Below are positions 1 through 49,846 of a stretch of 49,846 nucleotides of DNA, one piece after another. Numbering within the stretch: the first letter of the stretch is position 1; each line of letters opens with the position of its first letter. A program made the translations under genes and the position numbers. This stretch comes from an uncultured Nitrospiraceae bacterium (GTDB lineage: Bacteria; Nitrospirota; UBA9217), in contig CAZYEF010000002.1 in the NCBI GenBank assembly GCA_964646375.1, positions 1 to 49,846 of the forward strand. The letters run 5' to 3'. Below the pieces are notes generated by a model, which ran no database searches, was not told the DNA's origin, and saw nothing but the letters and a program-made list of their open reading frames with translations.

Positions 1-149
1 CTCTCCGATATTTCCTCGTCATTATCCGGGGTGTTTTTTTGAAAGGGGTGGGCCTAGATATTCTTTGGCCCCAGATGTTGATTTTACTCCTCATCGGATG
101 CGTTGTTATGGTTCTGAGCGCACTCCGTTTTAGAAAACGCATGAACTGA
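1..149 (+). CDS. 3' end of an ABC-2-type transporter permease gene (partial; start lies outside the window)
   Basis: Frame 3 reads LRYFLVIIRGVFLKGVGLDILWPQMLILLLIGCVVMVLSALRFRKRMN* with TGA at 147-149. The RGxFLKG...LW motif plus a terminal hydrophobic helix is typical of ABC-2 permease C-termini. It is absent from the ORF track because no start codon is in the window. Confidence 0.5.
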   Translation, partial: LRYFLVIIRGVFLKGVGLDILWPQMLILLLIGCVVMVLSALRFRKRMN

Positions 150-259
150 CGGCAATACCTGCCTCCGTCCGCACCCCTGTGCTATACTAAGTGCAATCAT
201 TATTTTTAAAATGCTTGTTTCTACGGTTTATTTGACGTCCAGGGCAGAGGAGGAGTGTC

Positions 260-895
260 ATGATAATGATTTCGTATTATGTGAAATCTGCAATGCTGTT
301 CGGGCTGGCCTGTCTGATTTGGTTGATTCCGCAGGTCGTCAATGCCCATTGTGATACGATGGATGGTCCGGTTATAGCGACAGCGAAGGCTGCATTGGAG
401 AAAGGCGATATTACGCCGATATTGAAATGGGTCAAAAAAGATGACGAAAAGGAAATTCAGGCTCTTTTCCAGAAAACGTTGATTGTAAGAAGCAAAGGAA
501 AGGATGCAAAGGAGTTGGCGGACAGATATTTCTTTGAGACCCTTGTTCGTGTTCACCGGGCAGGGGAGGGGGCTCCCTATACCGGACTGAAGCATGAACC
601 TGCCGAACCGATCATCCAGGCGGCGGATAAAGCCTTGGAGTCCGGATCTGTCGACCATCTCGTGGAACATGTAACAAACAGCATTGCTGAGGGCATCCGG
701 GAGCGTTTCAGAATAACCGCTGAAAAGAAGAAACATGCCAATGAAAACGTAGAAGCAGGAAGAGAATTTGTCGCAGCGTATGTAGAGTTTACTCATTATC
801 TGGAACGGCTGCAGATGAACGCGTTGTCTCCTGCTCCGCACCATGAACAAAGCCGGAGTGGAAACGTGCCCGATCATCAAAAACATTCTCATTAA
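260..895 (+). CDS. Secreted uncharacterised protein. The predicted mature N-terminus is HCDTMDGPV and the C-terminal tail is His-rich (I believe this is the DUF6448-type family).
   Basis: ATG at 260 is preceded by GGAGGAG. The N-terminus looks like a signal peptide (LACLIWLIPQVVNA / HCD). The tail reads PAPHHEQSRSGNVPDHQKHSH. The family name is from memory and was not searched. Confidence 0.75.
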   Translation: MIMISYYVKSAMLFGLACLIWLIPQVVNAHCDTMDGPVIATAKAALEKGDITPILKWVKKDDEKEIQALFQKTLIVRSKGKDAKELADRYFFETLVRVHRAGEGAPYTGLKHEPAEPIIQAADKALESGSVDHLVEHVTNSIAEGIRERFRITAEKKKHANENVEAGREFVAAYVEFTHYLERLQMNALSPAPHHEQSRSGNVPDHQKHSH

Positions 896-1036
896 CACCA
901 GACGGCCACATTTGCAGTGCATTACGCAGCGACTGCACATAGTTGAGGAATGACGTATTGGTTTCCGGGATGCCAACTTCTTGAAATACGGATTACATCT
1001 TGTGCAGAGATATCAATAAAAGAAAGGAGTCTATAC

Positions 1037-1195
1037 ATGGATAAATGGAAATGTACCATTTGCGACTGGATTTATGACCCTGCCACGGGTGACCCCGAGA
1101 ACGGAATTGCACCGGGCACGCCCTTCGAAAAGATTCCCGATTCCTGGGTTTGTCCGATTTGTGGCGCCGGTAAAGATGCTTTTATAAAGCTATGA
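1037..1195 (+). CDS. Rubredoxin
   Basis: [15 protein letters not shown]...[13 protein letters not shown] carries the two CxxC(G) knuckles of rubredoxin. The internal ATG at 1037 follows AAGGAG, so the upstream 29 codons of the 950..1195 ORF are probably not translated. Confidence 0.92.
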
Positions 1196-1229
1196 CACTG
1201 TTAAAACTACTTTCAACGGGAGGCGGCCT

Positions 1230-1418
1230 ATGAAAATTCCAATCGTGGACCAGGAGGCCTGCATCGGCTGTGGAGCCTGCATTGACGCATGTCCTGAAGT
1301 TTTTGAACTCAGAGACGATCAGAAGGCATATGTGATAAATCCCGAAAAATGTAGTACCGGTAACTGTCAGGAGGCTATTGATATCTGTCCAGTTACGGCA
1401 ATACGCTGGAGTGAATAA
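1230..1418 (+). CDS. Small single-cluster ferredoxin (4Fe-4S/3Fe-4S type)
   Basis: The 62-aa product has CIGCGACIDACP ... C...CP cluster ligands and follows GGGAGG. Confidence 0.88.
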   Translation: MKIPIVDQEACIGCGACIDACPEVFELRDDQKAYVINPEKCSTGNCQEAIDICPVTAIRWSE

Positions 1419-1628
1419 ATGGCTTATTGATGATGCACCAGCGGTTCCTCCATGCAGGAATCATACTGAAGAAGCAATCCCGGGAATGGCGACAGATTGC
1501 CGGCTCATTGAAAACAGATTATGAAACGAATGCAATTCTTCGTGGTTTTTCCCCGGCCGCCATACAAGTACGATATAATATAAGCATCAGTTAATTGTAT
1601 GCGTGCAACAATTCCGCAGCGGGGGGTG

Positions 1629-2780
1629 ATGAAAATGCCTGTGAATGAGATAGTCAGCCTGACTCCTCATGAACAGGAGACAGTTGTTGCTGTCGCACAA
1701 GCATTGGAGCCGTTCGAAAAGGAGATTGCACTCGCTTGGCACCAGTTTTATGTATCGTCCAAAACCCTTCATCAATCCCGGGAAAGATCAGAACGAAATT
1801 TTCAACACGCTGTATGGCTCCTTCTTACGTCCTTGCGGGATGGCAATTTTACCGGTTATTTCAGGCGAGTCCAGAAAACAGGCGCAGCCTTCGCGAAGGC
1901 GAGGGAGCGTTATGACAACCTTTTGGTTTTCTTTCATTTTTTCGAAGAATCAATTGCGCCCTACCTGAAAAAGTGTTTTCCCAGGAAAAATGATCATGTT
2001 CGCTGTACCCTCGAGCATCTTTATCATGGTATAATCGGCCTCATGTCGCGCACCTATTTCAAGACACTCGAAAAGAATCATGAACGGTTTCTGAGTGCTC
2101 TTATTCACGACCTGCGAAATCCTCTTATTGGAGTGACCGGATTTGCCCAACTCATGGTGGAAAAACCCTTGCCGGAGCAGAAAAAAATAAAATTCCTGAA
2201 GATTATCAAGCAGAGCGGTGAAAAAGTTTCCGGCATCATTGATCATGCCCTTACCTACGGCAGTTTAAAAAATCGTAAAATTTTTCTGAAATTGAGCGAC
2301 GCAGATGTTGTAGAAGTATGCAAGGAAGCGGCCACGGTGTTGCTGCCGGAAATCGAGCAGAAATGCTTTACCTTCACCATTAACCGGAAAAAACCGGAAA
2401 GCTGGGGGTATCTTCCTTCCGTCAGAACCGTGGCGGACCGGGAACTGCTGTTCAGGGCTGTAGGTAACTATTTTTCCAACGCTGTCAAACATGCAAAAAA
2501 AAAGATATCGGTTCTGGTAAGGGAACGAAAGGAAAATGTGGTTATTACGGTCAGGGATGATGGCCGCGGCATCCCCAAGGACAAAGTTGCCTGTATTTTT
2601 GATGAATATTATGTCATTCCAGGAGACAACAAAGGGATTGGAATCGGTCTCGCCAATGTCAAAATGATCGCTGAAATACGTAAAGGCAAAGTTTGGGTGG
2701 AATCTGACTATGGGAAGGGGTGCGCATTTCATCTCATGCTTCCCAAAAAGCAGGATGGCATGCCCGTCGCTCACGCCTGA
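1629..2780 (+). CDS. Cytoplasmic sensor histidine kinase (HisKA + HATPase_c)
   Basis: H-box is LSALIHDLRNPLIGVTGFAQL. N-box is NYFSNAVKHA. G-boxes are DDGRGIP and GIGIGLANV. No TM segment is visible. The start is ambiguous: 1599, or 1629 after a G-rich SD. Confidence 0.85.
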   Translation: MKMPVNEIVSLTPHEQETVVAVAQALEPFEKEIALAWHQFYVSSKTLHQSRERSERNFQHAVWLLLTSLRDGNFTGYFRRVQKTGAAFAKARERYDNLLVFFHFFEESIAPYLKKCFPRKNDHVRCTLEHLYHGIIGLMSRTYFKTLEKNHERFLSALIHDLRNPLIGVTGFAQLMVEKPLPEQKKIKFLKIIKQSGEKVSGIIDHALTYGSLKNRKIFLKLSDADVVEVCKEAATVLLPEIEQKCFTFTINRKKPESWGYLPSVRTVADRELLFRAVGNYFSNAVKHAKKKISVLVRERKENVVITVRDDGRGIPKDKVACIFDEYYVIPGDNKGIGIGLANVKMIAEIRKGKVWVESDYGKGCAFHLMLPKKQDGMPVAHA

Positions 2781-2966
2781 GCTGGAAAAAACTTTTTTTA
2801 AAATGCTGCAAAATGGGCAATGGCTAAAGCGTAAGGACTTCAGAACAGACGCAACGTACAGGTTGGTAAGACGGGTTTTCACGGCAGCGTATGCCGTCCT
2901 GTGTATTTCCCGGCCCGGATATTCGTACTGCAATACTCTTGATACTTTGATGGAGGCCGCATAATA

Positions 2967-3770
2967 ATGGAGAACGTCAGCACGATAAAAATAGGCACCT
3001 GGGAGGGTTTTTTGCAGCTTTCGCTGCTTACGGAAGACACATGGATTTACCGGGGGCAATCGGAAGATTGGCCGCTCAAAACGAGCCTGGAACGTGCCTG
3101 TGAACGGTCAAATATCAAACTGCATGATGCTCCGTCCCTGGAACAGTCATTGATAACAAATTTTCGCCGCCGGTATGACGGTAATGATCAGCAGTTTGTG
3201 CTCTCGGACACCCTGTATTGCCTGGCCCTGATGCAGCATCACGGAGCGCCGACGCGCCTGCTGGACTGGACATATTCCCCGTATGTGGCGCTCTATTTCG
3301 CCCTGGAGTTTTCCTACGGATCGAGCGTGGTCTGGTGTGTCAACCAGATGTGGTGGAGCAAAAAAGCGCGTCTGATCATGGGTGATCGACGCTATGAACA
3401 GCGAAATAAATACGAAACAAGAAATGACGCATCTTTTATTCCCCTCTACATGAATGAGAAACCATATAAAATGGTGGGTCTGGAAAACCCATTTTTTTTC
3501 AATCAGCGGCTGAATATCCAGCAGGGCGTCTTTCTTTGCTCCGGGAATGTTGCGGTGTCATTTGAAGAAAATCTGAAAGCACTGGAGGAGTGGCAGAACG
3601 CCAATGCCGTCATCAAAATACAGTGCGAAATGAGTATCGAGGACAGGCTGCGCGCGCTGAAGGAACTGCATAAAATGAATATTCACCGGGAAAGTTTGTT
3701 TCCCGGACTTGACGGGTTTGCACAGGCCCTTTCCCACCGGTTATGGTTATATCAAAAGATTCACGGGTGA
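2967..3770 (+). CDS. FRG-domain protein
   Basis: WIYRGQS..W.L.TSLER, QHHGAPTRLLDWTYSPYVALYFA and NQRLNIQQGVFL are the signature blocks I associate with the FRG domain. GGAGG lies 10 nt upstream of the ATG. Confidence 0.75.
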   Translation: MENVSTIKIGTWEGFLQLSLLTEDTWIYRGQSEDWPLKTSLERACERSNIKLHDAPSLEQSLITNFRRRYDGNDQQFVLSDTLYCLALMQHHGAPTRLLDWTYSPYVALYFALEFSYGSSVVWCVNQMWWSKKARLIMGDRRYEQRNKYETRNDASFIPLYMNEKPYKMVGLENPFFFNQRLNIQQGVFLCSGNVAVSFEENLKALEEWQNANAVIKIQCEMSIEDRLRALKELHKMNIHRESLFPGLDGFAQALSHRLWLYQKIHG

Positions 3771-3833
3771 TGGCAGCGCGAGAACCAGATTATTTTTGAG
3801 TACACGGAACCGGAAACCGGCGAGTGTATTTTC

Positions 3834-3862
3834 TTGAAACTTTTTGCCAAGTATACTACTAT
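3834..3862 (+). promoter_or_regulatory. Sigma70-like promoter upstream of the REC-like/PilZ gene
   Basis: TTGAAA (3834-3839), a 17-nt spacer, then TACTAT (3857-3862). It lies about 50 nt upstream of the ATG at 3915. Confidence 0.35.
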
Positions 3863-3914
3863 GAGAGGGTGTACGGGCGCAGTACCGGTATGATTCTGAT
3901 GGAAGGAGCAAACG

Positions 3915-4652
3915 ATGCAGGAGAACAATGAACCTGGCAAGAACAAAAAATATGTTCTGATCATTGACTCGAATGTTGTTGACCGTTTTTCCACATGCCT
4001 GCTGCTCCAGCGATTTGGCTATTATGTTGTTACAGCCAATACCGAAGAAGAGGCCGTAACATTCATGACAATGCTCAAACCTTCTTTTGTTGTTGCCGCC
4101 GCCGGGCCTGTCGACATGCCCATGCTCCTCAATATGCAGAAAAGCCACCTTTTTTCGGAAGTCCCTTTCATCGTGCTGACATCCGCCGATAGGATTCTGG
4201 AGGATTTTCTTGCTGCGGGCGGGACAGCAGCCTCCCGTCTCAGAAAACCTGTTAATGTTGAGGAATTGTATCGGACTCTTCAATCGGTTGTTGAAAGGGG
4301 ACAGCGCCGCAATATCAGAATCCCAACCCAAATCACCGCGACACTTGAAGACAAGCCCAGGGAAGGAAGGGGTTTCGTCAGTGACCTTTCCGAGGAAGGC
4401 ATTTTTTTCCAAAGCCTTGAGCCACGGCCGATGCATGCGCGCATTCCGATAAGTTTTGAACTCATGGGCAGAACCATTCTGCTTGAAGCGATCGTTCTCT
4501 ATTGCACTGCGGGTGAGGACGGATCGTTTAAAAAAACGGGGATGGGGCTGAAATTTGAGAAAATCAGTCCGGTAGACAGAAACCTGATAAAAACCTATAT
4601 TCTGGATCATGTCAAGGAAGGCATGTCGCGGCAGCGGCATTATCATTGCTGA
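3915..4652 (+). CDS. Receiver-like domain fused to a PilZ (c-di-GMP binding) domain
   Basis: The N-terminal half has a CheY-like fold pattern (VLIIDSN..., IVLTSA, RKP). The C-terminal half has the PilZ motifs RRNIR and DLSEEG. Confidence 0.8.
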   Translation: MQENNEPGKNKKYVLIIDSNVVDRFSTCLLLQRFGYYVVTANTEEEAVTFMTMLKPSFVVAAAGPVDMPMLLNMQKSHLFSEVPFIVLTSADRILEDFLAAGGTAASRLRKPVNVEELYRTLQSVVERGQRRNIRIPTQITATLEDKPREGRGFVSDLSEEGIFFQSLEPRPMHARIPISFELMGRTILLEAIVLYCTAGEDGSFKKTGMGLKFEKISPVDRNLIKTYILDHVKEGMSRQRHYHC

Positions 4653-4725
4653 GTTGCAATCGCGCGATAGAATAACCTCTATTGTATATTTCCATATCGC
4701 CGCCCATCGTATAATTAATTAGCCT

Positions 4726-6537
4726 ATGGTGCAATCAATACGGGTACTTCCCGATCATGTCATCAATAAAATTGCGGCTGGAGAAGTGGTGGAGCGTCCG
4801 GCATCGGTTGTCAAGGAACTTATTGAAAATTCCATTGATGCCGGTGCGACCGGCATTTTTATTGACATTGAGCAGGCCGGTAGGAGGCTTATCCGCATTG
4901 CAGACAATGGATTCGGCATGGGAAAGGAAGATGCACGGACTGCATTTGAACGGCATGCGACGAGTAAAATAGCAAGCGACTCGGATCTGGAAGCCGTCCA
5001 AACCATGGGGTTTCGCGGCGAGGCGCTGTCAAGCATTGCCTCGGTATCACATGTAAGGCTTATTACTGCTGAACGAGGGGCTTCCTCCGGAGTAGTGATC
5101 GAAATTGAAGGCGGTTTGGTAAAAACAATCTCCGATACCGCAGCGTCCCAAGGCGCTACGTTCGAAATTAGCCATCTTTTTTTCAACACGCCTGCGAGGC
5201 TTAAATTCTTAAAGTCCCCGGCAACCGAGTTTTCGCACATTCTCTCCGTCGTATCGCGGCAGGCCATGGCCTCTCCCGCCATTCATTTCAGGCTTACCCA
5301 CAATAAAAAGCTGGTTTTTGATCTTCCCGCCTCCCCGGATGAACGGGAACGGCTGCTTCAGCTGTATGGCCGTGAACTGGCCGATAACCTTATCGCTTTT
5401 TCACAGGAGCGGGACGGTATACATCTGCACGGCCATATTGGTCGTCCCGCATACACCCGCGCAGACCGAACATACCAGGATTTCTATGTTAATCGCCGCG
5501 CAATAAAGAACCCTTCGCTGAACCACGCTCTGTACAGCGCATACGATCAAATGCTTATGCGGGACCGCCACCCCGTTGGCTTTATTTTCATCGAAATCAA
5601 TCCCGCATTGGTGGATGTCAATGTCCATCCAGCCAAGGCGGAGGTGCGCTTCAGAAATCAGGCGCAGATTCATGATTTGCTCCGGGATGTGATCAGAGAA
5701 CGACTGCGCGCACATGAGATGACCAGCAGCGAAGTTTTCTCAACGACAGCGGCCTTTGAAGACCGGGTGAAGGAGTCCTGTGCGGAGTACCTTAAGAATC
5801 CGGCTTATTCCTGTACCACCGGACACGGCCAAAAAGAACCCATCTCGTTAGACCAGCGAAGAGATGAAAAAAATATTTGCAGTGATGACCGAGAATCCGG
5901 ACTGTCTGAAGAAGAAACAGGCATCCTCCGGTCGTCTGCGCAAACGCCTTCTTTCTTTGGGCAGGGCATGCATCCGCTCGCGCAGATACATGACTCCTAT
6001 ATCGTCGCCCAGTATCAGGACGGTATGGCCATTGTTGATCAGCATGCCGCACATGAACGGGTGCTGTTTGAAAAGCTTCAGGATCTGTTTTCCCGCGGAG
6101 CCATCCCCGTCCAGAACCTTCTTATCCCTGCCCAGGTGGAACTGGGGCCGGCCCAGGGGCATCTGCTTGCTGAATTTTTGCCGGAATTGAACAAATTTGG
6201 CTTTCTTATCGAGGAATTCGGCAATAATACATTCGTAATAAAGGCAGTGCCGTCCTTTGCGGCAGGGTCGGACTATGCGCAAATGCTGCTCGATATACTT
6301 GATGAACTGAATGTACATGATAAAAACGCCAGGCTGGACAGGTTGTATGATGAAGTTTTAAGCGTCATGGCCTGTCATCCTGCCATCAAGGTTCACCGTC
6401 GGCTTGAACGACAAGAGATGGAGACGCTGCTGAATGACCTTCAGCAATGCCGTATGCCGCATACCTGTCCTCATGGCAGACCGACAATTGTCCGTTTCAC
6501 CATGGAATCAATCAAAAAAATGTTCAAACGGTTGTGA
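4726..6537 (+). CDS. mutL: DNA mismatch repair endonuclease MutL
   Basis: The N-terminal GHKL block is IAAGEVVERPASVVKELIENSIDAG...DNGFGM. The C-terminal dimerisation/endonuclease region contains DQHAAHERVLFE and CPHGRP. Confidence 0.95.
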   Translation: MVQSIRVLPDHVINKIAAGEVVERPASVVKELIENSIDAGATGIFIDIEQAGRRLIRIADNGFGMGKEDARTAFERHATSKIASDSDLEAVQTMGFRGEALSSIASVSHVRLITAERGASSGVVIEIEGGLVKTISDTAASQGATFEISHLFFNTPARLKFLKSPATEFSHILSVVSRQAMASPAIHFRLTHNKKLVFDLPASPDERERLLQLYGRELADNLIAFSQERDGIHLHGHIGRPAYTRADRTYQDFYVNRRAIKNPSLNHALYSAYDQMLMRDRHPVGFIFIEINPALVDVNVHPAKAEVRFRNQAQIHDLLRDVIRERLRAHEMTSSEVFSTTAAFEDRVKESCAEYLKNPAYSCTTGHGQKEPISLDQRRDEKNICSDDRESGLSEEETGILRSSAQTPSFFGQGMHPLAQIHDSYIVAQYQDGMAIVDQHAAHERVLFEKLQDLFSRGAIPVQNLLIPAQVELGPAQGHLLAEFLPELNKFGFLIEEFGNNTFVIKAVPSFAAGSDYAQMLLDILDELNVHDKNARLDRLYDEVLSVMACHPAIKVHRRLERQEMETLLNDLQQCRMPHTCPHGRPTIVRFTMESIKKMFKRL

Positions 6538-6569
6538 TTTGCTGAAAAAGCCTATACAGATCTCGTACT

Positions 6570-6959
6570 ATGACAATCCGACCACGTTTTGTCTTTTTGG
6601 CACTTTGGTGCGGTATCATCAGTACCGCCTGTGCGTCTGCCATGGCCCCTGCGCTGCTTCTGGACAAAATGCGGGAAGGCGCAGCACCATTGATTGTTGA
6701 TGTCCGTTCGCAGGGGGAGTATGATCAGGATCATCTGCCCGGAGCCGTCCATATTCCTTTTTTCAGAATTGGCTCCGGTTTGCATGCAAGAGGATATTTA
6801 AAAAAGGAACCATTGATCCTGTATTGTGAGCATGGTCCCAGGGCGGGAATCGCCGTTTTTTCACTGTATCTTTCAGGCTATGAACAGGTGTATGTGCTCG
6901 AGGGACATATGAAAGCCTGGAGGGAAAACAATTATCCTGTTGAAATTATACATCCTTGA
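6570..6959 (+). CDS. Exported single-domain rhodanese (sulfurtransferase-like)
   Basis: It has an N-terminal signal-like segment, VDVRSQGEYDQDHLPGAVHIP, and the active-site loop YCEHGPRAG. Confidence 0.85.
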   Translation: MTIRPRFVFLALWCGIISTACASAMAPALLLDKMREGAAPLIVDVRSQGEYDQDHLPGAVHIPFFRIGSGLHARGYLKKEPLILYCEHGPRAGIAVFSLYLSGYEQVYVLEGHMKAWRENNYPVEIIHP

Positions 6960-7909
6960 TTATGCTGGACAAACAATCCATTTTGATCATTGCCGGACCA
7001 ACCGCGGTGGGAAAGACGGATGCATCCATTTCTCTTGCACAGGAACTCCGCACTGAGATCGTAAGCGCCGACTCGATGCAGATATATCGCGGAATGGATA
7101 TTGGCACCGCTAAACCCACGAAAAAACAGCGGGAACTGGTTCCCCATCACATGGTTGACATCGTGGACCCGGACCAGGCATACAGCGTTGGTGATTATCT
7201 CAGGGACGCTCGCGCAGCCATTGATCGTATTCTGCTTTCCGGCAGGACTCCTCTTGTGGTGGGGGGGACAGGATTATACATACGGGCGCTTACCCGTGGG
7301 TTGTTTTCCGGTCCGCCTGCAGACAGGGAATTGCGGGCGCAATTGCTCCAGCGTGAGAAGGAAAACAGCCCGGGTACGTTGCATGCTGAGCTGAAAAGGC
7401 AGGATCCTGACGCTGCGGCAAAGATTCATCCGAACGATCTCAGACGCACGATGCGGGCGCTGGAGGTTTATTACCTGAAAGATAGAAGACTTTCTGAATT
7501 TCAGCGGGAGCATGCGTTCAATGAGATGCCGTATCGTTTTACGTTGCTGTTTCTCACAAGGGATCGTGCGGAGCTTTATCCTCGGATAGAAAGACGAGTG
7601 GACCGGATGATTGCGGACGGCTTGGAATCTGAGGTCAGGGGTCTGATGGACCTCGGATACGGACCGGACCTCATTTCCATGAAAGGATTGGGGTATCAGC
7701 ATTTCATCGGGGTCTGCCTCGGGACACTATCGCGTGATGACGCCCGGGCCCTTCTGAAGCGTGATACCAAGCGTTTCGCCAAGCGTCAGTTCACCTGGTT
7801 CCGGCGTGAACTTCAGACAGTATGGATAGACGTCACCGGCCTTGCACAAACGGAAGAAATCGTCTCAAGAATAAAGAAAAGCGTTGAAATTTCAAATAAG
7901 TTAGTATAA
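6956..7909 (+). CDS. miaA: tRNA dimethylallyltransferase MiaA
   Basis: P-loop IIAGPTAVGKT, then DSMQIYRGMDIGTAKPT, and a C-terminal KRQFTWFR. The true start may be the ATG at 6962. Confidence 0.95.
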   Translation: MIMLDKQSILIIAGPTAVGKTDASISLAQELRTEIVSADSMQIYRGMDIGTAKPTKKQRELVPHHMVDIVDPDQAYSVGDYLRDARAAIDRILLSGRTPLVVGGTGLYIRALTRGLFSGPPADRELRAQLLQREKENSPGTLHAELKRQDPDAAAKIHPNDLRRTMRALEVYYLKDRRLSEFQREHAFNEMPYRFTLLFLTRDRAELYPRIERRVDRMIADGLESEVRGLMDLGYGPDLISMKGLGYQHFIGVCLGTLSRDDARALLKRDTKRFAKRQFTWFRRELQTVWIDVTGLAQTEEIVSRIKKSVEISNKLV

Positions 7910-7990
7910 GATAAAAAAAATTTTTTACTGAAGCATGTGCAGCGGCAGCAGTCTCCGCACGCGCTTCAATCGCCTAAAGAGGGGGGATTG

Positions 7991-8260
7991 ATGGGAAAGT
8001 CGCAGGTAAATCTTCAGGACATTTTTCTCAATCAGATGCGCAAGGAAAAAATCTCTGTAACCGTGTATCTGGTGAACGGAGCACGCCTCACCGGAACGAT
8101 CAAGGGATTTGACAACTTTGTCATCCTGATGAAGCAGGAAAATCAGCAACTTGTTTACAAACATGCGATATCCACCATTATTCCTGATAAGCCTGTAGAA
8201 TTTCTGGAAGAAGGAGATGCCAGAAAATCGCCTGCTGATCAGGGGCCCGCGCAAGGGTGA
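7991..8260 (+). CDS. hfq: RNA chaperone Hfq
   Basis: [40 protein letters not shown]...VYKHAISTI are the Sm1/Sm2 motifs. ATG at 7991 follows a purine-rich SD. The mutL-miaA-hfq synteny supports the call. Confidence 0.95.
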
Positions 8261-8335
8261 GTGCATCACAGAACAACAGAAAATGGTCCATTAGGTTCCA
8301 GGTAAAATATTCATTTTGTATGAGGGTTTTCGCGA

Positions 8336-9226
8336 ATGGCGCAGCGGAGTTCAGGATTTGAAAAAATAGAAATTGGCGTAATCGGCGGCAGTGGCCTGTA
8401 CGCAATGGAAGGGCTCACGAATATAAAGTCAGTGAGCATCTCGACCCCGTTCGGAAAGCCATCTGATAAATATATAATCGGCACGCTGTTCGGAAAACGA
8501 ATTGCGTTTCTTCCCCGGCATGGAAAAGGTCACCGCATAATGCCGACGGACATCAACTACCGGGCGAACATTTTTGGCATGAAGAAACTTGGTGTGCAAA
8601 GGATTATCTCGGTGAGCGCCGTGGGCAGCATGCGGGAAGAGATAAAGCCGGGGGACATCGTCATTCCCGATCAGTTCTATGATAACACGAAACATCGCCG
8701 AAGCACGTTTTTCGGAAACGGGATCGTTGCTCATGTAGGCATGGCCACTCCTGTGTGCACCGACCTGTGCGGCATTATCGCTCAGACCGGATCGACAACG
8801 GGTGCGGTTGTTCATCAGGGCGGCACCTATTTGTGCATGGAAGGACCGCAGTTCTCTAGCCGGGCGGAATCATTTGTTTACCGGAAATGGGACGTAGACG
8901 TCATCGGGATGACAAATGCCACTGAGGCAAAGCTTGCCCGCGAGGCAGAGATATGTTACTGCACCATCGCCCTTGCCACGGACTACGATTGCTGGCACCA
9001 GAGTGAAGAGTCCGTGACGGTGGAAGCCGTACTGGCGGTGATGAAAAAAAATATTGAAACATCCAAAGCCATGATCCGCGAAGCCGTGCGAATCATGCCG
9101 GAAACCAGAACCTGCATGTGTGGAGATTCCCTCAAAAACACTATCATGACCCCTGAAAAACTGGTTCCCGCAAAAACCAAAAAGGACCTTGCGCCAATTA
9201 TCAAAAAGTATATGAAAAAAAGCTGA
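8336..9226 (+). CDS. mtnP: S-methyl-5'-thioadenosine phosphorylase
   Basis: IGVIGGSGLY, TPFGKPSD, LPRHGKGH, VNYRANI, GSMREEIKPGDIVIPDQF and GMTNATEAKLAREAE closely follow the MTAP pattern. Confidence 0.9.
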   Translation: MAQRSSGFEKIEIGVIGGSGLYAMEGLTNIKSVSISTPFGKPSDKYIIGTLFGKRIAFLPRHGKGHRIMPTDINYRANIFGMKKLGVQRIISVSAVGSMREEIKPGDIVIPDQFYDNTKHRRSTFFGNGIVAHVGMATPVCTDLCGIIAQTGSTTGAVVHQGGTYLCMEGPQFSSRAESFVYRKWDVDVIGMTNATEAKLAREAEICYCTIALATDYDCWHQSEESVTVEAVLAVMKKNIETSKAMIREAVRIMPETRTCMCGDSLKNTIMTPEKLVPAKTKKDLAPIIKKYMKKS

Positions 9227-9311
9227 AGAATTTTCTCGGCGTACAGGAAAATATTTTCAGCAGTTTTTCCGTCATTCAGTTCACGCTACTGTTAAAAGAG
9301 AATGGAGGTTT

Positions 9312-10223
9312 TTGGTGAGTCTGCTTGTTGTGGGCACCGTGGCACTTGATTCTGTAAAGACCCCGTTTGGAAACGTGGAGAACGCCTTGGGAGGGTCTGC
9401 GACCTATTTTTCTACGGCTGCCAGTTATTTCGCTGATGTCAGACTCGTCGCCGTTATCGGTGAGGATTTTCCCCGTGAGCACATACAGTTTCTCAAGAGC
9501 AGGGACATCGATATACGGGGTCTCGAGATTCAAAAAGGAGAAACGTTCAAATGGAAAGGGGAATATGGGTATGATCTCAATGAAGCGCATACCCTGGCCA
9601 CTCATTTGAATGTCCTGGCATCGTTCAAACCAACCATTGTGGATGATTACAAAAATTCTGAGATTGTTTTCCTCGCAAATGTGGATCCTGAAATCCAGCT
9701 CGATGTGCTGCGACAGGTGCCAGGGCCGAAGCTGGTGGCGTGCGATACCATGAATTATTGGATTTCGAGCAAGCTGGACGCTCTGAAGCGCACCCTCCAG
9801 AATGTAGATTTGCTGACAATCAACGAATCTGAAATCCGACAGTTATCCGGTGAGTCAAGCCTTGTCAAAGCTGCCAAAAAAGTGCAGGCCATGGGGCCGA
9901 AATCCATCGTTGTTAAACAAGGCAGCTATGGCGCGCTCTTATTCAATGGTCACAGCATATTCAGCGCACCCGCATATCCCCTCGAATCCGTTTTCGACCC
10001 TACCGGCGCCGGAGATTCCTTCGCCGGCGGTTTTATGGGATATCTGGCGAGCACCATGAATTTTTCCGAGGAAAGCATGCGAAAAGCCGTTATTTTCGGC
10101 AGCGTAATGGCGTCGCTTAACGTGGAATCGTTCAGCCTTGACCGGTTGAAAAGCCTCGATTATCAGGAGATTGAAAATAGATATCGGGAATTCAAGAAAT
10201 TGACTCATTTTGAAGACATCTGA
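9312..10223 (+). CDS. PfkB/ribokinase-family sugar or nucleoside kinase
   Basis: The N-terminus is VVGTVALDSV...GGSATY and the C-terminal motif is DPTGAGDSFAGGF. GGAGG precedes the TTG/GTG start region. Confidence 0.85.
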   Translation: MVSLLVVGTVALDSVKTPFGNVENALGGSATYFSTAASYFADVRLVAVIGEDFPREHIQFLKSRDIDIRGLEIQKGETFKWKGEYGYDLNEAHTLATHLNVLASFKPTIVDDYKNSEIVFLANVDPEIQLDVLRQVPGPKLVACDTMNYWISSKLDALKRTLQNVDLLTINESEIRQLSGESSLVKAAKKVQAMGPKSIVVKQGSYGALLFNGHSIFSAPAYPLESVFDPTGAGDSFAGGFMGYLASTMNFSEESMRKAVIFGSVMASLNVESFSLDRLKSLDYQEIENRYREFKKLTHFEDI

Positions 10224-10275
10224 TCGGAAGCCTTTCTACCGTTCACAACTGTTGCCTTGAGAGCCGACCCGGGAT

Positions 10276-11373
10276 ATGTTTGCTATTGATCTGAAAATAA
10301 CCGATCTCCACATGAAGGATAGGGATATCTACAAGATATTCTTTTCCATGAATACACATCAAGTGGCGACTCCAGAAATGATGCTGGAAGACGCGAAGAG
10401 CTATGTTCTTTTTTTCCGGGAGAACAAAACAGATTTATCAGCATATATCGCACTTCATCTTCTGACGACAAACCGGAAGATGTTCTATTCTTATTCCTCC
10501 AATCCGTTCCCTGAGGAGCAGATAACCGAAGTTGAAGAAGAAGCCTTTGCGTTTGCTGAAGGATTGGGCGCGATGCTGGACGATGTTGTTTTTTCAAAAT
10601 TGTCCGATGCAGACCAGAAACGCTGGATAGATGAACAGGATATTTTTTCCAAAACCACGCCGTTCGAAACACAGCCGGTTGCAGAGCCATCTGAGCCAGT
10701 GCAGCCTTCAAGTATGATGGCATCCCAGGCGCTGGAACCATCGCCGCCGGCGCAGCAGCCCCAGCAGCCCCAGCAGCCATCCATGAAACTACAAACAGAC
10801 ACTCTGTTTCAGCCGGCGCAACCTTTGCCCGCAGTTCACCAGACATCAGAACCATCGCCGGTGCCACCGGCACAGGATGTTCAGCAGATAGCCATACAGC
10901 CACGCGTGATCTATGTCTCTCAGCCGGCAGTCCAGCCACAACCACAAAACACTTCAGCACAACTGACTTCGGACTCGCCGCGAGACCTTCAAACACACCA
11001 GTTGCAGCAGGAACCGATACTGGAGGCGGAAATCATTATTCCGCAGCCTCCTCCGTTACAAAAAATTAGAAAAACGCCTTCAACTCCAGCGCCTCAGCAG
11101 CAAGTGCCCACTTCACAGGCACCCAGGGGGGAGACGGGAATGCGTTTACAGGCCCGTCCGGAATCCCGACCGCACCAGGCTGAACCTGCAAAGCAGCGTC
11201 TGCAGCAGCAGGTAAAAATGCCAACGAAGCAACAGCAGGAAATTATGCAGCGCGCTATTAAATCAGGGATTGCAAAACCTCCGTTGCAGGATTTCAGCGC
11301 GGAGGGCAAGACAGAAACAGGTTTGGTGAGCCGCGATCGCGAGGCGCTTGCGCGTCTTCTTACGTCATTCTGA
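10276..11373 (+). CDS. Hypothetical protein: a globular N-terminal ~130 aa followed by a long Pro/Gln-rich low-complexity region
   Basis: It is a long ORF in the same direction as its neighbours. It has no recognisable catalytic motif and no clear SD at any candidate start. Confidence 0.55.
   Translation: MFAIDLKITDLHMKDRDIYKIFFSMNTHQVATPEMMLEDAKSYVLFFRENKTDLSAYIALHLLTTNRKMFYSYSSNPFPEEQITEVEEEAFAFAEGLGAMLDDVVFSKLSDADQKRWIDEQDIFSKTTPFETQPVAEPSEPVQPSSMMASQALEPSPPAQQPQQPQQPSMKLQTDTLFQPAQPLPAVHQTSEPSPVPPAQDVQQIAIQPRVIYVSQPAVQPQPQNTSAQLTSDSPRDLQTHQLQQEPILEAEIIIPQPPPLQKIRKTPSTPAPQQQVPTSQAPRGETGMRLQARPESRPHQAEPAKQRLQQQVKMPTKQQQEIMQRAIKSGIAKPPLQDFSAEGKTETGLVSRDREALARLLTSF
10753..10779 (+). repeat. 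Tandem 9-bp repeat CAGCAGCC(C/A) x3 encoding QQPQQPQQP
   Basis: Read directly: cagcagccc cagcagccc cagcagcca. Confidence 0.9.
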
Positions 11374-11387
11374 AAGGAGTATGCGAG

Positions 11388-12131
11388 ATGAGAGCATTTG
11401 CACTGATTGTTGTTCTGGCACTTGCCGGATGCGTGACCACGGGCGGCAATACCGTGGATAATACGAAAATGGCTGAGGGCTACTATATGAAAGGCCTCGC
11501 TTTTTTCCAGGAAAACAAATACGAACTTGCGGCGGTCGAGTTCCATCGGTCCATCCAGACGGACAGCTCCAATAAATGGTCATACTATTATCTGGGGATC
11601 ATCAGCGATTTTCGGGAAAAGTTCGACGATGCAGTGAATTTCTATAAAGAGGCAATCAGCGTGGATTCGAATTTTTCTGAGGCCTACAATGCACTGGGAA
11701 GAACGTATTCGCAACAGCAAAAATGGCAGGATGCTCTCAAGGCATACAACAAAGCGTTGGACAATAAGCTGTATACCACTCCCCATCTGCCTTATTATAA
11801 TATGGGCCAGGTGTATATGGCACAGAAAGATTACGAAAAGGCAATTGAAGCCTTCCGTGATGCAAAACGAAACTCGAATCAGGATTTCATTATCTATGCG
11901 CTCGGCACGGCCCTGCTGGAATCCGGGAAGACCAAGGAAGCAATCAATGAGTTTTCCGAGGGAGTCAAAGCCGCGCCGAAAAACGCGGGGATGCGATATA
12001 ATCTTGCCCTGGCATATTTGAAGGCGGGCAGGAAAAACCTGGCATTGTCGGAATTCAAAAAGGCCGCGGAGTTTGCTCCCGCGAGCGATATTGCAGCAAA
12101 AGCGAACGATTACATTAAAACCTTGAGGTAA
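11388..12131 (+). CDS. TPR-repeat lipoprotein (PilF/PilW-like)
   Basis: Lipobox is VLALAGC. Multiple TPR units are present (AEGYYMKGLAFFQENKYELA..., AYNALGRTYSQQ..., YNLALAYLKAGR...). It sits directly upstream of rodZ, as pilF/pilW does in some proteobacteria. Confidence 0.8.
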   Translation: MRAFALIVVLALAGCVTTGGNTVDNTKMAEGYYMKGLAFFQENKYELAAVEFHRSIQTDSSNKWSYYYLGIISDFREKFDDAVNFYKEAISVDSNFSEAYNALGRTYSQQQKWQDALKAYNKALDNKLYTTPHLPYYNMGQVYMAQKDYEKAIEAFRDAKRNSNQDFIIYALGTALLESGKTKEAINEFSEGVKAAPKNAGMRYNLALAYLKAGRKNLALSEFKKAAEFAPASDIAAKANDYIKTLR

Positions 12132-12134
12132 CCG

Positions 12135-13088
12135 ATGGAACCGTTGGGAAAATACCTGCGCGAGGCCCGCGAAGCGCAAAGGATTGATTTGCGGGATGCT
12201 GCTCAGCAGACCCGCATCAGCATTCAGTATCTTAAGGCGCTTGAAGATCAGGAATTTTCCAAGCTGCCGGGTGAGGTTTTTGTCAAAGGGTTTCTTAAAA
12301 ATTACGCAAAGTTTCTCCATCTCGACGAATCAGAGGTGATGATTCGTTACAGCGAAACAAAACCTCCGAAACCATCACCGAAGGCGGAAACGGAAGACAT
12401 CAAACAGCAGGAAGAGCCTCAAGCCGTCGTTGAAAAAAAGACGTCTCACAGGAAATCCCTCGAACCGTTTATCTGGGGCGCGGGCATCATACTCGCGCTC
12501 TCCCTGTTCTTCTTTTTCGCGTTGCCGGCACGGCAACAGCGTCAGCCTGGTCCGCAAGGGGTCCTGTCTCAGGGGGCAACAACGGTCCAGGCACCGGCGG
12601 GCAAACCGAGCAAGATCTATCTTGAGGTTGTTGCTCTGGAAAATACGTGGCTTCTGGTAAGAACCGACACCAGCCCCCAAAAGAAAGCGGTACTTCAGAA
12701 AGGGGAAACGCTTACCTGGAGCGCAGACGAACGCTTTCAACTGAGCTACGGCAGCGCTGGAGCGCTCAAGCTGTCGCTCAATGGCCGTGAACTACTGATG
12801 AACGAGCCAAAAAACACGGTAGTACGGGATCTGACTATTACAGCTGCCGGTATTGTTACCAAAAAAACACCCGCAGAATTTGCAAAGCCGAAAAAACCGA
12901 AACAAGACCAAGGAACAGGAACCCTTCAGGATCAATCCGCAGCCCGGCAACCGGCTGCGCAACAACAGTTACTTCAGCGAAAGCCGGACCAGGCACAACG
13001 GCGTCCCCAAGTGTCTTCTCAGCAATCCGGCACGGCACCGAAAGTCAAACCGGTCACTCCACAGTCTTTGCCAACCTCGACACATTAA
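12135..13088 (+). CDS. rodZ: RodZ-like cytoskeleton protein (HTH + TM + DUF4115-like C-domain)
   Basis: The N-terminal HTH is LGKYLREAREAQRIDLRDAAQQTRISIQYLKALE. It has a single TM (FIWGAGIILALSLFFFFAL) and a C-terminal beta-rich block (WLLVRTD...LSYGSAGALKLSLNGREL). Confidence 0.8.
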   Translation: MEPLGKYLREAREAQRIDLRDAAQQTRISIQYLKALEDQEFSKLPGEVFVKGFLKNYAKFLHLDESEVMIRYSETKPPKPSPKAETEDIKQQEEPQAVVEKKTSHRKSLEPFIWGAGIILALSLFFFFALPARQQRQPGPQGVLSQGATTVQAPAGKPSKIYLEVVALENTWLLVRTDTSPQKKAVLQKGETLTWSADERFQLSYGSAGALKLSLNGRELLMNEPKNTVVRDLTITAAGIVTKKTPAEFAKPKKPKQDQGTGTLQDQSAARQPAAQQQLLQRKPDQAQRRPQVSSQQSGTAPKVKPVTPQSLPTSTH

Positions 13089-13540
13089 CAGTCTGCTTGT
13101 TTCCTCTGCAGGAAGGTCATTCGTTGTATGTGAGTGCCATTCCAGTATATTTTTTTGCAGCGGCTGCAGCGTAAAAATTTTTTATTTCGTTCATAAATAA
13201 ACGGGGGAACACTGTCTTGCACGCTCTTTTTTGTAATCTTGATAAGCGGCTGATTGCAAAGGGAACAGCGTGTCAAAGGAACCGAGGATTTCGAAAGGGA
13301 AAAATCAGCAAGCACTTGCTCAAGCTGCACGGCCGTTTTTTCGGATTTGATGTAACAGTGGTTTGTCGCCAGGGGGCGCCGCACGAGTGCAGTATCCCGC
13401 GTCAGGATTACGCGCTGCTGTTCCAGCGAAAGATGAATAATGTCATCATCTTTGAATGCGGGACTATACAGGACATCGAATCCAAGCAGGCGCAGCCGGC
13501 GCGCGAGCCTGCCCAGCATAACATCAGCGACAAATTTCAT
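13085..13540 (-). CDS. Mut7-C/DUF82 PIN-like RNase-domain protein with a C-terminal zinc ribbon
   Basis: MKFVADVMLGRLARRLRLLGFDVLY... plus CSLCN...CSRCKKIYW. Confidence 0.8.
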   Translation of the reverse strand: MKFVADVMLGRLARRLRLLGFDVLYSPAFKDDDIIHLSLEQQRVILTRDTALVRRPLATNHCYIKSEKTAVQLEQVLADFSLSKSSVPLTRCSLCNQPLIKITKKSVQDSVPPFIYERNKKFLRCSRCKKIYWNGTHIQRMTFLQRKQADC

Positions 13541-13635
13541 ATCGGTCTGGCCGTGAGATGCATGGCATGATACCGGAATGGACTCCTGATCTTCATTTGA
13601 TATCGGGCATTGCCTGTGCTTTTACAGACGCGGGT

Positions 13636-16077
13636 TCATGAAAATTTTTTTAACCGCAGCGAGTTCGACACCACACTGATTGAACTGAAGGCCATAGCAA
13701 GCGAGGCCAACATGGGATTTAAAAGACCTTTGGGGCCCAAAAAAGGAAAGAGCACTCCAGCGGCGAGGGGAATGCCGAGCGTATTGTAGAAGAATGCCCA
13801 GAACAGGTTCATCTTGATTGTGCTCACTGTGTGTTTTGAAAGGCGCAGGGCGGTTGCAACTGTGCGGAGATCATCCTTGATCAGGGTGATGTCCGAGGCC
13901 TCAATGGCCACATCCGTCCCGGTGCCGATGGCTATTCCCACATCAGCCTGTGTCAGGGCCGGGGCATCATTGATGCCATCGCCGACCATGGCCACAACGC
14001 GGCCTTCCGCTTGCAGCTTTTTAATCAGGTCCATTTTGTCGCGCGGGAGCACTTCTGCCAGCACGTGGGTGATGCCGAGGGCGTCCGCAATGCAGCCGGC
14101 AGTGCTGCGGTTGTCGCCTGTCAGCATGACGACATCAAGACCAAGCCGTTTCAGTTCATGTACGGCCTCTTGTGAGTGCTCTTTCACGGTGTCAGCGACA
14201 GCGATGACGCCCGCGGCCTGATTGTCAACAGCGACGAAAATAGGGGTTTTGCCGGAAGAGGAAAATTCTTTAGCTGTCTCTGTTAATGATTTCAACGGGA
14301 TGCCTTTCTGGATCATTAACTGGTCATTGCCCAGAAGGATTTCTTTGCCATTCACCCGGGCATGGACACCATAGCCCGGCAAGGCATCAAACGCATCAGG
14401 GCGTTCTACCGAAATTTTTTTTTCATCTGCTGCGCGTAGTATGGCATTTCCCAGAGGATGTTCAGAGCTTTTTTCCGCTGATGCGGCAAAAAAGAGGATC
14501 ATTTCCCCGCTCATCCCCCTTCCGATGATGTCGGTAACCATCGGTTCTCCACGCGTGAGCGTCCCTGTCTTGTCAAGCACGATTGTATCTATCTTCCCCG
14601 CCGTTTCCAGGCTTTCTGCGTTTTTAAATAAGATTCCGAGCTCTGCACCCTTGCCGGTTCCTACCATGATAGCCGTGGGCGTGGCAAGTCCCATTGCACA
14701 TGGACAGGCAATGATGAGTACGGCGATGAAATTGAGAAGTGCAAAGGTGATGCGCGTGTCCGGCGGTCCAAAAACGTACCAGAGAATCCCTGTGGCCAAG
14801 GCGACTGCGATAACAATGGGGACGAAAAAACCTGAAATAGAATCAGCCAGACGCTGGATGGGGGCTTTGGAACCCTGCGCTTCCTGAACCATCCGGATGA
14901 TCTGCGCAAGCATCGTGTCCCTGCCGATTTTTGTTGCTTCGAAAATAAAAGAACCGGTTTTATTCAATGTTGCACCGATGACAGTGTCTCCTTCCTTTTT
15001 ATCCACGGGAAGGCTCTCACCGGTGAGCATGGATTCATCCACAGCGGAGGTCCCATTTCGAACAATACCATCCACGGGAATCCGTTCACCCGGCCGCACA
15101 ATGATGCGATCGCCAAATTCCACTTCATCAATAGGGATATCAACCTCGTTGCCTTCCCGGACAACCCGCGCAGTGCGCGGACTGAGTTTCATGAGCTTCT
15201 TGACAGCCTCGCCTGCACGAGTTTTCGCCCGTGTCTCCAGATATCTGCCGAACAATATCAGAGTGATGATAATCGCAGCGGTGTCGAAATATGCACCGCT
15301 GTGCGTTTCACCGTGCCTCGATAGCGACGGAAATATTGTGAGTGCAGCACTGTAGCCGTAGGCAGCGGTGGTACCTATGACAACGAGGGTGTTCATGTTC
15401 AAACTGCCGTGTTTGATTGAGGTCCACGCGTTCTGATAAAAATGGCGTCCTGCCCAGAATTGCACCGGTGTTGTTAAGACAAGAAGAATGATCCACATGG
15501 TCTGGCGGGGAAGAATTGCAAAGAATGGAATCATGTCCTGAAAACTTCCGATCAGAACCAACGTCGAAAGGACAACGCTTAGAATGAGCTTCGAGCGCAG
15601 TGATGACAATTCTTTTTCCCGCGCGATTTTATCCGCATCGTGTTCGACAATACCTTGACTCTGTTGAGGAAGAAAAAAACCTGCCCGCTCCGCAGCCTTG
15701 CGGATGTCTCGCAGGCTGATTTGACCAGGAAAGTATTGTATCACGGCCGTTCCGGTTGTGGTGTTCACTGAGGCTTTTATAACTCCTTCCAGAGCAGTTA
15801 TGAGCTGTTCAAGTTCCTGTGCACGGGAGGCGTCAAGATCGGTGATCTGCACAGCAACTGTTTCTATCACGGCCTGATACCCCAGGTCGCTGATGCCGGT
15901 CAGGAAGCTTTCCGATTTGACGGAGTCAGGATCGAACTCCACGACTGCTTTTTCATTTGCGTAATTGACGTTTACTGCATGTACGCCCGGAATTTTTGCG
16001 ATGTTTTTCTGGATTGCTGCGGCGCAATTGACGCAACTCATGCCTCGTATCGGGATGACGGCTTTTTTCGTTTTCAT
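13636..16077 (-). CDS. copA: Copper-translocating P1B-type ATPase
   Basis: The N-terminal HMA has [11 protein letters not shown]. The TM6 motif is [10 protein letters not shown]. The phosphorylation site is DKTGTLT, with TGD and GDGINDAP also present. Confidence 0.95.
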
Positions 16078-16212
16078 AGTTATATTTTAGCACACGCGGG
16101 TTAAGGAAGAAGTGAGTGCGGAAGTGCAGCGAACGCCGCAGCTTGAGAATATCAAAATTCAAAAGCGCATGGTGCCCGATTTCTCCTGCATGTGTGCGGG
16201 AGGAATCGGAGC

Positions 16213-17295
16213 TTACGGCCTGTGATAAAAAGGCGTTGTCACTATTTTGGCTGCGACCTCATGGTCCCGGACTTCTATTTCTATTTCCTGGCCTGGTTGA
16301 GCATACCGGGTCACGACATAGCCGAGGCCGATGCCTTTCCGAACCCGGGGCGACTGGCCGCAGCTGGTTACTGTGCCGATCTCGCGGTTTTCAGAGAAAA
16401 TGCTGCCACCGTTTTTGGGCAGTCCTTTGTCAAGCAGTTCGAATCCGACAAGCCTTTCCTTGTTTTTTCCAGCATCCATTTTGAGCAGCGCATCCTTGCC
16501 GATAAAATCCTTTTTGAAGTCGATATATGACGCAAGGCCTGCTTCGAGCGGCGTGCGCGTTTCGTCAATATCGTTGCCGTACTGCAGATATCCCATTTCC
16601 AAACGCAGGGTATCTCTGCTTGAAAACCCGCATGGCAAAAGGCCTGTGCCGCTTCCCGCGGCCATGATGGCGTCCCAGAAGAGTTCAGCGCGGTCAGCGG
16701 GGATGAACAATTCATAGCCATGTTCACCGGTATAGCTGGCCCGGGATACGATTACAGTCGTGTCTAAAACAATCAGCTCCTGCGCCGTTTTTGGTTTGAA
16801 TTTTTTTATATGCTGTGGTGCTGCAAGATTTTCGAATATATGCCCTGATTGGGGTCCCTGAAGGGCAAGGTGCGCCATATTCTGCGTTCTTTCGGCAATG
16901 GTGACATCATCTCCTGCATGTTTTTTCAGCCACGCAAGCACTTTTTCGGCGCTGACGGGGTTTGTCGTGATCAGGTAGCGGTTCCCCGGCAGGTGAAGGA
17001 TGAGTGCGTCGCTGATAATGCCTCCCTGCTCGTTGCAAATCAGGCCATAGCAGAAAACACCTTCGGCTATTTTCGAGATGTTGCGGGCAACGATGGTATT
17101 CAGCAACCGGGAGGCATGCGCACCGCCCACCTCGATTCTGCCGAGAAAGCCGACATCAAAAAGGCCAGCAGCGGTTCGGACCGCATGATACTCGTTTTGG
17201 GAATCGGAGAATTGAAGCGGGATCTGCCATCCCTGGAAGTCGATCATTTTTGCATTTAACTGCAGATGCTTTTGATGGAGAACAGTGTGTTTCAT
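16213..17295 (-). CDS. gcvT: Aminomethyltransferase (glycine cleavage T protein)
   Basis: HLQLNAKMIDFQGWQIPLQF, AVRTAAGLFDVGFLGRIEV, ALQGP and SYTGEHGYELF are typical GcvT blocks. Confidence 0.88.
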   Translation of the reverse strand: MKHTVLHQKHLQLNAKMIDFQGWQIPLQFSDSQNEYHAVRTAAGLFDVGFLGRIEVGGAHASRLLNTIVARNISKIAEGVFCYGLICNEQGGIISDALILHLPGNRYLITTNPVSAEKVLAWLKKHAGDDVTIAERTQNMAHLALQGPQSGHIFENLAAPQHIKKFKPKTAQELIVLDTTVIVSRASYTGEHGYELFIPADRAELFWDAIMAAGSGTGLLPCGFSSRDTLRLEMGYLQYGNDIDETRTPLEAGLASYIDFKKDFIGKDALLKMDAGKNKERLVGFELLDKGLPKNGGSIFSENREIGTVTSCGQSPRVRKGIGLGYVVTRYAQPGQEIEIEVRDHEVAAKIVTTPFYHRP

Positions 17296-17376
17296 GTAGC
17301 CCTCCTCAGGTATGCATAGTATCCAGTCCTCTGAGCGGAGAATGCACAGAACTTCGTAAAGAGCGGCAGTGTGCTG

Positions 17377-18438
17377 CTATTTTATTCTCAGTTTTTCCGG
17401 GTCGGTCTTCCCGTCGGCAAGTTTGCGGATGTCCTTTGGTTGGAAAGCGCCTTTTTCAGTTATGATGGCTGTAATGTAACGGGCCGGAGTGACATCAAAT
17501 GCCGGATTCAGTACTGTCACGCCATCAGGTGCTATTTGGACCTTGCCGAAAATATGGGTAACTTCACGAGGATCACGCTCCTCGATGGGGATCAATGAGC
17601 CTGATTCAAGATTGAAATCCATTGTTGCAAAGGGGGCCGCCACATAGAATGGAATCCCGTGCTCCTTGCAAAGCACCGCAAGGCTGTAGGTGCCAATCTT
17701 GTTCGCGACATCACCGTTGCGTGCAATGCGGTCGGCCCCCACGATGGCGAGGTCGACCATGTCGCGGAACATAAAGTAACCTGCCATATTGTCGGTAATC
17801 AGTGTGCAGGGGATTTTTTCCTGCATGAGTTCCCATGCGGTCAGGCGCGCGCCCTGCAGCACCGGGCGTGTTTCATCCACGAAAACGTGAACTTTTTTCC
17901 CTTCAGATGAAGCCGTCCGCATCACGCCGAGGGCTGTTCCATAACCGGCCGTTGCAATGGATCCTGCATTGCAGTGGGTGATGATATTATCTCCGTCCGA
18001 GACAAATATGGAGCCATAGCCTCCGATCAGTTTATTCGTTTCGATATCCTCGTCCAGCATGCGCTGTGATTCCTGAACAATGACATCCCGCAGCGCGTCC
18101 AGGTCCTTGTCTCGATTATCCTGTACCACACGTTTTATCCGTTCGATTGCCCAGAAGAGGTTTACCGCGGTCGGTCTTGTGGCCGCCATGACGGCGCATA
18201 TTTCCTCAAATTTTGTCCAGAATGCATCAAAAGTATCAGCCGATATTTGTCTTGCGCCGAGCGCCAGACCCATTGCTGCCGATATTCCGATTGCCGGTGC
18301 GCCGCGGACCCAGAGTTCCTTGATTCCTCGGGCTACTGTCTGGTAGTCCCTGCATTCAATATGGATGGTTTCGAGGGGCAGTTTTGATTGGTCCAGCATC
18401 CGCACGATACCGTCTTTCCATTCTATGGTCGGGATCAT
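17377..18438 (-). CDS. mtnA: S-methyl-5-thioribose-1-phosphate isomerase
   Basis: eIF-2B-like fold motifs are [47 protein letters not shown] and VGADRIA.NGD.ANKIGTY. Confidence 0.9.
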
Positions 18439-18489
18439 TCAAATCTCCTTCTGTTGGTTTGGCAGGGCTGCTACCGTATAGCTTAACTA

Positions 18490-18518
18490 ACTATAGAGGA
18501 ATATGAGAGAATTGTCAA
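18490..18518 (-). promoter_or_regulatory. Sigma70-like promoter for mtnA
   Basis: On the minus strand: TTGACA (18518-18513), a 17-nt spacer, then TATAGT (18495-18490). It lies about 50 nt upstream of the mtnA ATG. Confidence 0.5.
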
Positions 18519-18573
18519 AAAGAATCTGAAACCAGTACGCAGGAAGTGGTGATAGTTCCGGTGAGCGGGGGGC

Positions 18574-19551
18574 TTATCTGCCGGGACATTGCTGGAGCGA
18601 GAGGGTGCCGCTTCGTCCGTCAATAGTTCCCTGAATCAGGTCGCAGACAGGAACATGAGAAGGATTATCGTGCAGACGGCGAGCCCAGGCCTCCAGAGTA
18701 ACGACCTGAACAGTCTTCTGTTTTATGGCTTCCAGGAGGATGCGAAAGAGGGGCATTTTGCTCATACCTTCTATTTCTGCATGAATGGTAAAGACGTTCA
18801 GTGTACCCGGTCGAAGCAGAGAGAGATAATGGCCGACGATGCGCTCTTCGGGATATTCAGGGCGGCCGAGCAGTTCATCCAGAGTAGGGAGGGTAGACGG
18901 TATCTGAACGGTCTTGTAGACTGTGCTGCCTATACGGGGATAGAAGGGATGGGAACCCCGCGCATCGCTGGCATACAGAAGACCGGCATCATCATAAGCC
19001 GCAAGGCTGAAGCTGTTTGCCTGCCAGCCTGCCGCACCTGCGGTCGTGGACGGTCTGTTGAAGATGCGTTCGAATTCCCGCCGTGCCTTGCCGAATTCCT
19101 CGTATATTTCATTCCTGGACATTTTCGCAAGTCCATCCTGCCAGCGTATATGGTCGTAACAGTGAATTCCGACTTCGTGGCCGAGGTCGCGTGTTTTCCT
19201 CATAATAGCTTCATTGCGTCTTCCAACATGAGGACCGGGAAGGAGAACGCCATTCAGGAGGGTTCGGATGCCGTACGCGGAGACGACACTGGTTCGGCTT
19301 ACTTTTTTCAAAAATCCGGGTCGGAAAACGCGTTTTATAGCCCGGCCGGTATTATCCGGGCCGAGGGAAAAAAGGAATGTTGCTTTAATTGAAAATTTTT
19401 CAAAGAGGGTAAGAAGATTGGGGACACCGATGCGCGTACCGCGATCGGTGTCGACGTCGATTTTTATGGCGAGGATGGGCTTATCCGTATCCATTGCATT
19501 CGTTTTGCACTGGAGGCCTGAACGATAGTCCGTTTGCTGCGAACCAGGCAT
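18574..19551 (-). CDS. arnD: 4-deoxy-4-formamido-L-arabinose-phosphoundecaprenol deformylase (polysaccharide deacetylase family)
   Basis: IKIDVDTDRGTRIGVPNLLTLF...ATFLFSLGPDNTGRA parallels the E. coli ArnD N-terminus. An alternative start is the ATG at 19494 (MDTDKPILAIKIDVDT). Confidence 0.88.
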   Translation of the reverse strand: MPGSQQTDYRSGLQCKTNAMDTDKPILAIKIDVDTDRGTRIGVPNLLTLFEKFSIKATFLFSLGPDNTGRAIKRVFRPGFLKKVSRTSVVSAYGIRTLLNGVLLPGPHVGRRNEAIMRKTRDLGHEVGIHCYDHIRWQDGLAKMSRNEIYEEFGKARREFERIFNRPSTTAGAAGWQANSFSLAAYDDAGLLYASDARGSHPFYPRIGSTVYKTVQIPSTLPTLDELLGRPEYPEERIVGHYLSLLRPGTLNVFTIHAEIEGMSKMPLFRILLEAIKQKTVQVVTLEAWARRLHDNPSHVPVCDLIQGTIDGRSGTLSLQQCPGR

Positions 19552-19565
19552 GATTCCGGCGTCTG

Positions 19566-20606
19566 TTATTCGCTCAGTTCACTTGACGGCCTTCCGAGAT
19601 GATAATCCAGCGTCTTCCTGAGGGCGGTTTTAAAATCGGTGGTCGGTTTCCAGTCGAGATACTTTTCGGCATTTTTAATGGAGGGAACGCGGGTCTGGAT
19701 GTCCTGGTACCCTTCACCATAGTAATCCTTGGACTGCACGTTGACGATCCTGACGCTTTCCGCGAGTTTTGCGTAGTTGGGATACGTTTTGATGAGCGCG
19801 ATGAGCGCCTCTGCTAGCTCACGGATCGACATGTCGTTTGCCGGATTGCCGATGTTGAAAATGCGTCCGTCAGCGGCATTATCCTTGTTCTCGATGATGC
19901 GGATCAGTGCGTCAATGCCGTCGTCTATGTATGTGAAACTCCTGCGCTGTGCGCCGCCATCGACCAGCAGGATGTCCTTGCCGCGCAGTGTATTGCCGAT
20001 GAACTGTGTAAGCACGCGTGAACTGCCTTCTTTTGGTTCGAGAATATTGTCAAGTTTTGGACCGATCCAGTTAAACGGACGAAAAAGCGTGTACCGCAGG
20101 CCTTCCTTCATGGCATAGGCGTGAATGACCCGGTCCAGCAGCTGCTTGGAGCAGGAATATATCCAGCGGGGCTTGTTGATCGGGCCGAGTATCAGACTTG
20201 ATGTTTCCTCGTTAAACTCCCTGTCGGTGCACATGCCGTACACTTCCGACGTGGAGGGGAAAATCACCCGCTTTTTGTACTGCACGCATTTGCGTACAAT
20301 AGCGAGATTGGCCTCAAAATCTAGTTCAAACACCCGCAACGGATCCAGCACATACGTCGCCGGCGTGGCAATGGCAACGAGAGGAATGACAATATCACAC
20401 TTCCGGACATGATACTCAATCCATTCTTTATTGATGGTGATGTCGCCCTCAACAAAGTGAAACCGTTCATGACCCAGGCATTGCTCGAGTTTGTCACAGG
20501 ACATATCCATGCCGTATACTTCCCAATCCTTGTGCTTTAAGATATATTCCGTGAGGCTGTTTCCGATAAAACCATTTACTCCGAGAATCAAAATCTTGAG
20601 GGCCAT
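19566..20606 (-). CDS. arnA: UDP-glucuronate oxidative decarboxylase, equivalent to the C-terminal domain of ArnA and encoded as a separate gene
   Basis: [19 protein letters not shown]...[31 protein letters not shown]...[11 protein letters not shown]...[12 protein letters not shown] closely follows E. coli ArnA residues ~317-440. ATG at 20606 follows GGAG. The upstream 77 codons of the 423-aa ORF overlap the previous gene. Confidence 0.9.
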
Positions 20607-20638
20607 AATAGTCTCCGTTCTGATAAATGTCTTCCTGA

Positions 20639-21574
20639 CTAAATTTTCTGGTTTCCCAGCAGTTGTTTTTTCAGCAAATTGTGTGCTCCGGCCGCGGCAT
20701 CCTGTTCTTCCGATCCTTCCCACTGCATCGTCAGAATTTCGAGGCACCCGATTCCGGTGGCCACGCGAAGGGGCTTTTCGGACAGGACTTCTCCCGGTGT
20801 ACCGCTGAAATCCGGATCTTTGCACGGTCGCGCCCACCAGATAAAGAGCCGTCTACCATCCTTCTCGGTGAATGCCCCCGGATAGGGATGGGTGACCGCG
20901 CGGATGAGATTATATATCTTTTCAGCGCTCTGTGTCCAGTCAATCCTGCCGTCCTCCGGTTTTCTTCCGCCGAAGTAGGTTGCCTGCGATTCGTCCTGTT
21001 TTTGACGGGCCGCTGTGCCTTTCAGCAACGCATCGATCTGGCGTCCGAGGACGGTGCGGGCGGCCCTGACCACTTTTTGAAATACAGCCTGTGCGGTGTC
21101 ATCGTGCAAAATCGGCACTGCCAGCTGATCCACAATATCTCCAGCGTCGGCCCGTTTCACCATGTAGTGAAGGGTCACTCCGCTCTCTGTTTCACCGTGC
21201 AAAACGGCCCAGTTGATCGGCACCCGCCCCCGGTATTTTGGCAGGAGGGAACCGTGCATGTTAAAGGCGCCGAGAGGCGGAATGGTTAAGACCTCTTCCT
21301 TGATCATGTTGCGGTAGTAGAAGGAAAATATCAACCGTGGCGCCCAGGCGCGAATGCGGTCGATCCATTCGGGAGTGTTTATGGATTGAGGAGTAAACAC
21401 GGGGACATTATTTCGGGTGGCGAGCTCCTTCACTGACTTGAACCATATCTGTTCATGCGGGTTGTCTTCATGAGTGATGACGGCAACGATGTTCTCGCGG
21501 CGTTCCAGCAGGAGGCTCAGGCATTCATATCCTACATCATGGTAGGCAAAAACGAGTATGGCGGGTTTATTCAT
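20639..21574 (-). CDS. arnA: UDP-L-Ara4N formyltransferase, equivalent to the N-terminal domain of ArnA and encoded as a separate gene
   Basis: [12 protein letters not shown]..., [56 protein letters not shown] parallels the E. coli ArnA N-domain. ATG at 21574 follows GAGAGGA (the longest ORF starts at 21586). Confidence 0.9.
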
Positions 21575-22508
21575 CGGTCCTCTCATATACTTTTCGGATT
21601 ACGAACCGGGGGCGTCTGCGCACTTCCTTGTGGATGCGGCCGACATATTCACCGATAATGCCGAGCCCCATGATGCCGATGCCCACGAGGAAATAGAGGA
21701 TTGCGAACAAGGTAAAAACGCCTTCCGCTTCGGGACCGACCAGCAACCGGCGGATGAACAGATATATCACAAACAGGATGGAGAGCGCGGACACGGCTAT
21801 GCCGATCAGGGTGAAAATCTGGAGCGGGACCACTGAAAAGCCCGTCATGAGATCAAAGTTGAGACGGATCAGGTCGTAAAGCCGGTATTTTGATTCCCCT
21901 GCCGCCCGGGCCGCGTGTTCCACTTCCACCTCGGTGGGATTCGATGCGAAACTGTGCGCCAGGGCGGGGATGAAAGTCGAGGCTTCTTCGCTTGCAACAA
22001 TATTTTCGATGATATTTTTTCGGTATGCCCGGAGCATGCATCCCTGATCGCGCATGCGGATGTTGGTGATTTTTGCGCGGATGCCGTTGATAACACGCGA
22101 GGCATATTTTCTAAAGAAGGTGTCCTGGCGGTTTTTGCGGTATCCGCCGACCACGTCGTGGCCAGCTTCCATGACGGCAACCAATTTGGGAATTTCTTCC
22201 GGAGGATTCTGAAGGTCGGCGTCAAGGGTTATGATGATCTCGCCGCGCACCCGTTCGAACGCGGCCATAATCGCCATATGCTGGCCAAAATTGCCGTTAA
22301 AATCGATAACACGCACCTGCTTCGGCCGGCGGTCATGAAATTCTTTCAGCATGACACCGGAACGATCGCGGCTCCCGTCGTTGGTGAATATGATTTCAAA
22401 GGATTTTCCGAGTTTGTCCATTACTCCCGTCAGACGCGCAAAAAGAGTTTCAAGATTTTCCTGCTCATTATAGACGGGTATAACAATGCTGATATATGGT
22501 TTGCTCAT
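21567..22508 (-). CDS. arnC: Undecaprenyl-phosphate 4-deoxy-4-formamido-L-arabinose transferase (GT2)
   Basis: ISIVIPVYNEQENL..., FTNDGSRD, ITLDADLQNPPEEIP, and two C-terminal TM helices. Confidence 0.9.
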   Translation of the reverse strand: MSKPYISIVIPVYNEQENLETLFARLTGVMDKLGKSFEIIFTNDGSRDRSGVMLKEFHDRRPKQVRVIDFNGNFGQHMAIMAAFERVRGEIIITLDADLQNPPEEIPKLVAVMEAGHDVVGGYRKNRQDTFFRKYASRVINGIRAKITNIRMRDQGCMLRAYRKNIIENIVASEEASTFIPALAHSFASNPTEVEVEHAARAAGESKYRLYDLIRLNFDLMTGFSVVPLQIFTLIGIAVSALSILFVIYLFIRRLLVGPEAEGVFTLFAILYFLVGIGIMGLGIIGEYVGRIHKEVRRRPRFVIRKVYERTDE

Positions 22509-23680
22509 GCGGGTTTCCTCCCGAAGAGATCGGCCATGGCTTCGACCACCCGGTCCTGATCTGCGTCAGTCAAGGCCGGGAACAGCGGAAGGCTTACGAT
22601 GCGGTCAGAGATGGTTTCGGCGTGCGGGAAATCTCCGCGCTTAAAGCCGAATTGTTCTCGATAGTACGGATATAAATGCACGGCGCGGTAGTGCAGGCCG
22701 GTGCCTATATTGCGGTCTTTCATGCCTTGCATGAAGGCATCGCGGTCCATGCCCGCCGCCTGGGGATTGATAAGCGGCGTATAGAGGTGCCAGGCATGGA
22801 GGTGTGCAAAAGCAGGCGAGGACGTCAGCGTCCATTGCTGCCAGTCCGCAAGCAGGGAGTGGTATCTTCGCGCAAGTTCCGTCCGCCGTTTGATGAATCC
22901 GTCAAGTTGTTTCAACTGATGAAGCCCGATGGCCGCCTGGATGTCCATCATATTGTATTTGTACCCAGGCGAGATTATTTCATAATGCTGGCTGCCTTTC
23001 TTCCCGAAGCGGTTCCATGCTTCGCGGTCCATGCCGTGAAAGCGCAGAAGGGCTATGTCGGCGGCCAGTTTCTCATCACGCGTGGCAACGCAGCCGCCTT
23101 CGCCGGTCGTCATGTTTTTGTTGGGATGGAAACTGAAGACCTGGACATCGCCGAAGCTTCCAATGCGTTTGCCTTTGTATTCCGTGCCTATGGCGTGCGC
23201 CGCATCTTCAATAACCCGAAGGTTGTATTTTTGCGCGATATCGTACAGCGGATCAAGATCCACCGGCAAACCGGCAAAATGCACGGGCATGATGGCGCGG
23301 GTGCGTTTGGTGACCGCCTGTTCTATTTTTTTCACATCCATATTGTACGTGCCAGGCTCAACGTCCACGAGGACCGGTTTGCCTCCGGCAAGGACGATCG
23401 TGTTGAGGGTGGCCGCGAATGTCATGGGCGTTGTAATCACTTCATCGCCCGGGTTCAGCTGGAGCGCCACGAGTACCAGATGCAAGCCCGCGGTTGCCGA
23501 GGTAAGGGCAAGGACATGCGGTGCCCCGAGATAGGTTCTCAGATCATCCTCGAACTGTTTGACGCGCGGTCCCGTGGTGATCCATCCTGATTTCAGGCAG
23601 GCCACGACTTCATCAATGGCGGACTGGCTGATGGACGGACGCGAGAATGGCAGAAATTCTTCGTTTTGGCGGGTTGACAT
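22505..23680 (-). CDS. arnB: UDP-4-amino-4-deoxy-L-arabinose--oxoglutarate aminotransferase (DegT/DnrJ/EryC1 family)
   Basis: FLPFSRPSISQSAIDEVVACLKSGWITTGPRV..., SATAGLHL, SFHPNKNMTTGEGG (PLP lysine region). Confidence 0.92.
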   Translation of the reverse strand: MSTRQNEEFLPFSRPSISQSAIDEVVACLKSGWITTGPRVKQFEDDLRTYLGAPHVLALTSATAGLHLVLVALQLNPGDEVITTPMTFAATLNTIVLAGGKPVLVDVEPGTYNMDVKKIEQAVTKRTRAIMPVHFAGLPVDLDPLYDIAQKYNLRVIEDAAHAIGTEYKGKRIGSFGDVQVFSFHPNKNMTTGEGGCVATRDEKLAADIALLRFHGMDREAWNRFGKKGSQHYEIISPGYKYNMMDIQAAIGLHQLKQLDGFIKRRTELARRYHSLLADWQQWTLTSSPAFAHLHAWHLYTPLINPQAAGMDRDAFMQGMKDRNIGTGLHYRAVHLYPYYREQFGFKRGDFPHAETISDRIVSLPLFPALTDADQDRVVEAMADLFGRKPA

Positions 23681-23722
23681 GGAATCCTCACTCGGTATTA
23701 ATAGTGCTGGTTTTTAGAACAA

Positions 23723-24088
23723 TCAGCTCTTGGTAACAAAATACACACCAACGCAAATAATCAATATCCCCATGATGCGCACCAGGGAAAGGTTTTCCTG
23801 GAAAAGATAGTATCCTGCGACGGCATTGACGATATACCCTACGCTCAAGAGGGGATAGGCGTAGCTCACCTCCACCCGGGAGAGGACCATCAGCCAGACC
23901 GCGACACTGATGACATAGCAGACCAGGCCCGCGAGGACGAATATGTTCCCGGCCGCCTGCAGTCCGATGGGGATGGCATTCGTCCAGGTGAATTCGAAAT
24001 AGCCGATTCTGCGCATTCCTTCCTTGAGGAAAAGCTGGGCCGCGGCGTTGAGCAGCACGCCAAGCATAATTAAGGGAAGGTATATCAT
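23723..24088 (-). CDS. Small four-TM EamA/SMR-like protein (ArnE/ArnF-type undecaprenyl-phosphate-L-Ara4N flippase subunit candidate)
   Basis: The 121-aa product is hydrophobic with 4 predicted helices. It overlaps the arnT stop by 4 nt and lies inside the arn operon. Confidence 0.7.
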   Translation of the reverse strand: MIYLPLIMLGVLLNAAAQLFLKEGMRRIGYFEFTWTNAIPIGLQAAGNIFVLAGLVCYVISVAVWLMVLSRVEVSYAYPLLSVGYIVNAVAGYYLFQENLSLVRIMGILIICVGVYFVTKS

Positions 24089-25788
24089 GGACTGACCTCT
24101 TTCATGTCGGTATTGGAAAGGATGATATGTCTGGCGTTCTGCGCAACAGGAAAGAGTTTCAGGTCCGGATTAGCGCGCAGGGTGTTGTATGTTTCAAGTT
24201 TGGTCACCATGTACATGGTTGAGGAGCCATGCCAGCGCTTCCAGAACGTTGCGGTGTCGATCATCCATTGGCTGGTATTTTCCACCTCGGTGCCGAATTC
24301 AAGCTCGCCCTTCCAGTCCACAACGGTGATGCGCCGTTCCAGATATACCGGCAGATCCTGATAATAGGTATGGTAGCTTGCCACTTCATCACCCGGTTTT
24401 ATTTTTGCTTTGAGCACGAGTGCAATGTTTTTTATGGATTTTGTGTCCACAAGCGGTGAGGCCGCATTTGCTTCAATCAGGAAGAGCGCAGACGCTGCGG
24501 TCAGAACAATGAAGGCGTGCCGGAAACCGCGGTACTTTGCCAGAGCCCACGATGCTGCGGTACCAGCGACAACGGTCACTGCGATGAGGATTCGCCAGAG
24601 ACCCAGCATCCGGATATCACCCGCGTCAGCGGAGAGAATCGGCCTGAAATAAGGCAGAAGAATCAACACTGCAGCCAGCACAATCGCGACAATAACGAGA
24701 GCGAGGTAGCCTGCCCGAATGCCCGGAAAATCACTGCTGTTCCACGCCGCGGCGTGATAGCGTCCGATCAAGATGGCGAGGGGTGGAAATACCGGTAAAA
24801 TATACGGGATCAGCTTTGAATCGGAGATTGAGAAAAAAACAAAAACCAGACCGGCCCAGAGCAGAAGAAAGAGGGCGTCCCGGTGTTCATGCCGTTCCTT
24901 CCAGGAGGAAGGCAGGCTGTGCTTGATCGATTGCACAAGGAAGGCACTCCACGGAAACAGACCCAGGAGAAGAATCGGGACGAAGAACCAGACGGGCTGA
25001 TACCGTCCATGCACCTTGGTCAGGTACCGAATAAAATGTTCATGGATAAAATAAAAGTTGAAAAATTCAGGGTTCGCAATGCCAACCATGATATGCCATG
25101 GCGCTGCGACAAGAAGGAACAAGGCAAGACCGGTCGGCAGATAGATGGTTTTCAAGAGACGCCATTCGCCGAGGAGCAGTATCCACGTGCCGATTACCAT
25201 GCCCGGTATCAGAATGCCGATCAGCCCCTTGGTCAGAACTGCAAGCGCGGAGAAGGCATAAAAACACCAGAAGTAGAGCCGCCGCTTTGTTCCGGCCGGT
25301 TCGTGTGTTCCGATGAGAAAAGAGAGAAGTGCGGCAGTCAGCAGGATCGAAACCGTGAGATCCAGAATAATTGCCCGGCTCAGCGTATAGTATAAAAGGC
25401 TTGTGGCGAGTATCGCTCCGGCAAGAACTCCGGTCATGCAGTCGAAAAGCCGTGCACCGGCGATGGCGACGGCAAGGCATCCGAGGAGGGCCATTATCGC
25501 AGGCCAGAGGCGGAGCGTGAATTCGTGAAGACCGAACAGTTTTATGGAAAAAGCTTCAAGCCAGTAAAACAACACCGGTTTTTCAAAATATTTTACGTGA
25601 TTCAGGCGAGGGGTGAGATAGTCACCGGAAACAACCATTTCCCGTGGGATTTCCACATACCGTCCTTCATCCGGCACGGAGAGGGGCCGGTTGCCCAGCA
25701 TGAAGGTAAAGAGCAAAGTGGCCAGTATGGTCAGAAGAATTAGGTCGCGCAAGGGAAGCCGACCTGGTTGTGTGGAGCTTAAGGTCAT
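24085..25788 (-). CDS. arnT: Lipid A 4-amino-4-deoxy-L-arabinose transferase (ArnT/PMT-type glycosyltransferase)
   Basis: It is polytopic, with an N-terminal PDEGRYVEIPREM..GDYLTPRLN...YFEKPVLFYW loop typical of ArnT/GT39-GT83 enzymes, and it sits in arn operon context. Confidence 0.85.
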   Translation of the reverse strand: MTLSSTQPGRLPLRDLILLTILATLLFTFMLGNRPLSVPDEGRYVEIPREMVVSGDYLTPRLNHVKYFEKPVLFYWLEAFSIKLFGLHEFTLRLWPAIMALLGCLAVAIAGARLFDCMTGVLAGAILATSLLYYTLSRAIILDLTVSILLTAALLSFLIGTHEPAGTKRRLYFWCFYAFSALAVLTKGLIGILIPGMVIGTWILLLGEWRLLKTIYLPTGLALFLLVAAPWHIMVGIANPEFFNFYFIHEHFIRYLTKVHGRYQPVWFFVPILLLGLFPWSAFLVQSIKHSLPSSWKERHEHRDALFLLLWAGLVFVFFSISDSKLIPYILPVFPPLAILIGRYHAAAWNSSDFPGIRAGYLALVIVAIVLAAVLILLPYFRPILSADAGDIRMLGLWRILIAVTVVAGTAASWALAKYRGFRHAFIVLTAASALFLIEANAASPLVDTKSIKNIALVLKAKIKPGDEVASYHTYYQDLPVYLERRITVVDWKGELEFGTEVENTSQWMIDTATFWKRWHGSSTMYMVTKLETYNTLRANPDLKLFPVAQNARHIILSNTDMKEVSP

Positions 25789-25894
25789 GAATGTTTTTCA
25801 GTTTTCGTGGAACGCGCCTGCAAGAATTTATGAGGAGTGATCATGTCTGATTTTCAGAGAATGATCGCACCGATAGTGTTTATTTGGAGCATAG

Positions 25895-25923
25895 ATTTTA
25901 CCTTGTGCTGTACGGTTTGTCAA
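25895..25923 (-). promoter_or_regulatory. Sigma70-like promoter for the arn operon
   Basis: On the minus strand: TTGACA (25923-25918), a 17-nt spacer, then TAAAAT (25900-25895). It lies about 107 nt upstream of the arnT ATG. Confidence 0.5.
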
Positions 25924-26051
25924 ATATTTAAATTTTCTGGGAAATTGGAAACTACGCGCAGGGATGATTCCGCCGTACGGCCCGGAACCATCGCGCTGCC
26001 GAGTATGAAAAGCGGGTGAGAAGAAGGAGGATCGGCCGGCACCGAATGGTG

Positions 26052-26744
26052 CTATTCTTTTCCAGGCGAGGAGTCTTTGCGCGGTGCTTCGCACGCCATG
26101 TGTCTGATCACCTTGCCTTTGACCATGTACACGACCATCTCGGCAATGTTTGTTGAGTGGTCCGCTATACGTTCCATGTATTTTGTGATGGCGGTAACGC
26201 GTATCGCCCGAGATATGGTTTGAGGGTCCCTCAGCATGAAGAGAAGAAGTTCATTAAATATCTGCTGGTTCAGATTGTCGACGAAATCGTCAGCGGCGCA
26301 CACCTGCATGGCGAGATCAGCGTCCCTCTTAAGGAAGGCATCGAGGCTGTCTTTGAGCATTTTCTGGGACGCCTCAGCCATGCGCGGCAGGTCAATATAG
26401 GGTTTGAGCGGCGGCTCATCGCACAGTTCCGTCACCCGCTCGCAGATGTCCACGGCCAGATCCCCCACGCGCTCAAGGTCCGTGATGATCTTGATGGCGG
26501 TCGTCACAAAGCGGAGATTGCTGCCGGTTGGCTGCCAGAGCGCGAGAAAACGGATGCATTCCTCCTCGATTTCAACGTCGTAGGTATTGATGATGGAATC
26601 TCCGTCGATTACCCGCCGTGCGAGGTCCCGATCGCGGTCCACCAGCGCCTTGATGGATTTTTTGATTGCATCCTCAACGGCAGCTCCCATTTTCAGTATT
26701 TTTTCCTTGAGCTTGGTGAGGTCCTGCTCTTTTTGTGTGGACAT
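26052..26744 (-). CDS. phoU: Phosphate signalling complex protein PhoU
   Basis: It has two PhoU repeats with the E(D)xxxD motifs (EEECIRFLAL..., ITDLERVGD; AITKYMERIADH). ATG at 26744 follows AAGGAG. The longer 279-aa ORF overlaps pstB. Confidence 0.9.
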   Translation of the reverse strand: MSTQKEQDLTKLKEKILKMGAAVEDAIKKSIKALVDRDRDLARRVIDGDSIINTYDVEIEEECIRFLALWQPTGSNLRFVTTAIKIITDLERVGDLAVDICERVTELCDEPPLKPYIDLPRMAEASQKMLKDSLDAFLKRDADLAMQVCAADDFVDNLNQQIFNELLLFMLRDPQTISRAIRVTAITKYMERIADHSTNIAEMVVYMVKGKVIRHMACEAPRKDSSPGKE

Positions 26745-26808
26745 ATGGTTCTCCTTCATTGATTCCGGCTGGAAACAGGCGTCACGCGTCCCGGTTTTTT
26801 CTCCGCAA

Positions 26809-27573
26809 TCATCCAAACCTTCCGGTAATGTAGTCGTCAGTCTGTTTTTTATCGGGGTTCGTGAATATTTTTTCGGTGGTTCCGTATTCAATAAGTTCCC
26901 CCATGTAGAGAAATCCCGTCATGTCGGAAACCCGGGCCGCCTGCTGCATGTTGTGCGTCACAATAATGATCGAAACGTCCTTTTTGAGGGTCACGACGAG
27001 TTCTTCTATCTTTGCTGTTGAGATAGGGTCCAGTGCCGACGTCGGTTCATCAAAGAGCAGAACCTCCGGTTCAACGGCAAGGGCACGCGCGATCACCAGC
27101 CGCTGCTGCTGTCCTCCCGAGAGCTCATAGGCGCTTGCATTCATTTTGTCACGGACCTCATTCCAGAGAACGGCGTTTTTAAGAGCTTGTTCGATCCGTC
27201 CGGTAAGCTCCCCTTTGTTTTTGATGCCCTTCAGTTTAAGACCGTAAGCAATATTATCGGCGATGGACATGGGGAACGGCGTGGGTTTCTGAAAGACCAT
27301 GCCGATTCTGCTTCGGAGACTGATGAGATCGACATCACCTGACAGGATATTGTTTCCCTGAAACAGGATTTCTCCTTCATACCGGTGGTTGGGGTAGAGG
27401 TCGTGCATCCGGTTGAAACACCGGAGAAGTGTTGTTTTTCCGCACCCTGACGGGCCGATAAGCGCGGTGACATTGTTTTTGTAAATCGGCAGTGAAATAT
27501 TCTGAAGCGCACGGACGTCTATACTGTAGTAGAAATCCAGCTTCCTGACCTCGATTTCTATGGTCGAGTTCAC
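26809..27573 (-). CDS. pstB: Phosphate ABC transporter ATP-binding protein PstB
   Basis: Walker A is GPSGCGKTT, the signature is LSGGQQQRL, Walker B is [14 protein letters not shown] at 27573 follows GGAGG and overlaps the pstA stop by 1 nt. Confidence 0.95.
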
Positions 27574-28412
27574 TATTTGTACCTCCACTTGAGAAGAAGT
27601 CTGCCAAGGATCGTCACCACAAGAATGAAAAGGGTAATGACGAATGAGGCGGCCCATGCCTGTTTATGCCAGTCATCGTAGGGCCCCATGGCAAACTGGA
27701 AAATGGTAACCGTCAGCGATGCAATCGGGCGGTTCATGTCCAGGGAAAAGAAATTGTTATTAAATGAGGTAAAGAGCAACGGCGCCGTTTCACCGGCCAC
27801 CCGGGCAATGGAGAGCAATATGCCGGTCAGAATTCCTGTGGCCGCCCCCCGGTAGACAACCTGGATAATCACCTTGTAGTACGGTGCTCCCAGGGCGAAT
27901 GCGGCTTCCCGCAGGGTCCAGGGAACCATGGACAGCATGTCTTCCGTGGTTCTCAGGACCACCGGAATCATGATTACGGCAAGGGCTACCGCACCGGCCC
28001 ATCCGCTGAAATGCCCCAGCGATCTTACGAGCAATGCATAAATGAATGTGCCGACGACAATGGAAGGAACGCTTACGATAATATCCGCCAGTACGCTGAT
28101 GGTGCGGGCGTAGCGGGTCCGTTTTGCATATTCCGCGAGAAAGGTCCCTCCCAGGACGCCGAGCGGCACGCCGATCAGTGTTGCGAATACCGTGATCAAG
28201 AGCTGGCCGACGAAGGCATGTCTGAGGCCACCGCCTGTTTCACCGGGAGGAACGGGGTCGTGGATAAAAAGGCTGATATTGAGCGACCCGATGCCGTTTA
28301 TGATGACATCGCCCAGGATAAAAATGAGCCAGAACAAGCCGGTTATCGCCGCCAGTGAACTGAGTGCGAGGGCTATAAAGCCTTCTAGTTTGCGTTTTTT
28401 TTCTATGTCCAT
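27573..28412 (-). CDS. pstA: Phosphate ABC transporter permease PstA
   Basis: It is a six-TM permease with the EAA-like loop [11 protein letters not shown] and follows pstC. Confidence 0.9.
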
Positions 28413-28453
28413 AGCGTTCGAAAAAAAAGAATGCCCGATTCTGCCCGGCGTGT

Positions 28454-29395
28454 CTATCTTGAGTATTTCTTTTCCGCCTTGATCAGGAACAGTTTCGCTA
28501 TTGCCAGTGTGATAAAACTCAGTAAAAACAGCACCAGCGCAAGATAAAAAAGGGCTGATAGATAGATATCATTGTCTGCTTCCGTAAATTCATTTGCCAG
28601 GGTGACGGTAATGGTCGCAGCCGCATCGAAAAATGATGTGGCGATTTTATGGTTGTTGCCGAGAACGAAAGCCACGGCCATGGTCTCACCAAGCGCCCTG
28701 CCGAGAGAGAGCACCACCCCGCCGAACACGCCCAATTTGGAGTAGGGGAGTACGATGTTTTTTACCACTTCCCATTGGGTTGCGCCTACGGCATAGGCGG
28801 ATTCCTTTACCACCGATGGTGTGAGATTGAATGAATCTCTGGCAATGCTGGCGGTGAATGGTATGATCATGATGCTCAGGATGACGCTTGCGGTCAGGAT
28901 GTCAATGCCGAGTGGAGTGCCGCGGAACAGTATCTCGAGTACAGGAACCCGTCCGATGGTGTTTTGGAGTGCTGGTTCTATATATTTGCTCATGATCGGT
29001 GCCAGCGTGAAAAGACCCCACATGCCGTAAATAATGCTTGGAATAGCGGCGAGCAGCTCGATTGCGATGCCGATGGGGCCTTTCAGGACATTTGGTGCAA
29101 TTTCCGTAACGAAGATTGCAATGCCGATCGCGGTGGGTACCGCAATGAGGAGCGAAAGTGCCGTCGTGATGAAGGTGCCATAAATATTCGTGGCCGCGCC
29201 GAAACTTTCCTTGACGGGGTTCCAGTCAGTGGATGTCAAAAAATTTATAATGCCGAATTTTTTTATGGCCGGAGATGATTCTTGAATCAGTATCCAGAAA
29301 ATACCGAGTATGATTAAAACTACCGAAAGCGATGCAACGGCAGTAATAACTGAGAATGCAAAGTCCCAGGGATTTTTTTTAGGTATAATTGCCAA
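28454..29395 (-). CDS. pstC: Phosphate ABC transporter permease PstC
   Basis: It is polytopic with the EAA-like loop VKESAYAVGATQWE and lies between pstS and pstA. Confidence 0.9.
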   Translation of the reverse strand: MAIIPKKNPWDFAFSVITAVASLSVVLIILGIFWILIQESSPAIKKFGIINFLTSTDWNPVKESFGAATNIYGTFITTALSLLIAVPTAIGIAIFVTEIAPNVLKGPIGIAIELLAAIPSIIYGMWGLFTLAPIMSKYIEPALQNTIGRVPVLEILFRGTPLGIDILTASVILSIMIIPFTASIARDSFNLTPSVVKESAYAVGATQWEVVKNIVLPYSKLGVFGGVVLSLGRALGETMAVAFVLGNNHKIATSFFDAAATITVTLANEFTEADNDIYLSALFYLALVLFLLSFITLAIAKLFLIKAEKKYSR

Positions 29396-29524
29396 TGAAC
29401 CTGACTCCTGTAAAAAAAGTCTGCAACTTAAGGGCCTGTCTGATAAGTAAAAAAAGGGCCAGATAGTTGATTATAGCTATCTGACCCGAGAGAGTCAAAC
29501 AGGGCTGTATTTGCGCTGCCGGGT

Positions 29525-30547
29525 TTACTGAATGCCGTTTGCTTTCCAGTATGCCTTGACTTTCTCCTGCAACGGCTTCGGCAGCGGGATATAAATCAAT
29601 TTCTTTGCTGTCTGGTTGCCGTTCGTATATGCCCAGTCAAAGAATTTTGCGGTCTTCGCATTTGCGGCTTTTTTGTCTTTTGCCATAAGGATAAAGGTCG
29701 CTCCGGCGATGGGCCATGAATTTTTTCCCGGAGAATTGGTAAGCCAGACATAGAAATCCTTTGCGGGATCAAAATTACCCGAGGCGGCTGCGTCTTCAAA
29801 GGATTCAAAAGTAGGTTCAACAAATTTGCCGGCAGGATTCTTCAGCATTACATATACCAGATTGTTTTGTTTAGCATAGGCGAATTCCACGTAGCCGATG
29901 GAATTGTTCGTCTGTTTTACATAATTAGCCACGCCTTCATTGCCCTTGCCGCCGATGCCTACGGGCCATGACACCGATTTCCCTTCACCGACCTTGGTCT
30001 TCCAGTCTGCGGAGGATTCAGCAAGATAGTGGGTGAAGATCGCCGTCGTGCCTGAGCCGTCCGAACGGTGTACTACCGTAATGTCGCCAGATGACAGGTT
30101 CAGGCCGGGATTAAGCTTTTTAATCTGCGCATCATCCCATTTTTTGATATCGCCGAGAAAAATTTTTGCCAAGACGGTGGAATCCAGCTTTAACTGGCCT
30201 GACTTGACGCCTTTGATATTAATGACCGGGGTGATGCCGCCGACAACGGTTGGGAATTGAATCAGATTGTCTTTTTTCAGCTTTGTTGATTCCAGCGGGT
30301 CGTCTGAAGCCCCGAAGTCCACGGTCCGTTCGACAATCTGACGCTGTCCCGCGCCGGATCCGACGGACTGATAGTTAAGCTTGGTTCCTGTTACCTTGTT
30401 GTATTCATGTGCCCATGCTGAATAGAGGGGTGCGGGGAAGGATGCACCGGCGCCGTTTAACGTTTCTTCTGCATGTCCTATGGCTGTCATTAACATAAAC
30501 GTCACCAACATTACTGCACTTAAAGTCAATATTGCGATTTTTTTCAT
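29525..30547 (-). CDS. pstS: Periplasmic phosphate-binding protein PstS
   Basis: It has a signal peptide, then GAGASFPAPLY, YQSVGSGAG and RSDGSGTT, the phosphate-binding blocks. A GGAGGAG SD is present. Confidence 0.92.
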   Translation of the reverse strand: MKKIAILTLSAVMLVTFMLMTAIGHAEETLNGAGASFPAPLYSAWAHEYNKVTGTKLNYQSVGSGAGQRQIVERTVDFGASDDPLESTKLKKDNLIQFPTVVGGITPVINIKGVKSGQLKLDSTVLAKIFLGDIKKWDDAQIKKLNPGLNLSSGDITVVHRSDGSGTTAIFTHYLAESSADWKTKVGEGKSVSWPVGIGGKGNEGVANYVKQTNNSIGYVEFAYAKQNNLVYVMLKNPAGKFVEPTFESFEDAAASGNFDPAKDFYVWLTNSPGKNSWPIAGATFILMAKDKKAANAKTAKFFDWAYTNGNQTAKKLIYIPLPKPLQEKVKAYWKANGIQ

Positions 30548-30582
30548 CAGTACTCCTCCTTAATTGTTAAGTAGCTGCAATA

Positions 30583-30627
30583 ACCATACTATTGAATTGT
30601 TACAATTATGTTACAGTTCCATGACAA
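30583..30627 (-). promoter_or_regulatory. Pho-box-like promoter of pstS
   Basis: In gene orientation: TTGTCAT ggaa CTGTAAC ataa TTGTAAC, 10 nt, then TATGGT. The heptamers are at 30621-30627, 30610-30616 and 30599-30605, exactly 11 bp apart. Confidence 0.6.
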
Positions 30628-30707
30628 TTGCATAAAAAAGATTTTAACTAGATATAATTGTATCACGCATCGGCGCGGACATGTGCTCTTCTTAGGAGCG
30701 CATGCCG

Positions 30708-31109
30708 TCATGCACAGCAGAGATAGAGATTAATATTTTGCCGGAGATTAGCGATGTCTCCCTTGCAAATATATCCCTGAACTTTGCATGCAGAAACGAT
30801 TTCCCGCAGACTGCATTCATCATTTGAGGAATAAAAGACAATCGGAACGTGATTCGCCTCATGATTGGCACGCAGCATTGCTGCAAGCTTGTCGCCTGAT
30901 ACCCCAGGCATATTTATGTCGAGCAGCACCAGATCCGGCTTTAACTCCAGTATGCGATTGACCGCGCCGAACCCGTTATGATGAGTAATTACCTCAATCC
31001 CTTCGTTTTCTACCAGCTCCTTGACAATATCGAGATGCATTTCATCGTCATCAACTACGAATATCCTTTTTTTAGTCTGGTTCTCTTTTTCATGTAAAAT
31101 AACATTCAT
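30708..31109 (-). CDS. Stand-alone response-regulator receiver domain protein
   Basis: RIFVVDDDEMHL, DLVLLDINMPGVSG, FYSSN and YICKG. It has no output domain. ATG at 31109 follows GGAGGAA. Confidence 0.85.
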   Translation of the reverse strand: MNVILHEKENQTKKRIFVVDDDEMHLDIVKELVENEGIEVITHHNGFGAVNRILELKPDLVLLDINMPGVSGDKLAAMLRANHEANHVPIVFYSSNDECSLREIVSACKVQGYICKGDIANLRQNINLYLCCA

Positions 31110-31140
31110 GGCAGAATTTTTTCCTCCAAAACTATCCCGT

Positions 31141-31536
31141 TCACACCGGCAGAGAGGGTTCCGCATGCGGCTGCAGCAGGATGCATCTGACTTTGCTTTT
31201 CAGTTCTCCGATACACCCCTTACAGATATAACCTTTTGCTCCATACCGCGCGGCGTAATCACGCAGGCTGTCTTCATCATTTGATGAATAGAAAATGAAC
31301 GGTGAATCACGCCAACGGAGCAATTTTGCCAATTGATCGCCGGAAAGCCCCGGCATGTTGATGTCGAGCAGTATGAGGTCCGGACGCAGTTCTTTCACCA
31401 GAGTCGTTATACCTATCCCATGGTTGCTTTTATGTGTGCACACATACCATTGCTCGTCCTGCAGCAGTTCACTGGTCGTATAAAGATGCAGTTCGTCATC
31501 ATCAATTACCAGTATTTTCTTTTTGTTCCTGTCCAT
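31141..31536 (-). CDS. Stand-alone response-regulator receiver domain protein (paralogue of 30708..31109)
   Basis: KILVIDDDELHL, DLILLDINMPGLSG, FYSSNDEDSL and YICKG. It overlaps the 3' end of the upstream kinase gene by 35 nt. Confidence 0.85.
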   Translation of the reverse strand: MDRNKKKILVIDDDELHLYTTSELLQDEQWYVCTHKSNHGIGITTLVKELRPDLILLDINMPGLSGDQLAKLLRWRDSPFIFYSSNDEDSLRDYAARYGAKGYICKGCIGELKSKVRCILLQPHAEPSLPV

Positions 31537-32734
31537 GGAGAAATATTTCCCGCCTTTCCTTGTTTATGTGGATCGGGATTGAGAGTGAAAACGTCGTTCC
31601 CCTGCCGAACGTGCTTGATACGCCTATTGATCCTCCGAGGAGACCGGCCAGATTCCTGCTGATTGTCAATCCAAGTCCGGTCCCCTCGTATTGCTTGGTT
31701 TTGGCGTCTTCTACCTGAGTAAAGGCCGTGAACAGATTGGCAAGATGTTCTTCCTTGATTCCGATGCCTGTATCGGCTATCGAAATTTCCAGGATATTGT
31801 CTTTTCTGAGCAAGCCCATTGTAATAGTGCCGGCTTCAGTGAATTTGGCTGCATTGCTTGCAAGGTTCGTGATAATCTGCCGCAATTTAACCGGGTCGGA
31901 AATAATAGTAATAGATTCGGCACAGAGGGTAATCACGACATTGACCGGTTTGTTGCCGACAAGAATCCGGGTTGTTTGAGCGATTTCTGTTATAAGGGCC
32001 GAAACATCGACGGGCTGACATAATACGGTCATTTTCCCGGCTTCAATTTTCGACAAATCGAGAATGTTTGTGATTATTGTCCTGAGATTTGTCGCGCTGG
32101 TAATCATAAACGAGAGACGTTCCTTAATTTGTTCAATGGAATTCTTTTCTGCCGCCATGCGGAGCAATTCCGCAAGGCCAATGATGGCATTGACGGGCGA
32201 CCGAAGTTCATGGGTAACATTGGCCAGAAACTGCGATTTTATCAGGCTTATTTTTTCAAGCTCCTGCGCGCGCGCATTTGCTATTTCCTTTTGAAGTATG
32301 TTGCTCGCAAGTGCGTTGCTTTGCTGAATTACCAGTTGCTTGATGGATAAAAGACCCCGATAAATACCGTTGTTCTGTGTGACGATGATTTCATCGTAAA
32401 TATCCTGTGCCGGCCGTTCAAGGGCCATATCAATGGCCTCGCTGAGCGGGGTATTATCAGGCACAATAAGTGGGTTTGTTTCCGCCAGCGTGATGATGGA
32501 ATGCTTCCCATAGAGTTCAAAACCGAACCTTCGGAAAAGTGTGAAAAGCAGCTTTGTTCTTGTGATGAGCCCTCTCGGTCTTTTTTCTTCCACAAGTGCA
32601 ATTGCCTCCAGCTCAGTAGTGCTGAAAAAACGTTCTGCGACGCCGGTTACGCTCGTATGTGGTGATGTCTGTTCGCCGGATATAATAAGCTTTCCCACGG
32701 GAAGCATGTTGTCCAGAACGATTTCCGATTGCAT
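31502..32734 (-). CDS. Cytoplasmic histidine kinase with an N-terminal CBS-pair-like sensor
   Basis: The N-terminal ~140 aa has two CBS-like units (AIALVEEKRPRGLITRTKLL; IIVTQNNGIYRGLLSIKQLV). H-box is THELRSPVNAIIGLAELL, N-box is NLASNAAKFT, G-boxes are DTGIGI and GTGLGL. No TM segments. Confidence 0.85.
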   Translation of the reverse strand: MQSEIVLDNMLPVGKLIISGEQTSPHTSVTGVAERFFSTTELEAIALVEEKRPRGLITRTKLLFTLFRRFGFELYGKHSIITLAETNPLIVPDNTPLSEAIDMALERPAQDIYDEIIVTQNNGIYRGLLSIKQLVIQQSNALASNILQKEIANARAQELEKISLIKSQFLANVTHELRSPVNAIIGLAELLRMAAEKNSIEQIKERLSFMITSATNLRTIITNILDLSKIEAGKMTVLCQPVDVSALITEIAQTTRILVGNKPVNVVITLCAESITIISDPVKLRQIITNLASNAAKFTEAGTITMGLLRKDNILEISIADTGIGIKEEHLANLFTAFTQVEDAKTKQYEGTGLGLTISRNLAGLLGGSIGVSSTFGRGTTFSLSIPIHINKERREIFLHGQEQKENTGN

Positions 32735-32826
32735 GGGACCTCCCTGCTTTGCTGCATTTGATAAATTCTGTTAGCTATGAGCGGTTTTAGCACATTGCCT
32801 GTATCTCTTTTTGCCGTGCAGCCGCG

Positions 32827-33945
32827 CTATTTACCGATGACATTCCCGAGAAGGGGATATCGATTCTCGTTTCCTGTGCGGCAGATGACCGTTTCCTGAA
32901 GAAATGTCAGTATGAACGTGCTTCCGAAACCGGGGCTGCTTGTCACCGTAATTTTCCCGCCCATGGATTCTGTGAGAACTTTCACTATGTAGAGACCAAG
33001 CCCGGCACCTTTTACTGCCTCGCTTCCTCCGGCACGGTAAAACTTCTCGAAGATTCTCGGTATTTCATCTTTGGATATTCCGCAGCCTTCGTCACGCAGG
33101 GTGATGTTTGTATGATTATCAAATACTTCAAAGCAAGCCCAGATTTTTCCGCCTTCACGGTTATATTTTATGGCATTTGAGAAAATGTTTATCAGCACCT
33201 GACGGAGCGCCGTTTTATTTGCCAGGACCGTAGTTTTCATGCTTTCCACAATGTGTATCTCAATATGTTTTCTTGCTGCTTGATCGTAAAAAAAGTCAAC
33301 AACTTCCCTTGTTATCGCGACAATATCCACAGGCTCGACCGGCAGTGGTTGGCGGTTTTTTTCAAGCTGACTGAGCAATGAGGCGTCTTTTAACAGGCTT
33401 TCCGCATGCAAGGCAATAGTGTTGATCATTTTGAGGTGCCGCTGCTCACCATTTTTTCTGAGGGCAAGCGACGAGAATCCGCTGATGGTGGTCAGCGAGT
33501 TTCCCATTTCATGAATGAAATACCGCAGCGAAGTTTCTTTTTCACGTTCGCTCGATTGAAGGTTCTTCAAAATACTGCGGCGCTCCATCTGTTTTCGTAT
33601 CTTAAGCATTAATTCTGCGACGGAAAAAGGTTTTGACATGTAATCGTCCGCACCGAGAGTGAGGCCTGTTATGCGGTCTTTTTCATCGGAGAGCGCCGTC
33701 AGCATGATAATTGGAATGGACTTCCAGGCGATATTGTTTTTCACGATGCGGCATACTTCCCAGCCGTTCAGGCCCGGCATCATAACGTCGAGAAGCAGCA
33801 AATCAGGAGGGCGGTTCCGCATTGCTTCAATTGTTTCTTTACCGTTGCGGACAACCAGTGTTCTGTAATTTTCTCTTTCCAGATTGTACTGTATTAATTT
33901 CGACAGATCGTCTTCATCGTCGGCAATAAGGATAAATTCGTTCAT
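32827..33945 (-). CDS. Hybrid protein: N-terminal receiver domain fused to a HisKA/HATPase kinase core
   Basis: The receiver has ILIADDEDD, DLLLLDVMMPGLNG, IIMLTALSDEKDRITGLTLGADDYMSKPF (OmpR/PhoB-like receiver pattern). Then comes H-box FIHEMGNSLTTISGF, NIFSNAIKYN, DEGCGI and GAGLGL. AAGGAG SD is present. Confidence 0.85.
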   Translation of the reverse strand: MNEFILIADDEDDLSKLIQYNLERENYRTLVVRNGKETIEAMRNRPPDLLLLDVMMPGLNGWEVCRIVKNNIAWKSIPIIMLTALSDEKDRITGLTLGADDYMSKPFSVAELMLKIRKQMERRSILKNLQSSEREKETSLRYFIHEMGNSLTTISGFSSLALRKNGEQRHLKMINTIALHAESLLKDASLLSQLEKNRQPLPVEPVDIVAITREVVDFFYDQAARKHIEIHIVESMKTTVLANKTALRQVLINIFSNAIKYNREGGKIWACFEVFDNHTNITLRDEGCGISKDEIPRIFEKFYRAGGSEAVKGAGLGLYIVKVLTESMGGKITVTSSPGFGSTFILTFLQETVICRTGNENRYPLLGNVIGK

Positions 33946-33966
33946 GATTGATGCTCCTTGGCTGAT

Positions 33967-34022
33967 ACTATCGCATGTCTTTATTACAGTATTGTTATGG
34001 TACTGTTAAATTTATGTTAAGC
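33967..34022 (-). promoter_or_regulatory. Pho-box-like promoter of the REC-HK hybrid gene
   Basis: In gene orientation: GCTTAAC, ATTTAAC, CCATAAC, CTGTAAT at 34016-34022, 34005-34011, 33994-34000 and 33983-33989 (11-bp phasing). Then 10 nt, then GATAGT; TAGTAT lies 2 nt further. Confidence 0.45.
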
Positions 34023-34272
34023 AAAAAATAATTGTATTTTGTAAAGACTTGATTTCAGGTGTTTATACGTGAGAGAAGGAACTGATTTCGGTAATTACCT
34101 GGATAGGGAATCTCTTGACTCCTGTCGAGGAAGGAGTGTAGTAAGCCGTGGGAGGTTGCGTTCTCCGAGGGAACCCCCGCTTCCTATCGGAGATTGATAC
34201 ATTCCTTGCAACAGAAAATTCGAAGATTTCCGTCAGGAGCGGCAGGAGGGGGCTCTATTCATCATTGCGTAA

Positions 34273-35115
34273 TCAACGATACTCCGGACTCGACGGATGG
34301 TCTGTATATTCGACGGGCAGTTCCACTTCAGCTATGGTTCCTTCACCAAATTTGCTCGAAATTATCATGGCGCCGTCCAAAGTCTTTAAATGCTTCTGGA
34401 CCATTTTAATGCCTGATAGCGGCGTTTTGGATCGTCGTCCGGTTTGTTTCAACCGTGCCGGCTCGGATTGTGTGAGCAGTGTTTTAATTTGTTCTGCTGT
34501 CATGCCGATACCGGTATCGGTAATAGTAAAACGGATTCGGTTCTTATCTTTATAAAGAATGATGGCAACTCTGCCATGGTTCGTATATTTGGCGGCATTG
34601 GCGCAGAGTTCTGTAACAATCTGCTTGATTGTAAAACGGTTCGAAAAAACAAACACCGGGCACGGTTAGGAAATATACGTGACTTTTACAGGTTTACTTC
34701 TTACCTGCAGTTGTATTCTTTGAACTATTTCCTGTAACAGCGCGTCGATGTCGAAAATACAATATTCAAAGGCATCTGTGGCTGGCTCCGGATTATTTGA
34801 GTTAACAAGAATTGACAGGGCTTCAGCAAAGTTTGTTGTCTTTATCTTGAGAAGAGCGAACCTGCGCTCAAGGCTTTCAATGTCTTTGGTTACATACGCT
34901 TCTCTCATCAGGTCCCCTACGGCGAGGATTTCATATAGAAAATATCCCAGGTCCCTGGTGGCATCATGAAGTAAAGGGACTTTTTTAAAATCTGAGTATT
35001 TCGACGTCTGGTTATTTGCTTTTAACGATTCAGCTGTTTGAGCAAAATGGAGCAACATGTTTTTATGCGCAGGAATTTTCCCCGAGGCAAGAGACTGTCC
35101 TTGTTCTGTAATCAT
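34273..35115 (-). pseudogene. Histidine-kinase-like (GHKL ATPase) gene interrupted by a single in-frame TAA
   Basis: ORFs 34666..35115 and 34273..34656 are in the same frame. Read-through gives ...KPVKVTYIS*PCPVFVFSNRFTIKQIVTELCANAAKYT. The TAA at 34668-34666 falls just before the N-box. DTGIGM is present and the G2 region is degenerate. GGAGGG SD lies before 35115. Confidence 0.6.
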
Positions 35116-35165
35116 AATTCCCTCCGCGTTTTAAACCTCGACCAATAGCCTGGATGTGGCTGATT

Positions 35166-37019
35166 TTAGGCACACGGTGCCAAAAGCTTATTGCTCATTG
35201 TTTCATGATAGGTGGTAAATTTTAACGCTCCTTCTTTGCCAAAATACCGTTCTCGCATTTTAGGATCTGTTTGCATTAAATCAACAATGATCAGACCGTC
35301 AAGCACGTAACCAAATGCCGGGTCCACATTAAATCCGACGATGCGTCCTCCGAGCTTAAGATATTGCTTTAAAAGGATCGGAATGCCTTTCCGGTCTTCT
35401 TCGATGCAGGATATCAGGTTGGAACAATCATCGGAATCGTCCTTTAGCATGCGCACAATGCCATCAGTGTCCCATTTTCGCATGCCTTTTGAACGAAATG
35501 GTTTTTTCGGCTGGACGAATTCGGCAAGATCGGTCTGGTATCGGTTTGCTGTCAGATAATCGACCATGAGCTGCTTTGACAATGGTTGATATTCACGAGT
35601 GATGCTTACCGGGCCGAACAGCGTTCTATAGTGCGGATGCGCGACCAGGAATTGCGCAATTCCCTTCCAGAGCAGCAGAAGAGGAGTATAGGATTTTTGA
35701 TATTCAGGACGTACAAATGAGCGCCCCAATTCCAGCGCCGGTCCCATGTGTTCCAGAAAACCGGATTTATAATGGAAGAGTGTGCTGGTGTAAAGACCTT
35801 GAAGCCCCTGTGTATTGACAAGTTCATCTGTTTTGCCGAGACGATAGGCACCTACTACCTCACGGGTCTCCCGGTTCCATATAAAAAGATGAACATAGGT
35901 TGCATCGTATCGGTCTCTATCCAGCGATTTTCCCGTTCCTTCACCCACGGCACGGAATGTTTTTTCCCGTAAGCGGCAGATTTCAGTCAGAAGGCAGGGA
36001 ATTTGATGACCTTTGGCATAAAAAACCATGAGGTTGCCGTTCTCAATTAAAAGCTGGTCGGCCGGCAACAGGCTGATTTCATCGGCCATGCGGCTTGGAT
36101 TCTGAGCAGGTATGATTGGTTTTTCGTTTTTAGTTTTTATGATAGGTAGCAACGGTGATGTATTTTCCTTCCTGGTGTGATTATTTCTTAACTCGAGAAG
36201 ATACGTACGGAGCCTGAGATATCTGGTTACATCATCGTCCCCGTCGAATTCGTTTAATTTTTCTACGGGAATCAATTCTCCTACACGTACCTGTATTTTT
36301 TTATGCTTTTTATTAAAAAGTTCATTTGGCAGCATGGCGGTCCGCAGCAGCGGATGTACCATTCCCGCTACATGGAATGCTGCGCTGTTTGTTCCGCGAA
36401 AGAAGACCGGGAGCACTGGGGTTGATGTGATTTTGCTGATGCGGGCAATGCTTGTGCTCCAGTCCGGGTCGGTGATTGCGCCTTTTTGGACATTGAAATG
36501 TGAAACTTCTCCGGCTGGAAATACGACCAGCATTCCGCCTTTTTTCAACCATTGAATGCATTCTCTGACAGGTCTGATATTGTCCCTGATTGATGTGACA
36601 GTATTGAAAGGATTTACGGAAATCAGCAGATCACGCATTTCCGGAATGTATTTCAGGAGATAATTTGCTATGAACTTCACGTCGCTTCGTACCGATCGGA
36701 GAAGAGTTGCAAGGATGATGCCTTCAATACCGCCGAAAGGGTGGTTCGCGACAACAAGAACGGGACCTTTCTGGAAATTGATCCGTTTTCGATCTGTTTC
36801 AGTAATGTCATAAGACACATTGAGTCGTTCAAGGGCTTTTTCAGGGAAAGAACGATCGTCTTTCATCGTGGTAATATCAGCATATGTCCGATTCAAGCGC
36901 GGAAACGCCAGAAAATGTTCCAAGGGGCCTTTTACCAGTGAAAAAAGCTTGTTTTGCAGTGGATCCTTAAAATCGAGAGACAGGTTGAAAATTCGATTTG
37001 GCTGGTTCTGCTGCAGCAT
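35166..37019 (-). CDS. Bifunctional acyltransferase, OlsF-like: N-terminal PlsC-type O-acyltransferase plus C-terminal OlsB/GNAT-type N-acyltransferase (aminolipid synthase candidate)
   Basis: The N-domain has VVANHPFGGIEG and FPAGEVS. The C-domain has LREKTFRAVGEGTGKSLDRDRYD..HLFIWN....VVGAYRL, typical of OlsB-like N-acyltransferases. This domain order matches what I recall for OlsF. Confidence 0.65.
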   Translation of the reverse strand: MLQQNQPNRIFNLSLDFKDPLQNKLFSLVKGPLEHFLAFPRLNRTYADITTMKDDRSFPEKALERLNVSYDITETDRKRINFQKGPVLVVANHPFGGIEGIILATLLRSVRSDVKFIANYLLKYIPEMRDLLISVNPFNTVTSIRDNIRPVRECIQWLKKGGMLVVFPAGEVSHFNVQKGAITDPDWSTSIARISKITSTPVLPVFFRGTNSAAFHVAGMVHPLLRTAMLPNELFNKKHKKIQVRVGELIPVEKLNEFDGDDDVTRYLRLRTYLLELRNNHTRKENTSPLLPIIKTKNEKPIIPAQNPSRMADEISLLPADQLLIENGNLMVFYAKGHQIPCLLTEICRLREKTFRAVGEGTGKSLDRDRYDATYVHLFIWNRETREVVGAYRLGKTDELVNTQGLQGLYTSTLFHYKSGFLEHMGPALELGRSFVRPEYQKSYTPLLLLWKGIAQFLVAHPHYRTLFGPVSITREYQPLSKQLMVDYLTANRYQTDLAEFVQPKKPFRSKGMRKWDTDGIVRMLKDDSDDCSNLISCIEEDRKGIPILLKQYLKLGGRIVGFNVDPAFGYVLDGLIIVDLMQTDPKMRERYFGKEGALKFTTYHETMSNKLLAPCA

Positions 37020-37088
37020 AGGTCGCTCCTTTTATTCAAAAGTAATATTTAAAAGCACAACATAGTTTCAAAGGACAAGGTCTTGTAC

Positions 37089-38330
37089 TTATGCAAAACG
37101 TTCTCGTATGACGTTTGTGATTCGGTATCTCCATGACCAGATTCCGGTTTCCGGGCAAGGCATCAGCCGTGAATCTTTGCCGATATGGTAACGGTTTCCA
37201 CGCCACGCCACTGTTGAACTCAGAATAGGCACGAACCAGATGCCGCCTATTATTAAATCCTTTACAGGACTCAGGAAGTAAGTAAACAGTGATTGTCTAT
37301 GCAAGTCCTTCTTGACGGCAGACATAGCAATAATTTTTCCAGTCAATGAATCAGTAAAAATTTTCATTAATCCGATACCGCCTGCAAATGACAGCGTTGT
37401 GCTTGATGGACCGTTGAAAATAACCGGCAGGACCGAAATAAATACAGGATTGGAGAGAAGCTCGGAAATATACTTATAACCGCCGATTTTCCATCTGAGT
37501 TTTCCCCATCTCGTGTGACGGTTCAGGAATCGTTTGATGTCCCAGTATTCATTAACATTGGTGATCAGATAATTTGACAAAACCACCCGTTTGCCTATGC
37601 GGGCCATTTCTCTGCCGATAATATAATCTTCCGCCAGAATATCTTTGAATGCGCCAAATCCACCGAGTTTTTCGAGGTCTGTTTTGCTCATGAGCATTGA
37701 TTTGCCGATAACACACGGCATCCGCAAAAACCGATCGAGAAAACTGACGCTGCCGATGATAAAGGAGTTCAGATGAAGATTTTCCAGAAGCGCGCCGATG
37801 CTGCGGCCGCCGGTTCCGTGGATCATATTGCTTACAAGGCCAACCGACGAATCACGCGTGTGTTTTGCAATTTCCCGGAGATAGTTTTTATCTACCATGA
37901 CATTACTGTCGCTGATGAGGATGTGTGAATGGCGGGAAGCTCTGTACGCCGGGATAAGGTTGTTTACTTTCGGGTTGAGTCCTGTATTACACTTTTCGAC
38001 GACAATTCTGATTTTTTTGTCCGCATATTTGTCCTTGATTTTTGCCACCACTTTATATGCTGGATCATTGCGGTCCTGAAGCGCAAAGACGACTTCATAT
38101 TCGGAATAGTCTTGAGTGCAGAAACTGGCAAGGTTGTCAAAAAGATTGTCGTCAAGTCCTTTGAGCGGTTTCAATATGGAAATGGGCGGAAGGGATTTCA
38201 GGTCATTTTGCGAAGGGAGATCGGCGGGTCTGCGCTGTCTTTTGAGAAGCGCATATACAGCCGCCGTCTGAAGCAGGCAAAGCAGAATGCCCACTATTGA
38301 AATTATTGCGCAGATGTGGAATAAGGTCAT
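37089..38330 (-). CDS. GT21-type (ceramide glucosyltransferase-like) membrane glycosyltransferase, a candidate diacylglycerol glycosyltransferase
   Basis: It has an N-terminal TM, ISILKPLKGLDDNL, ISDSNV, AEDY and RHTRWGKLRW (the (Q/R)xxRW motif). ATG at 38330 follows GGAGG. The longer 456-aa ORF would overlap the PHP gene. Confidence 0.8.
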   Translation of the reverse strand: MTLFHICAIISIVGILLCLLQTAAVYALLKRQRRPADLPSQNDLKSLPPISILKPLKGLDDNLFDNLASFCTQDYSEYEVVFALQDRNDPAYKVVAKIKDKYADKKIRIVVEKCNTGLNPKVNNLIPAYRASRHSHILISDSNVMVDKNYLREIAKHTRDSSVGLVSNMIHGTGGRSIGALLENLHLNSFIIGSVSFLDRFLRMPCVIGKSMLMSKTDLEKLGGFGAFKDILAEDYIIGREMARIGKRVVLSNYLITNVNEYWDIKRFLNRHTRWGKLRWKIGGYKYISELLSNPVFISVLPVIFNGPSSTTLSFAGGIGLMKIFTDSLTGKIIAMSAVKKDLHRQSLFTYFLSPVKDLIIGGIWFVPILSSTVAWRGNRYHIGKDSRLMPCPETGIWSWRYRITNVIRERFA

Positions 38331-38380
38331 GGTATGCCTCCATCGGATATGTTGTAGGGAATAAAATGAGCTTTCATCAG

Positions 38381-39073
38381 TCAATTCCTGAAGAGTGTGA
38401 TCGCCACACCCCTGTTGTGTTTGATGCAGTTTTTGACGCAGTCTACAGTTTTTTCGCAATTGAGCAGCGTTTTCCAGGAGTAGAGATGATGCGGTTTATG
38501 AAAATCGCTGTTGGCGACGTAGGGATATTTTTTCAGACTGATTACGTTAAATACATCATCCCGGTTGGCTATTTCCCATGCGTCTATGTATTTGGCATAT
38601 TTATCTCTGTTGTTCCAGAGAAAGAGGGTATCCTGGGTAGTGGGGTCAGGAGTGTGATGAGGGTGGCAAGCAACGATCAGGGCATTCTGTTTGCGCGCTT
38701 CTATGAAAATTTCTTCGCAATTCAAGCAGGCGGGAATGAATTCCTTTATATCAAGCACTAGGAAGTGGGCTGATTCATCTTCTGATAAGTAATTTTTACT
38801 TATTTCCACACCCGGGACCACCAGCATCCCGTATTTGTTCATGGCCCGTTCTGCTTCTTCACGGATGGCAAGAAGATATTCGTTGAAGTTGTCCCGTTTC
38901 ACGGAAAGATTAAACTTTTGCGCAAACTTTCCGATTACATTGTCACCGTTCACCACGTGGTCCGTAATGGCAATGACATCAAAGCCCGCTTGTCCAAAGA
39001 GATCAATCGTTTTTCTCATTTCCACCGACCCGTCGGAGTAGGTGGTGTGAATATGAAAATCACACAGTATCAT
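38381..39073 (-). CDS. PHP-domain metal-dependent phosphoesterase
   Basis: MILCDFHIHTTYSDGS, AITDHV, ...HFLVL..., ACHPHH and NSDFH give the His/Asp metal-ligand pattern of PHP domains. Confidence 0.85.
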   Translation of the reverse strand: MILCDFHIHTTYSDGSVEMRKTIDLFGQAGFDVIAITDHVVNGDNVIGKFAQKFNLSVKRDNFNEYLLAIREEAERAMNKYGMLVVPGVEISKNYLSEDESAHFLVLDIKEFIPACLNCEEIFIEARKQNALIVACHPHHTPDPTTQDTLFLWNNRDKYAKYIDAWEIANRDDVFNVISLKKYPYVANSDFHKPHHLYSWKTLLNCEKTVDCVKNCIKHNRGVAITLFRN

Positions 39074-39081
39074 TGTGTTCG

Positions 39082-39126
39082 AATATACGCTTTTAATATT
39101 ACGGGCAGATTACGGGCAGATTAAAT
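39082..39126 (-). promoter_or_regulatory. Perfect 11-bp tandem repeat forming a Pho-box-like internal promoter ahead of the PHP gene
   Basis: On the plus strand: ATTACGGGCAG ATTACGGGCAG ATTA (39098-39123). In gene orientation: ATTTAAT, CCGTAAT, CCGTAAT, 10 nt, TATATT (39087-39082), then 8 nt to the ATG at 39073. Confidence 0.45.
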
Positions 39127-39131
39127 TCCTG

Positions 39132-40418
39132 TTACAATTGTGACCGGCTGTGAATAAGGTAGGAATAGTACGCAGCGGCGCTTGTTGGATGGCGCTGAAG
39201 TGTTTTGAAATCCACGCGATACAGGCCGAACCGGGTGTCAAGTCCGTTGAGCCATTCGTAATTATCAATTAACGTCCAATAGTAATATCCCCGTATGTCA
39301 AGACCGTTTTTCAGACATCGCTCCACCATGTCGACGTGCCGTTTCATATATTTCACTTTTTCCTCGGAATCATGTGTCGCAATACCGTTTTCAGTGATAA
39401 TCAGCGGTACCTGAAGGCGGGAAGCATACCTGAGGACTTTTTCAATTCCACGCGGATGAATTTCCCAACCAATATTCGTAAGTCCGTGACCGTCTATGTC
39501 ATGATGCCGGAGTTCGACTCCCATTCTTTTGAACGGGTTGAAACGAAGATGAATGCGGGTATAGTAGTTCACGCCGAAAAAATCGAGTTTGCCTTTTATC
39601 GGTACTTCGATTTCAATTGGACGGGAGAAGGGGAACTTGATGACAAATATTCCGGTTTTGAAGGCATCTATGATCGAATGATTATAGAAAAAGTTTGCCG
39701 TTTTTTTGAGAACCCGGTCCAGTGGATTCCATTTTTTCCAGGGAGCAAAAACGGACATATTATGAGACAAGCTTACCTGGGCGCCCGGGACATGCTCATG
39801 GATGATATCATACGCTTTTCCATGACAGGTAAAAATATTTTTCAAAGCGTGAAGAGATTTTGGCACATCCTGGATTCCCGGGGGCGTGCAGCCCTCTAGG
39901 TAGCCGCCCAGCAGAATAACGTACGGCTCGTTGAATGTTATCCAATAACGCACATCCCTGAGCGTTGTAACCATTTTCTCCGCAAAACGCAGAAATTTTT
40001 CCACAGATGCCCTTCGGTGCCAGGGAGATCGACCGATTAACCAGGATGGATTTGTAAAATGATGCAGTGTCACCATAGGCTCGATATTGTAGCTTCGGAG
40101 AATATTGATGATGTCCTGATAGTGTGCAATGGCATCCTCGTTCCAAACACCTTCCTGCGGCTGAATTCTGCTCCACTCTATGGAGAAGCGACAACTGTTG
40201 ACGCCCAATTCCTTCAGCAGATGCAGGTCCTGACGATAGCGATTGTAATGGTCCGTTATGTCCGGAGTCTCTTCAATCTCGGGGTCCCAGGTCGTCCAGT
40301 CCGCGTGCGGTGAACCTTCTATCTGAAATGCTGACGTGGCAATTCCCCATTGGAAGTCAGATGGGAAAACGTTTTTTGCCTCTCCGCGAACCGTGCTCTT
40401 TTCCGATGTTATCTCCAA
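39132..40418 (-). CDS. Glycoside hydrolase family 1 (beta-glucosidase-like), cytoplasmic
   Basis: FQWGIATSAFQIEG, the acid/base motif ITFNEPYV and the nucleophile motif IITENGIA are present. There is no signal peptide. It has a TTG start and no SD. Confidence 0.9.
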   Translation of the reverse strand: MEITSEKSTVRGEAKNVFPSDFQWGIATSAFQIEGSPHADWTTWDPEIEETPDITDHYNRYRQDLHLLKELGVNSCRFSIEWSRIQPQEGVWNEDAIAHYQDIINILRSYNIEPMVTLHHFTNPSWLIGRSPWHRRASVEKFLRFAEKMVTTLRDVRYWITFNEPYVILLGGYLEGCTPPGIQDVPKSLHALKNIFTCHGKAYDIIHEHVPGAQVSLSHNMSVFAPWKKWNPLDRVLKKTANFFYNHSIIDAFKTGIFVIKFPFSRPIEIEVPIKGKLDFFGVNYYTRIHLRFNPFKRMGVELRHHDIDGHGLTNIGWEIHPRGIEKVLRYASRLQVPLIITENGIATHDSEEKVKYMKRHVDMVERCLKNGLDIRGYYYWTLIDNYEWLNGLDTRFGLYRVDFKTLQRHPTSAAAYYSYLIHSRSQL

Positions 40419-40525
40419 TAAAGCACCATGACAAGCAGTCCCAGTAACGCAATTGCGAACAAGACTGTTTCTTCGTATTTATTTGCTGATTTTCCATCAA
40501 TATTATTATTCATCCTGTTATCCAT
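40409..40525 (-). CDS. Possible 34-38 aa single-TM small protein translationally coupled between psiE and the GH1 gene
   Basis: It reads MDNRMNNNIDGKSANKYEETVLFAIALLGLLVMVLYWR*. Its ATG at 40525 lies 1 nt after the psiE TGA (TGATATG). Its TAA (40411-40409) overlaps the GH1 TTG start (TTGGAGATAA). It is below the ORF-track size cutoff. Confidence 0.3.
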   Translation of the reverse strand: MDNRMNNNIDGKSANKYEETVLFAIALLGLLVMVLYWR

Positions 40526-40526
40526 A

Positions 40527-40949
40527 TCATTTCTGTCCTGATTCCAGATATTTTTTTGGTGAAAAAACTACTGCCAGCGTTCTGAGACATCCTATCACCA
40601 GTATCAGCGCGGAGAGAGCGAAAATCATTGGGGTCTGCAGTGTGTGCTCATAAAGGCCGACCATAACTTCTCTCAGCACAAATACCAGTGCGGCATCGGT
40701 AATAAAGGTTATTTTTAAGCGGTGCACGCTGAAATATTCTATGATGCTTCTCAGGAGTTCTATGACGATAAACATGGAAAGAATGTTCGTTACCATCATG
40801 TCAAATGCCGCTCCGATGCTCTGACTCCCAAAAACTGCGCGCAAATCAAGCACTAGTCGCGCAATTCCCATTAGCAAGGCAAGAACCACCAGAGGGATCA
40901 GCAGTTTGATCATATTGTCGACAATTTTCCCGAAATAATCTAAAATCAA
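40527..40949 (-). CDS. psiE: Phosphate-starvation-inducible protein PsiE family (4-TM membrane protein)
   Basis: The size, TM pattern and the IVIELLRSIIEYF...ITDAALVFVLREV region fit PsiE. I place the start at TTG 40949, which follows AGGAG plus 5 nt. The ORF-track start at 40991 has no SD and would lie upstream of the predicted -10. Confidence 0.8.
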   Translation of the reverse strand: MILDYFGKIVDNMIKLLIPLVVLALLMGIARLVLDLRAVFGSQSIGAAFDMMVTNILSMFIVIELLRSIIEYFSVHRLKITFITDAALVFVLREVMVGLYEHTLQTPMIFALSALILVIGCLRTLAVVFSPKKYLESGQK

Positions 40950-40979
40950 GTTTTCTCCTGTTGCAAAATGATTGCTGTC

Positions 40980-41024
40980 ATATTGATACAAGGTTATTAC
41001 GGGAACATTACAGTCGTGTTAAAA
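40980..41024 (-). promoter_or_regulatory. Pho-box-like promoter of the psiE operon
   Basis: In gene orientation: TTTTAAC, CTGTAAT, CCGTAAT at 41018-41024, 41007-41013 and 40996-41002. Then 10 nt, then CAATAT (40985-40980). Confidence 0.5.
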
Positions 41025-41226
41025 GTGTGTGAAAAGCTTTTGATATTCTGCGGGACGGCGAGATATAAAAAACAGATGGATCACTTCCTGCGGCAGAGAA
41101 TCCCCGGACTCCTTGACGGGAAAGTAATATGGCAAGTCGCGGAAGGCCACATTTATCAAGAGAATCGCCGGTTTCTAGCGGATTGGACTCTGCTGATGCT
41201 TTTAATGTGGCTCTTTAGTAACCAAG

Positions 41227-41271
41227 TTGTAACAAATTTTTAATTGTACCGTAACATATCTCTACTACAAT
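41227..41271 (+). promoter_or_regulatory. Pho-box-like promoter of the divergent kinase-family gene
   Basis: TTGTAAC (41227-41233), TTTTAAT (41238-41244), CCGTAAC (41249-41255), 10 nt, then TACAAT (41266-41271). Confidence 0.45.
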
Positions 41272-41374
41272 GCAACATCAGAAAAATAATACTTTATGCC
41301 AAAAGCAATCGTTCTTACAATTGTTTTCAACACGATTGATCTGAAATGGATTTTTATTAACGGTAAAAAATTTA

Positions 41375-41959
41375 GTGAACCAATTAGGCAGAAAACTATA
41401 CCATCTTCTGGGCGGTTTGGCCCTCGTCTCGCTCTATTATGTTATCGGCAGAGATCGTGCGCTTTTGTTTTACGCGGCATTGTTTGTTGTCGTCCTGATT
41501 CTGGACCTTATTCGTCTCAAACTACCGCCGGTCAACCGGTTTATTCATGACAGATTTCAGAATTTTATCCGGGTAAGTGAAAAACGTAAGATTACCGGCA
41601 CAGCTTCCTATATTTTGGGAATTGGACTGTCTTTTTACTTCTACCGTTCGGATATCGCCACGCTGGCAGTTTGTTTTCTTGCTTTTGGTGATGTTGCTGC
41701 TACTACAGTTGGCGAGAGATATGGTAAAACAAAAATTGGAAAGAAAAGTTTAGAAGGAAGCATCGCTTTTGTCGCAGCCGCAATATCGGGAGGGATGCTG
41801 CTCTCGCTGGCGGGCATACCTGTCATGTATGGACTTGTCGTAACTGGTGCGTTGATTGCCGCGGGAGTGGAACTGATACCACTTCCGGTGAACGATAACC
41901 TGTTAATACCCCTTATATCAGGAGGCGCGATGTCCTTGATTCTCATGATAATTGGGTAA
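41375..41959 (+). CDS. CTP-dependent polyprenol/phytol/diacylglycerol kinase-family membrane protein (dolichol-kinase-like, CTP_transf_1 superfamily)
   Basis: It is polytopic. FGDVAATTVGERYGKTKIGKKSLEGSIAFV matches the GD..A..VG..(F/Y)G...KS.EGS motif of this family. It has a GTG start and no clear SD. Confidence 0.72.
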   Translation: MNQLGRKLYHLLGGLALVSLYYVIGRDRALLFYAALFVVVLILDLIRLKLPPVNRFIHDRFQNFIRVSEKRKITGTASYILGIGLSFYFYRSDIATLAVCFLAFGDVAATTVGERYGKTKIGKKSLEGSIAFVAAAISGGMLLSLAGIPVMYGLVVTGALIAAGVELIPLPVNDNLLIPLISGGAMSLILMIIG

Positions 41960-42214
41960 GTGTGAGAATAATTGCTGTTATCGTATTCAGTGGTATTACT
42001 TCCCATGAAAGCGAATCCATCGATTCCTGCAGAAAGCAACGAAACCAATCAACCTCTTTTATCACTAAAACCGCTGTCCTAGCCTTATAAGAAGTGCCCG
42101 GTATATCATTTCCTCACCACGTTCATTGCCCCCTTTCTTGAAGTATGCTACTATAAATTACAGCAGTATTTGTATATGCCTTAAGTGTTTATTAACTGGA
42201 GGGGGAGGTGATTT

Positions 42215-42613
42215 ATGAAACGCCTTATTTTGTGTATACTGACAACCGCCCTGCTTATCTCAAGCCCCGCATTCCTGCCGTCCGGATACGCCAATGAGCA
42301 GCAATCGATGTCGCAGGACATAACAGCGAAAAGAAAGCAATTTGAGAAAAGCATGAAGGATCGGCTGAACCGACTGGGCGTTCAATTGGAAGAGCTGAAA
42401 GTAAAGGCAGCCGCCATGAAGGAAAGGGCGAACAAGGACCTGAACAAACATCTCGCAGAAGCTGAAAAGAAGCAAAAAATTGCATCACAAAAATTTGAAA
42501 AGGTGCAGAAAGAATCAGAAAAAAAATGGCAAAAGCTTTCAACCGAACTAGACAAAGCAGCGGATGATTTTGAAAAAGCTTTCGAAAAGGCTAAAACACA
42601 TTTTAAAGATTGA
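42215..42613 (+). CDS. Secreted Lys/Glu-rich coiled-coil protein, function unknown
   Basis: GGAGGGGGAGG SD. The signal peptide is MKRLILCILTTALLISSPAFLPSGYA. The rest is a heptad-like charged helix. Confidence 0.7.
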   Translation: MKRLILCILTTALLISSPAFLPSGYANEQQSMSQDITAKRKQFEKSMKDRLNRLGVQLEELKVKAAAMKERANKDLNKHLAEAEKKQKIASQKFEKVQKESEKKWQKLSTELDKAADDFEKAFEKAKTHFKD

Positions 42614-42832
42614 TGCCGTTTTTTTGCGCCGAATAAACCTGGAAACCATGCAAAGTTTTCTTTGGTTGCGGTTCTTGCCGGCGACTTTGCTGTGATCCGC
42701 ATTTTTAAGCCTCTGCGGCATACCCCGGTTGCTGAGGAGTGCAGTAAGGCGGGGAAACGCTTTTTTCGAGAAGCTTCTACTCAATCAACCCGTTAACCCC
42801 CGTGCAATTTTGCTGGAATTTCAGTCTTTTTG

Positions 42833-42867
42833 TTTGCATAATAAAGGCGATTTTGATATTATGCAAA
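42833..42867. repeat. Perfect 11-bp inverted repeat TTTGCATAATA / TATTATGCAAA with a 13-nt spacer
   Basis: Read directly: arms at 42833-42843 and 42857-42867. It lies inside a 570-bp non-coding stretch and has no flanking U-run. Confidence 0.85.
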
Positions 42868-43183
42868 ACCTTATCTACACGAAATGCATTGTTGAACTTC
42901 CCGGATAAATGGTATCCATGAATGGGAAGACGGGCAGGTTACGGTGAAATCTGGCTTCAGAGTCTGCATGATGACAGTTTTGCGCGGAAGTAGATCTCAG
43001 CAGGACATCAGAACTCTTCTTTTAAACCGCACGTAAACCACACCTGTCAAAATTAGAAATAATTGCCTGATCCTTAAATATTTTTTTACCGGCTGTTACG
43101 ATGCTTTCCGTACAACGGAAGAAAAAGCTTGACGTTAATACAAAGACATGCGAAGTATGATTATCTTGTGAAGAAGGAAAAAC

Positions 43184-43543
43184 ATGGACAATAGCTTAAT
43201 CGAACGATCAAAACAATATGAATTCGTGGCTCTGTGGTGGGCCTGGTTGATGCGCTATCAGGATGATGCTGCAAATGCGGCACCGCCTGCACCGCCATTT
43301 CCAAACATAGGTTATGGTTACCGTGCCGGGCATTTCTGGCCCCGAGGAGCGAATAGTGAGGACTCCACGGATGAGTGGGAATACTTTTTTGATACCATGT
43401 CTGCCGAGTATAAACTTCCGAACATCAGCATTCATGCATTGTATTGCTACCAGCAGTATCCTTCCTGTCGTGATTTTGTGGATTCAGGCGGTACTGATTA
43501 TGAATTGCCAGTTTCTGTAACAGTGAAGGATCTGTATTGGTAG
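43184..43543 (+). CDS. Hypothetical acidic, aromatic-rich 119-aa protein
   Basis: ATG at 43184 follows GAAGGA plus 5 nt. There is no signal peptide and no motif I recognise. It has 6 Trp and 11 Tyr, including WWAW, YGYRAGHFW and WEYFF. Confidence 0.55.
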   Translation: MDNSLIERSKQYEFVALWWAWLMRYQDDAANAAPPAPPFPNIGYGYRAGHFWPRGANSEDSTDEWEYFFDTMSAEYKLPNISIHALYCYQQYPSCRDFVDSGGTDYELPVSVTVKDLYW

Positions 43544-43694
43544 CTTTGCACCACCCATAAAAAATCAGAGAAATATCAAGTCCGGTGAAAAAGGGAAATA
43601 TACTGGTTTGTACTCTGGCCCTTCCCCTCGGGGATGCCGCGCAAGAAATGTTTTGCTCAAGCCGGAACCGGCTTAGCTGGTGAAAGGTTTTTGG

Positions 43695-44909
43695 ATGTTA
43701 CAAATAATCGCAAATAATATTCCCATCGAAGTTACCACAGGAAGCCCTTATGAAAAAGGGAAAGTTCCAAAGTATTTTCTAAAATTCCCTGATGATTCAG
43801 TCGCTGCTGTCTATAAATCCGGTATTCTTAAAAGTGTAAGCGATAAGAATTCCGAAACCATCCGGACGCTGGGAGGTTCCCTTGTTGATATAGAACCGGA
43901 TGTCAAAAGCGGCGGGTATATTACCAGCATTCCGACTTCAGAACAGTTGGAGCGTTTTGAGCGGATAACGACCAGCCTCGAAACAATCAAGGAGCGTGTC
44001 CTTGCAGGTGTAAAAATACCCATTACCCGCTCCCAGCACCTGGAATATGAGCATGAGGTGCCGACCGACGAAGACATTTACTCTTTTTTCAAAAGGCTCA
44101 AGAACCGTCCCGCATTGAATGATTTTGCCCGGCAGGTGAATGAACATCTGGGCGCCATGGATATTATACATCCCGACGTGGGGGACCGTGATTACCTGGC
44201 GTTTTCCTTTTCACAGGGATGTGATGGGGGGTGCCTGAAGTGCAATTTTCAGCATAAAAGAAAACTGCTTCCCCGATCACAGCAAGAGCTGGATGAACAG
44301 ATTGCTTTTTATAAAGGTATTTTTTCAGAGCAGGAACGGGCTCAATTCGAAATTTTTGCTGGAAACCATCGAGGCCTGGGTATTGACTTTGATTTATTCC
44401 AGGAACATATCAACCGCGTCAGGCATGATGCCGGGATGCGCGAAGGCAAGGTGTTTGTTTTTTGCAATGCGGAGGATATTCTGCGGCTGCATGCCCAGTA
44501 CGGTCAAAAAGAAATGGAAGGAGCAATGATGCGTATCGGACTGCACCTCAATATCGGTGTTGAGAGCGGTTCTCACGCAGGCCTGAAGGCATACGGGAAA
44601 AATATGAACCTTGCCTCAATCAGGGACGCTCTGAAAATACTGAAGAATACGAGAATCCCTTATTCGGTGAACATTGTCGCGGGTGTTGACTGGGATGATC
44701 ATGTGCGGGGGACGGTGCAGCTCTTTCGCGCGCTGTATCGCCCCGGTGACAATAAACCTTCGGTCTTTTCGTCTGAATTCAAGGATAAGCATGGAAACGT
44801 AAACTCCCAGCTGGAAACCGAGCAGTATTCACTCTTTCGTCATTTCCTGAATGATTGCGGAATCTACGTTTTTCGGTATACATTTATTCCGTTTAATAGA
44901 AAGGGCTGA
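43695..44909 (+). CDS. Radical SAM enzyme with an uncharacterised ~170-aa N-terminal extension
   Basis: CDGGCLKC (a CX3CX2C cluster motif, nt 44220-44243) is followed by IFAGN and NIGVESGSHAGLKAYGK (ESGS-type radical SAM core). There is no C-terminal Cys cluster, so no SPASM domain. The start is either GTG 43680 or ATG 43695. Confidence 0.72.
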   Translation: MLQIIANNIPIEVTTGSPYEKGKVPKYFLKFPDDSVAAVYKSGILKSVSDKNSETIRTLGGSLVDIEPDVKSGGYITSIPTSEQLERFERITTSLETIKERVLAGVKIPITRSQHLEYEHEVPTDEDIYSFFKRLKNRPALNDFARQVNEHLGAMDIIHPDVGDRDYLAFSFSQGCDGGCLKCNFQHKRKLLPRSQQELDEQIAFYKGIFSEQERAQFEIFAGNHRGLGIDFDLFQEHINRVRHDAGMREGKVFVFCNAEDILRLHAQYGQKEMEGAMMRIGLHLNIGVESGSHAGLKAYGKNMNLASIRDALKILKNTRIPYSVNIVAGVDWDDHVRGTVQLFRALYRPGDNKPSVFSSEFKDKHGNVNSQLETEQYSLFRHFLNDCGIYVFRYTFIPFNRKG

Positions 44910-44953
44910 TTTCCAGCGCATGCGAGAGACAGGTCTTCAGCCCTTTTGTCGGA

Positions 44954-46120
44954 TTATTTCTGACCCAGAAATTCAAGCGCCGCCATTACTCCACCTTTGG
45001 CATAAGGCACATTAGCAAGGCCCAATCCCATTTCCACTCCACTGAGCGTTCCTGCCAGCATGAGATCGTTGAAATTGCCAAGATGCCCGATGCGGAAAAC
45101 CCTGCCTGCCACTTTATCCAGACCACTTCCCAGCGACATATTGAAATGTTCCAGAACAACATTGCGAAAAGCATCGGCATTGTGTCCTGCAGGCATAAGC
45201 ACGGCAGTGAGTGAACTGCTGTATTCGTTCGGATTAAGACAAAGCAGTTCGAGCCCCCACGCCCGGACGGCACGGCGCGTTGCTTCGGCATGACGGTCAT
45301 GCCGCGCGAAAATTTTTTCCAGGCTTTCCTCCCGCAGCATCGTGAGAGATTCCTGAAGTCCGTACAGCAGATTGGTTGGCGGTGTATAGGGGAAAAAACC
45401 CATTTTATTAGTATTGAGCATGGGCTCCCAATCCCAGTAGGATTTCGGCAGCTGTGCTGTTTTGGCGGCAGCCAGGGCTTTCTCGCTGATGGCATTGATA
45501 CCCAATCCAGGAGGCAGCATCAGCCCTTTCTGAGAACAGCCAGCCATCACGTCGATGCGCCATTCATCATGCCGGTAATCAATAGATGCCAGTGAAGAGA
45601 TTGTATCAACCATGAACAACGCCGGGTGGGAAGCCCGGTCCATGGCACGGCGAATTTCCGCGATCCGGCTTGTTACCCCTGTCGATGTTTCATTTTGCAC
45701 AATAGCTACTGCTTTGATTTTGTGCTCTCGGTCTTCGACAAGCTTTTCTTCTATGAGAGCCGGATCCGCGCCCCGTCTCCAATCGGTTGGAACAAAATCA
45801 ACGTCGAGTCCGAAGCGCACGGCAATCCCTTTCCAAAGAGTGGCAAAATGGCCTGTTTCAACCATTAAAACACGGTCTCCGGGAGAAAGAGTGTTAACCA
45901 ATGCCGCCTCCCAGGCACCGGTCCCGGAAGAAGGATATAGCACCACCGACCCTGTTGTTTTGCAAATATGCTTTAGACCGTCCAGTACTTCGAGGGCCAG
46001 ACGGGAAAATTCAGGACCACGATGATCGATCGTCGGTCTGCCCATTGCCCGTAATATTCGGTCCGGAACATTTGTCGGCCCTGGAATCTGAAGAAAATGA
46101 CGTCCTGTCATGAAATTCAT
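44954..46120 (-). CDS. Class V aminotransferase (serine--glyoxylate / alanine--glyoxylate type)
   Basis: FLQIPGPTNVPDRILRAM, SSGTGAWEAAL, VQNETSTGVTS and AGCSQKGLMLPPGLG (PLP lysine) closely follow SgaA/AGXT-type enzymes. Confidence 0.88.
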   Translation of the reverse strand: MNFMTGRHFLQIPGPTNVPDRILRAMGRPTIDHRGPEFSRLALEVLDGLKHICKTTGSVVLYPSSGTGAWEAALVNTLSPGDRVLMVETGHFATLWKGIAVRFGLDVDFVPTDWRRGADPALIEEKLVEDREHKIKAVAIVQNETSTGVTSRIAEIRRAMDRASHPALFMVDTISSLASIDYRHDEWRIDVMAGCSQKGLMLPPGLGINAISEKALAAAKTAQLPKSYWDWEPMLNTNKMGFFPYTPPTNLLYGLQESLTMLREESLEKIFARHDRHAEATRRAVRAWGLELLCLNPNEYSSSLTAVLMPAGHNADAFRNVVLEHFNMSLGSGLDKVAGRVFRIGHLGNFNDLMLAGTLSGVEMGLGLANVPYAKGGVMAALEFLGQK

Positions 46121-46162
46121 GTTAAACCTCCTCGAGAAGTGAATATATCAGTTCCTGTCCAA

Positions 46163-46192
46163 AGTATAGATGCGTGTATGATTATCTGTCAA
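46163..46192 (-). promoter_or_regulatory. Sigma70-like promoter for the aminotransferase gene
   Basis: On the minus strand: TTGACA (46192-46187), an 18-nt spacer, then TATACT (46168-46163). Confidence 0.35.
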
Positions 46193-46228
46193 GGAAACCA
46201 TCGGAAGGTGCATGGCGTGGTTTTTTAT

Positions 46229-46263
46229 AAAAAAATGCCTTCTATCTTTTGGATAGAAGGCAT
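46229..46263 (-). terminator. Rho-independent terminator after tctA
   Basis: On the minus strand: ATGCCTTCTATC caaaa GATAGAAGGCAT (a 12-bp perfect stem, 46263-46235) followed by TTTTTT. Confidence 0.8.
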
Positions 46264-46368
46264 TGTAATGTGAAATAAGGGAACACCCAGGGCCGGGTAA
46301 AACCTGGGAATTCACGATATTTCACGTGATGTACAGCATTAAGGAAGCAAGATGAATCTTAAAAATTT

Positions 46369-47880
46369 TTAGGCGGCCTTGTTTCCAGCCAGGGTGGCAC
46401 GAAGCTTGTCCCATCCAAACGAGAACGCCGGCCAGAAGAGCAAAAGCAATCCCAGAACCATGATTGTTCCGACCAGGGAGTTTGAGGAGAAAATGCCCAA
46501 ATCACCCTGAGATCCCATCATGGCCTGACGGAATGCGGCTTCGGCACGGTCTCCAAGAACAAGGGCCAGAACCAGCGGCGCTAGTGGATAATCTAGTTTT
46601 TTGAAGACATATCCAATGACGCCGAACACAAGCATAAACCAGATATCAAGCATGGCACCATGAACGGAGTAGGCTCCGATAGCACATACAACGACGATGA
46701 CCGGCGCAATGATTGAAAACGGTATGCGCAGGATTGCCGCGAACAACGGCACGGTGGAAAGGACGATGATCAGTCCGACAATGTTTGACAGATACATGCT
46801 GGCGATCAGGCCCCAGACGAAATCCTTTTGCTCAATGAATAGAAGCGGACCAGGCTGCAGTCCCCAGATCATAAGTCCACCCAAAAGAACTGCGGCGGTT
46901 GCCGACCCGGGAATACCGAGCGCCATCATGGGCAGGAGAGCGGCGCATCCGGAACCGTGTGCGGCGGTTTCGGGAGCCAGGAGTCCCTCAGGATGTCCGG
47001 TACCGAACTTTTCCGGAGTTTTTGAGAAACGTTTGGCCACGCCGTAACCCATGAACGACGCTGACGTTGCTCCGCCGGGAGTGACCCCCATCCAGCAGCC
47101 GATGACTGAACTGCGCAGCAGAGTCAGCCAGTACTTAGGCAGTGTTTTCCATGTTTGCCATACGATTTTTGGGTTGATTTTAGCGCTTTTCCCTTCGAAC
47201 TTGAGTCCTTCCTCCATGCTGATCAGAATTTCTCCGATACCGAACAGACCGATGACCGCGATCAAGAAATCAACTCCGCGCAAAAGTTCCGACCAGCCGA
47301 AAGTCAGACGAAGCTGGCCGCTGACAGTATCCATGCCTATCGCAGCAAGAGAAAAGCCGATCATAAGCGCGATGATGGTTTTGAAGGTATCCTTACCCGT
47401 TCCGATAAAGCTGCAGAAGGTGAGCAGATAAACGGCAAAAAATTCAGGAGGTCCGAATTTGAGGGCGAAATTTGCGACCAGCGGAGCCAGAAAGGTGATG
47501 ACCGCGATAGAAAAGAAGGCTCCGACGAATGATCCGGTGAAACACATGGTGAGGGCCTCGCCAGCTCTGCCCTGCTGGGCCATCGGGTAACCGTCGAATG
47601 TTGTCGCGACCGAATGCGACTCACCGGGAATGTTAAACAGAACCGAGGTTATGGCACCGGCGAACAACGATCCCCAGTATATGCACGACAGCATGACGAT
47701 TGCTGTTACAGGCGGCATGGTGAACGTGAGCGGCAGCAGAATGGCAACTCCGTTTGGTCCTCCCAGGCCGGGCAGTACGCCGACAATGACTCCTAGAATA
47801 AGTCCGAGCGCCATCATGGCTAGATTATAGCCGGTAAATATGACTGAAAAACCGTGGAGCAGTGAGAGCAGATCTTCCAC
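46369..47880 (-). CDS. tctA: Tripartite tricarboxylate transporter large permease TctA
   Basis: The 503-aa product is highly hydrophobic, with GVLPGLGGPNGVAILLPLTF and GSFVGAF blocks typical of TctA. It sits in a tctCBA gene order. Confidence 0.9.
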   Translation of the reverse strand: MEDLLSLLHGFSVIFTGYNLAMMALGLILGVIVGVLPGLGGPNGVAILLPLTFTMPPVTAIVMLSCIYWGSLFAGAITSVLFNIPGESHSVATTFDGYPMAQQGRAGEALTMCFTGSFVGAFFSIAVITFLAPLVANFALKFGPPEFFAVYLLTFCSFIGTGKDTFKTIIALMIGFSLAAIGMDTVSGQLRLTFGWSELLRGVDFLIAVIGLFGIGEILISMEEGLKFEGKSAKINPKIVWQTWKTLPKYWLTLLRSSVIGCWMGVTPGGATSASFMGYGVAKRFSKTPEKFGTGHPEGLLAPETAAHGSGCAALLPMMALGIPGSATAAVLLGGLMIWGLQPGPLLFIEQKDFVWGLIASMYLSNIVGLIIVLSTVPLFAAILRIPFSIIAPVIVVVCAIGAYSVHGAMLDIWFMLVFGVIGYVFKKLDYPLAPLVLALVLGDRAEAAFRQAMMGSQGDLGIFSSNSLVGTIMVLGLLLLFWPAFSFGWDKLRATLAGNKAA

Positions 47881-47921
47881 TTGTTAATCCTCCTAAGCAG
47901 TAATGCCTCGATTTAAACAGC

Positions 47922-48428
47922 TCAGTAGCCGAACAGAGCTTCCAGTGGCCCTTTTGGTAACGGCACGCCGAATTGTACTTCAAACGCATAAAACAATGTT
48001 GCGCTTACAATTACGCTGACCAGGATGATTTTCAGCCAGTGAAACTTTCCAACAAATTTCATAAATCCCCCGATGAAAAGGGTGGATGCAACATAAATAC
48101 CGATAAACTGGGTGAGAAGCACATATATTGTTGTAGGTATAAGTACCTGGAGCACCTGTTTAAACTGTTCCAACGAGACAAATGTCGCGTGACTGCGATG
48201 TTCCTTTAAAAACGCTTTGACAAAGATTACTATGCTAGACACCGCAATAATTGCACCGAGTCGGAAGGGGAAGTATCCCGTCTCCGGTCCGTCCGGAGCC
48301 CATCCCATCCCGACATTATAGCTGTCATACATTATTACAAGGCCGACAATGAAGAGACTGGCTGCTGTGAATGCTTCCATGTGCCAGTGTGTCACACCGC
48401 CGGAAGCCTGTGTTTGTTTCTCCTCCAT
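47922..48428 (-). CDS. tctB: Tripartite tricarboxylate transporter small permease TctB
   Basis: It is a 168-aa four-TM protein lying between tctC and tctA. Confidence 0.78.
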   Translation of the reverse strand: MEEKQTQASGGVTHWHMEAFTAASLFIVGLVIMYDSYNVGMGWAPDGPETGYFPFRLGAIIAVSSIVIFVKAFLKEHRSHATFVSLEQFKQVLQVLIPTTIYVLLTQFIGIYVASTLFIGGFMKFVGKFHWLKIILVSVIVSATLFYAFEVQFGVPLPKGPLEALFGY

Positions 48429-48511
48429 GCATTACCTCCCATTGATGGATATGCACCGGACAGGGGGATCTGCTGAAATTGCAGCACCCGCCTGTCCGGC
48501 ATCAATCCTAC

Positions 48512-49537
48512 TTACTTCTTCATGCTTAATCCGGATTCCTTCATAAGCTTCTGATGGAACGCTTCATCTTTAGCCAGGAAATCGGTAAAGTCTTTGCCTG
48601 TCACGAACATCGTAGCAAGTGCATTCTGTTCACAGTAATCTTTCCACTCCTTGGTGGCGACCACTTTCTTGAGCACGTTGGTATAGTACGCAACCTGTTC
48701 CGCAGTGGTGCCGGAGGGCAGGAAGAAGGCACGCAGCATCTGATACGTCACATCGAGGCCCTGTGATTTACAGGTTGGAATTTCGGACCAAGAGAGGTTT
48801 TGGGCCACTTTCTTTTTATAGGCCATTTTGTGATCCGATAATACGCACAAAGCGCGTACTTGGTTTGCGCGCCACTGGGCGAAATTTTCGCTGGGGTTGT
48901 TGACGTTGGAATCGGTATGTTTTCCTACGAGCTGGGTTGCAGCCTCACCGCCGCTCTTGTAGGGGATGTACACGAATTTTGTTCCTGCGGCTTTGTCTAT
49001 TGCGAGGGTAATGATATGGTCTTCACGTTTTGACCCGGTACCACCCATTTTGAAGGTTGAGGGAGGTGCCGCTTTTACGGCTTTCAGATAATCCTGTGTT
49101 GTCTTATAAGGAGATTCCGAATTGACCCACAGCAGAAACACATCCTGGGCGATCATAGCCACCGGATTGAGGTCTCTCCAGTTGAACGGCAGATTCACAG
49201 CTTCCGGCAGGGTGAAAATAGCGGAGAATGCCACCATGAGCTTGTGAGCATTGCCTTTGGAGTCCTTGGTGTCCATGATTCCTTCCGCACCGCTCGCGCC
49301 ACCCTTGTTCAGGATGAGCAAAGGCTGATCCATATATTTGTACTTCACAATGATGCCCTGAATAACGCGTGCCATCTGATCAGACGCTCCGCCTGCTCCA
49401 GCCGGTACGATCACTTCCACCGGTTTTGTGGGTTTCCATTGTGCGTACGCGGGTACGGCTACTGCGGTAACGAGAACTACTACTGCGAGCAACAGCAACA
49501 CTTTGTGCAACAACTTCATTATCTGCTGATTCATCAT
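48512..49537 (-). CDS. tctC: Tripartite tricarboxylate transporter substrate-binding protein TctC (Bug family)
   Basis: It has a signal peptide, then KPVEVIVPAGAGGASDQMARV and GG.GSKREDHI patterns of Bug/TctC binding proteins. GAAGGAGG SD is present. Confidence 0.88.
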   Translation of the reverse strand: MMNQQIMKLLHKVLLLLAVVVLVTAVAVPAYAQWKPTKPVEVIVPAGAGGASDQMARVIQGIIVKYKYMDQPLLILNKGGASGAEGIMDTKDSKGNAHKLMVAFSAIFTLPEAVNLPFNWRDLNPVAMIAQDVFLLWVNSESPYKTTQDYLKAVKAAPPSTFKMGGTGSKREDHIITLAIDKAAGTKFVYIPYKSGGEAATQLVGKHTDSNVNNPSENFAQWRANQVRALCVLSDHKMAYKKKVAQNLSWSEIPTCKSQGLDVTYQMLRAFFLPSGTTAEQVAYYTNVLKKVVATKEWKDYCEQNALATMFVTGKDFTDFLAKDEAFHQKLMKESGLSMKK

Positions 49538-49708
49538 TGCCTCCTTCAGTTATAGTTGATTACTTCACCGCTGTTCCCTTCAATTGGATCCGTTGCATCA
49601 TCGCTGCTCTTTTCAGGCGGATGAGTGCATCTTCATTACCTCCTTTTCTTTATGTTGGTCAGAGAATATCAAGAATTTGCTTTAACAGCCGATGTTCACA
49701 TTTTTTTA

Positions 49709-49736
49709 ACTATACATATACTGATTTCAAAGTCAA
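49709..49736 (-). promoter_or_regulatory. Sigma70-like promoter for tctCBA
   Basis: On the minus strand: TTGACT (49736-49731), a 16-nt spacer, then TATAGT (49714-49709). This leaves a ~165-nt leader. Confidence 0.4.
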
Positions 49737-49846
49737 GAGCACTCCAAAAGCCGATAAGACTATTGTCGTATAATATTGCAGTAATTAAACTGCCTTTTGA
49801 TTTTCGAGGCTGTTGATGATGCCGGTTTCGATTTCATTAGCCCCGC

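Follow-up and report, generated by a model that had tools for sequence, protein, structure and literature searches.

Phased heptamer arrays as candidate Pho boxes at five promoters of an uncultured Nitrospirota bacterium

What do the short, regularly spaced repeats mean that precede five promoters in a 49,846-bp stretch of DNA (the window) from an uncultured Nitrospirota bacterium, two of them serving the phosphate genes pstS and psiE? An initial annotation had described them as nnnTAAY heptamers placed upstream of -10 hexamers and had proposed that they form a Pho-box regulon. In known systems, a Pho box consists of two or more 11-nt units, each with seven conserved and four variable bases (PMC4415409, PMC4447250). 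Such units usually come in even numbers, two to a regulator dimer, and A/T-rich spacers and flanks serve minor-groove contact. From the sequence comparisons that follow, we find it very probable that these arrays are Pho boxes, operator sites of a PhoB/PhoP-type (OmpR-family) regulator of the phosphate-starvation response; this is a well-known kind of control element, and its newness lies in the Nitrospirota lineage.

Five arrays and their targets

Both a regular expression and a weight matrix were run over the window, and between them they recovered all five annotated intergenic sites (Table 1). The expression described three nnnTAAY heptamers in an 11-bp phase; over the full window and on either strand it matched at only four places, 41216-41255 (+), 41024-40996 (-), 39137-39098 (-) and 34022-33983 (-). 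The pstS array, one of whose units is of the TCAT type, is the fifth site. Sixteen heptamers had been counted, a total that has to be corrected to 20, since every promoter has four phased units. A further unit lies 5' of the three previously listed at pstS (TTTTTAT), PHP (TTGTAAC), psiE (TTTTCAC) and the gene labelled a kinase (TAGTAAC), and at PHP the first unit and the stop codon of the preceding GH1 gene overlap.

Table 1. Arrays, -10 hexamers and genes in the window
Feature	Coordinates	Strand	Description
pstS array	30599..30638	-	TTTTTAT gcaa TTGTCAT ggaa CTGTAAC ataa TTGTAAC; 30.9 bits
REC-HK operon array	33983..34022	-	GCTTAAC ataa ATTTAAC agta CCATAAC aata CTGTAAT; 27.0 bits
PHP operon array	39098..39137	-	TTGTAAC agga ATTTAAT ctgc CCGTAAT ctgc CCGTAAT; 32.9 bits
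psiE array	40996..41035	-	TTTTCAC acac TTTTAAC acga CTGTAAT gttc CCGTAAT; 32.6 bits
Array before 194-aa membrane protein gene	41216..41255	+	TAGTAAC caag TTGTAAC aaat TTTTAAT tgta CCGTAAC; 33.4 bits
pstS -10 hexamer	30583..30588	-	TATGGT
REC-HK -10 hexamer	33967..33972	-	GATAGT
PHP -10 hexamer	39082..39087	-	TATATT; 8 nt before ATG
psiE -10 hexamer	40980..40985	-	CAATAT
-10 hexamer of 194-aa membrane protein gene	41266..41271	+	TACAAT
pstS-pstC-pstA-pstB-phoU operon	26052..30547	-	Pfam/NCBIfam: PstS 1e-118, PhoU 2e-67, BPD_transp_1 x2, ABC_tran
Four-gene two-component operon	30708..33945	-	REC-HK hybrid 372 aa, CBS-HisKA-HATPase kinase 410 aa, receivers 131 and 152 aa
HATPase-only gene	34273-35115	-	Broken by in-frame TAA, shown against 280-aa L159 orthologue
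OlsF-like bifunctional acyltransferase	35166-37019	-	OlsF 2e-126
GT21 glycosyltransferase	37089-38459	-	Glyco_transf_21 9e-44
PHP phosphoesterase	38381-39073	-	PHP 1e-7; first gene of 34273..39073 operon
GH1 beta-glucosidase	39132-40418	-	GH1 4e-90; 3' of psiE, same strand
psiE	40527-40949	-	PsiE (Pfam) 2e-10; 140 aa
194-aa polytopic membrane protein	41375..41959	+	Relatives named 'dolichol kinase' by JGI

Other elements of the described geometry stood as given: all units keep an exact 11-nt phase, head-to-tail and oriented toward the downstream gene, and the last heptamer is followed after 10 nt by the named -10 hexamer at all five promoters. Each unit joins seven conserved bases (consensus YYKTAAY) to four variable, A/T-leaning ones, whose composition (66% A+T against ~52-55% in the surrounding region) shows a modest bias, with A preferred at spacer positions 1 and 4. 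The core reads TGTAA in 11 of the 20 heptamers, TTTAA in five and TGTCA in one (TTGTCAT, at pstS), and the computed content is only ~6.4 bits per heptamer, a unit that had been described earlier as carrying little information. The reported lack of a recognisable -35 also holds, the best match to TTGACA 16-18 nt 5' of the five -10 hexamers covering at most three of six positions. A generic sigma-70 scan built no promoter on these hexamers, and its sole match in the region (34020..33991, TTAACA-18-AACAAT) consists of the array repeats themselves. As the PHP hexamer lies so near the ATG, a leaderless mRNA is predicted there.

Two of the targets, pstS and psiE, had been named as textbook members of the Pho regulon; Pfam recognises the products of both, and OlsF and GT21 can be added as phosphate-starvation genes. 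The start of psiE is the TTG at 40949, not the mechanical ORF start at 40991, and psiE and GH1 are possibly co-transcribed. The 'kinase-family' label given to the fifth target has its sole basis in the name 'dolichol kinase' that JGI gives to relatives; in Pfam and NCBIfam the 194-aa protein has no match. In the two-component operon, none of the four products has a DNA-binding domain in Pfam or NCBIfam, and neither kinase has a TM-like segment.

Non-randomness, conservation and recurrence

Three phased TAAY units occur at four loci of the window against 0.034 expected from 500 dinucleotide shuffles, and four phased T[AC]AY units at four loci against 0.010 expected. A four-unit matrix scan of the window gives 27-33 bits at the five sites, on which the matrix itself was trained; no other position reaches 12 bits, phase-shifted shadows of the five aside, and under the null the highest score is on average 10 bits, its 95th percentile being 15.6. 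Among the controls, 487 kb of unrelated DNA (~50% GC) contained a single match scoring 16 bits or more, and 62 kb of distant Nitrospirota DNA contained none. Chance is excluded as the source of the arrays, which within the window are confined to these five promoters.

All five are conserved in both of two relatives, L001 and L028, where identity to the window is 94% in heptamers and 92% in -10 hexamers but 60% in spacers and ~50% in flanks, statistics that overcount independent events because L001 is close to L028. The 10-nt offset recurs in the orthologous sites of relatives. Their -10 hexamers read TATTGT and TATGTT at pstS and TATAAT at the 194-aa protein gene, are identical to the window's CAATAT at psiE (where the array has diverged spacers), and are unchanged TATATT at PHP, 7-8 nt from the ATG. 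Farther afield, the REC-HK array precedes 51-55% identical orthologues in L040, L138, L164, L166 and L167, and the PHP array is kept in L138 and L165, with a weaker version (18.9 bits) in L166; the array before the 194-aa protein gene is absent in distant Nitrospirota, where that gene belongs to a different operon.

Four contigs of distant Nitrospirota were chosen by protein, not motif (REC-HK 51-55% identical). In their 84 kb, 17 arrays score 16 bits or more, compared with 0.02 in simulation. Of these, 16 lie between genes and are directed at the downstream gene, the other being a shadow, on the reverse strand, of the pstS array in L167, and most have a TAnnnT hexamer 10 nt 3'. They lie upstream of pstS, the REC-HK operon, lipid-remodelling genes or porins, and the genes behind them include pstS (4), REC-HK (3), PHP (2), GH1 and porins (2); pstS bears an array in four of four such loci.

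About half of the pattern matches in a motif-only metagenome scan are simple satellites with an 11-bp period, for example (TTGTAATACAT)n. For 61 non-satellite matches the first downstream ORF was classified, and as these loci were picked by pattern and hold the motif by construction, only the identity of that downstream gene is independent evidence: 15 of the 61 are PBP_like_2 (PstS family), three Phosphoesterase, two Na/Pi cotransporter, one PHO4 and one Phosphodiest, two are REC-HK orthologues and one is a PHP orthologue, a strong enrichment for PstS and other phosphate genes. Further matches precede a DAG-kinase/PAP2/MGDG-synthase operon and phnF/phnD, and phoB-like genes, one of them RegX3-like, occur on 11 motif-bearing contigs.

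Comparison with known phosphate-responsive systems

The likeness to the E. coli Pho box that the initial annotation had drawn is upheld by the K-12 pstS promoter with its two tandem Pho boxes, which reads in the genome CTGTCAT-aaaa-CTGTCAT-attc-CTTACAT-ataa-CTGTCAC, 10 nt, TATTTT. Shared with the window are 7-bp direct repeats, 4-bp spacers (with a modest lean to A/T in the window) and an 11-bp period, four units directed at the gene, 10 nt to a -10 without a -35, and the placement of the element before pstS and psiE. On the window matrix, three of the E. coli pstS heptamers score 6.6-6.8 bits and CTTACAT 0.5 bits. Differences lie in the core, which is TGTAA/TTTAA (YYKTAAY) in the window and CTGTCAT in E. 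coli, whose TGTCA major-groove core is limited to the one pstS unit of the 20; in the number of units, many E. coli promoters having a single two-unit box whereas all those of the window have four; and in context, phoBR not adjoining pst in the window and the host being an uncultured Nitrospirota. Judged by sequence, the arrays appear to work like the E. coli Pho box with a different consensus.

In Bacillus subtilis, PhoP recognises four TT(A/T/C)ACA-like repeats with 11-bp periodicity, the same number as at each promoter of the window, and these lie, as in the window, 5' of the -10 in place of a -35 (PMC11870197, citing Eder et al. 1999). Shifted by one register, many window units read (T/G)TAACA, near the Bacillus motif; read one register to the right, TT(A/T/C)ACA is exact in four of the 20, and several others are one base off (GTAACA), whereas the promoter-proximal units are CCGTAAT-like (shifted: GTAAT(A/C)). 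Bacillus PhoP repeats tolerate spacers of 5 +/- 2 bp, unlike the rigid 11-bp spacing of the window. Cyanobacterial SphR boxes, CTTAACCT, comprise 8 bp plus a 3-bp linker in at least three tandem repeats and precede pst, sphX and phoA at listed offsets of -48 to -303 (PMC1906773). Like the window arrays, they repeat every 11 bp, line up at least three units in tandem and show a YTTAAY core, but the window lacks the CCT tail, favours G at position 3 (12 of 20 units) as E. coli does, and fixes at 10 nt from the -10 an offset that varies in cyanobacteria. The consensus YYKTAAY(A) falls between that of E. coli and the Bacillus/cyanobacterial one.

Bacteria are known to respond to low phosphate with OlsF and the synthesis of glycolipids (PMC12186959, PMC5193443). 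As in the lipid remodelling of Vibrio, Serratia, Desulfovibrio and rhizobia (OlsF/OlsBA, Agt/Pgt), the phosphate-starvation regulator would control in the window a homologue of OlsF together with a glycosyltransferase of the glycolipid type; unlike there, OlsF and GT21 share one operon with a PHP-domain phosphoesterase, and this operon forms a physical cluster with pstSCAB-phoU, an island that a Nitrospirota clade has conserved.

Candidate regulator, rival readings and the phosphate island

The Pho-box reading of the arrays passed every sequence-level test and is supported to that extent. Its foremost competitor, that the arrays are operators of another OmpR-family or tandem-binding regulator answering some other signal (envelope, lipid or general starvation stress), with pstS and psiE incidental, draws on the finding that neither the window nor seven related Nitrospirota loci encode an OmpR/PhoB-family (Trans_reg_C) regulator, on the many OmpR-family regulators whose sites are direct repeats spaced 10-11 bp apart (PMC4832192), and on the several targets that are membrane or lipid genes. 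[quoted passage not shown] Still less credible is a repressor that sits over the -35 position, blocks RNA polymerase and turns the genes down: the arrays do overlap the core promoter and members of the PhoP/PhoB family repress some promoters (PMC4415409, PMC11870197), but promoters without any -35 should be weak unless activated, position, orientation and 10-nt offset match activated Pho promoters, and the target functions are starvation-induced. An origin by chance in AT-rich DNA between genes is effectively refuted, and so is a tandem repeat of 11 bp or an element of curved DNA without a specific protein partner, for despite the low information of the heptamer and the satellites that make up half of the metagenome matches, 4-5 loci were observed against 0.01-0.03 expected, spacers vary within arrays and diverge between species while heptamers stay fixed (a satellite would behave in the opposite way), arrays lie solely before genes and in gene orientation, and the controls were nearly empty.

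As to the Pho boxes, we infer the identity of the binder, activation upon binding and phosphate as the signal. Four units per promoter leave room for two regulator dimers in tandem; the promoter-proximal unit would take the place of the missing -35, and the bound phosphorylated regulator would recruit a sigma-70-type RNA polymerase via sigma region 4, in the manner of E. coli PhoB. Phosphate limitation is then predicted to switch on high-affinity uptake through pstSCAB-phoU, the soluble REC-HK/CBS-HK/REC/REC signalling operon, psiE and probably GH1, the dolichol-kinase-like membrane protein, and the PHP phosphoesterase, GT21 and OlsF ornithine-lipid synthase, by which phosphorus-free lipids may replace phospholipids.

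A bolder proposal, which we put forward tentatively and regard as rather unlikely, is that the Pho boxes outline a 'phosphate island', conserved in one Nitrospirota clade, whose central Pho-box-driven module of soluble kinases and receivers, devoid of a DNA-binding output, is a lineage-specific phosphate-signalling relay. If so, the module would not be an unrelated passenger; it might, for instance, take the place of a membrane PhoR or exert feedback on it, or might link intracellular adenylate or energy status, via the CBS pair, to the Pho response. The order of the island is GH1 / PHP-GT21-OlsF / HATPase / REC-HK, CBS-HK and one or two REC / pstSCAB-phoU, and arn genes follow phoU in the window, L165 and L167.

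Phased arrays and promoter geometry in the window

Across the whole window, on either strand, a regular expression requiring three nnnTAAY heptamers 11 bp apart matches only four places, upstream of the genes for the receiver-histidine kinase hybrid (REC-HK), the PHP-domain phosphoesterase, psiE and a dolichol-kinase-like membrane protein (here the kinase-like gene), with pstS, where one unit is of the TCAT type, as the fifth site. This bears out the heptamer phasing that the initial annotation had described at these promoters, but not its count of three units at most of them, since alignment on the last heptamer yields four phased units at each of the five sites (see table). The unit consensus is YYKTAAY, mostly followed by A, with T at position 4 and A at position 6 invariant in 20/20 units, and the information content is 6.4 bits per heptamer. 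The gap between the last heptamer and the -10 hexamer is 10 nt at all five sites, as originally claimed, and the asserted lack of a -35 also stands, no hexamer 16-18 nt upstream of the five proposed -10s matching TTGACA at more than three of six positions; a generic sigma-70 scan misses these five promoters. The PHP -10, TATATT, ends so near the ATG (8 nt, and 7-8 nt in the close relatives L001 and L028) that a leaderless mRNA is predicted, and the gene has no Shine-Dalgarno sequence in the window, L001 or L028. psiE starts at a TTG (40949) after GGAG and encodes 140 aa, as in L159 (a contig identical to L001), and the proposed -10 elements would fit both this start and the leaderless PHP layout.

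Coordinates of gene units and other features of the window, with the units of the phased arrays
Feature	Coordinates	Strand	Array units
pstS-pstC-pstA-pstB-phoU operon	26052-30547	minus	TTTTTAT / TTGTCAT / CTGTAAC / TTGTAAC
Four-gene two-component operon: REC-HK hybrid, CBS-HisKA-HATPase kinase (CBS-HK), two lone receivers (REC)	30708-33945	minus	GCTTAAC / ATTTAAC / CCATAAC / CTGTAAT
Operon of PHP-domain phosphoesterase, family-21 glycosyltransferase, OlsF-like bifunctional acyltransferase and HATPase-only gene	34273-39073	minus	
PHP gene	38381-39087 (-10 included)	minus	TTGTAAC / ATTTAAT / CCGTAAT / CCGTAAT
HATPase-only gene	34273-35115	minus	
In-frame TAA in HATPase-only gene	34666-34668		
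GH1 glycosidase and psiE	39132-40949	minus	TTTTCAC / TTTTAAC / CTGTAAT / CCGTAAT
194-aa polytopic membrane protein (dolichol-kinase-like)	41375-41959	plus	TAGTAAC / TTGTAAC / TTTTAAT / CCGTAAC
arn-type lipid A aminoarabinose operon	18574-25788	minus	
phoU-arn gap (263 bp)	25789-26051		
Orphan soluble histidine kinase (393 aa)	1599-2780	plus	
Interval between sll1863-family stress protein gene and radical-SAM gene (1,066 bp)	42614-43679		

Weight-matrix scans and shuffles, a background check proposed with the initial annotation and here run on the window, found the motif to be far commoner than chance. Three phased TAAY units were observed at 4 loci against 0.034 expected, and four phased T[AC]AY units at 4 loci against 0.010 (500 dinucleotide-preserving shuffles each). 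On a four-unit matrix the five sites score 27-33 bits, but they also served to train it, and independent evidence comes instead from conservation, the metagenome scan and protein-anchored loci. Phase-shifted shadows of the five sites excepted, nothing in the rest of the window exceeds 12 bits, and second-order Markov simulations give a mean maximum of 10 bits (95th percentile, 15.6). In unrelated Bacteroidota DNA (487 kb, about 50% GC) a single match reached 16 bits and none reached 20, and 62 kb from more distant Nitrospirota had no match at or above 16 bits.

In E. coli 10 bp separate the Pho box from the -10 downstream of it (Makino and colleagues), a distance seen on the E. coli pstS sequence itself. 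The K-12 pstS promoter, taken from the genome, has the heptamers CTGTCAT, CTGTCAT, CTTACAT and CTGTCAC, separated by aaaa, attc and ataa and followed after 10 nt by TATTTT, which is the same arrangement of four phased heptamers, 10-nt gap and -10 as in the window and upholds the proposed kinship with the E. coli architecture. On the Nitrospirota matrix CTTACAT scores 0.5 bits and the other three heptamers 6.6-6.8 bits. PHO boxes are built of 11-nt direct-repeat units with seven conserved and four less conserved bases, on which the effector domains of a PhoB dimer bind head-to-tail and then touch sigma-70 (PMC4415409, PMC4447250, PMC3348028); the B. subtilis site is described as four repeats resembling TT(A/T/C)ACA with an 11-bp period (PMC11870197), and the cyanobacterial one as three or more CTTAACCT units, each of 8 plus 3 bp (PMC1906773). 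The Nitrospirota consensus is intermediate: its CTGT is that of E. coli, its TAAC(A) that of Bacillus and cyanobacteria. Literature searches pairing Nitrospirota with Pho-regulon terms found no description of a Nitrospirota Pho regulon, and a search for TGTAAC-type Pho boxes found nothing relevant. The reading of the arrays as a well-known type of element, in a lineage not previously described for it as far as these searches show, appears correct and is cleanly supported at the sequence level.

Conservation and occurrence beyond the window

The OlsF-like acyltransferase (NCBIfam OlsF match, 2e-126) is 84% identical to proteins of L001, a Nitrospiraceae MAG, and L028 (OY760142.1), a closed Nitrospirota MAG chromosome; further homologues carry the NCBI label Nitrospirota, and the source organism, judged by such relatives, is a Nitrospirota member. 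All five arrays recur at the orthologous promoters of L001 and L028, where the register and the 10-nt offset to a conserved -10 are kept. Identity between the window and these relatives is 94% at heptamer positions, 60% in the 4-nt spacers, 75% in the 10-nt gap, 92% in the -10 hexamers and about 50% in the flanks; L001 and L028 being mutually close, the statistical independence of these figures is overstated, the effect size still being plain. The pattern is that of a putative protein-binding-site footprint, not of a tandem repeat. No arrays were found in L160-L162, more distant Nitrospirota with relatives of the kinase-like gene, where, around 6000-11450, that gene comes last in an operon of epimerase, class-I/II aminotransferase and acetyltransferase-like genes and faces a convergent PAP2 gene. 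This different, array-free setting suggests that its Pho-type promoter is lineage-specific, and Pho control of the gene in the window lineage looks like a lineage-specific rewiring.

Four long contigs of distant Nitrospirota (L164-L167) were picked by their REC-HK homologues (51-55% identity) and not by the motif. Gene order is largely kept, as (GH1) / (PHP) / GT21 / OlsF / HATPase / REC-HK / HK / REC / pstSCAB-phoU / (arnT), with the lipid genes missing from L167; a kinase/receiver operon with one or two lone receivers lies between lipid operon and pstS (~10001-13149). Scored with the matrix from the window, their 84 kb contain 17 arrays that reach 16 bits or more, where simulations give 0.02. 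Sixteen are intergenic and aimed at the next gene; the remaining one, at 14912-14873 on the minus strand of L167, is the pstS array's reverse-complement shadow. The genes downstream are pstS at four of four loci, REC-HK at three of four, PHP at two, GH1 once, a few small or unannotated ORFs, and porins twice (Porin_4 / Porin_1; arrays at L164 2430-2469 and L166 4557-4596), an arrangement that calls to mind PhoE, the porin that E. coli makes in phosphate starvation. A TAnnnT hexamer lies exactly 10 nt downstream in 13 of the 16 gene-proximal arrays; the position is occupied by TATAAA in the two pstS arrays that fit best in a register one unit away, and by TATAAC in one array. In L167 an IS605 OrfB/TnpB-type (Cas12f-like) gene sits between the receiver genes and pstS (13202-14530, minus), and the pstS array downstream of the insertion is intact.

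Scanning public metagenome contigs for the motif alone, as TNAY-n4-YYKTAAY-n4-YYKTAAY-n4-YYGTAAY-n11-ANNNT, gave at least 120 loci; about half of those listed were simple 11-bp satellites, and filtering these out left 65 matches among those listed. The 61 downstream first ORFs among the matches listed include 15 PBP_like_2 (PstS family), three Phosphoesterase, two Na/Pi cotransporter, one PHO4 and one type-I phosphodiesterase, together with two REC-HK orthologues (55% identity) and one PHP orthologue (81%). Arrays precede pstS and subsequent pst genes in L109; in L121 two arrays (6089-6128, 10162-10201) lie before a DAG-kinase/PAP2/MGDG-synthase operon and the phosphonate operon phnF/phnD; L121 being an unrelated metagenome contig, the YYKTAAY-type Pho box would be widespread outside Nitrospirota. 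A full-length phoB-like regulator occurs on 11 of the motif-bearing contigs listed (identities are approximate, as is the E. coli PhoB query), that of L104 being closest to the mycobacterial phosphate regulator RegX3. Hence the motif, by its downstream phosphate genes and accompanying phoB-like genes, predicts phosphate genes well past this lineage. The satellites, such as (TTGTAATACAT)n, are long, perfect 11-bp repeats mostly on AT-rich contigs (L058, L065, L084, L090, L131, L136, L154 and about 50 more among the loci listed) and are unrelated to Pho boxes. Separately, L015, a Bacteroidota contig fetched through an OlsF homologue, has CTGTAAC-aaac-CTGTAAC-attt-TATTAAT near its end (around 226, minus), which may be a Bacteroidota Pho box near an OlsF gene.

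A putative phosphate-starvation regulon

Scanning every sizeable ORF of the window with Pfam or NCBIfam models turned up no Trans_reg_C protein; in the proposed scheme, phosphate limitation would lead to phosphorylation of a PhoB-family regulator encoded elsewhere in the genome, which would occupy the four units of each promoter as two tandem dimers, the proximal protomer, by analogy, taking the place of the -35 and recruiting RNA polymerase. High-affinity uptake, psiE, the dolichol-kinase-like membrane protein and a soluble signalling module would be switched on, and phospholipids would be exchanged for ornithine lipids and glycolipids, the PHP phosphoesterase perhaps recycling head-group phosphate. 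Such a regulon makes biological sense, and in Vibrio, Serratia and Desulfovibrio phosphate shortage induces, or makes necessary, OlsF and a glycosyltransferase (PMC12186959, PMC5193443). Binding of the arrays by some other OmpR-family regulator is improbable, being hard to square with the predominance of pstS and phosphate genes downstream of the motif, and that they repress rather than activate is more doubtful still where promoters have no -35. Chance, satellite DNA or curvature is scarcely credible, contradicted by the statistics, the spacer divergence and the strict gene-proximal orientation.

Control by a PhoB-type activator would turn the region into a sequence-level map of a putative phosphate-starvation regulon in an uncultured Nitrospirota lineage without genetics, and its operator model, with four YYKTAAY units in 11-bp steps and a 10-nt gap before the -10, could serve in MAG scans to predict how environmental genomes respond to phosphate limitation; the predicted lipid swap under scarce phosphate would bear on sediment and groundwater lipid biomarkers. 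The analysis does not show a new regulatory principle. It modestly extends the textbook in the uniform four-unit architecture of all five promoters, the TGTAA core, the grouping of all five promoters within one 16-kb island (26-42 kb, holding all the Pho-associated units) conserved across a Nitrospirota clade, and the putatively Pho-controlled REC-HK/CBS-HK/REC/REC module adjoining pst, here brought to notice, whose REC-HK/CBS-HK operon has neither a DNA-binding output nor TM segments.

The spacing of the genes is the sole ground for assuming that GH1 is transcribed with psiE and the HATPase gene with the OlsF operon. The HATPase-only gene, which lies downstream of OlsF, is interrupted by an in-frame TAA (VKVTYIS*PCP, against VKVTYISSPCP, with Ser, in the 280-aa L159 orthologue), which might reflect either a sequencing error or a nonsense mutation that has made the gene a pseudogene. 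Neither the Rfam nor the tRNA scan gave any match in the window, leaving the 100-nt leader of the kinase-like gene without a known RNA element. Directly after phoU lies the arn-type operon (ArnT, an SMR/EamA protein, ArnB-, ArnC- and ArnA-like proteins and a deacetylase); ArnT also follows phoU in L165 (18105-21092), and in L167 (21071-21128) a transposase gene lies between. The phoU-arn gap holds no array, and it is conceivable that, when phosphate is limiting, transcription of the pst operon reads through into the arn genes. The orphan kinase, with HisKA and HATPase domains and no TM-like segment, has the phosphate kinase PnpS as its best NCBIfam match, far under the model cutoff; no response regulator lies beside it, and the 703 bp upstream of it are non-coding. 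The interval at 42614-43679 holds no convincing ORF, Pfam match or Rfam match, and L159 has a 119-aa called ORF at the equivalent position.

Follow-up and report, generated by a model that had tools for sequence, protein, structure and literature searches.

A conserved GH1-PHP-GT21 gene trio in a predicted phosphate-starvation island of an uncultured Thermodesulfovibrionia bacterium

By computational means throughout, we analyzed 49,846 nt of chromosomal DNA from an uncultured member of the Thermodesulfovibrionia (Nitrospirota; contig CAZYEF010000002.1; the window) and compared it with 80 related species-level genomes from Thermodesulfovibrionia. Six genes are arranged head to tail on the minus strand between 35166 and 40949, in the order psiE, a 38-aa membrane peptide, GH1, PHP, GT21, and an OlsF-like gene (Table 1), with intergene distances of 1, -10 (an overlap), 58, 50, and 69 nt. 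The original prediction had described six tightly spaced, partly overlapping co-directional genes, and all six are present in the sequence; in addition to the overlap between the peptide and GH1, GT21 would overlap PHP by 79 nt if an alternative upstream TTG at 38459 is used. Its family assignments also held, each scoring above its own Pfam gathering threshold. NCBIfam scores for OlsF, HpnI, BGL, and PsiE were all under the equivalog cutoffs, so that substrates are named here as candidates. The co-directional Pho-regulated block was found to run beyond the six genes first described, to phoU at 26052.

Table 1. Genes and promoter elements in the window
Feature	Position	Strand	Description
Polytopic membrane protein, 194 aa	41375..41959	+	Divergent from psiE; no recognised family
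Pho-box array, divergent membrane-protein gene	41228..41255	+	TGTAAC / TTTAAT / CGTAAC; 10-nt spacer, TACAAT
Pho-box array, psiE promoter	40996..41023	-	TTTAAC / TGTAAT / CGTAAT, 11-bp period; 10-nt spacer, -10-like CAATAT (40980-40985)
psiE	40527-40949	-	Pfam PsiE, 41.3 bits (gathering threshold 23.9)
38-aa membrane peptide	40409-40525	-	Read from sequence; tblastn in relatives
GH1	39132-40418	-	TTG start; Pfam Glyco_hydro_1, 303 bits (threshold 22.6)
Pho-box array, PHP promoter	39098..39136	-	TGTAAC / TTTAAT / CGTAAT / CGTAAT; between GH1 and PHP
PHP promoter, downstream part	39074..39097	-	10-nt spacer, -10-like TATATT (39082-39087), 8 nt to PHP ATG
PHP	38381-39073	-	Pfam PHP, 32.5 bits (threshold 26.4)
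GT21	37089-38330	-	Pfam Glyco_transf_21, 149.5 bits (threshold 21.7)
OlsF-like	35166-37019	-	Pfam Acyltransf_2, 69.6 (threshold 27); Acetyltransf_5, 93 (threshold 22.4)
Kinase-like gene	34273..35115	-	Helical N-terminus and HATPase_c; in-frame TAA at 34666-34668
Pho-box array, response-regulator/kinase hybrid gene	33983..34021	-	CTTAAC / TTTAAC / CATAAC / TGTAAT; 10-nt spacer, GATAGT
Receiver-kinase hybrid	32827-33945	-	Signalling gene in block 30708..33945
CBS-domain histidine kinase	31502-32734	-	Signalling gene
Response regulators	31141-31536 and 30708-31166	-	Signalling genes
Pho-box array, pstS	30599..30626	-	TGTCAT / TGTAAC / TGTAAC; 10-nt spacer, TATGGT
pstS-pstC-pstA-pstB-phoU	26052..30547	-	Pfam PBP_like_2, BPD_transp_1 (twice), ABC_tran, PhoU

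PsiE belongs to a family of inner-membrane proteins inducible by phosphate starvation. Its ORF opens at 40991, upstream of the promoter -10 element, and the TTG at 40949 has an AGGAGA ribosome-binding site. The peptide that follows (MDNRMNNNIDGKSANKYEETVLFAIALLGLLVMVLYWR) has a single membrane helix and gave no match in a family search; it is found after PsiE in 15 loci (tblastn, E<=0.003; 2 weaker matches), where its C-terminal end reads ...AGLLxMVLYW(R/K).

We searched for YKTAAY-N5-YKTAAY, i.e., a YKTAAY repeat with an 11-bp period. The whole window holds nine matches where chance would give 0.21, and not one shuffle out of 100 contained as many. All nine are intergenic and correctly oriented, and they fall at five promoters (psiE, PHP, the response-regulator/kinase gene, pstS, and the divergent membrane-protein gene) that share one layout, in which the repeats are followed by a 10-nt spacer and then by a -10-like hexamer. 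The Pho box is thus real and stronger than first claimed. A single Pho-box-headed operon, on the other hand, had to be given up: PHP-GT21-OlsF has a Pho-box promoter of its own in addition to that of psiE, which, from promoter sequence, divides the cluster into psiE-peptide-GH1 and PHP-GT21-OlsF, two Pho-box units at a minimum. The GH1 stop codon lies inside the first hexamer of this second array, and the PHP start region (39074..39097) has no Shine-Dalgarno sequence. Because only 8 nt separate the -10-like TATATT from the PHP ATG, we predict a leaderless or near-leaderless transcript, its start placed by the promoter layout; this layout with its short distance to the start recurs in 20 related loci. 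Across the 80 related loci, motif density is 0.27 per kb vs about 0.004 per kb by chance, and the motif lies upstream of 44 of 59 PHP genes (75%) and 13 of 16 pstS genes (81%). A strict match directly upstream was seen in just 8% of GH1 genes; under this strict pattern and with gene calls that are rough, an upstream Pho box was not traced for GH1 in 37 of 66 evaluable loci.

The window also encodes, on the same strand as the cluster, the high-affinity phosphate transporter and regulator pstSCAB-phoU. In many relatives, the regulator gene upstream of GH1 has PhoB as its best match (266-282 bits vs a cutoff of 296), and a kinase there meets the PnpS equivalog cutoff (406.6 vs 400). Alkaline phosphatase, porin, and additional pstS genes also occur near the locus in relatives. 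Pho boxes at five promoters including pstS, the same-strand transporter, and PhoB/PhoR-like genes in relatives all support the predicted control by phosphate starvation. Two further genes flank the cluster: the kinase-like gene, interrupted by an in-frame stop here, has an unbroken orthologue in L003 with Ser at the stop position, and the divergent 194-aa membrane protein, with no significant match in Pfam, NCBIfam, or PDB, is 81-82% conserved in L003 and L004. A CBS-kinase and regulator pair is also present between GH1 and PHP in locus L083.

GH1, PHP, and GT21 occur together in 58 of the 80 species-level genomes, usually between phoB/phoR-like genes and pstSCAB-phoU, so that GH1 is not a chance neighbor confined to this genome, an outcome the original prediction had allowed for. 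The PHP-to-GT21 gap has a median of about 12 nt in related loci, and the most frequent distance from GH1 to PHP is 57-58 nt, a spacer that holds the Pho box. In two Thermodesulfovibrio MAGs, GH1 is divergent from PHP-GT21, and the shared spacer in one of them (L082) carries Pho boxes in both directions. psiE lies upstream of GH1 only in close relatives (15 loci). Fused OlsF was found in 13 related loci only, with a flippase-like gene after it in 7; in other lineages its place is taken by a split pair, one gene OlsB-like (181 bits) and one OlsA-like (151 bits). As judged by synteny, the conserved core is the GH1-PHP-GT21 trio, previously undescribed; OlsF and PsiE are lineage-specific add-ons, and the split genes are independent recruitments to the same spot.

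The link to lipids comes from GT21 and the OlsF-like protein. GT21 (413 aa) is an integral-membrane glycosyltransferase of the ceramide-glucosyltransferase/Pgt/HpnI family. Pgt, an Agrobacterium GT21 whose gene has a Pho box, makes beta-linked glycolipids on diacylglycerol or ceramide (PMC3972451). The OlsF-like protein has the OlsF domain order (N-terminal O-acyltransferase, C-terminal GNAT N-acyltransferase) and matches NF052615 OlsF across the full model at 422.6 bits, under the cutoff of 620; GlsB and GlsA match too. In Desulfovibrio alaskensis G20, OlsF has been verified at limiting phosphate (PMC5193443), and in serpentinite fluids poor in phosphate, monoglycosyl diethers and monoglycosyl ceramides go along with Thermodesulfovibrionia (PMC10667739). 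Given GT21, the full-length OlsF-like protein, and the split OlsB/OlsA genes in relatives, the proposed part in phosphorus-free lipid synthesis is supported, and this bacterium very probably makes such membrane lipids.

We suggest, with a probability of roughly 0.6 for the explanation as a whole, that the region is part of a Pho regulon island that would make phosphorus-free lipids via PHP-GT21-OlsF, with GH1 acting on the glycolipid. Under low phosphate, a PhoB-type regulator would bind the arrays, each with three or four YKTAAY hexamers at 11-bp spacing, which would stand in for the -35 element at a minimum of five promoters; the PHP-GT21-OlsF transcript probably continues into the kinase-like gene. 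GT21 would be an inverting transferase that takes a hexose from a UDP-sugar and links it to a lipid alcohol of the membrane (candidates are diacylglycerol, dialkylglycerol, or ceramide), yielding a beta-glycolipid, and the OlsF-like protein would form an ornithine-type aminolipid by N-acylation and then O-acylation of an amino acid. PHP may be a cytoplasmic metal phosphoesterase, presumably trinuclear as PHP enzymes otherwise are, that frees phosphate from a pool of phosphoesters inside the cell. Being so closely coupled to GT21 in this lineage, PHP could dephosphorylate a phospholipid or phosphatidate and in this way supply GT21 with its acceptor; a soluble substrate has about the same likelihood. 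GH1 might be a peripheral-membrane beta-glycosidase or transglycosidase acting on the beta-glycolipid of GT21 by trimming, turnover, or elongation through sugar disproportionation as in plant SFR2.

The strongest competing explanation, which we consider possible but clearly less probable, is that GT21 and OlsF make phosphorus-free lipids while PHP and GH1 are non-lipid enzymes present only through shared membership in the Pho regulon. PHP would then serve general phosphate salvage in the cytoplasm, as a phosphatase or diesterase of soluble compounds (released head groups, e.g., phosphoethanolamine or glycerol-3-phosphate, nucleotides, pAp, sugar phosphates, or pyrophosphate), and GH1 would hydrolyze a soluble beta-glucoside. 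PHP itself (230 aa, cytoplasmic) belongs to the TM0559 family (PDB 2ANU, a hypothetical protein; E 3e-61), and nine residues at the expected metal-ligand positions (H7, H9, D14, H39, E90, H103, H137, D190, and H192) are invariant in 21 diverse members. The characterized PHP enzymes it matches weakly (histidinol phosphatase, nucleoside bisphosphate phosphatase, and cyclic phosphodiesterase) use small soluble phosphoesters. Moreover, other phyla have members of the family within or next to pst/phoBR operons in the absence of GT21: pst or phoBR genes are near PHP in about a third of 51 diverse metagenomic loci, and GT21, GH1, or OlsF in none of the 51. A WOR-3 bacterium has a homologue within pstS-MGS-PHP-pstCAB-phoU-phoBR, and a Thermodesulfobacteriota MAG has one after pstCABS and glycogen phosphorylase. 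PHP also stands alone, as it does in Thermotoga, Aquifex, and Omnitrophota. PHP function hence needs no glycosyltransferase, and by genomic context PHP is a Pho-regulon phosphoesterase with a role independent of one. The prediction of a phosphoesterase is kept, and the idea of a new phospholipase C is weakened. A calcineurin-type phosphoesterase, present in the neighborhood of about 11 loci and directly after GT21 in three, could instead be the real diacylglycerol-releasing enzyme. Against soluble substrates, PHP and GT21 in Nitrospirota are nearly always adjacent and share one Pho-box promoter, and a common regulon does not by itself account for the constant order GH1-PHP-GT21.

For GH1, its rarely having a Pho box of its own fits a non-lipid role, whereas it keeps its place beside PHP-GT21 across 61-89% sequence divergence, and no sugar transporter or kinase is among the recurrent neighbor families (most neighbor ORFs are unannotated). 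GH1 (428 aa) is a retaining beta-glycosidase of the short BGPh-like type, cytoplasmic, with no signal peptide in its sequence; the predicted NEP and ENG motifs are intact, and their glutamates E164 and E343 are invariant in 17 homologues. Its best full-length PDB match is BGPh (1vff; 274.7 bits), ahead of a reconstructed ancestral glycosidase (260.8 bits) and natural single-domain beta-glucosidases (all 220 bits or less, mostly about 185-210). BGPh, this closest solved full-length relative and also the nearest one that has been characterized, is membrane-bound or -associated and prefers lipid-like aglycones and long alkyl glucosides (PMC4687101), properties that are those of BGPh and that speak against a purely soluble substrate. 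No role for a GH1 enzyme in such a pathway had been known to the original prediction; there is a precedent in plant SFR2, a GH1 galactolipid transglycosidase acting on glycolipids (PMC11525325). A beta-glycosidase also fits the beta-products of an inverting GT21.

Less likely still is that the trio serves glycosphingolipids or other non-glycerolipids, in a sphingolipid head-group cycle in place of diacylglycerol glycosylation: GT21 would glucosylate ceramide, and GH1 would be of the glucosylceramidase type, an activity known from the animal GH1 protein GBA3. In a weaker form of this idea, the acceptor would be a hopanoid (HpnI-like). In the PDB, GT21 has ceramide glucosyltransferases as its only relatives (E 3e-39), and its best NCBIfam match, over the full length, is HpnI; this score (253.7 bits) is, however, under the cutoff of 310, and no HpnJ/HpnK partner is among the annotated genes. 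Pgt accepts ceramide too, but diacylglycerol is the preferred acceptor of this characterized, Pho-regulated bacterial enzyme (PMC3972451). Thermodesulfovibrionia and monoglycosyl ceramides are correlated, and potential for sphingolipid synthesis was reported for Thermodesulfovibrio (PMC10667739), yet neither the window nor the recurrent neighbors include a recognizable gene for making sphingolipids or hopanoids. Finally, a coincidental arrangement, with a generic sugar-catabolic GH1 and Pho-box-like repeats from chance AT-rich sequence, could cite a 4-alpha-glucanotransferase gene (MalQ) upstream of GH1 in one sub-lineage and the beta-glucosidase-type score of GH1, but is effectively refuted by the trio synteny, the motif excess, and motif placement upstream of PHP and pstS kept in dozens of species; among the annotated neighbors, sugar uptake or kinase genes were not found.

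Our preferred explanation, a Pho island for phosphorus-free lipids, would make this locus a variant of known phosphate-sparing lipid remodeling: the remodeling itself is known, and the trio is new.

Six tightly spaced, co-directional genes run from psiE through a 38-aa single-helix peptide, a GH1 glycosidase, a PHP-domain protein, and a GT21 glycosyltransferase to an OlsF-like two-domain acyltransferase, with intergenic gaps of 1, -10, 58, 50, and 69 nt. ORF reading, coordinates, and gaps confirmed this arrangement as originally predicted, and the family assignments held up in a profile-HMM check, with every family call in the cluster passing Pfam's own threshold. Two alternative starts were discarded: position 40991 for psiE, because the predicted -10 element falls downstream of it, and a TTG at 38459 for GT21, because homologue alignments begin at the ATG at 38330. 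PsiE scores 41.3 bits against a Pfam threshold of 23.9, and 24 bits against the NCBIfam PsiE equivalog cutoff of 138. No family was found for the 38-aa peptide; it always lies 3' of psiE in related loci, including one (L026) in which psiE is away from GH1, and it looks like a PsiE partner protein. By its homologues, the window belongs to uncultured Nitrospirota (class Thermodesulfovibrionia), and an exact-sequence look-up returned no record for GH1 and two short contigs only for OlsF.

Positions of the cluster genes, Pho boxes, and neighboring features in the window
Feature	Positions	Strand	Remark
psiE	40527-40949	minus	first gene of cluster
38-aa single-helix peptide	40409-40525	minus	between psiE and GH1
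GH1 glycosidase	39132-40418	minus	
PHP-domain protein	38381-39073	minus	
GT21 glycosyltransferase	37089-38330	minus	
OlsF-like two-domain acyltransferase	35166-37019	minus	
Pho box, divergent membrane-protein gene	41228-41255	plus	
Pho box, psiE promoter	40996-41023	minus	
Pho box, PHP promoter	39098-39136	minus	GH1 stop codon inside first hexamer
Pho box, receiver-kinase hybrid gene	33983-34021	minus	
Pho box, pstS promoter	30599-30626	minus	
Kinase-like gene	34273-35115	minus	in-frame TAA at 34666-34668
pstS-pstC-pstA-pstB-phoU	30547-26052	minus	same strand as the cluster
arn-like operon	18574-25788	minus	3' of phoU, same strand
ArnT	24085-25788	minus	
ArnB	22505-23680	minus	
ArnC	21567-22508	minus	
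arn-like formyltransferase	20639-21586	minus	
arn-like dehydrogenase	19566-20837	minus	
arn-like deacetylase	18574-19551	minus	
194-aa polytopic membrane protein	41375-41959	plus	divergent, own Pho box
Secreted coiled-coil protein	42215-42613	plus	just past the 194-aa protein gene

Hexamers of the TGTAAC, TTTAAC, and CGTAAT type, 11 bp apart, were first read at the psiE, pstS, and kinase promoters. The pattern YKTAAY-N5-YKTAAY has nine matches in the window where 0.21 are expected, and none of 100 shuffles reached nine. These matches form five intergenic sites, each oriented toward its downstream gene. Every one of the five arrays ends 10 nt before a TAnnnT-like -10 hexamer, the repeats standing in place of a -35 element; hexamers, a 10-nt spacer, and a -10 element are also the layout of E. 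coli PhoB-dependent promoters. The original prediction had put the whole cluster in a single operon headed by one Pho box. The Pho box stands, but the single unit does not: a further array sits between GH1 and PHP, which splits the cluster into no fewer than two Pho-box units, one with psiE, the peptide, and GH1, and one with PHP, GT21, and OlsF. In the PHP start region (39074-39097), the -10-like hexamer lies 8 nt before the ATG, with no Shine-Dalgarno sequence between them, so PHP is probably transcribed as a leaderless message. The same layout recurs at twenty orthologous PHP promoters. A Pho-regulon reading of the cluster is strongly supported by computation, and a Pho-box consensus with its promoter layout can be defined for this lineage.

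The same motif recurs in relatives. Across 80 related loci, its density is 0.27 per kb against ~0.004 per kb by chance, and it lies upstream of 81% of pstS genes (13 of 16), 75% of PHP genes, and 40% of psiE genes. Directly upstream of GH1 it was found in 8%; where GH1 does not follow psiE or phoB, an array of its own is often present. In a Thermodesulfovibrio MAG (locus L082), GH1 and PHP-GT21 are transcribed away from each other, and arrays point in both directions.

The cluster is part of a longer same-strand block. 3' of OlsF follow, in order, a broken kinase-like gene, a receiver-kinase hybrid, a CBS-domain kinase, and two response regulators, and the block ends with the pst genes and phoU. 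The kinase-like gene (~280 aa) is divided by its in-frame TAA into a piece of 149 aa and a HATPase piece of 127 aa; an orthologue in a related locus (L003) is intact, with a serine at the stop position, and the stop reflects a nonsense mutation or else a mistake in the assembly. The complete arn-like operon (lipid A aminoarabinose) has no Pho-box match in front of it in the window motif scan. Searches of Pfam, NCBIfam, and the PDB gave no match for the divergent 194-aa membrane protein; on visual inspection, the stretch GERYGKTKIGKKSLEGS is reminiscent of CTP-dependent polyprenol/diacylglycerol kinases, a likeness we do not rely on. The secreted coiled-coil protein beyond it belongs to the sll1863 stress-response family. 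An Rfam search of the window found no RNA family, and the remainder is ordinary chromosome (MutL, MiaA, and a TctABC transporter).

Scanning a genome collection with a GH1 alignment gave 80 loci, one per species, nearly all from Nitrospirota, with GH1 identities of 61-89%. A synteny search using tblastn with the window proteins found GH1, PHP, and GT21 together in 58 of the 80; most of the others are cut by contig ends, and in one sub-lineage an efflux-pump insertion has left PHP-GT21-OlsF ~7 kb off. PHP and GT21 are almost always adjacent (median gap ~12 nt), and the GH1-to-PHP spacer has its mode at 57-58 nt, which is the Pho-box promoter. When neighboring ORFs were clustered, the typical order was a PhoB-like regulator, a kinase, GH1, PHP, GT21, a few variable genes, and pstSCAB-phoU. 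The regulator has PhoB as its best NCBIfam match (266-282 bits against a cutoff of 296), and one neighboring kinase exceeds the cutoff of the PnpS phosphate sensor (406.6 against 400). Alkaline phosphatase, a porin, extra pstS copies, arsenate reductase, and a methylglyoxal-synthase-like gene also recur near the GH1-PHP-GT21 trio.

The remaining members of the cluster are more restricted. psiE occurs in 15 loci and fused OlsF in 13, all from close relatives. Lineages without fused OlsF carry split OlsB-like (181 bits to OlsB) and OlsA-like (151 bits to OlsA) genes at the same place, beside the trio, in seven loci (L036, L043, L057, L062, L064, L072, and L029); the pair lies between GH1 and PHP in one of them (L036) and after GT21 in another. 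Nothing speaks more strongly for a membrane-lipid role of the trio than this independent recruitment of aminolipid synthesis. A flippase-like gene (LPG_synthase_TM), absent from the window, lies 3' of OlsF in seven loci (L010, L012-L015, L061, and L074) and precedes PHP in another (L088); its product may move new lipids across the membrane. A calcineurin-type phosphoesterase (238 aa, YfcE family) was seen near the trio in ~11 loci, directly after GT21 in three (L024, L028, and L031), one gene away in two (L081 and L082), and elsewhere nearby in six more. It could be an alternative diacylglycerol-releasing enzyme in those loci.

Homology and genomic context give good support to lipid roles for GT21 and OlsF. 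GT21 scores 149.5 bits against a Pfam threshold of 21.7 and matches a ceramide glucosyltransferase in the PDB (E 3e-39); it shows hydrophobic segments at both termini and an RHTRW motif, and its fold, like that of GH1, is evident from the sequence. Its best NCBIfam match is HpnI, of the bacteriohopanetetrol glucosamine pathway; we rejected a hopanoid reading because the score is below the cutoff (253.7 bits against 310) and no hpn genes (HpnJ/HpnK partners) occur among the annotated window genes or the recurrent neighbor families. The OlsF-like protein combines an O-acyltransferase domain (Acyltransf_2, residues 62-276) with a GNAT N-acyltransferase domain (Acetyltransf_5, 350-451) and matches positions 25-569 of the 570-position OlsF model. 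With 422.6 bits it stays short of the equivalog cutoff (620), so we file the protein as OlsF-like and assign no head-group amino acid.

GH1 matches its Pfam model with 303 bits over positions 2-450 of 453. Its catalytic glutamates, E164 (NEP) and E343 (ENG), are invariant in 17 homologues, in agreement with the intact motifs originally noted. No signal peptide could be read in GH1 or in the PHP protein, and no N-terminal hydrophobic anchor is visible in GH1. Against the NCBIfam BGL beta-glucosidase model it scores 303.6 bits, with a cutoff of 478.5. A 6-phospho-beta-glycosidase was rejected, as those models score 101-222 against cutoffs of 561-686; the C-terminal NYEW motif is, we presume, of the non-phospho type. 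The best full-length PDB match (274.7 bits, residues 18-424) is BGPh from Pyrococcus horikoshii (1VFF), for which we know of no described natural substrate or genomic partners. A reconstructed ancestral glycosidase scores 260.8 bits, and natural single-domain beta-glucosidases in the PDB each score at most 220, most of them ~185-210. No sugar transporter or kinase gene was found among the recurrent neighbor families, most neighbor ORFs being without annotation. GT21 enzymes invert, so their products are beta-glycosides, and a GH1 beta-glycosidase fits such a product. We infer that GH1 acts on the GT21 product, by hydrolysis or by transfer. The original prediction knew of no role assigned to a GH1 enzyme in this pathway; for GH1 action on glycolipids, plant SFR2 is a precedent (PMC11525325).

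The phosphoesterase was correctly predicted to be a PHP-domain protein rather than a calcineurin-like PlcP: it scores 32.5 bits against the Pfam PHP threshold of 26.4 and has no Metallophos match, so a PlcP-like role can be proposed by analogy only. The nine residues where metal ligands are expected (H7, H9, D14, H39, E90, H103, H137, D190, and H192) do not vary across 21 diverse members. Characterized PHP enzymes (HisJ, nucleoside bisphosphate phosphatase, RNase AM, and cyclic phosphodiesterase) are distant, at 20-29 bits against cutoffs of 90-500, in matches mostly limited to the N-terminal 40-odd residues, which carry the metal motif. The close relative is Thermotoga maritima TM0559 (PDB 2ANU; E 3e-61, 43% identity in the family alignment).

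Members of this family occur in many phyla of Bacteria and Archaea. Distant ones are encoded by solitary genes in Thermotoga, Aquifex, an Omnitrophota MAG, and one other genome. In a WOR-3 bacterium (L093 5648-13438, and L096), PHP lies inside a pst operon, pstS-MGS-PHP-pstCAB-phoU-phoBR, adjoining a methylglyoxal-synthase-like gene. A Thermodesulfobacteriota MAG (L091 1-6717) has it, with a 4-nt overlap, behind pstCABS and a glycogen phosphorylase gene. When a metagenome scan was started from members outside Nitrospirota, it gave 51 loci of at least 5 kb; about a third have pst or phoBR nearby, and none has GT21, GH1, or OlsF near PHP. Recurrent pst/phoBR neighbors without GT21 indicate that the family is a phosphoesterase that keeps recurring in Pho regulons, in a role independent of any glycosyltransferase, and its place in pst operons outside Nitrospirota hints at general phosphate recycling. 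In Nitrospirota, PHP and GT21 share one promoter, an arrangement compatible with PlcP-like release of a lipid acceptor; action on a soluble phosphate-salvage substrate is about equally likely. A full-text literature search found no paper that ties a PHP domain to lipid remodelling, and the two papers that turned up on TM0559 are, by their titles, a function-prediction and a Pol III PHP-domain study. We can now call the TM0559 family, which has a solved structure and no known function, a Pho-regulon phosphoesterase that spans phyla.

The exchange of phospholipids for sugar- and amino-acid-containing lipids is a major microbial route through phosphate scarcity, and its enzymes are known mainly from Proteobacteria. 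We hypothesized that the trio is a self-contained phospholipid-to-glycolipid machine and the genetic source of the glycosyl diether and ceramide lipids of Thermodesulfovibrionia, a proposal to which we give roughly one chance in five. Its roles for GH1 and PHP are putative. A lipid alcohol would be freed by the PHP protein, acting as a phospholipase C or phosphatidate phosphatase of a new, PHP-fold type, and would receive its first beta-hexose from GT21; the BGPh-like GH1 would then correspond in bacteria to SFR2, redistributing sugars between glycolipids. Such a trio would supply glycosyl lipids in phosphate-starved subsurface and serpentinite systems. Field data associate Thermodesulfovibrionia of phosphate-poor fluids with lipids of the monoglycosyl diether and ceramide types (PMC10667739), and the trio is a candidate source of glycolipid biomarkers in phosphate-poor subsurface fluids; a lipidome paper on sulfate reducers names none of the cluster enzymes (PMC11181052). 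An anaerobic, mostly uncultured, and environmentally widespread class of Nitrospirota appears to use another set of enzymes, GT21, PHP, and GH1 under Pho boxes. If the proposal is true, the window GH1 would be a prokaryotic GH1 that remodels membrane glycolipids, of which we know no example, including in the literature searched. The module is conserved, cleanly delimited, and directly testable.

Like the window PHP protein, TM0559 belongs to this PHP family and has nine His/Asp/Glu residues where metal ligands are expected; unlike it, TM0559 stands alone in its genome, beside ferritin and CorA genes, and the Nitrospirota PHP clade has a four-residue insertion after a conserved glutamate and no N-terminal extension. 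BGPh shares with the window GH1 a short chain (~420 aa) and both catalytic glutamates, and is its closest solved full-length relative. BGPh is archaeal and membrane-bound and favors long-alkyl-chain glucosides, and its relatives hydrolyze steryl glucosides (PMC4687101). SFR2, a galactolipid:galactolipid galactosyltransferase, acts on membrane beta-glycolipids under stress, converting a monoglycosyl lipid to an oligoglycosyl lipid plus diacylglycerol; it is a chloroplast outer-envelope membrane protein whose transferase activity depends on extra loops (Loop A), a hydrophobic patch, and a membrane anchor (PMC11525325). Its relation to the window GH1 is a functional analogy only.

We know of no PHP or GH1 partner adjacent to Pgt, the processive GT21 enzyme. 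Pgt of Agrobacterium tumefaciens and Mesorhizobium loti forms beta-linked glycolipids, including di-hexosyl diacylglycerols, under phosphate deprivation and accepts ceramide too; it resembles the window enzyme in its GT21 family and in the Pho box in its promoter (PMC3972451). The bifunctional ornithine-lipid synthases OlsF of Serratia, Vibrio cholerae (VC0489), and Desulfovibrio alaskensis (Dde_3661) (PMC12971839, PMC5193443) have the same two-domain order as the OlsF-like protein, which matches their model over its full length and, like them, would be under phosphate-starvation control through a Pho box ahead of its operon. In contrast, the latter falls below the equivalog cutoff and is a lineage-specific addition to the GH1-PHP-GT21 core; a 2026 review of ornithine lipids does not have Nitrospirota among the taxa given for OlsF.

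As a system, the module compares with plcP-agt, which carries out PhoB-controlled phospholipid-to-glycolipid remodelling in SAR11, roseobacters, Sinorhizobium, and Pseudomonas (PMC4796936, PMC8528852). In both, a Pho box precedes a phosphoesterase gene and, directly after it, a gene for a lipid glycosyltransferase, with plcP-agt being induced at phosphate scarcity to replace phospholipids. They differ in that the phosphoesterase here, of predicted activity, has a PHP fold, whereas PlcP is calcineurin-like; in that the glycosyltransferase is GT21 here and GT4 there; in GH1 being part of the conserved module; and in the host, an anaerobic Nitrospirota lineage. PhoB-controlled, phosphate-sparing remodelling by PlcP, Agt or Pgt, and OlsBA or OlsF is established (PMC4796936, PMC3972451, PMC12971839, PMC5193443); new here are the GH1-PHP-GT21 module, the host phylum, the Pho-box consensus of the lineage, and a first functional context for the TM0559 family.
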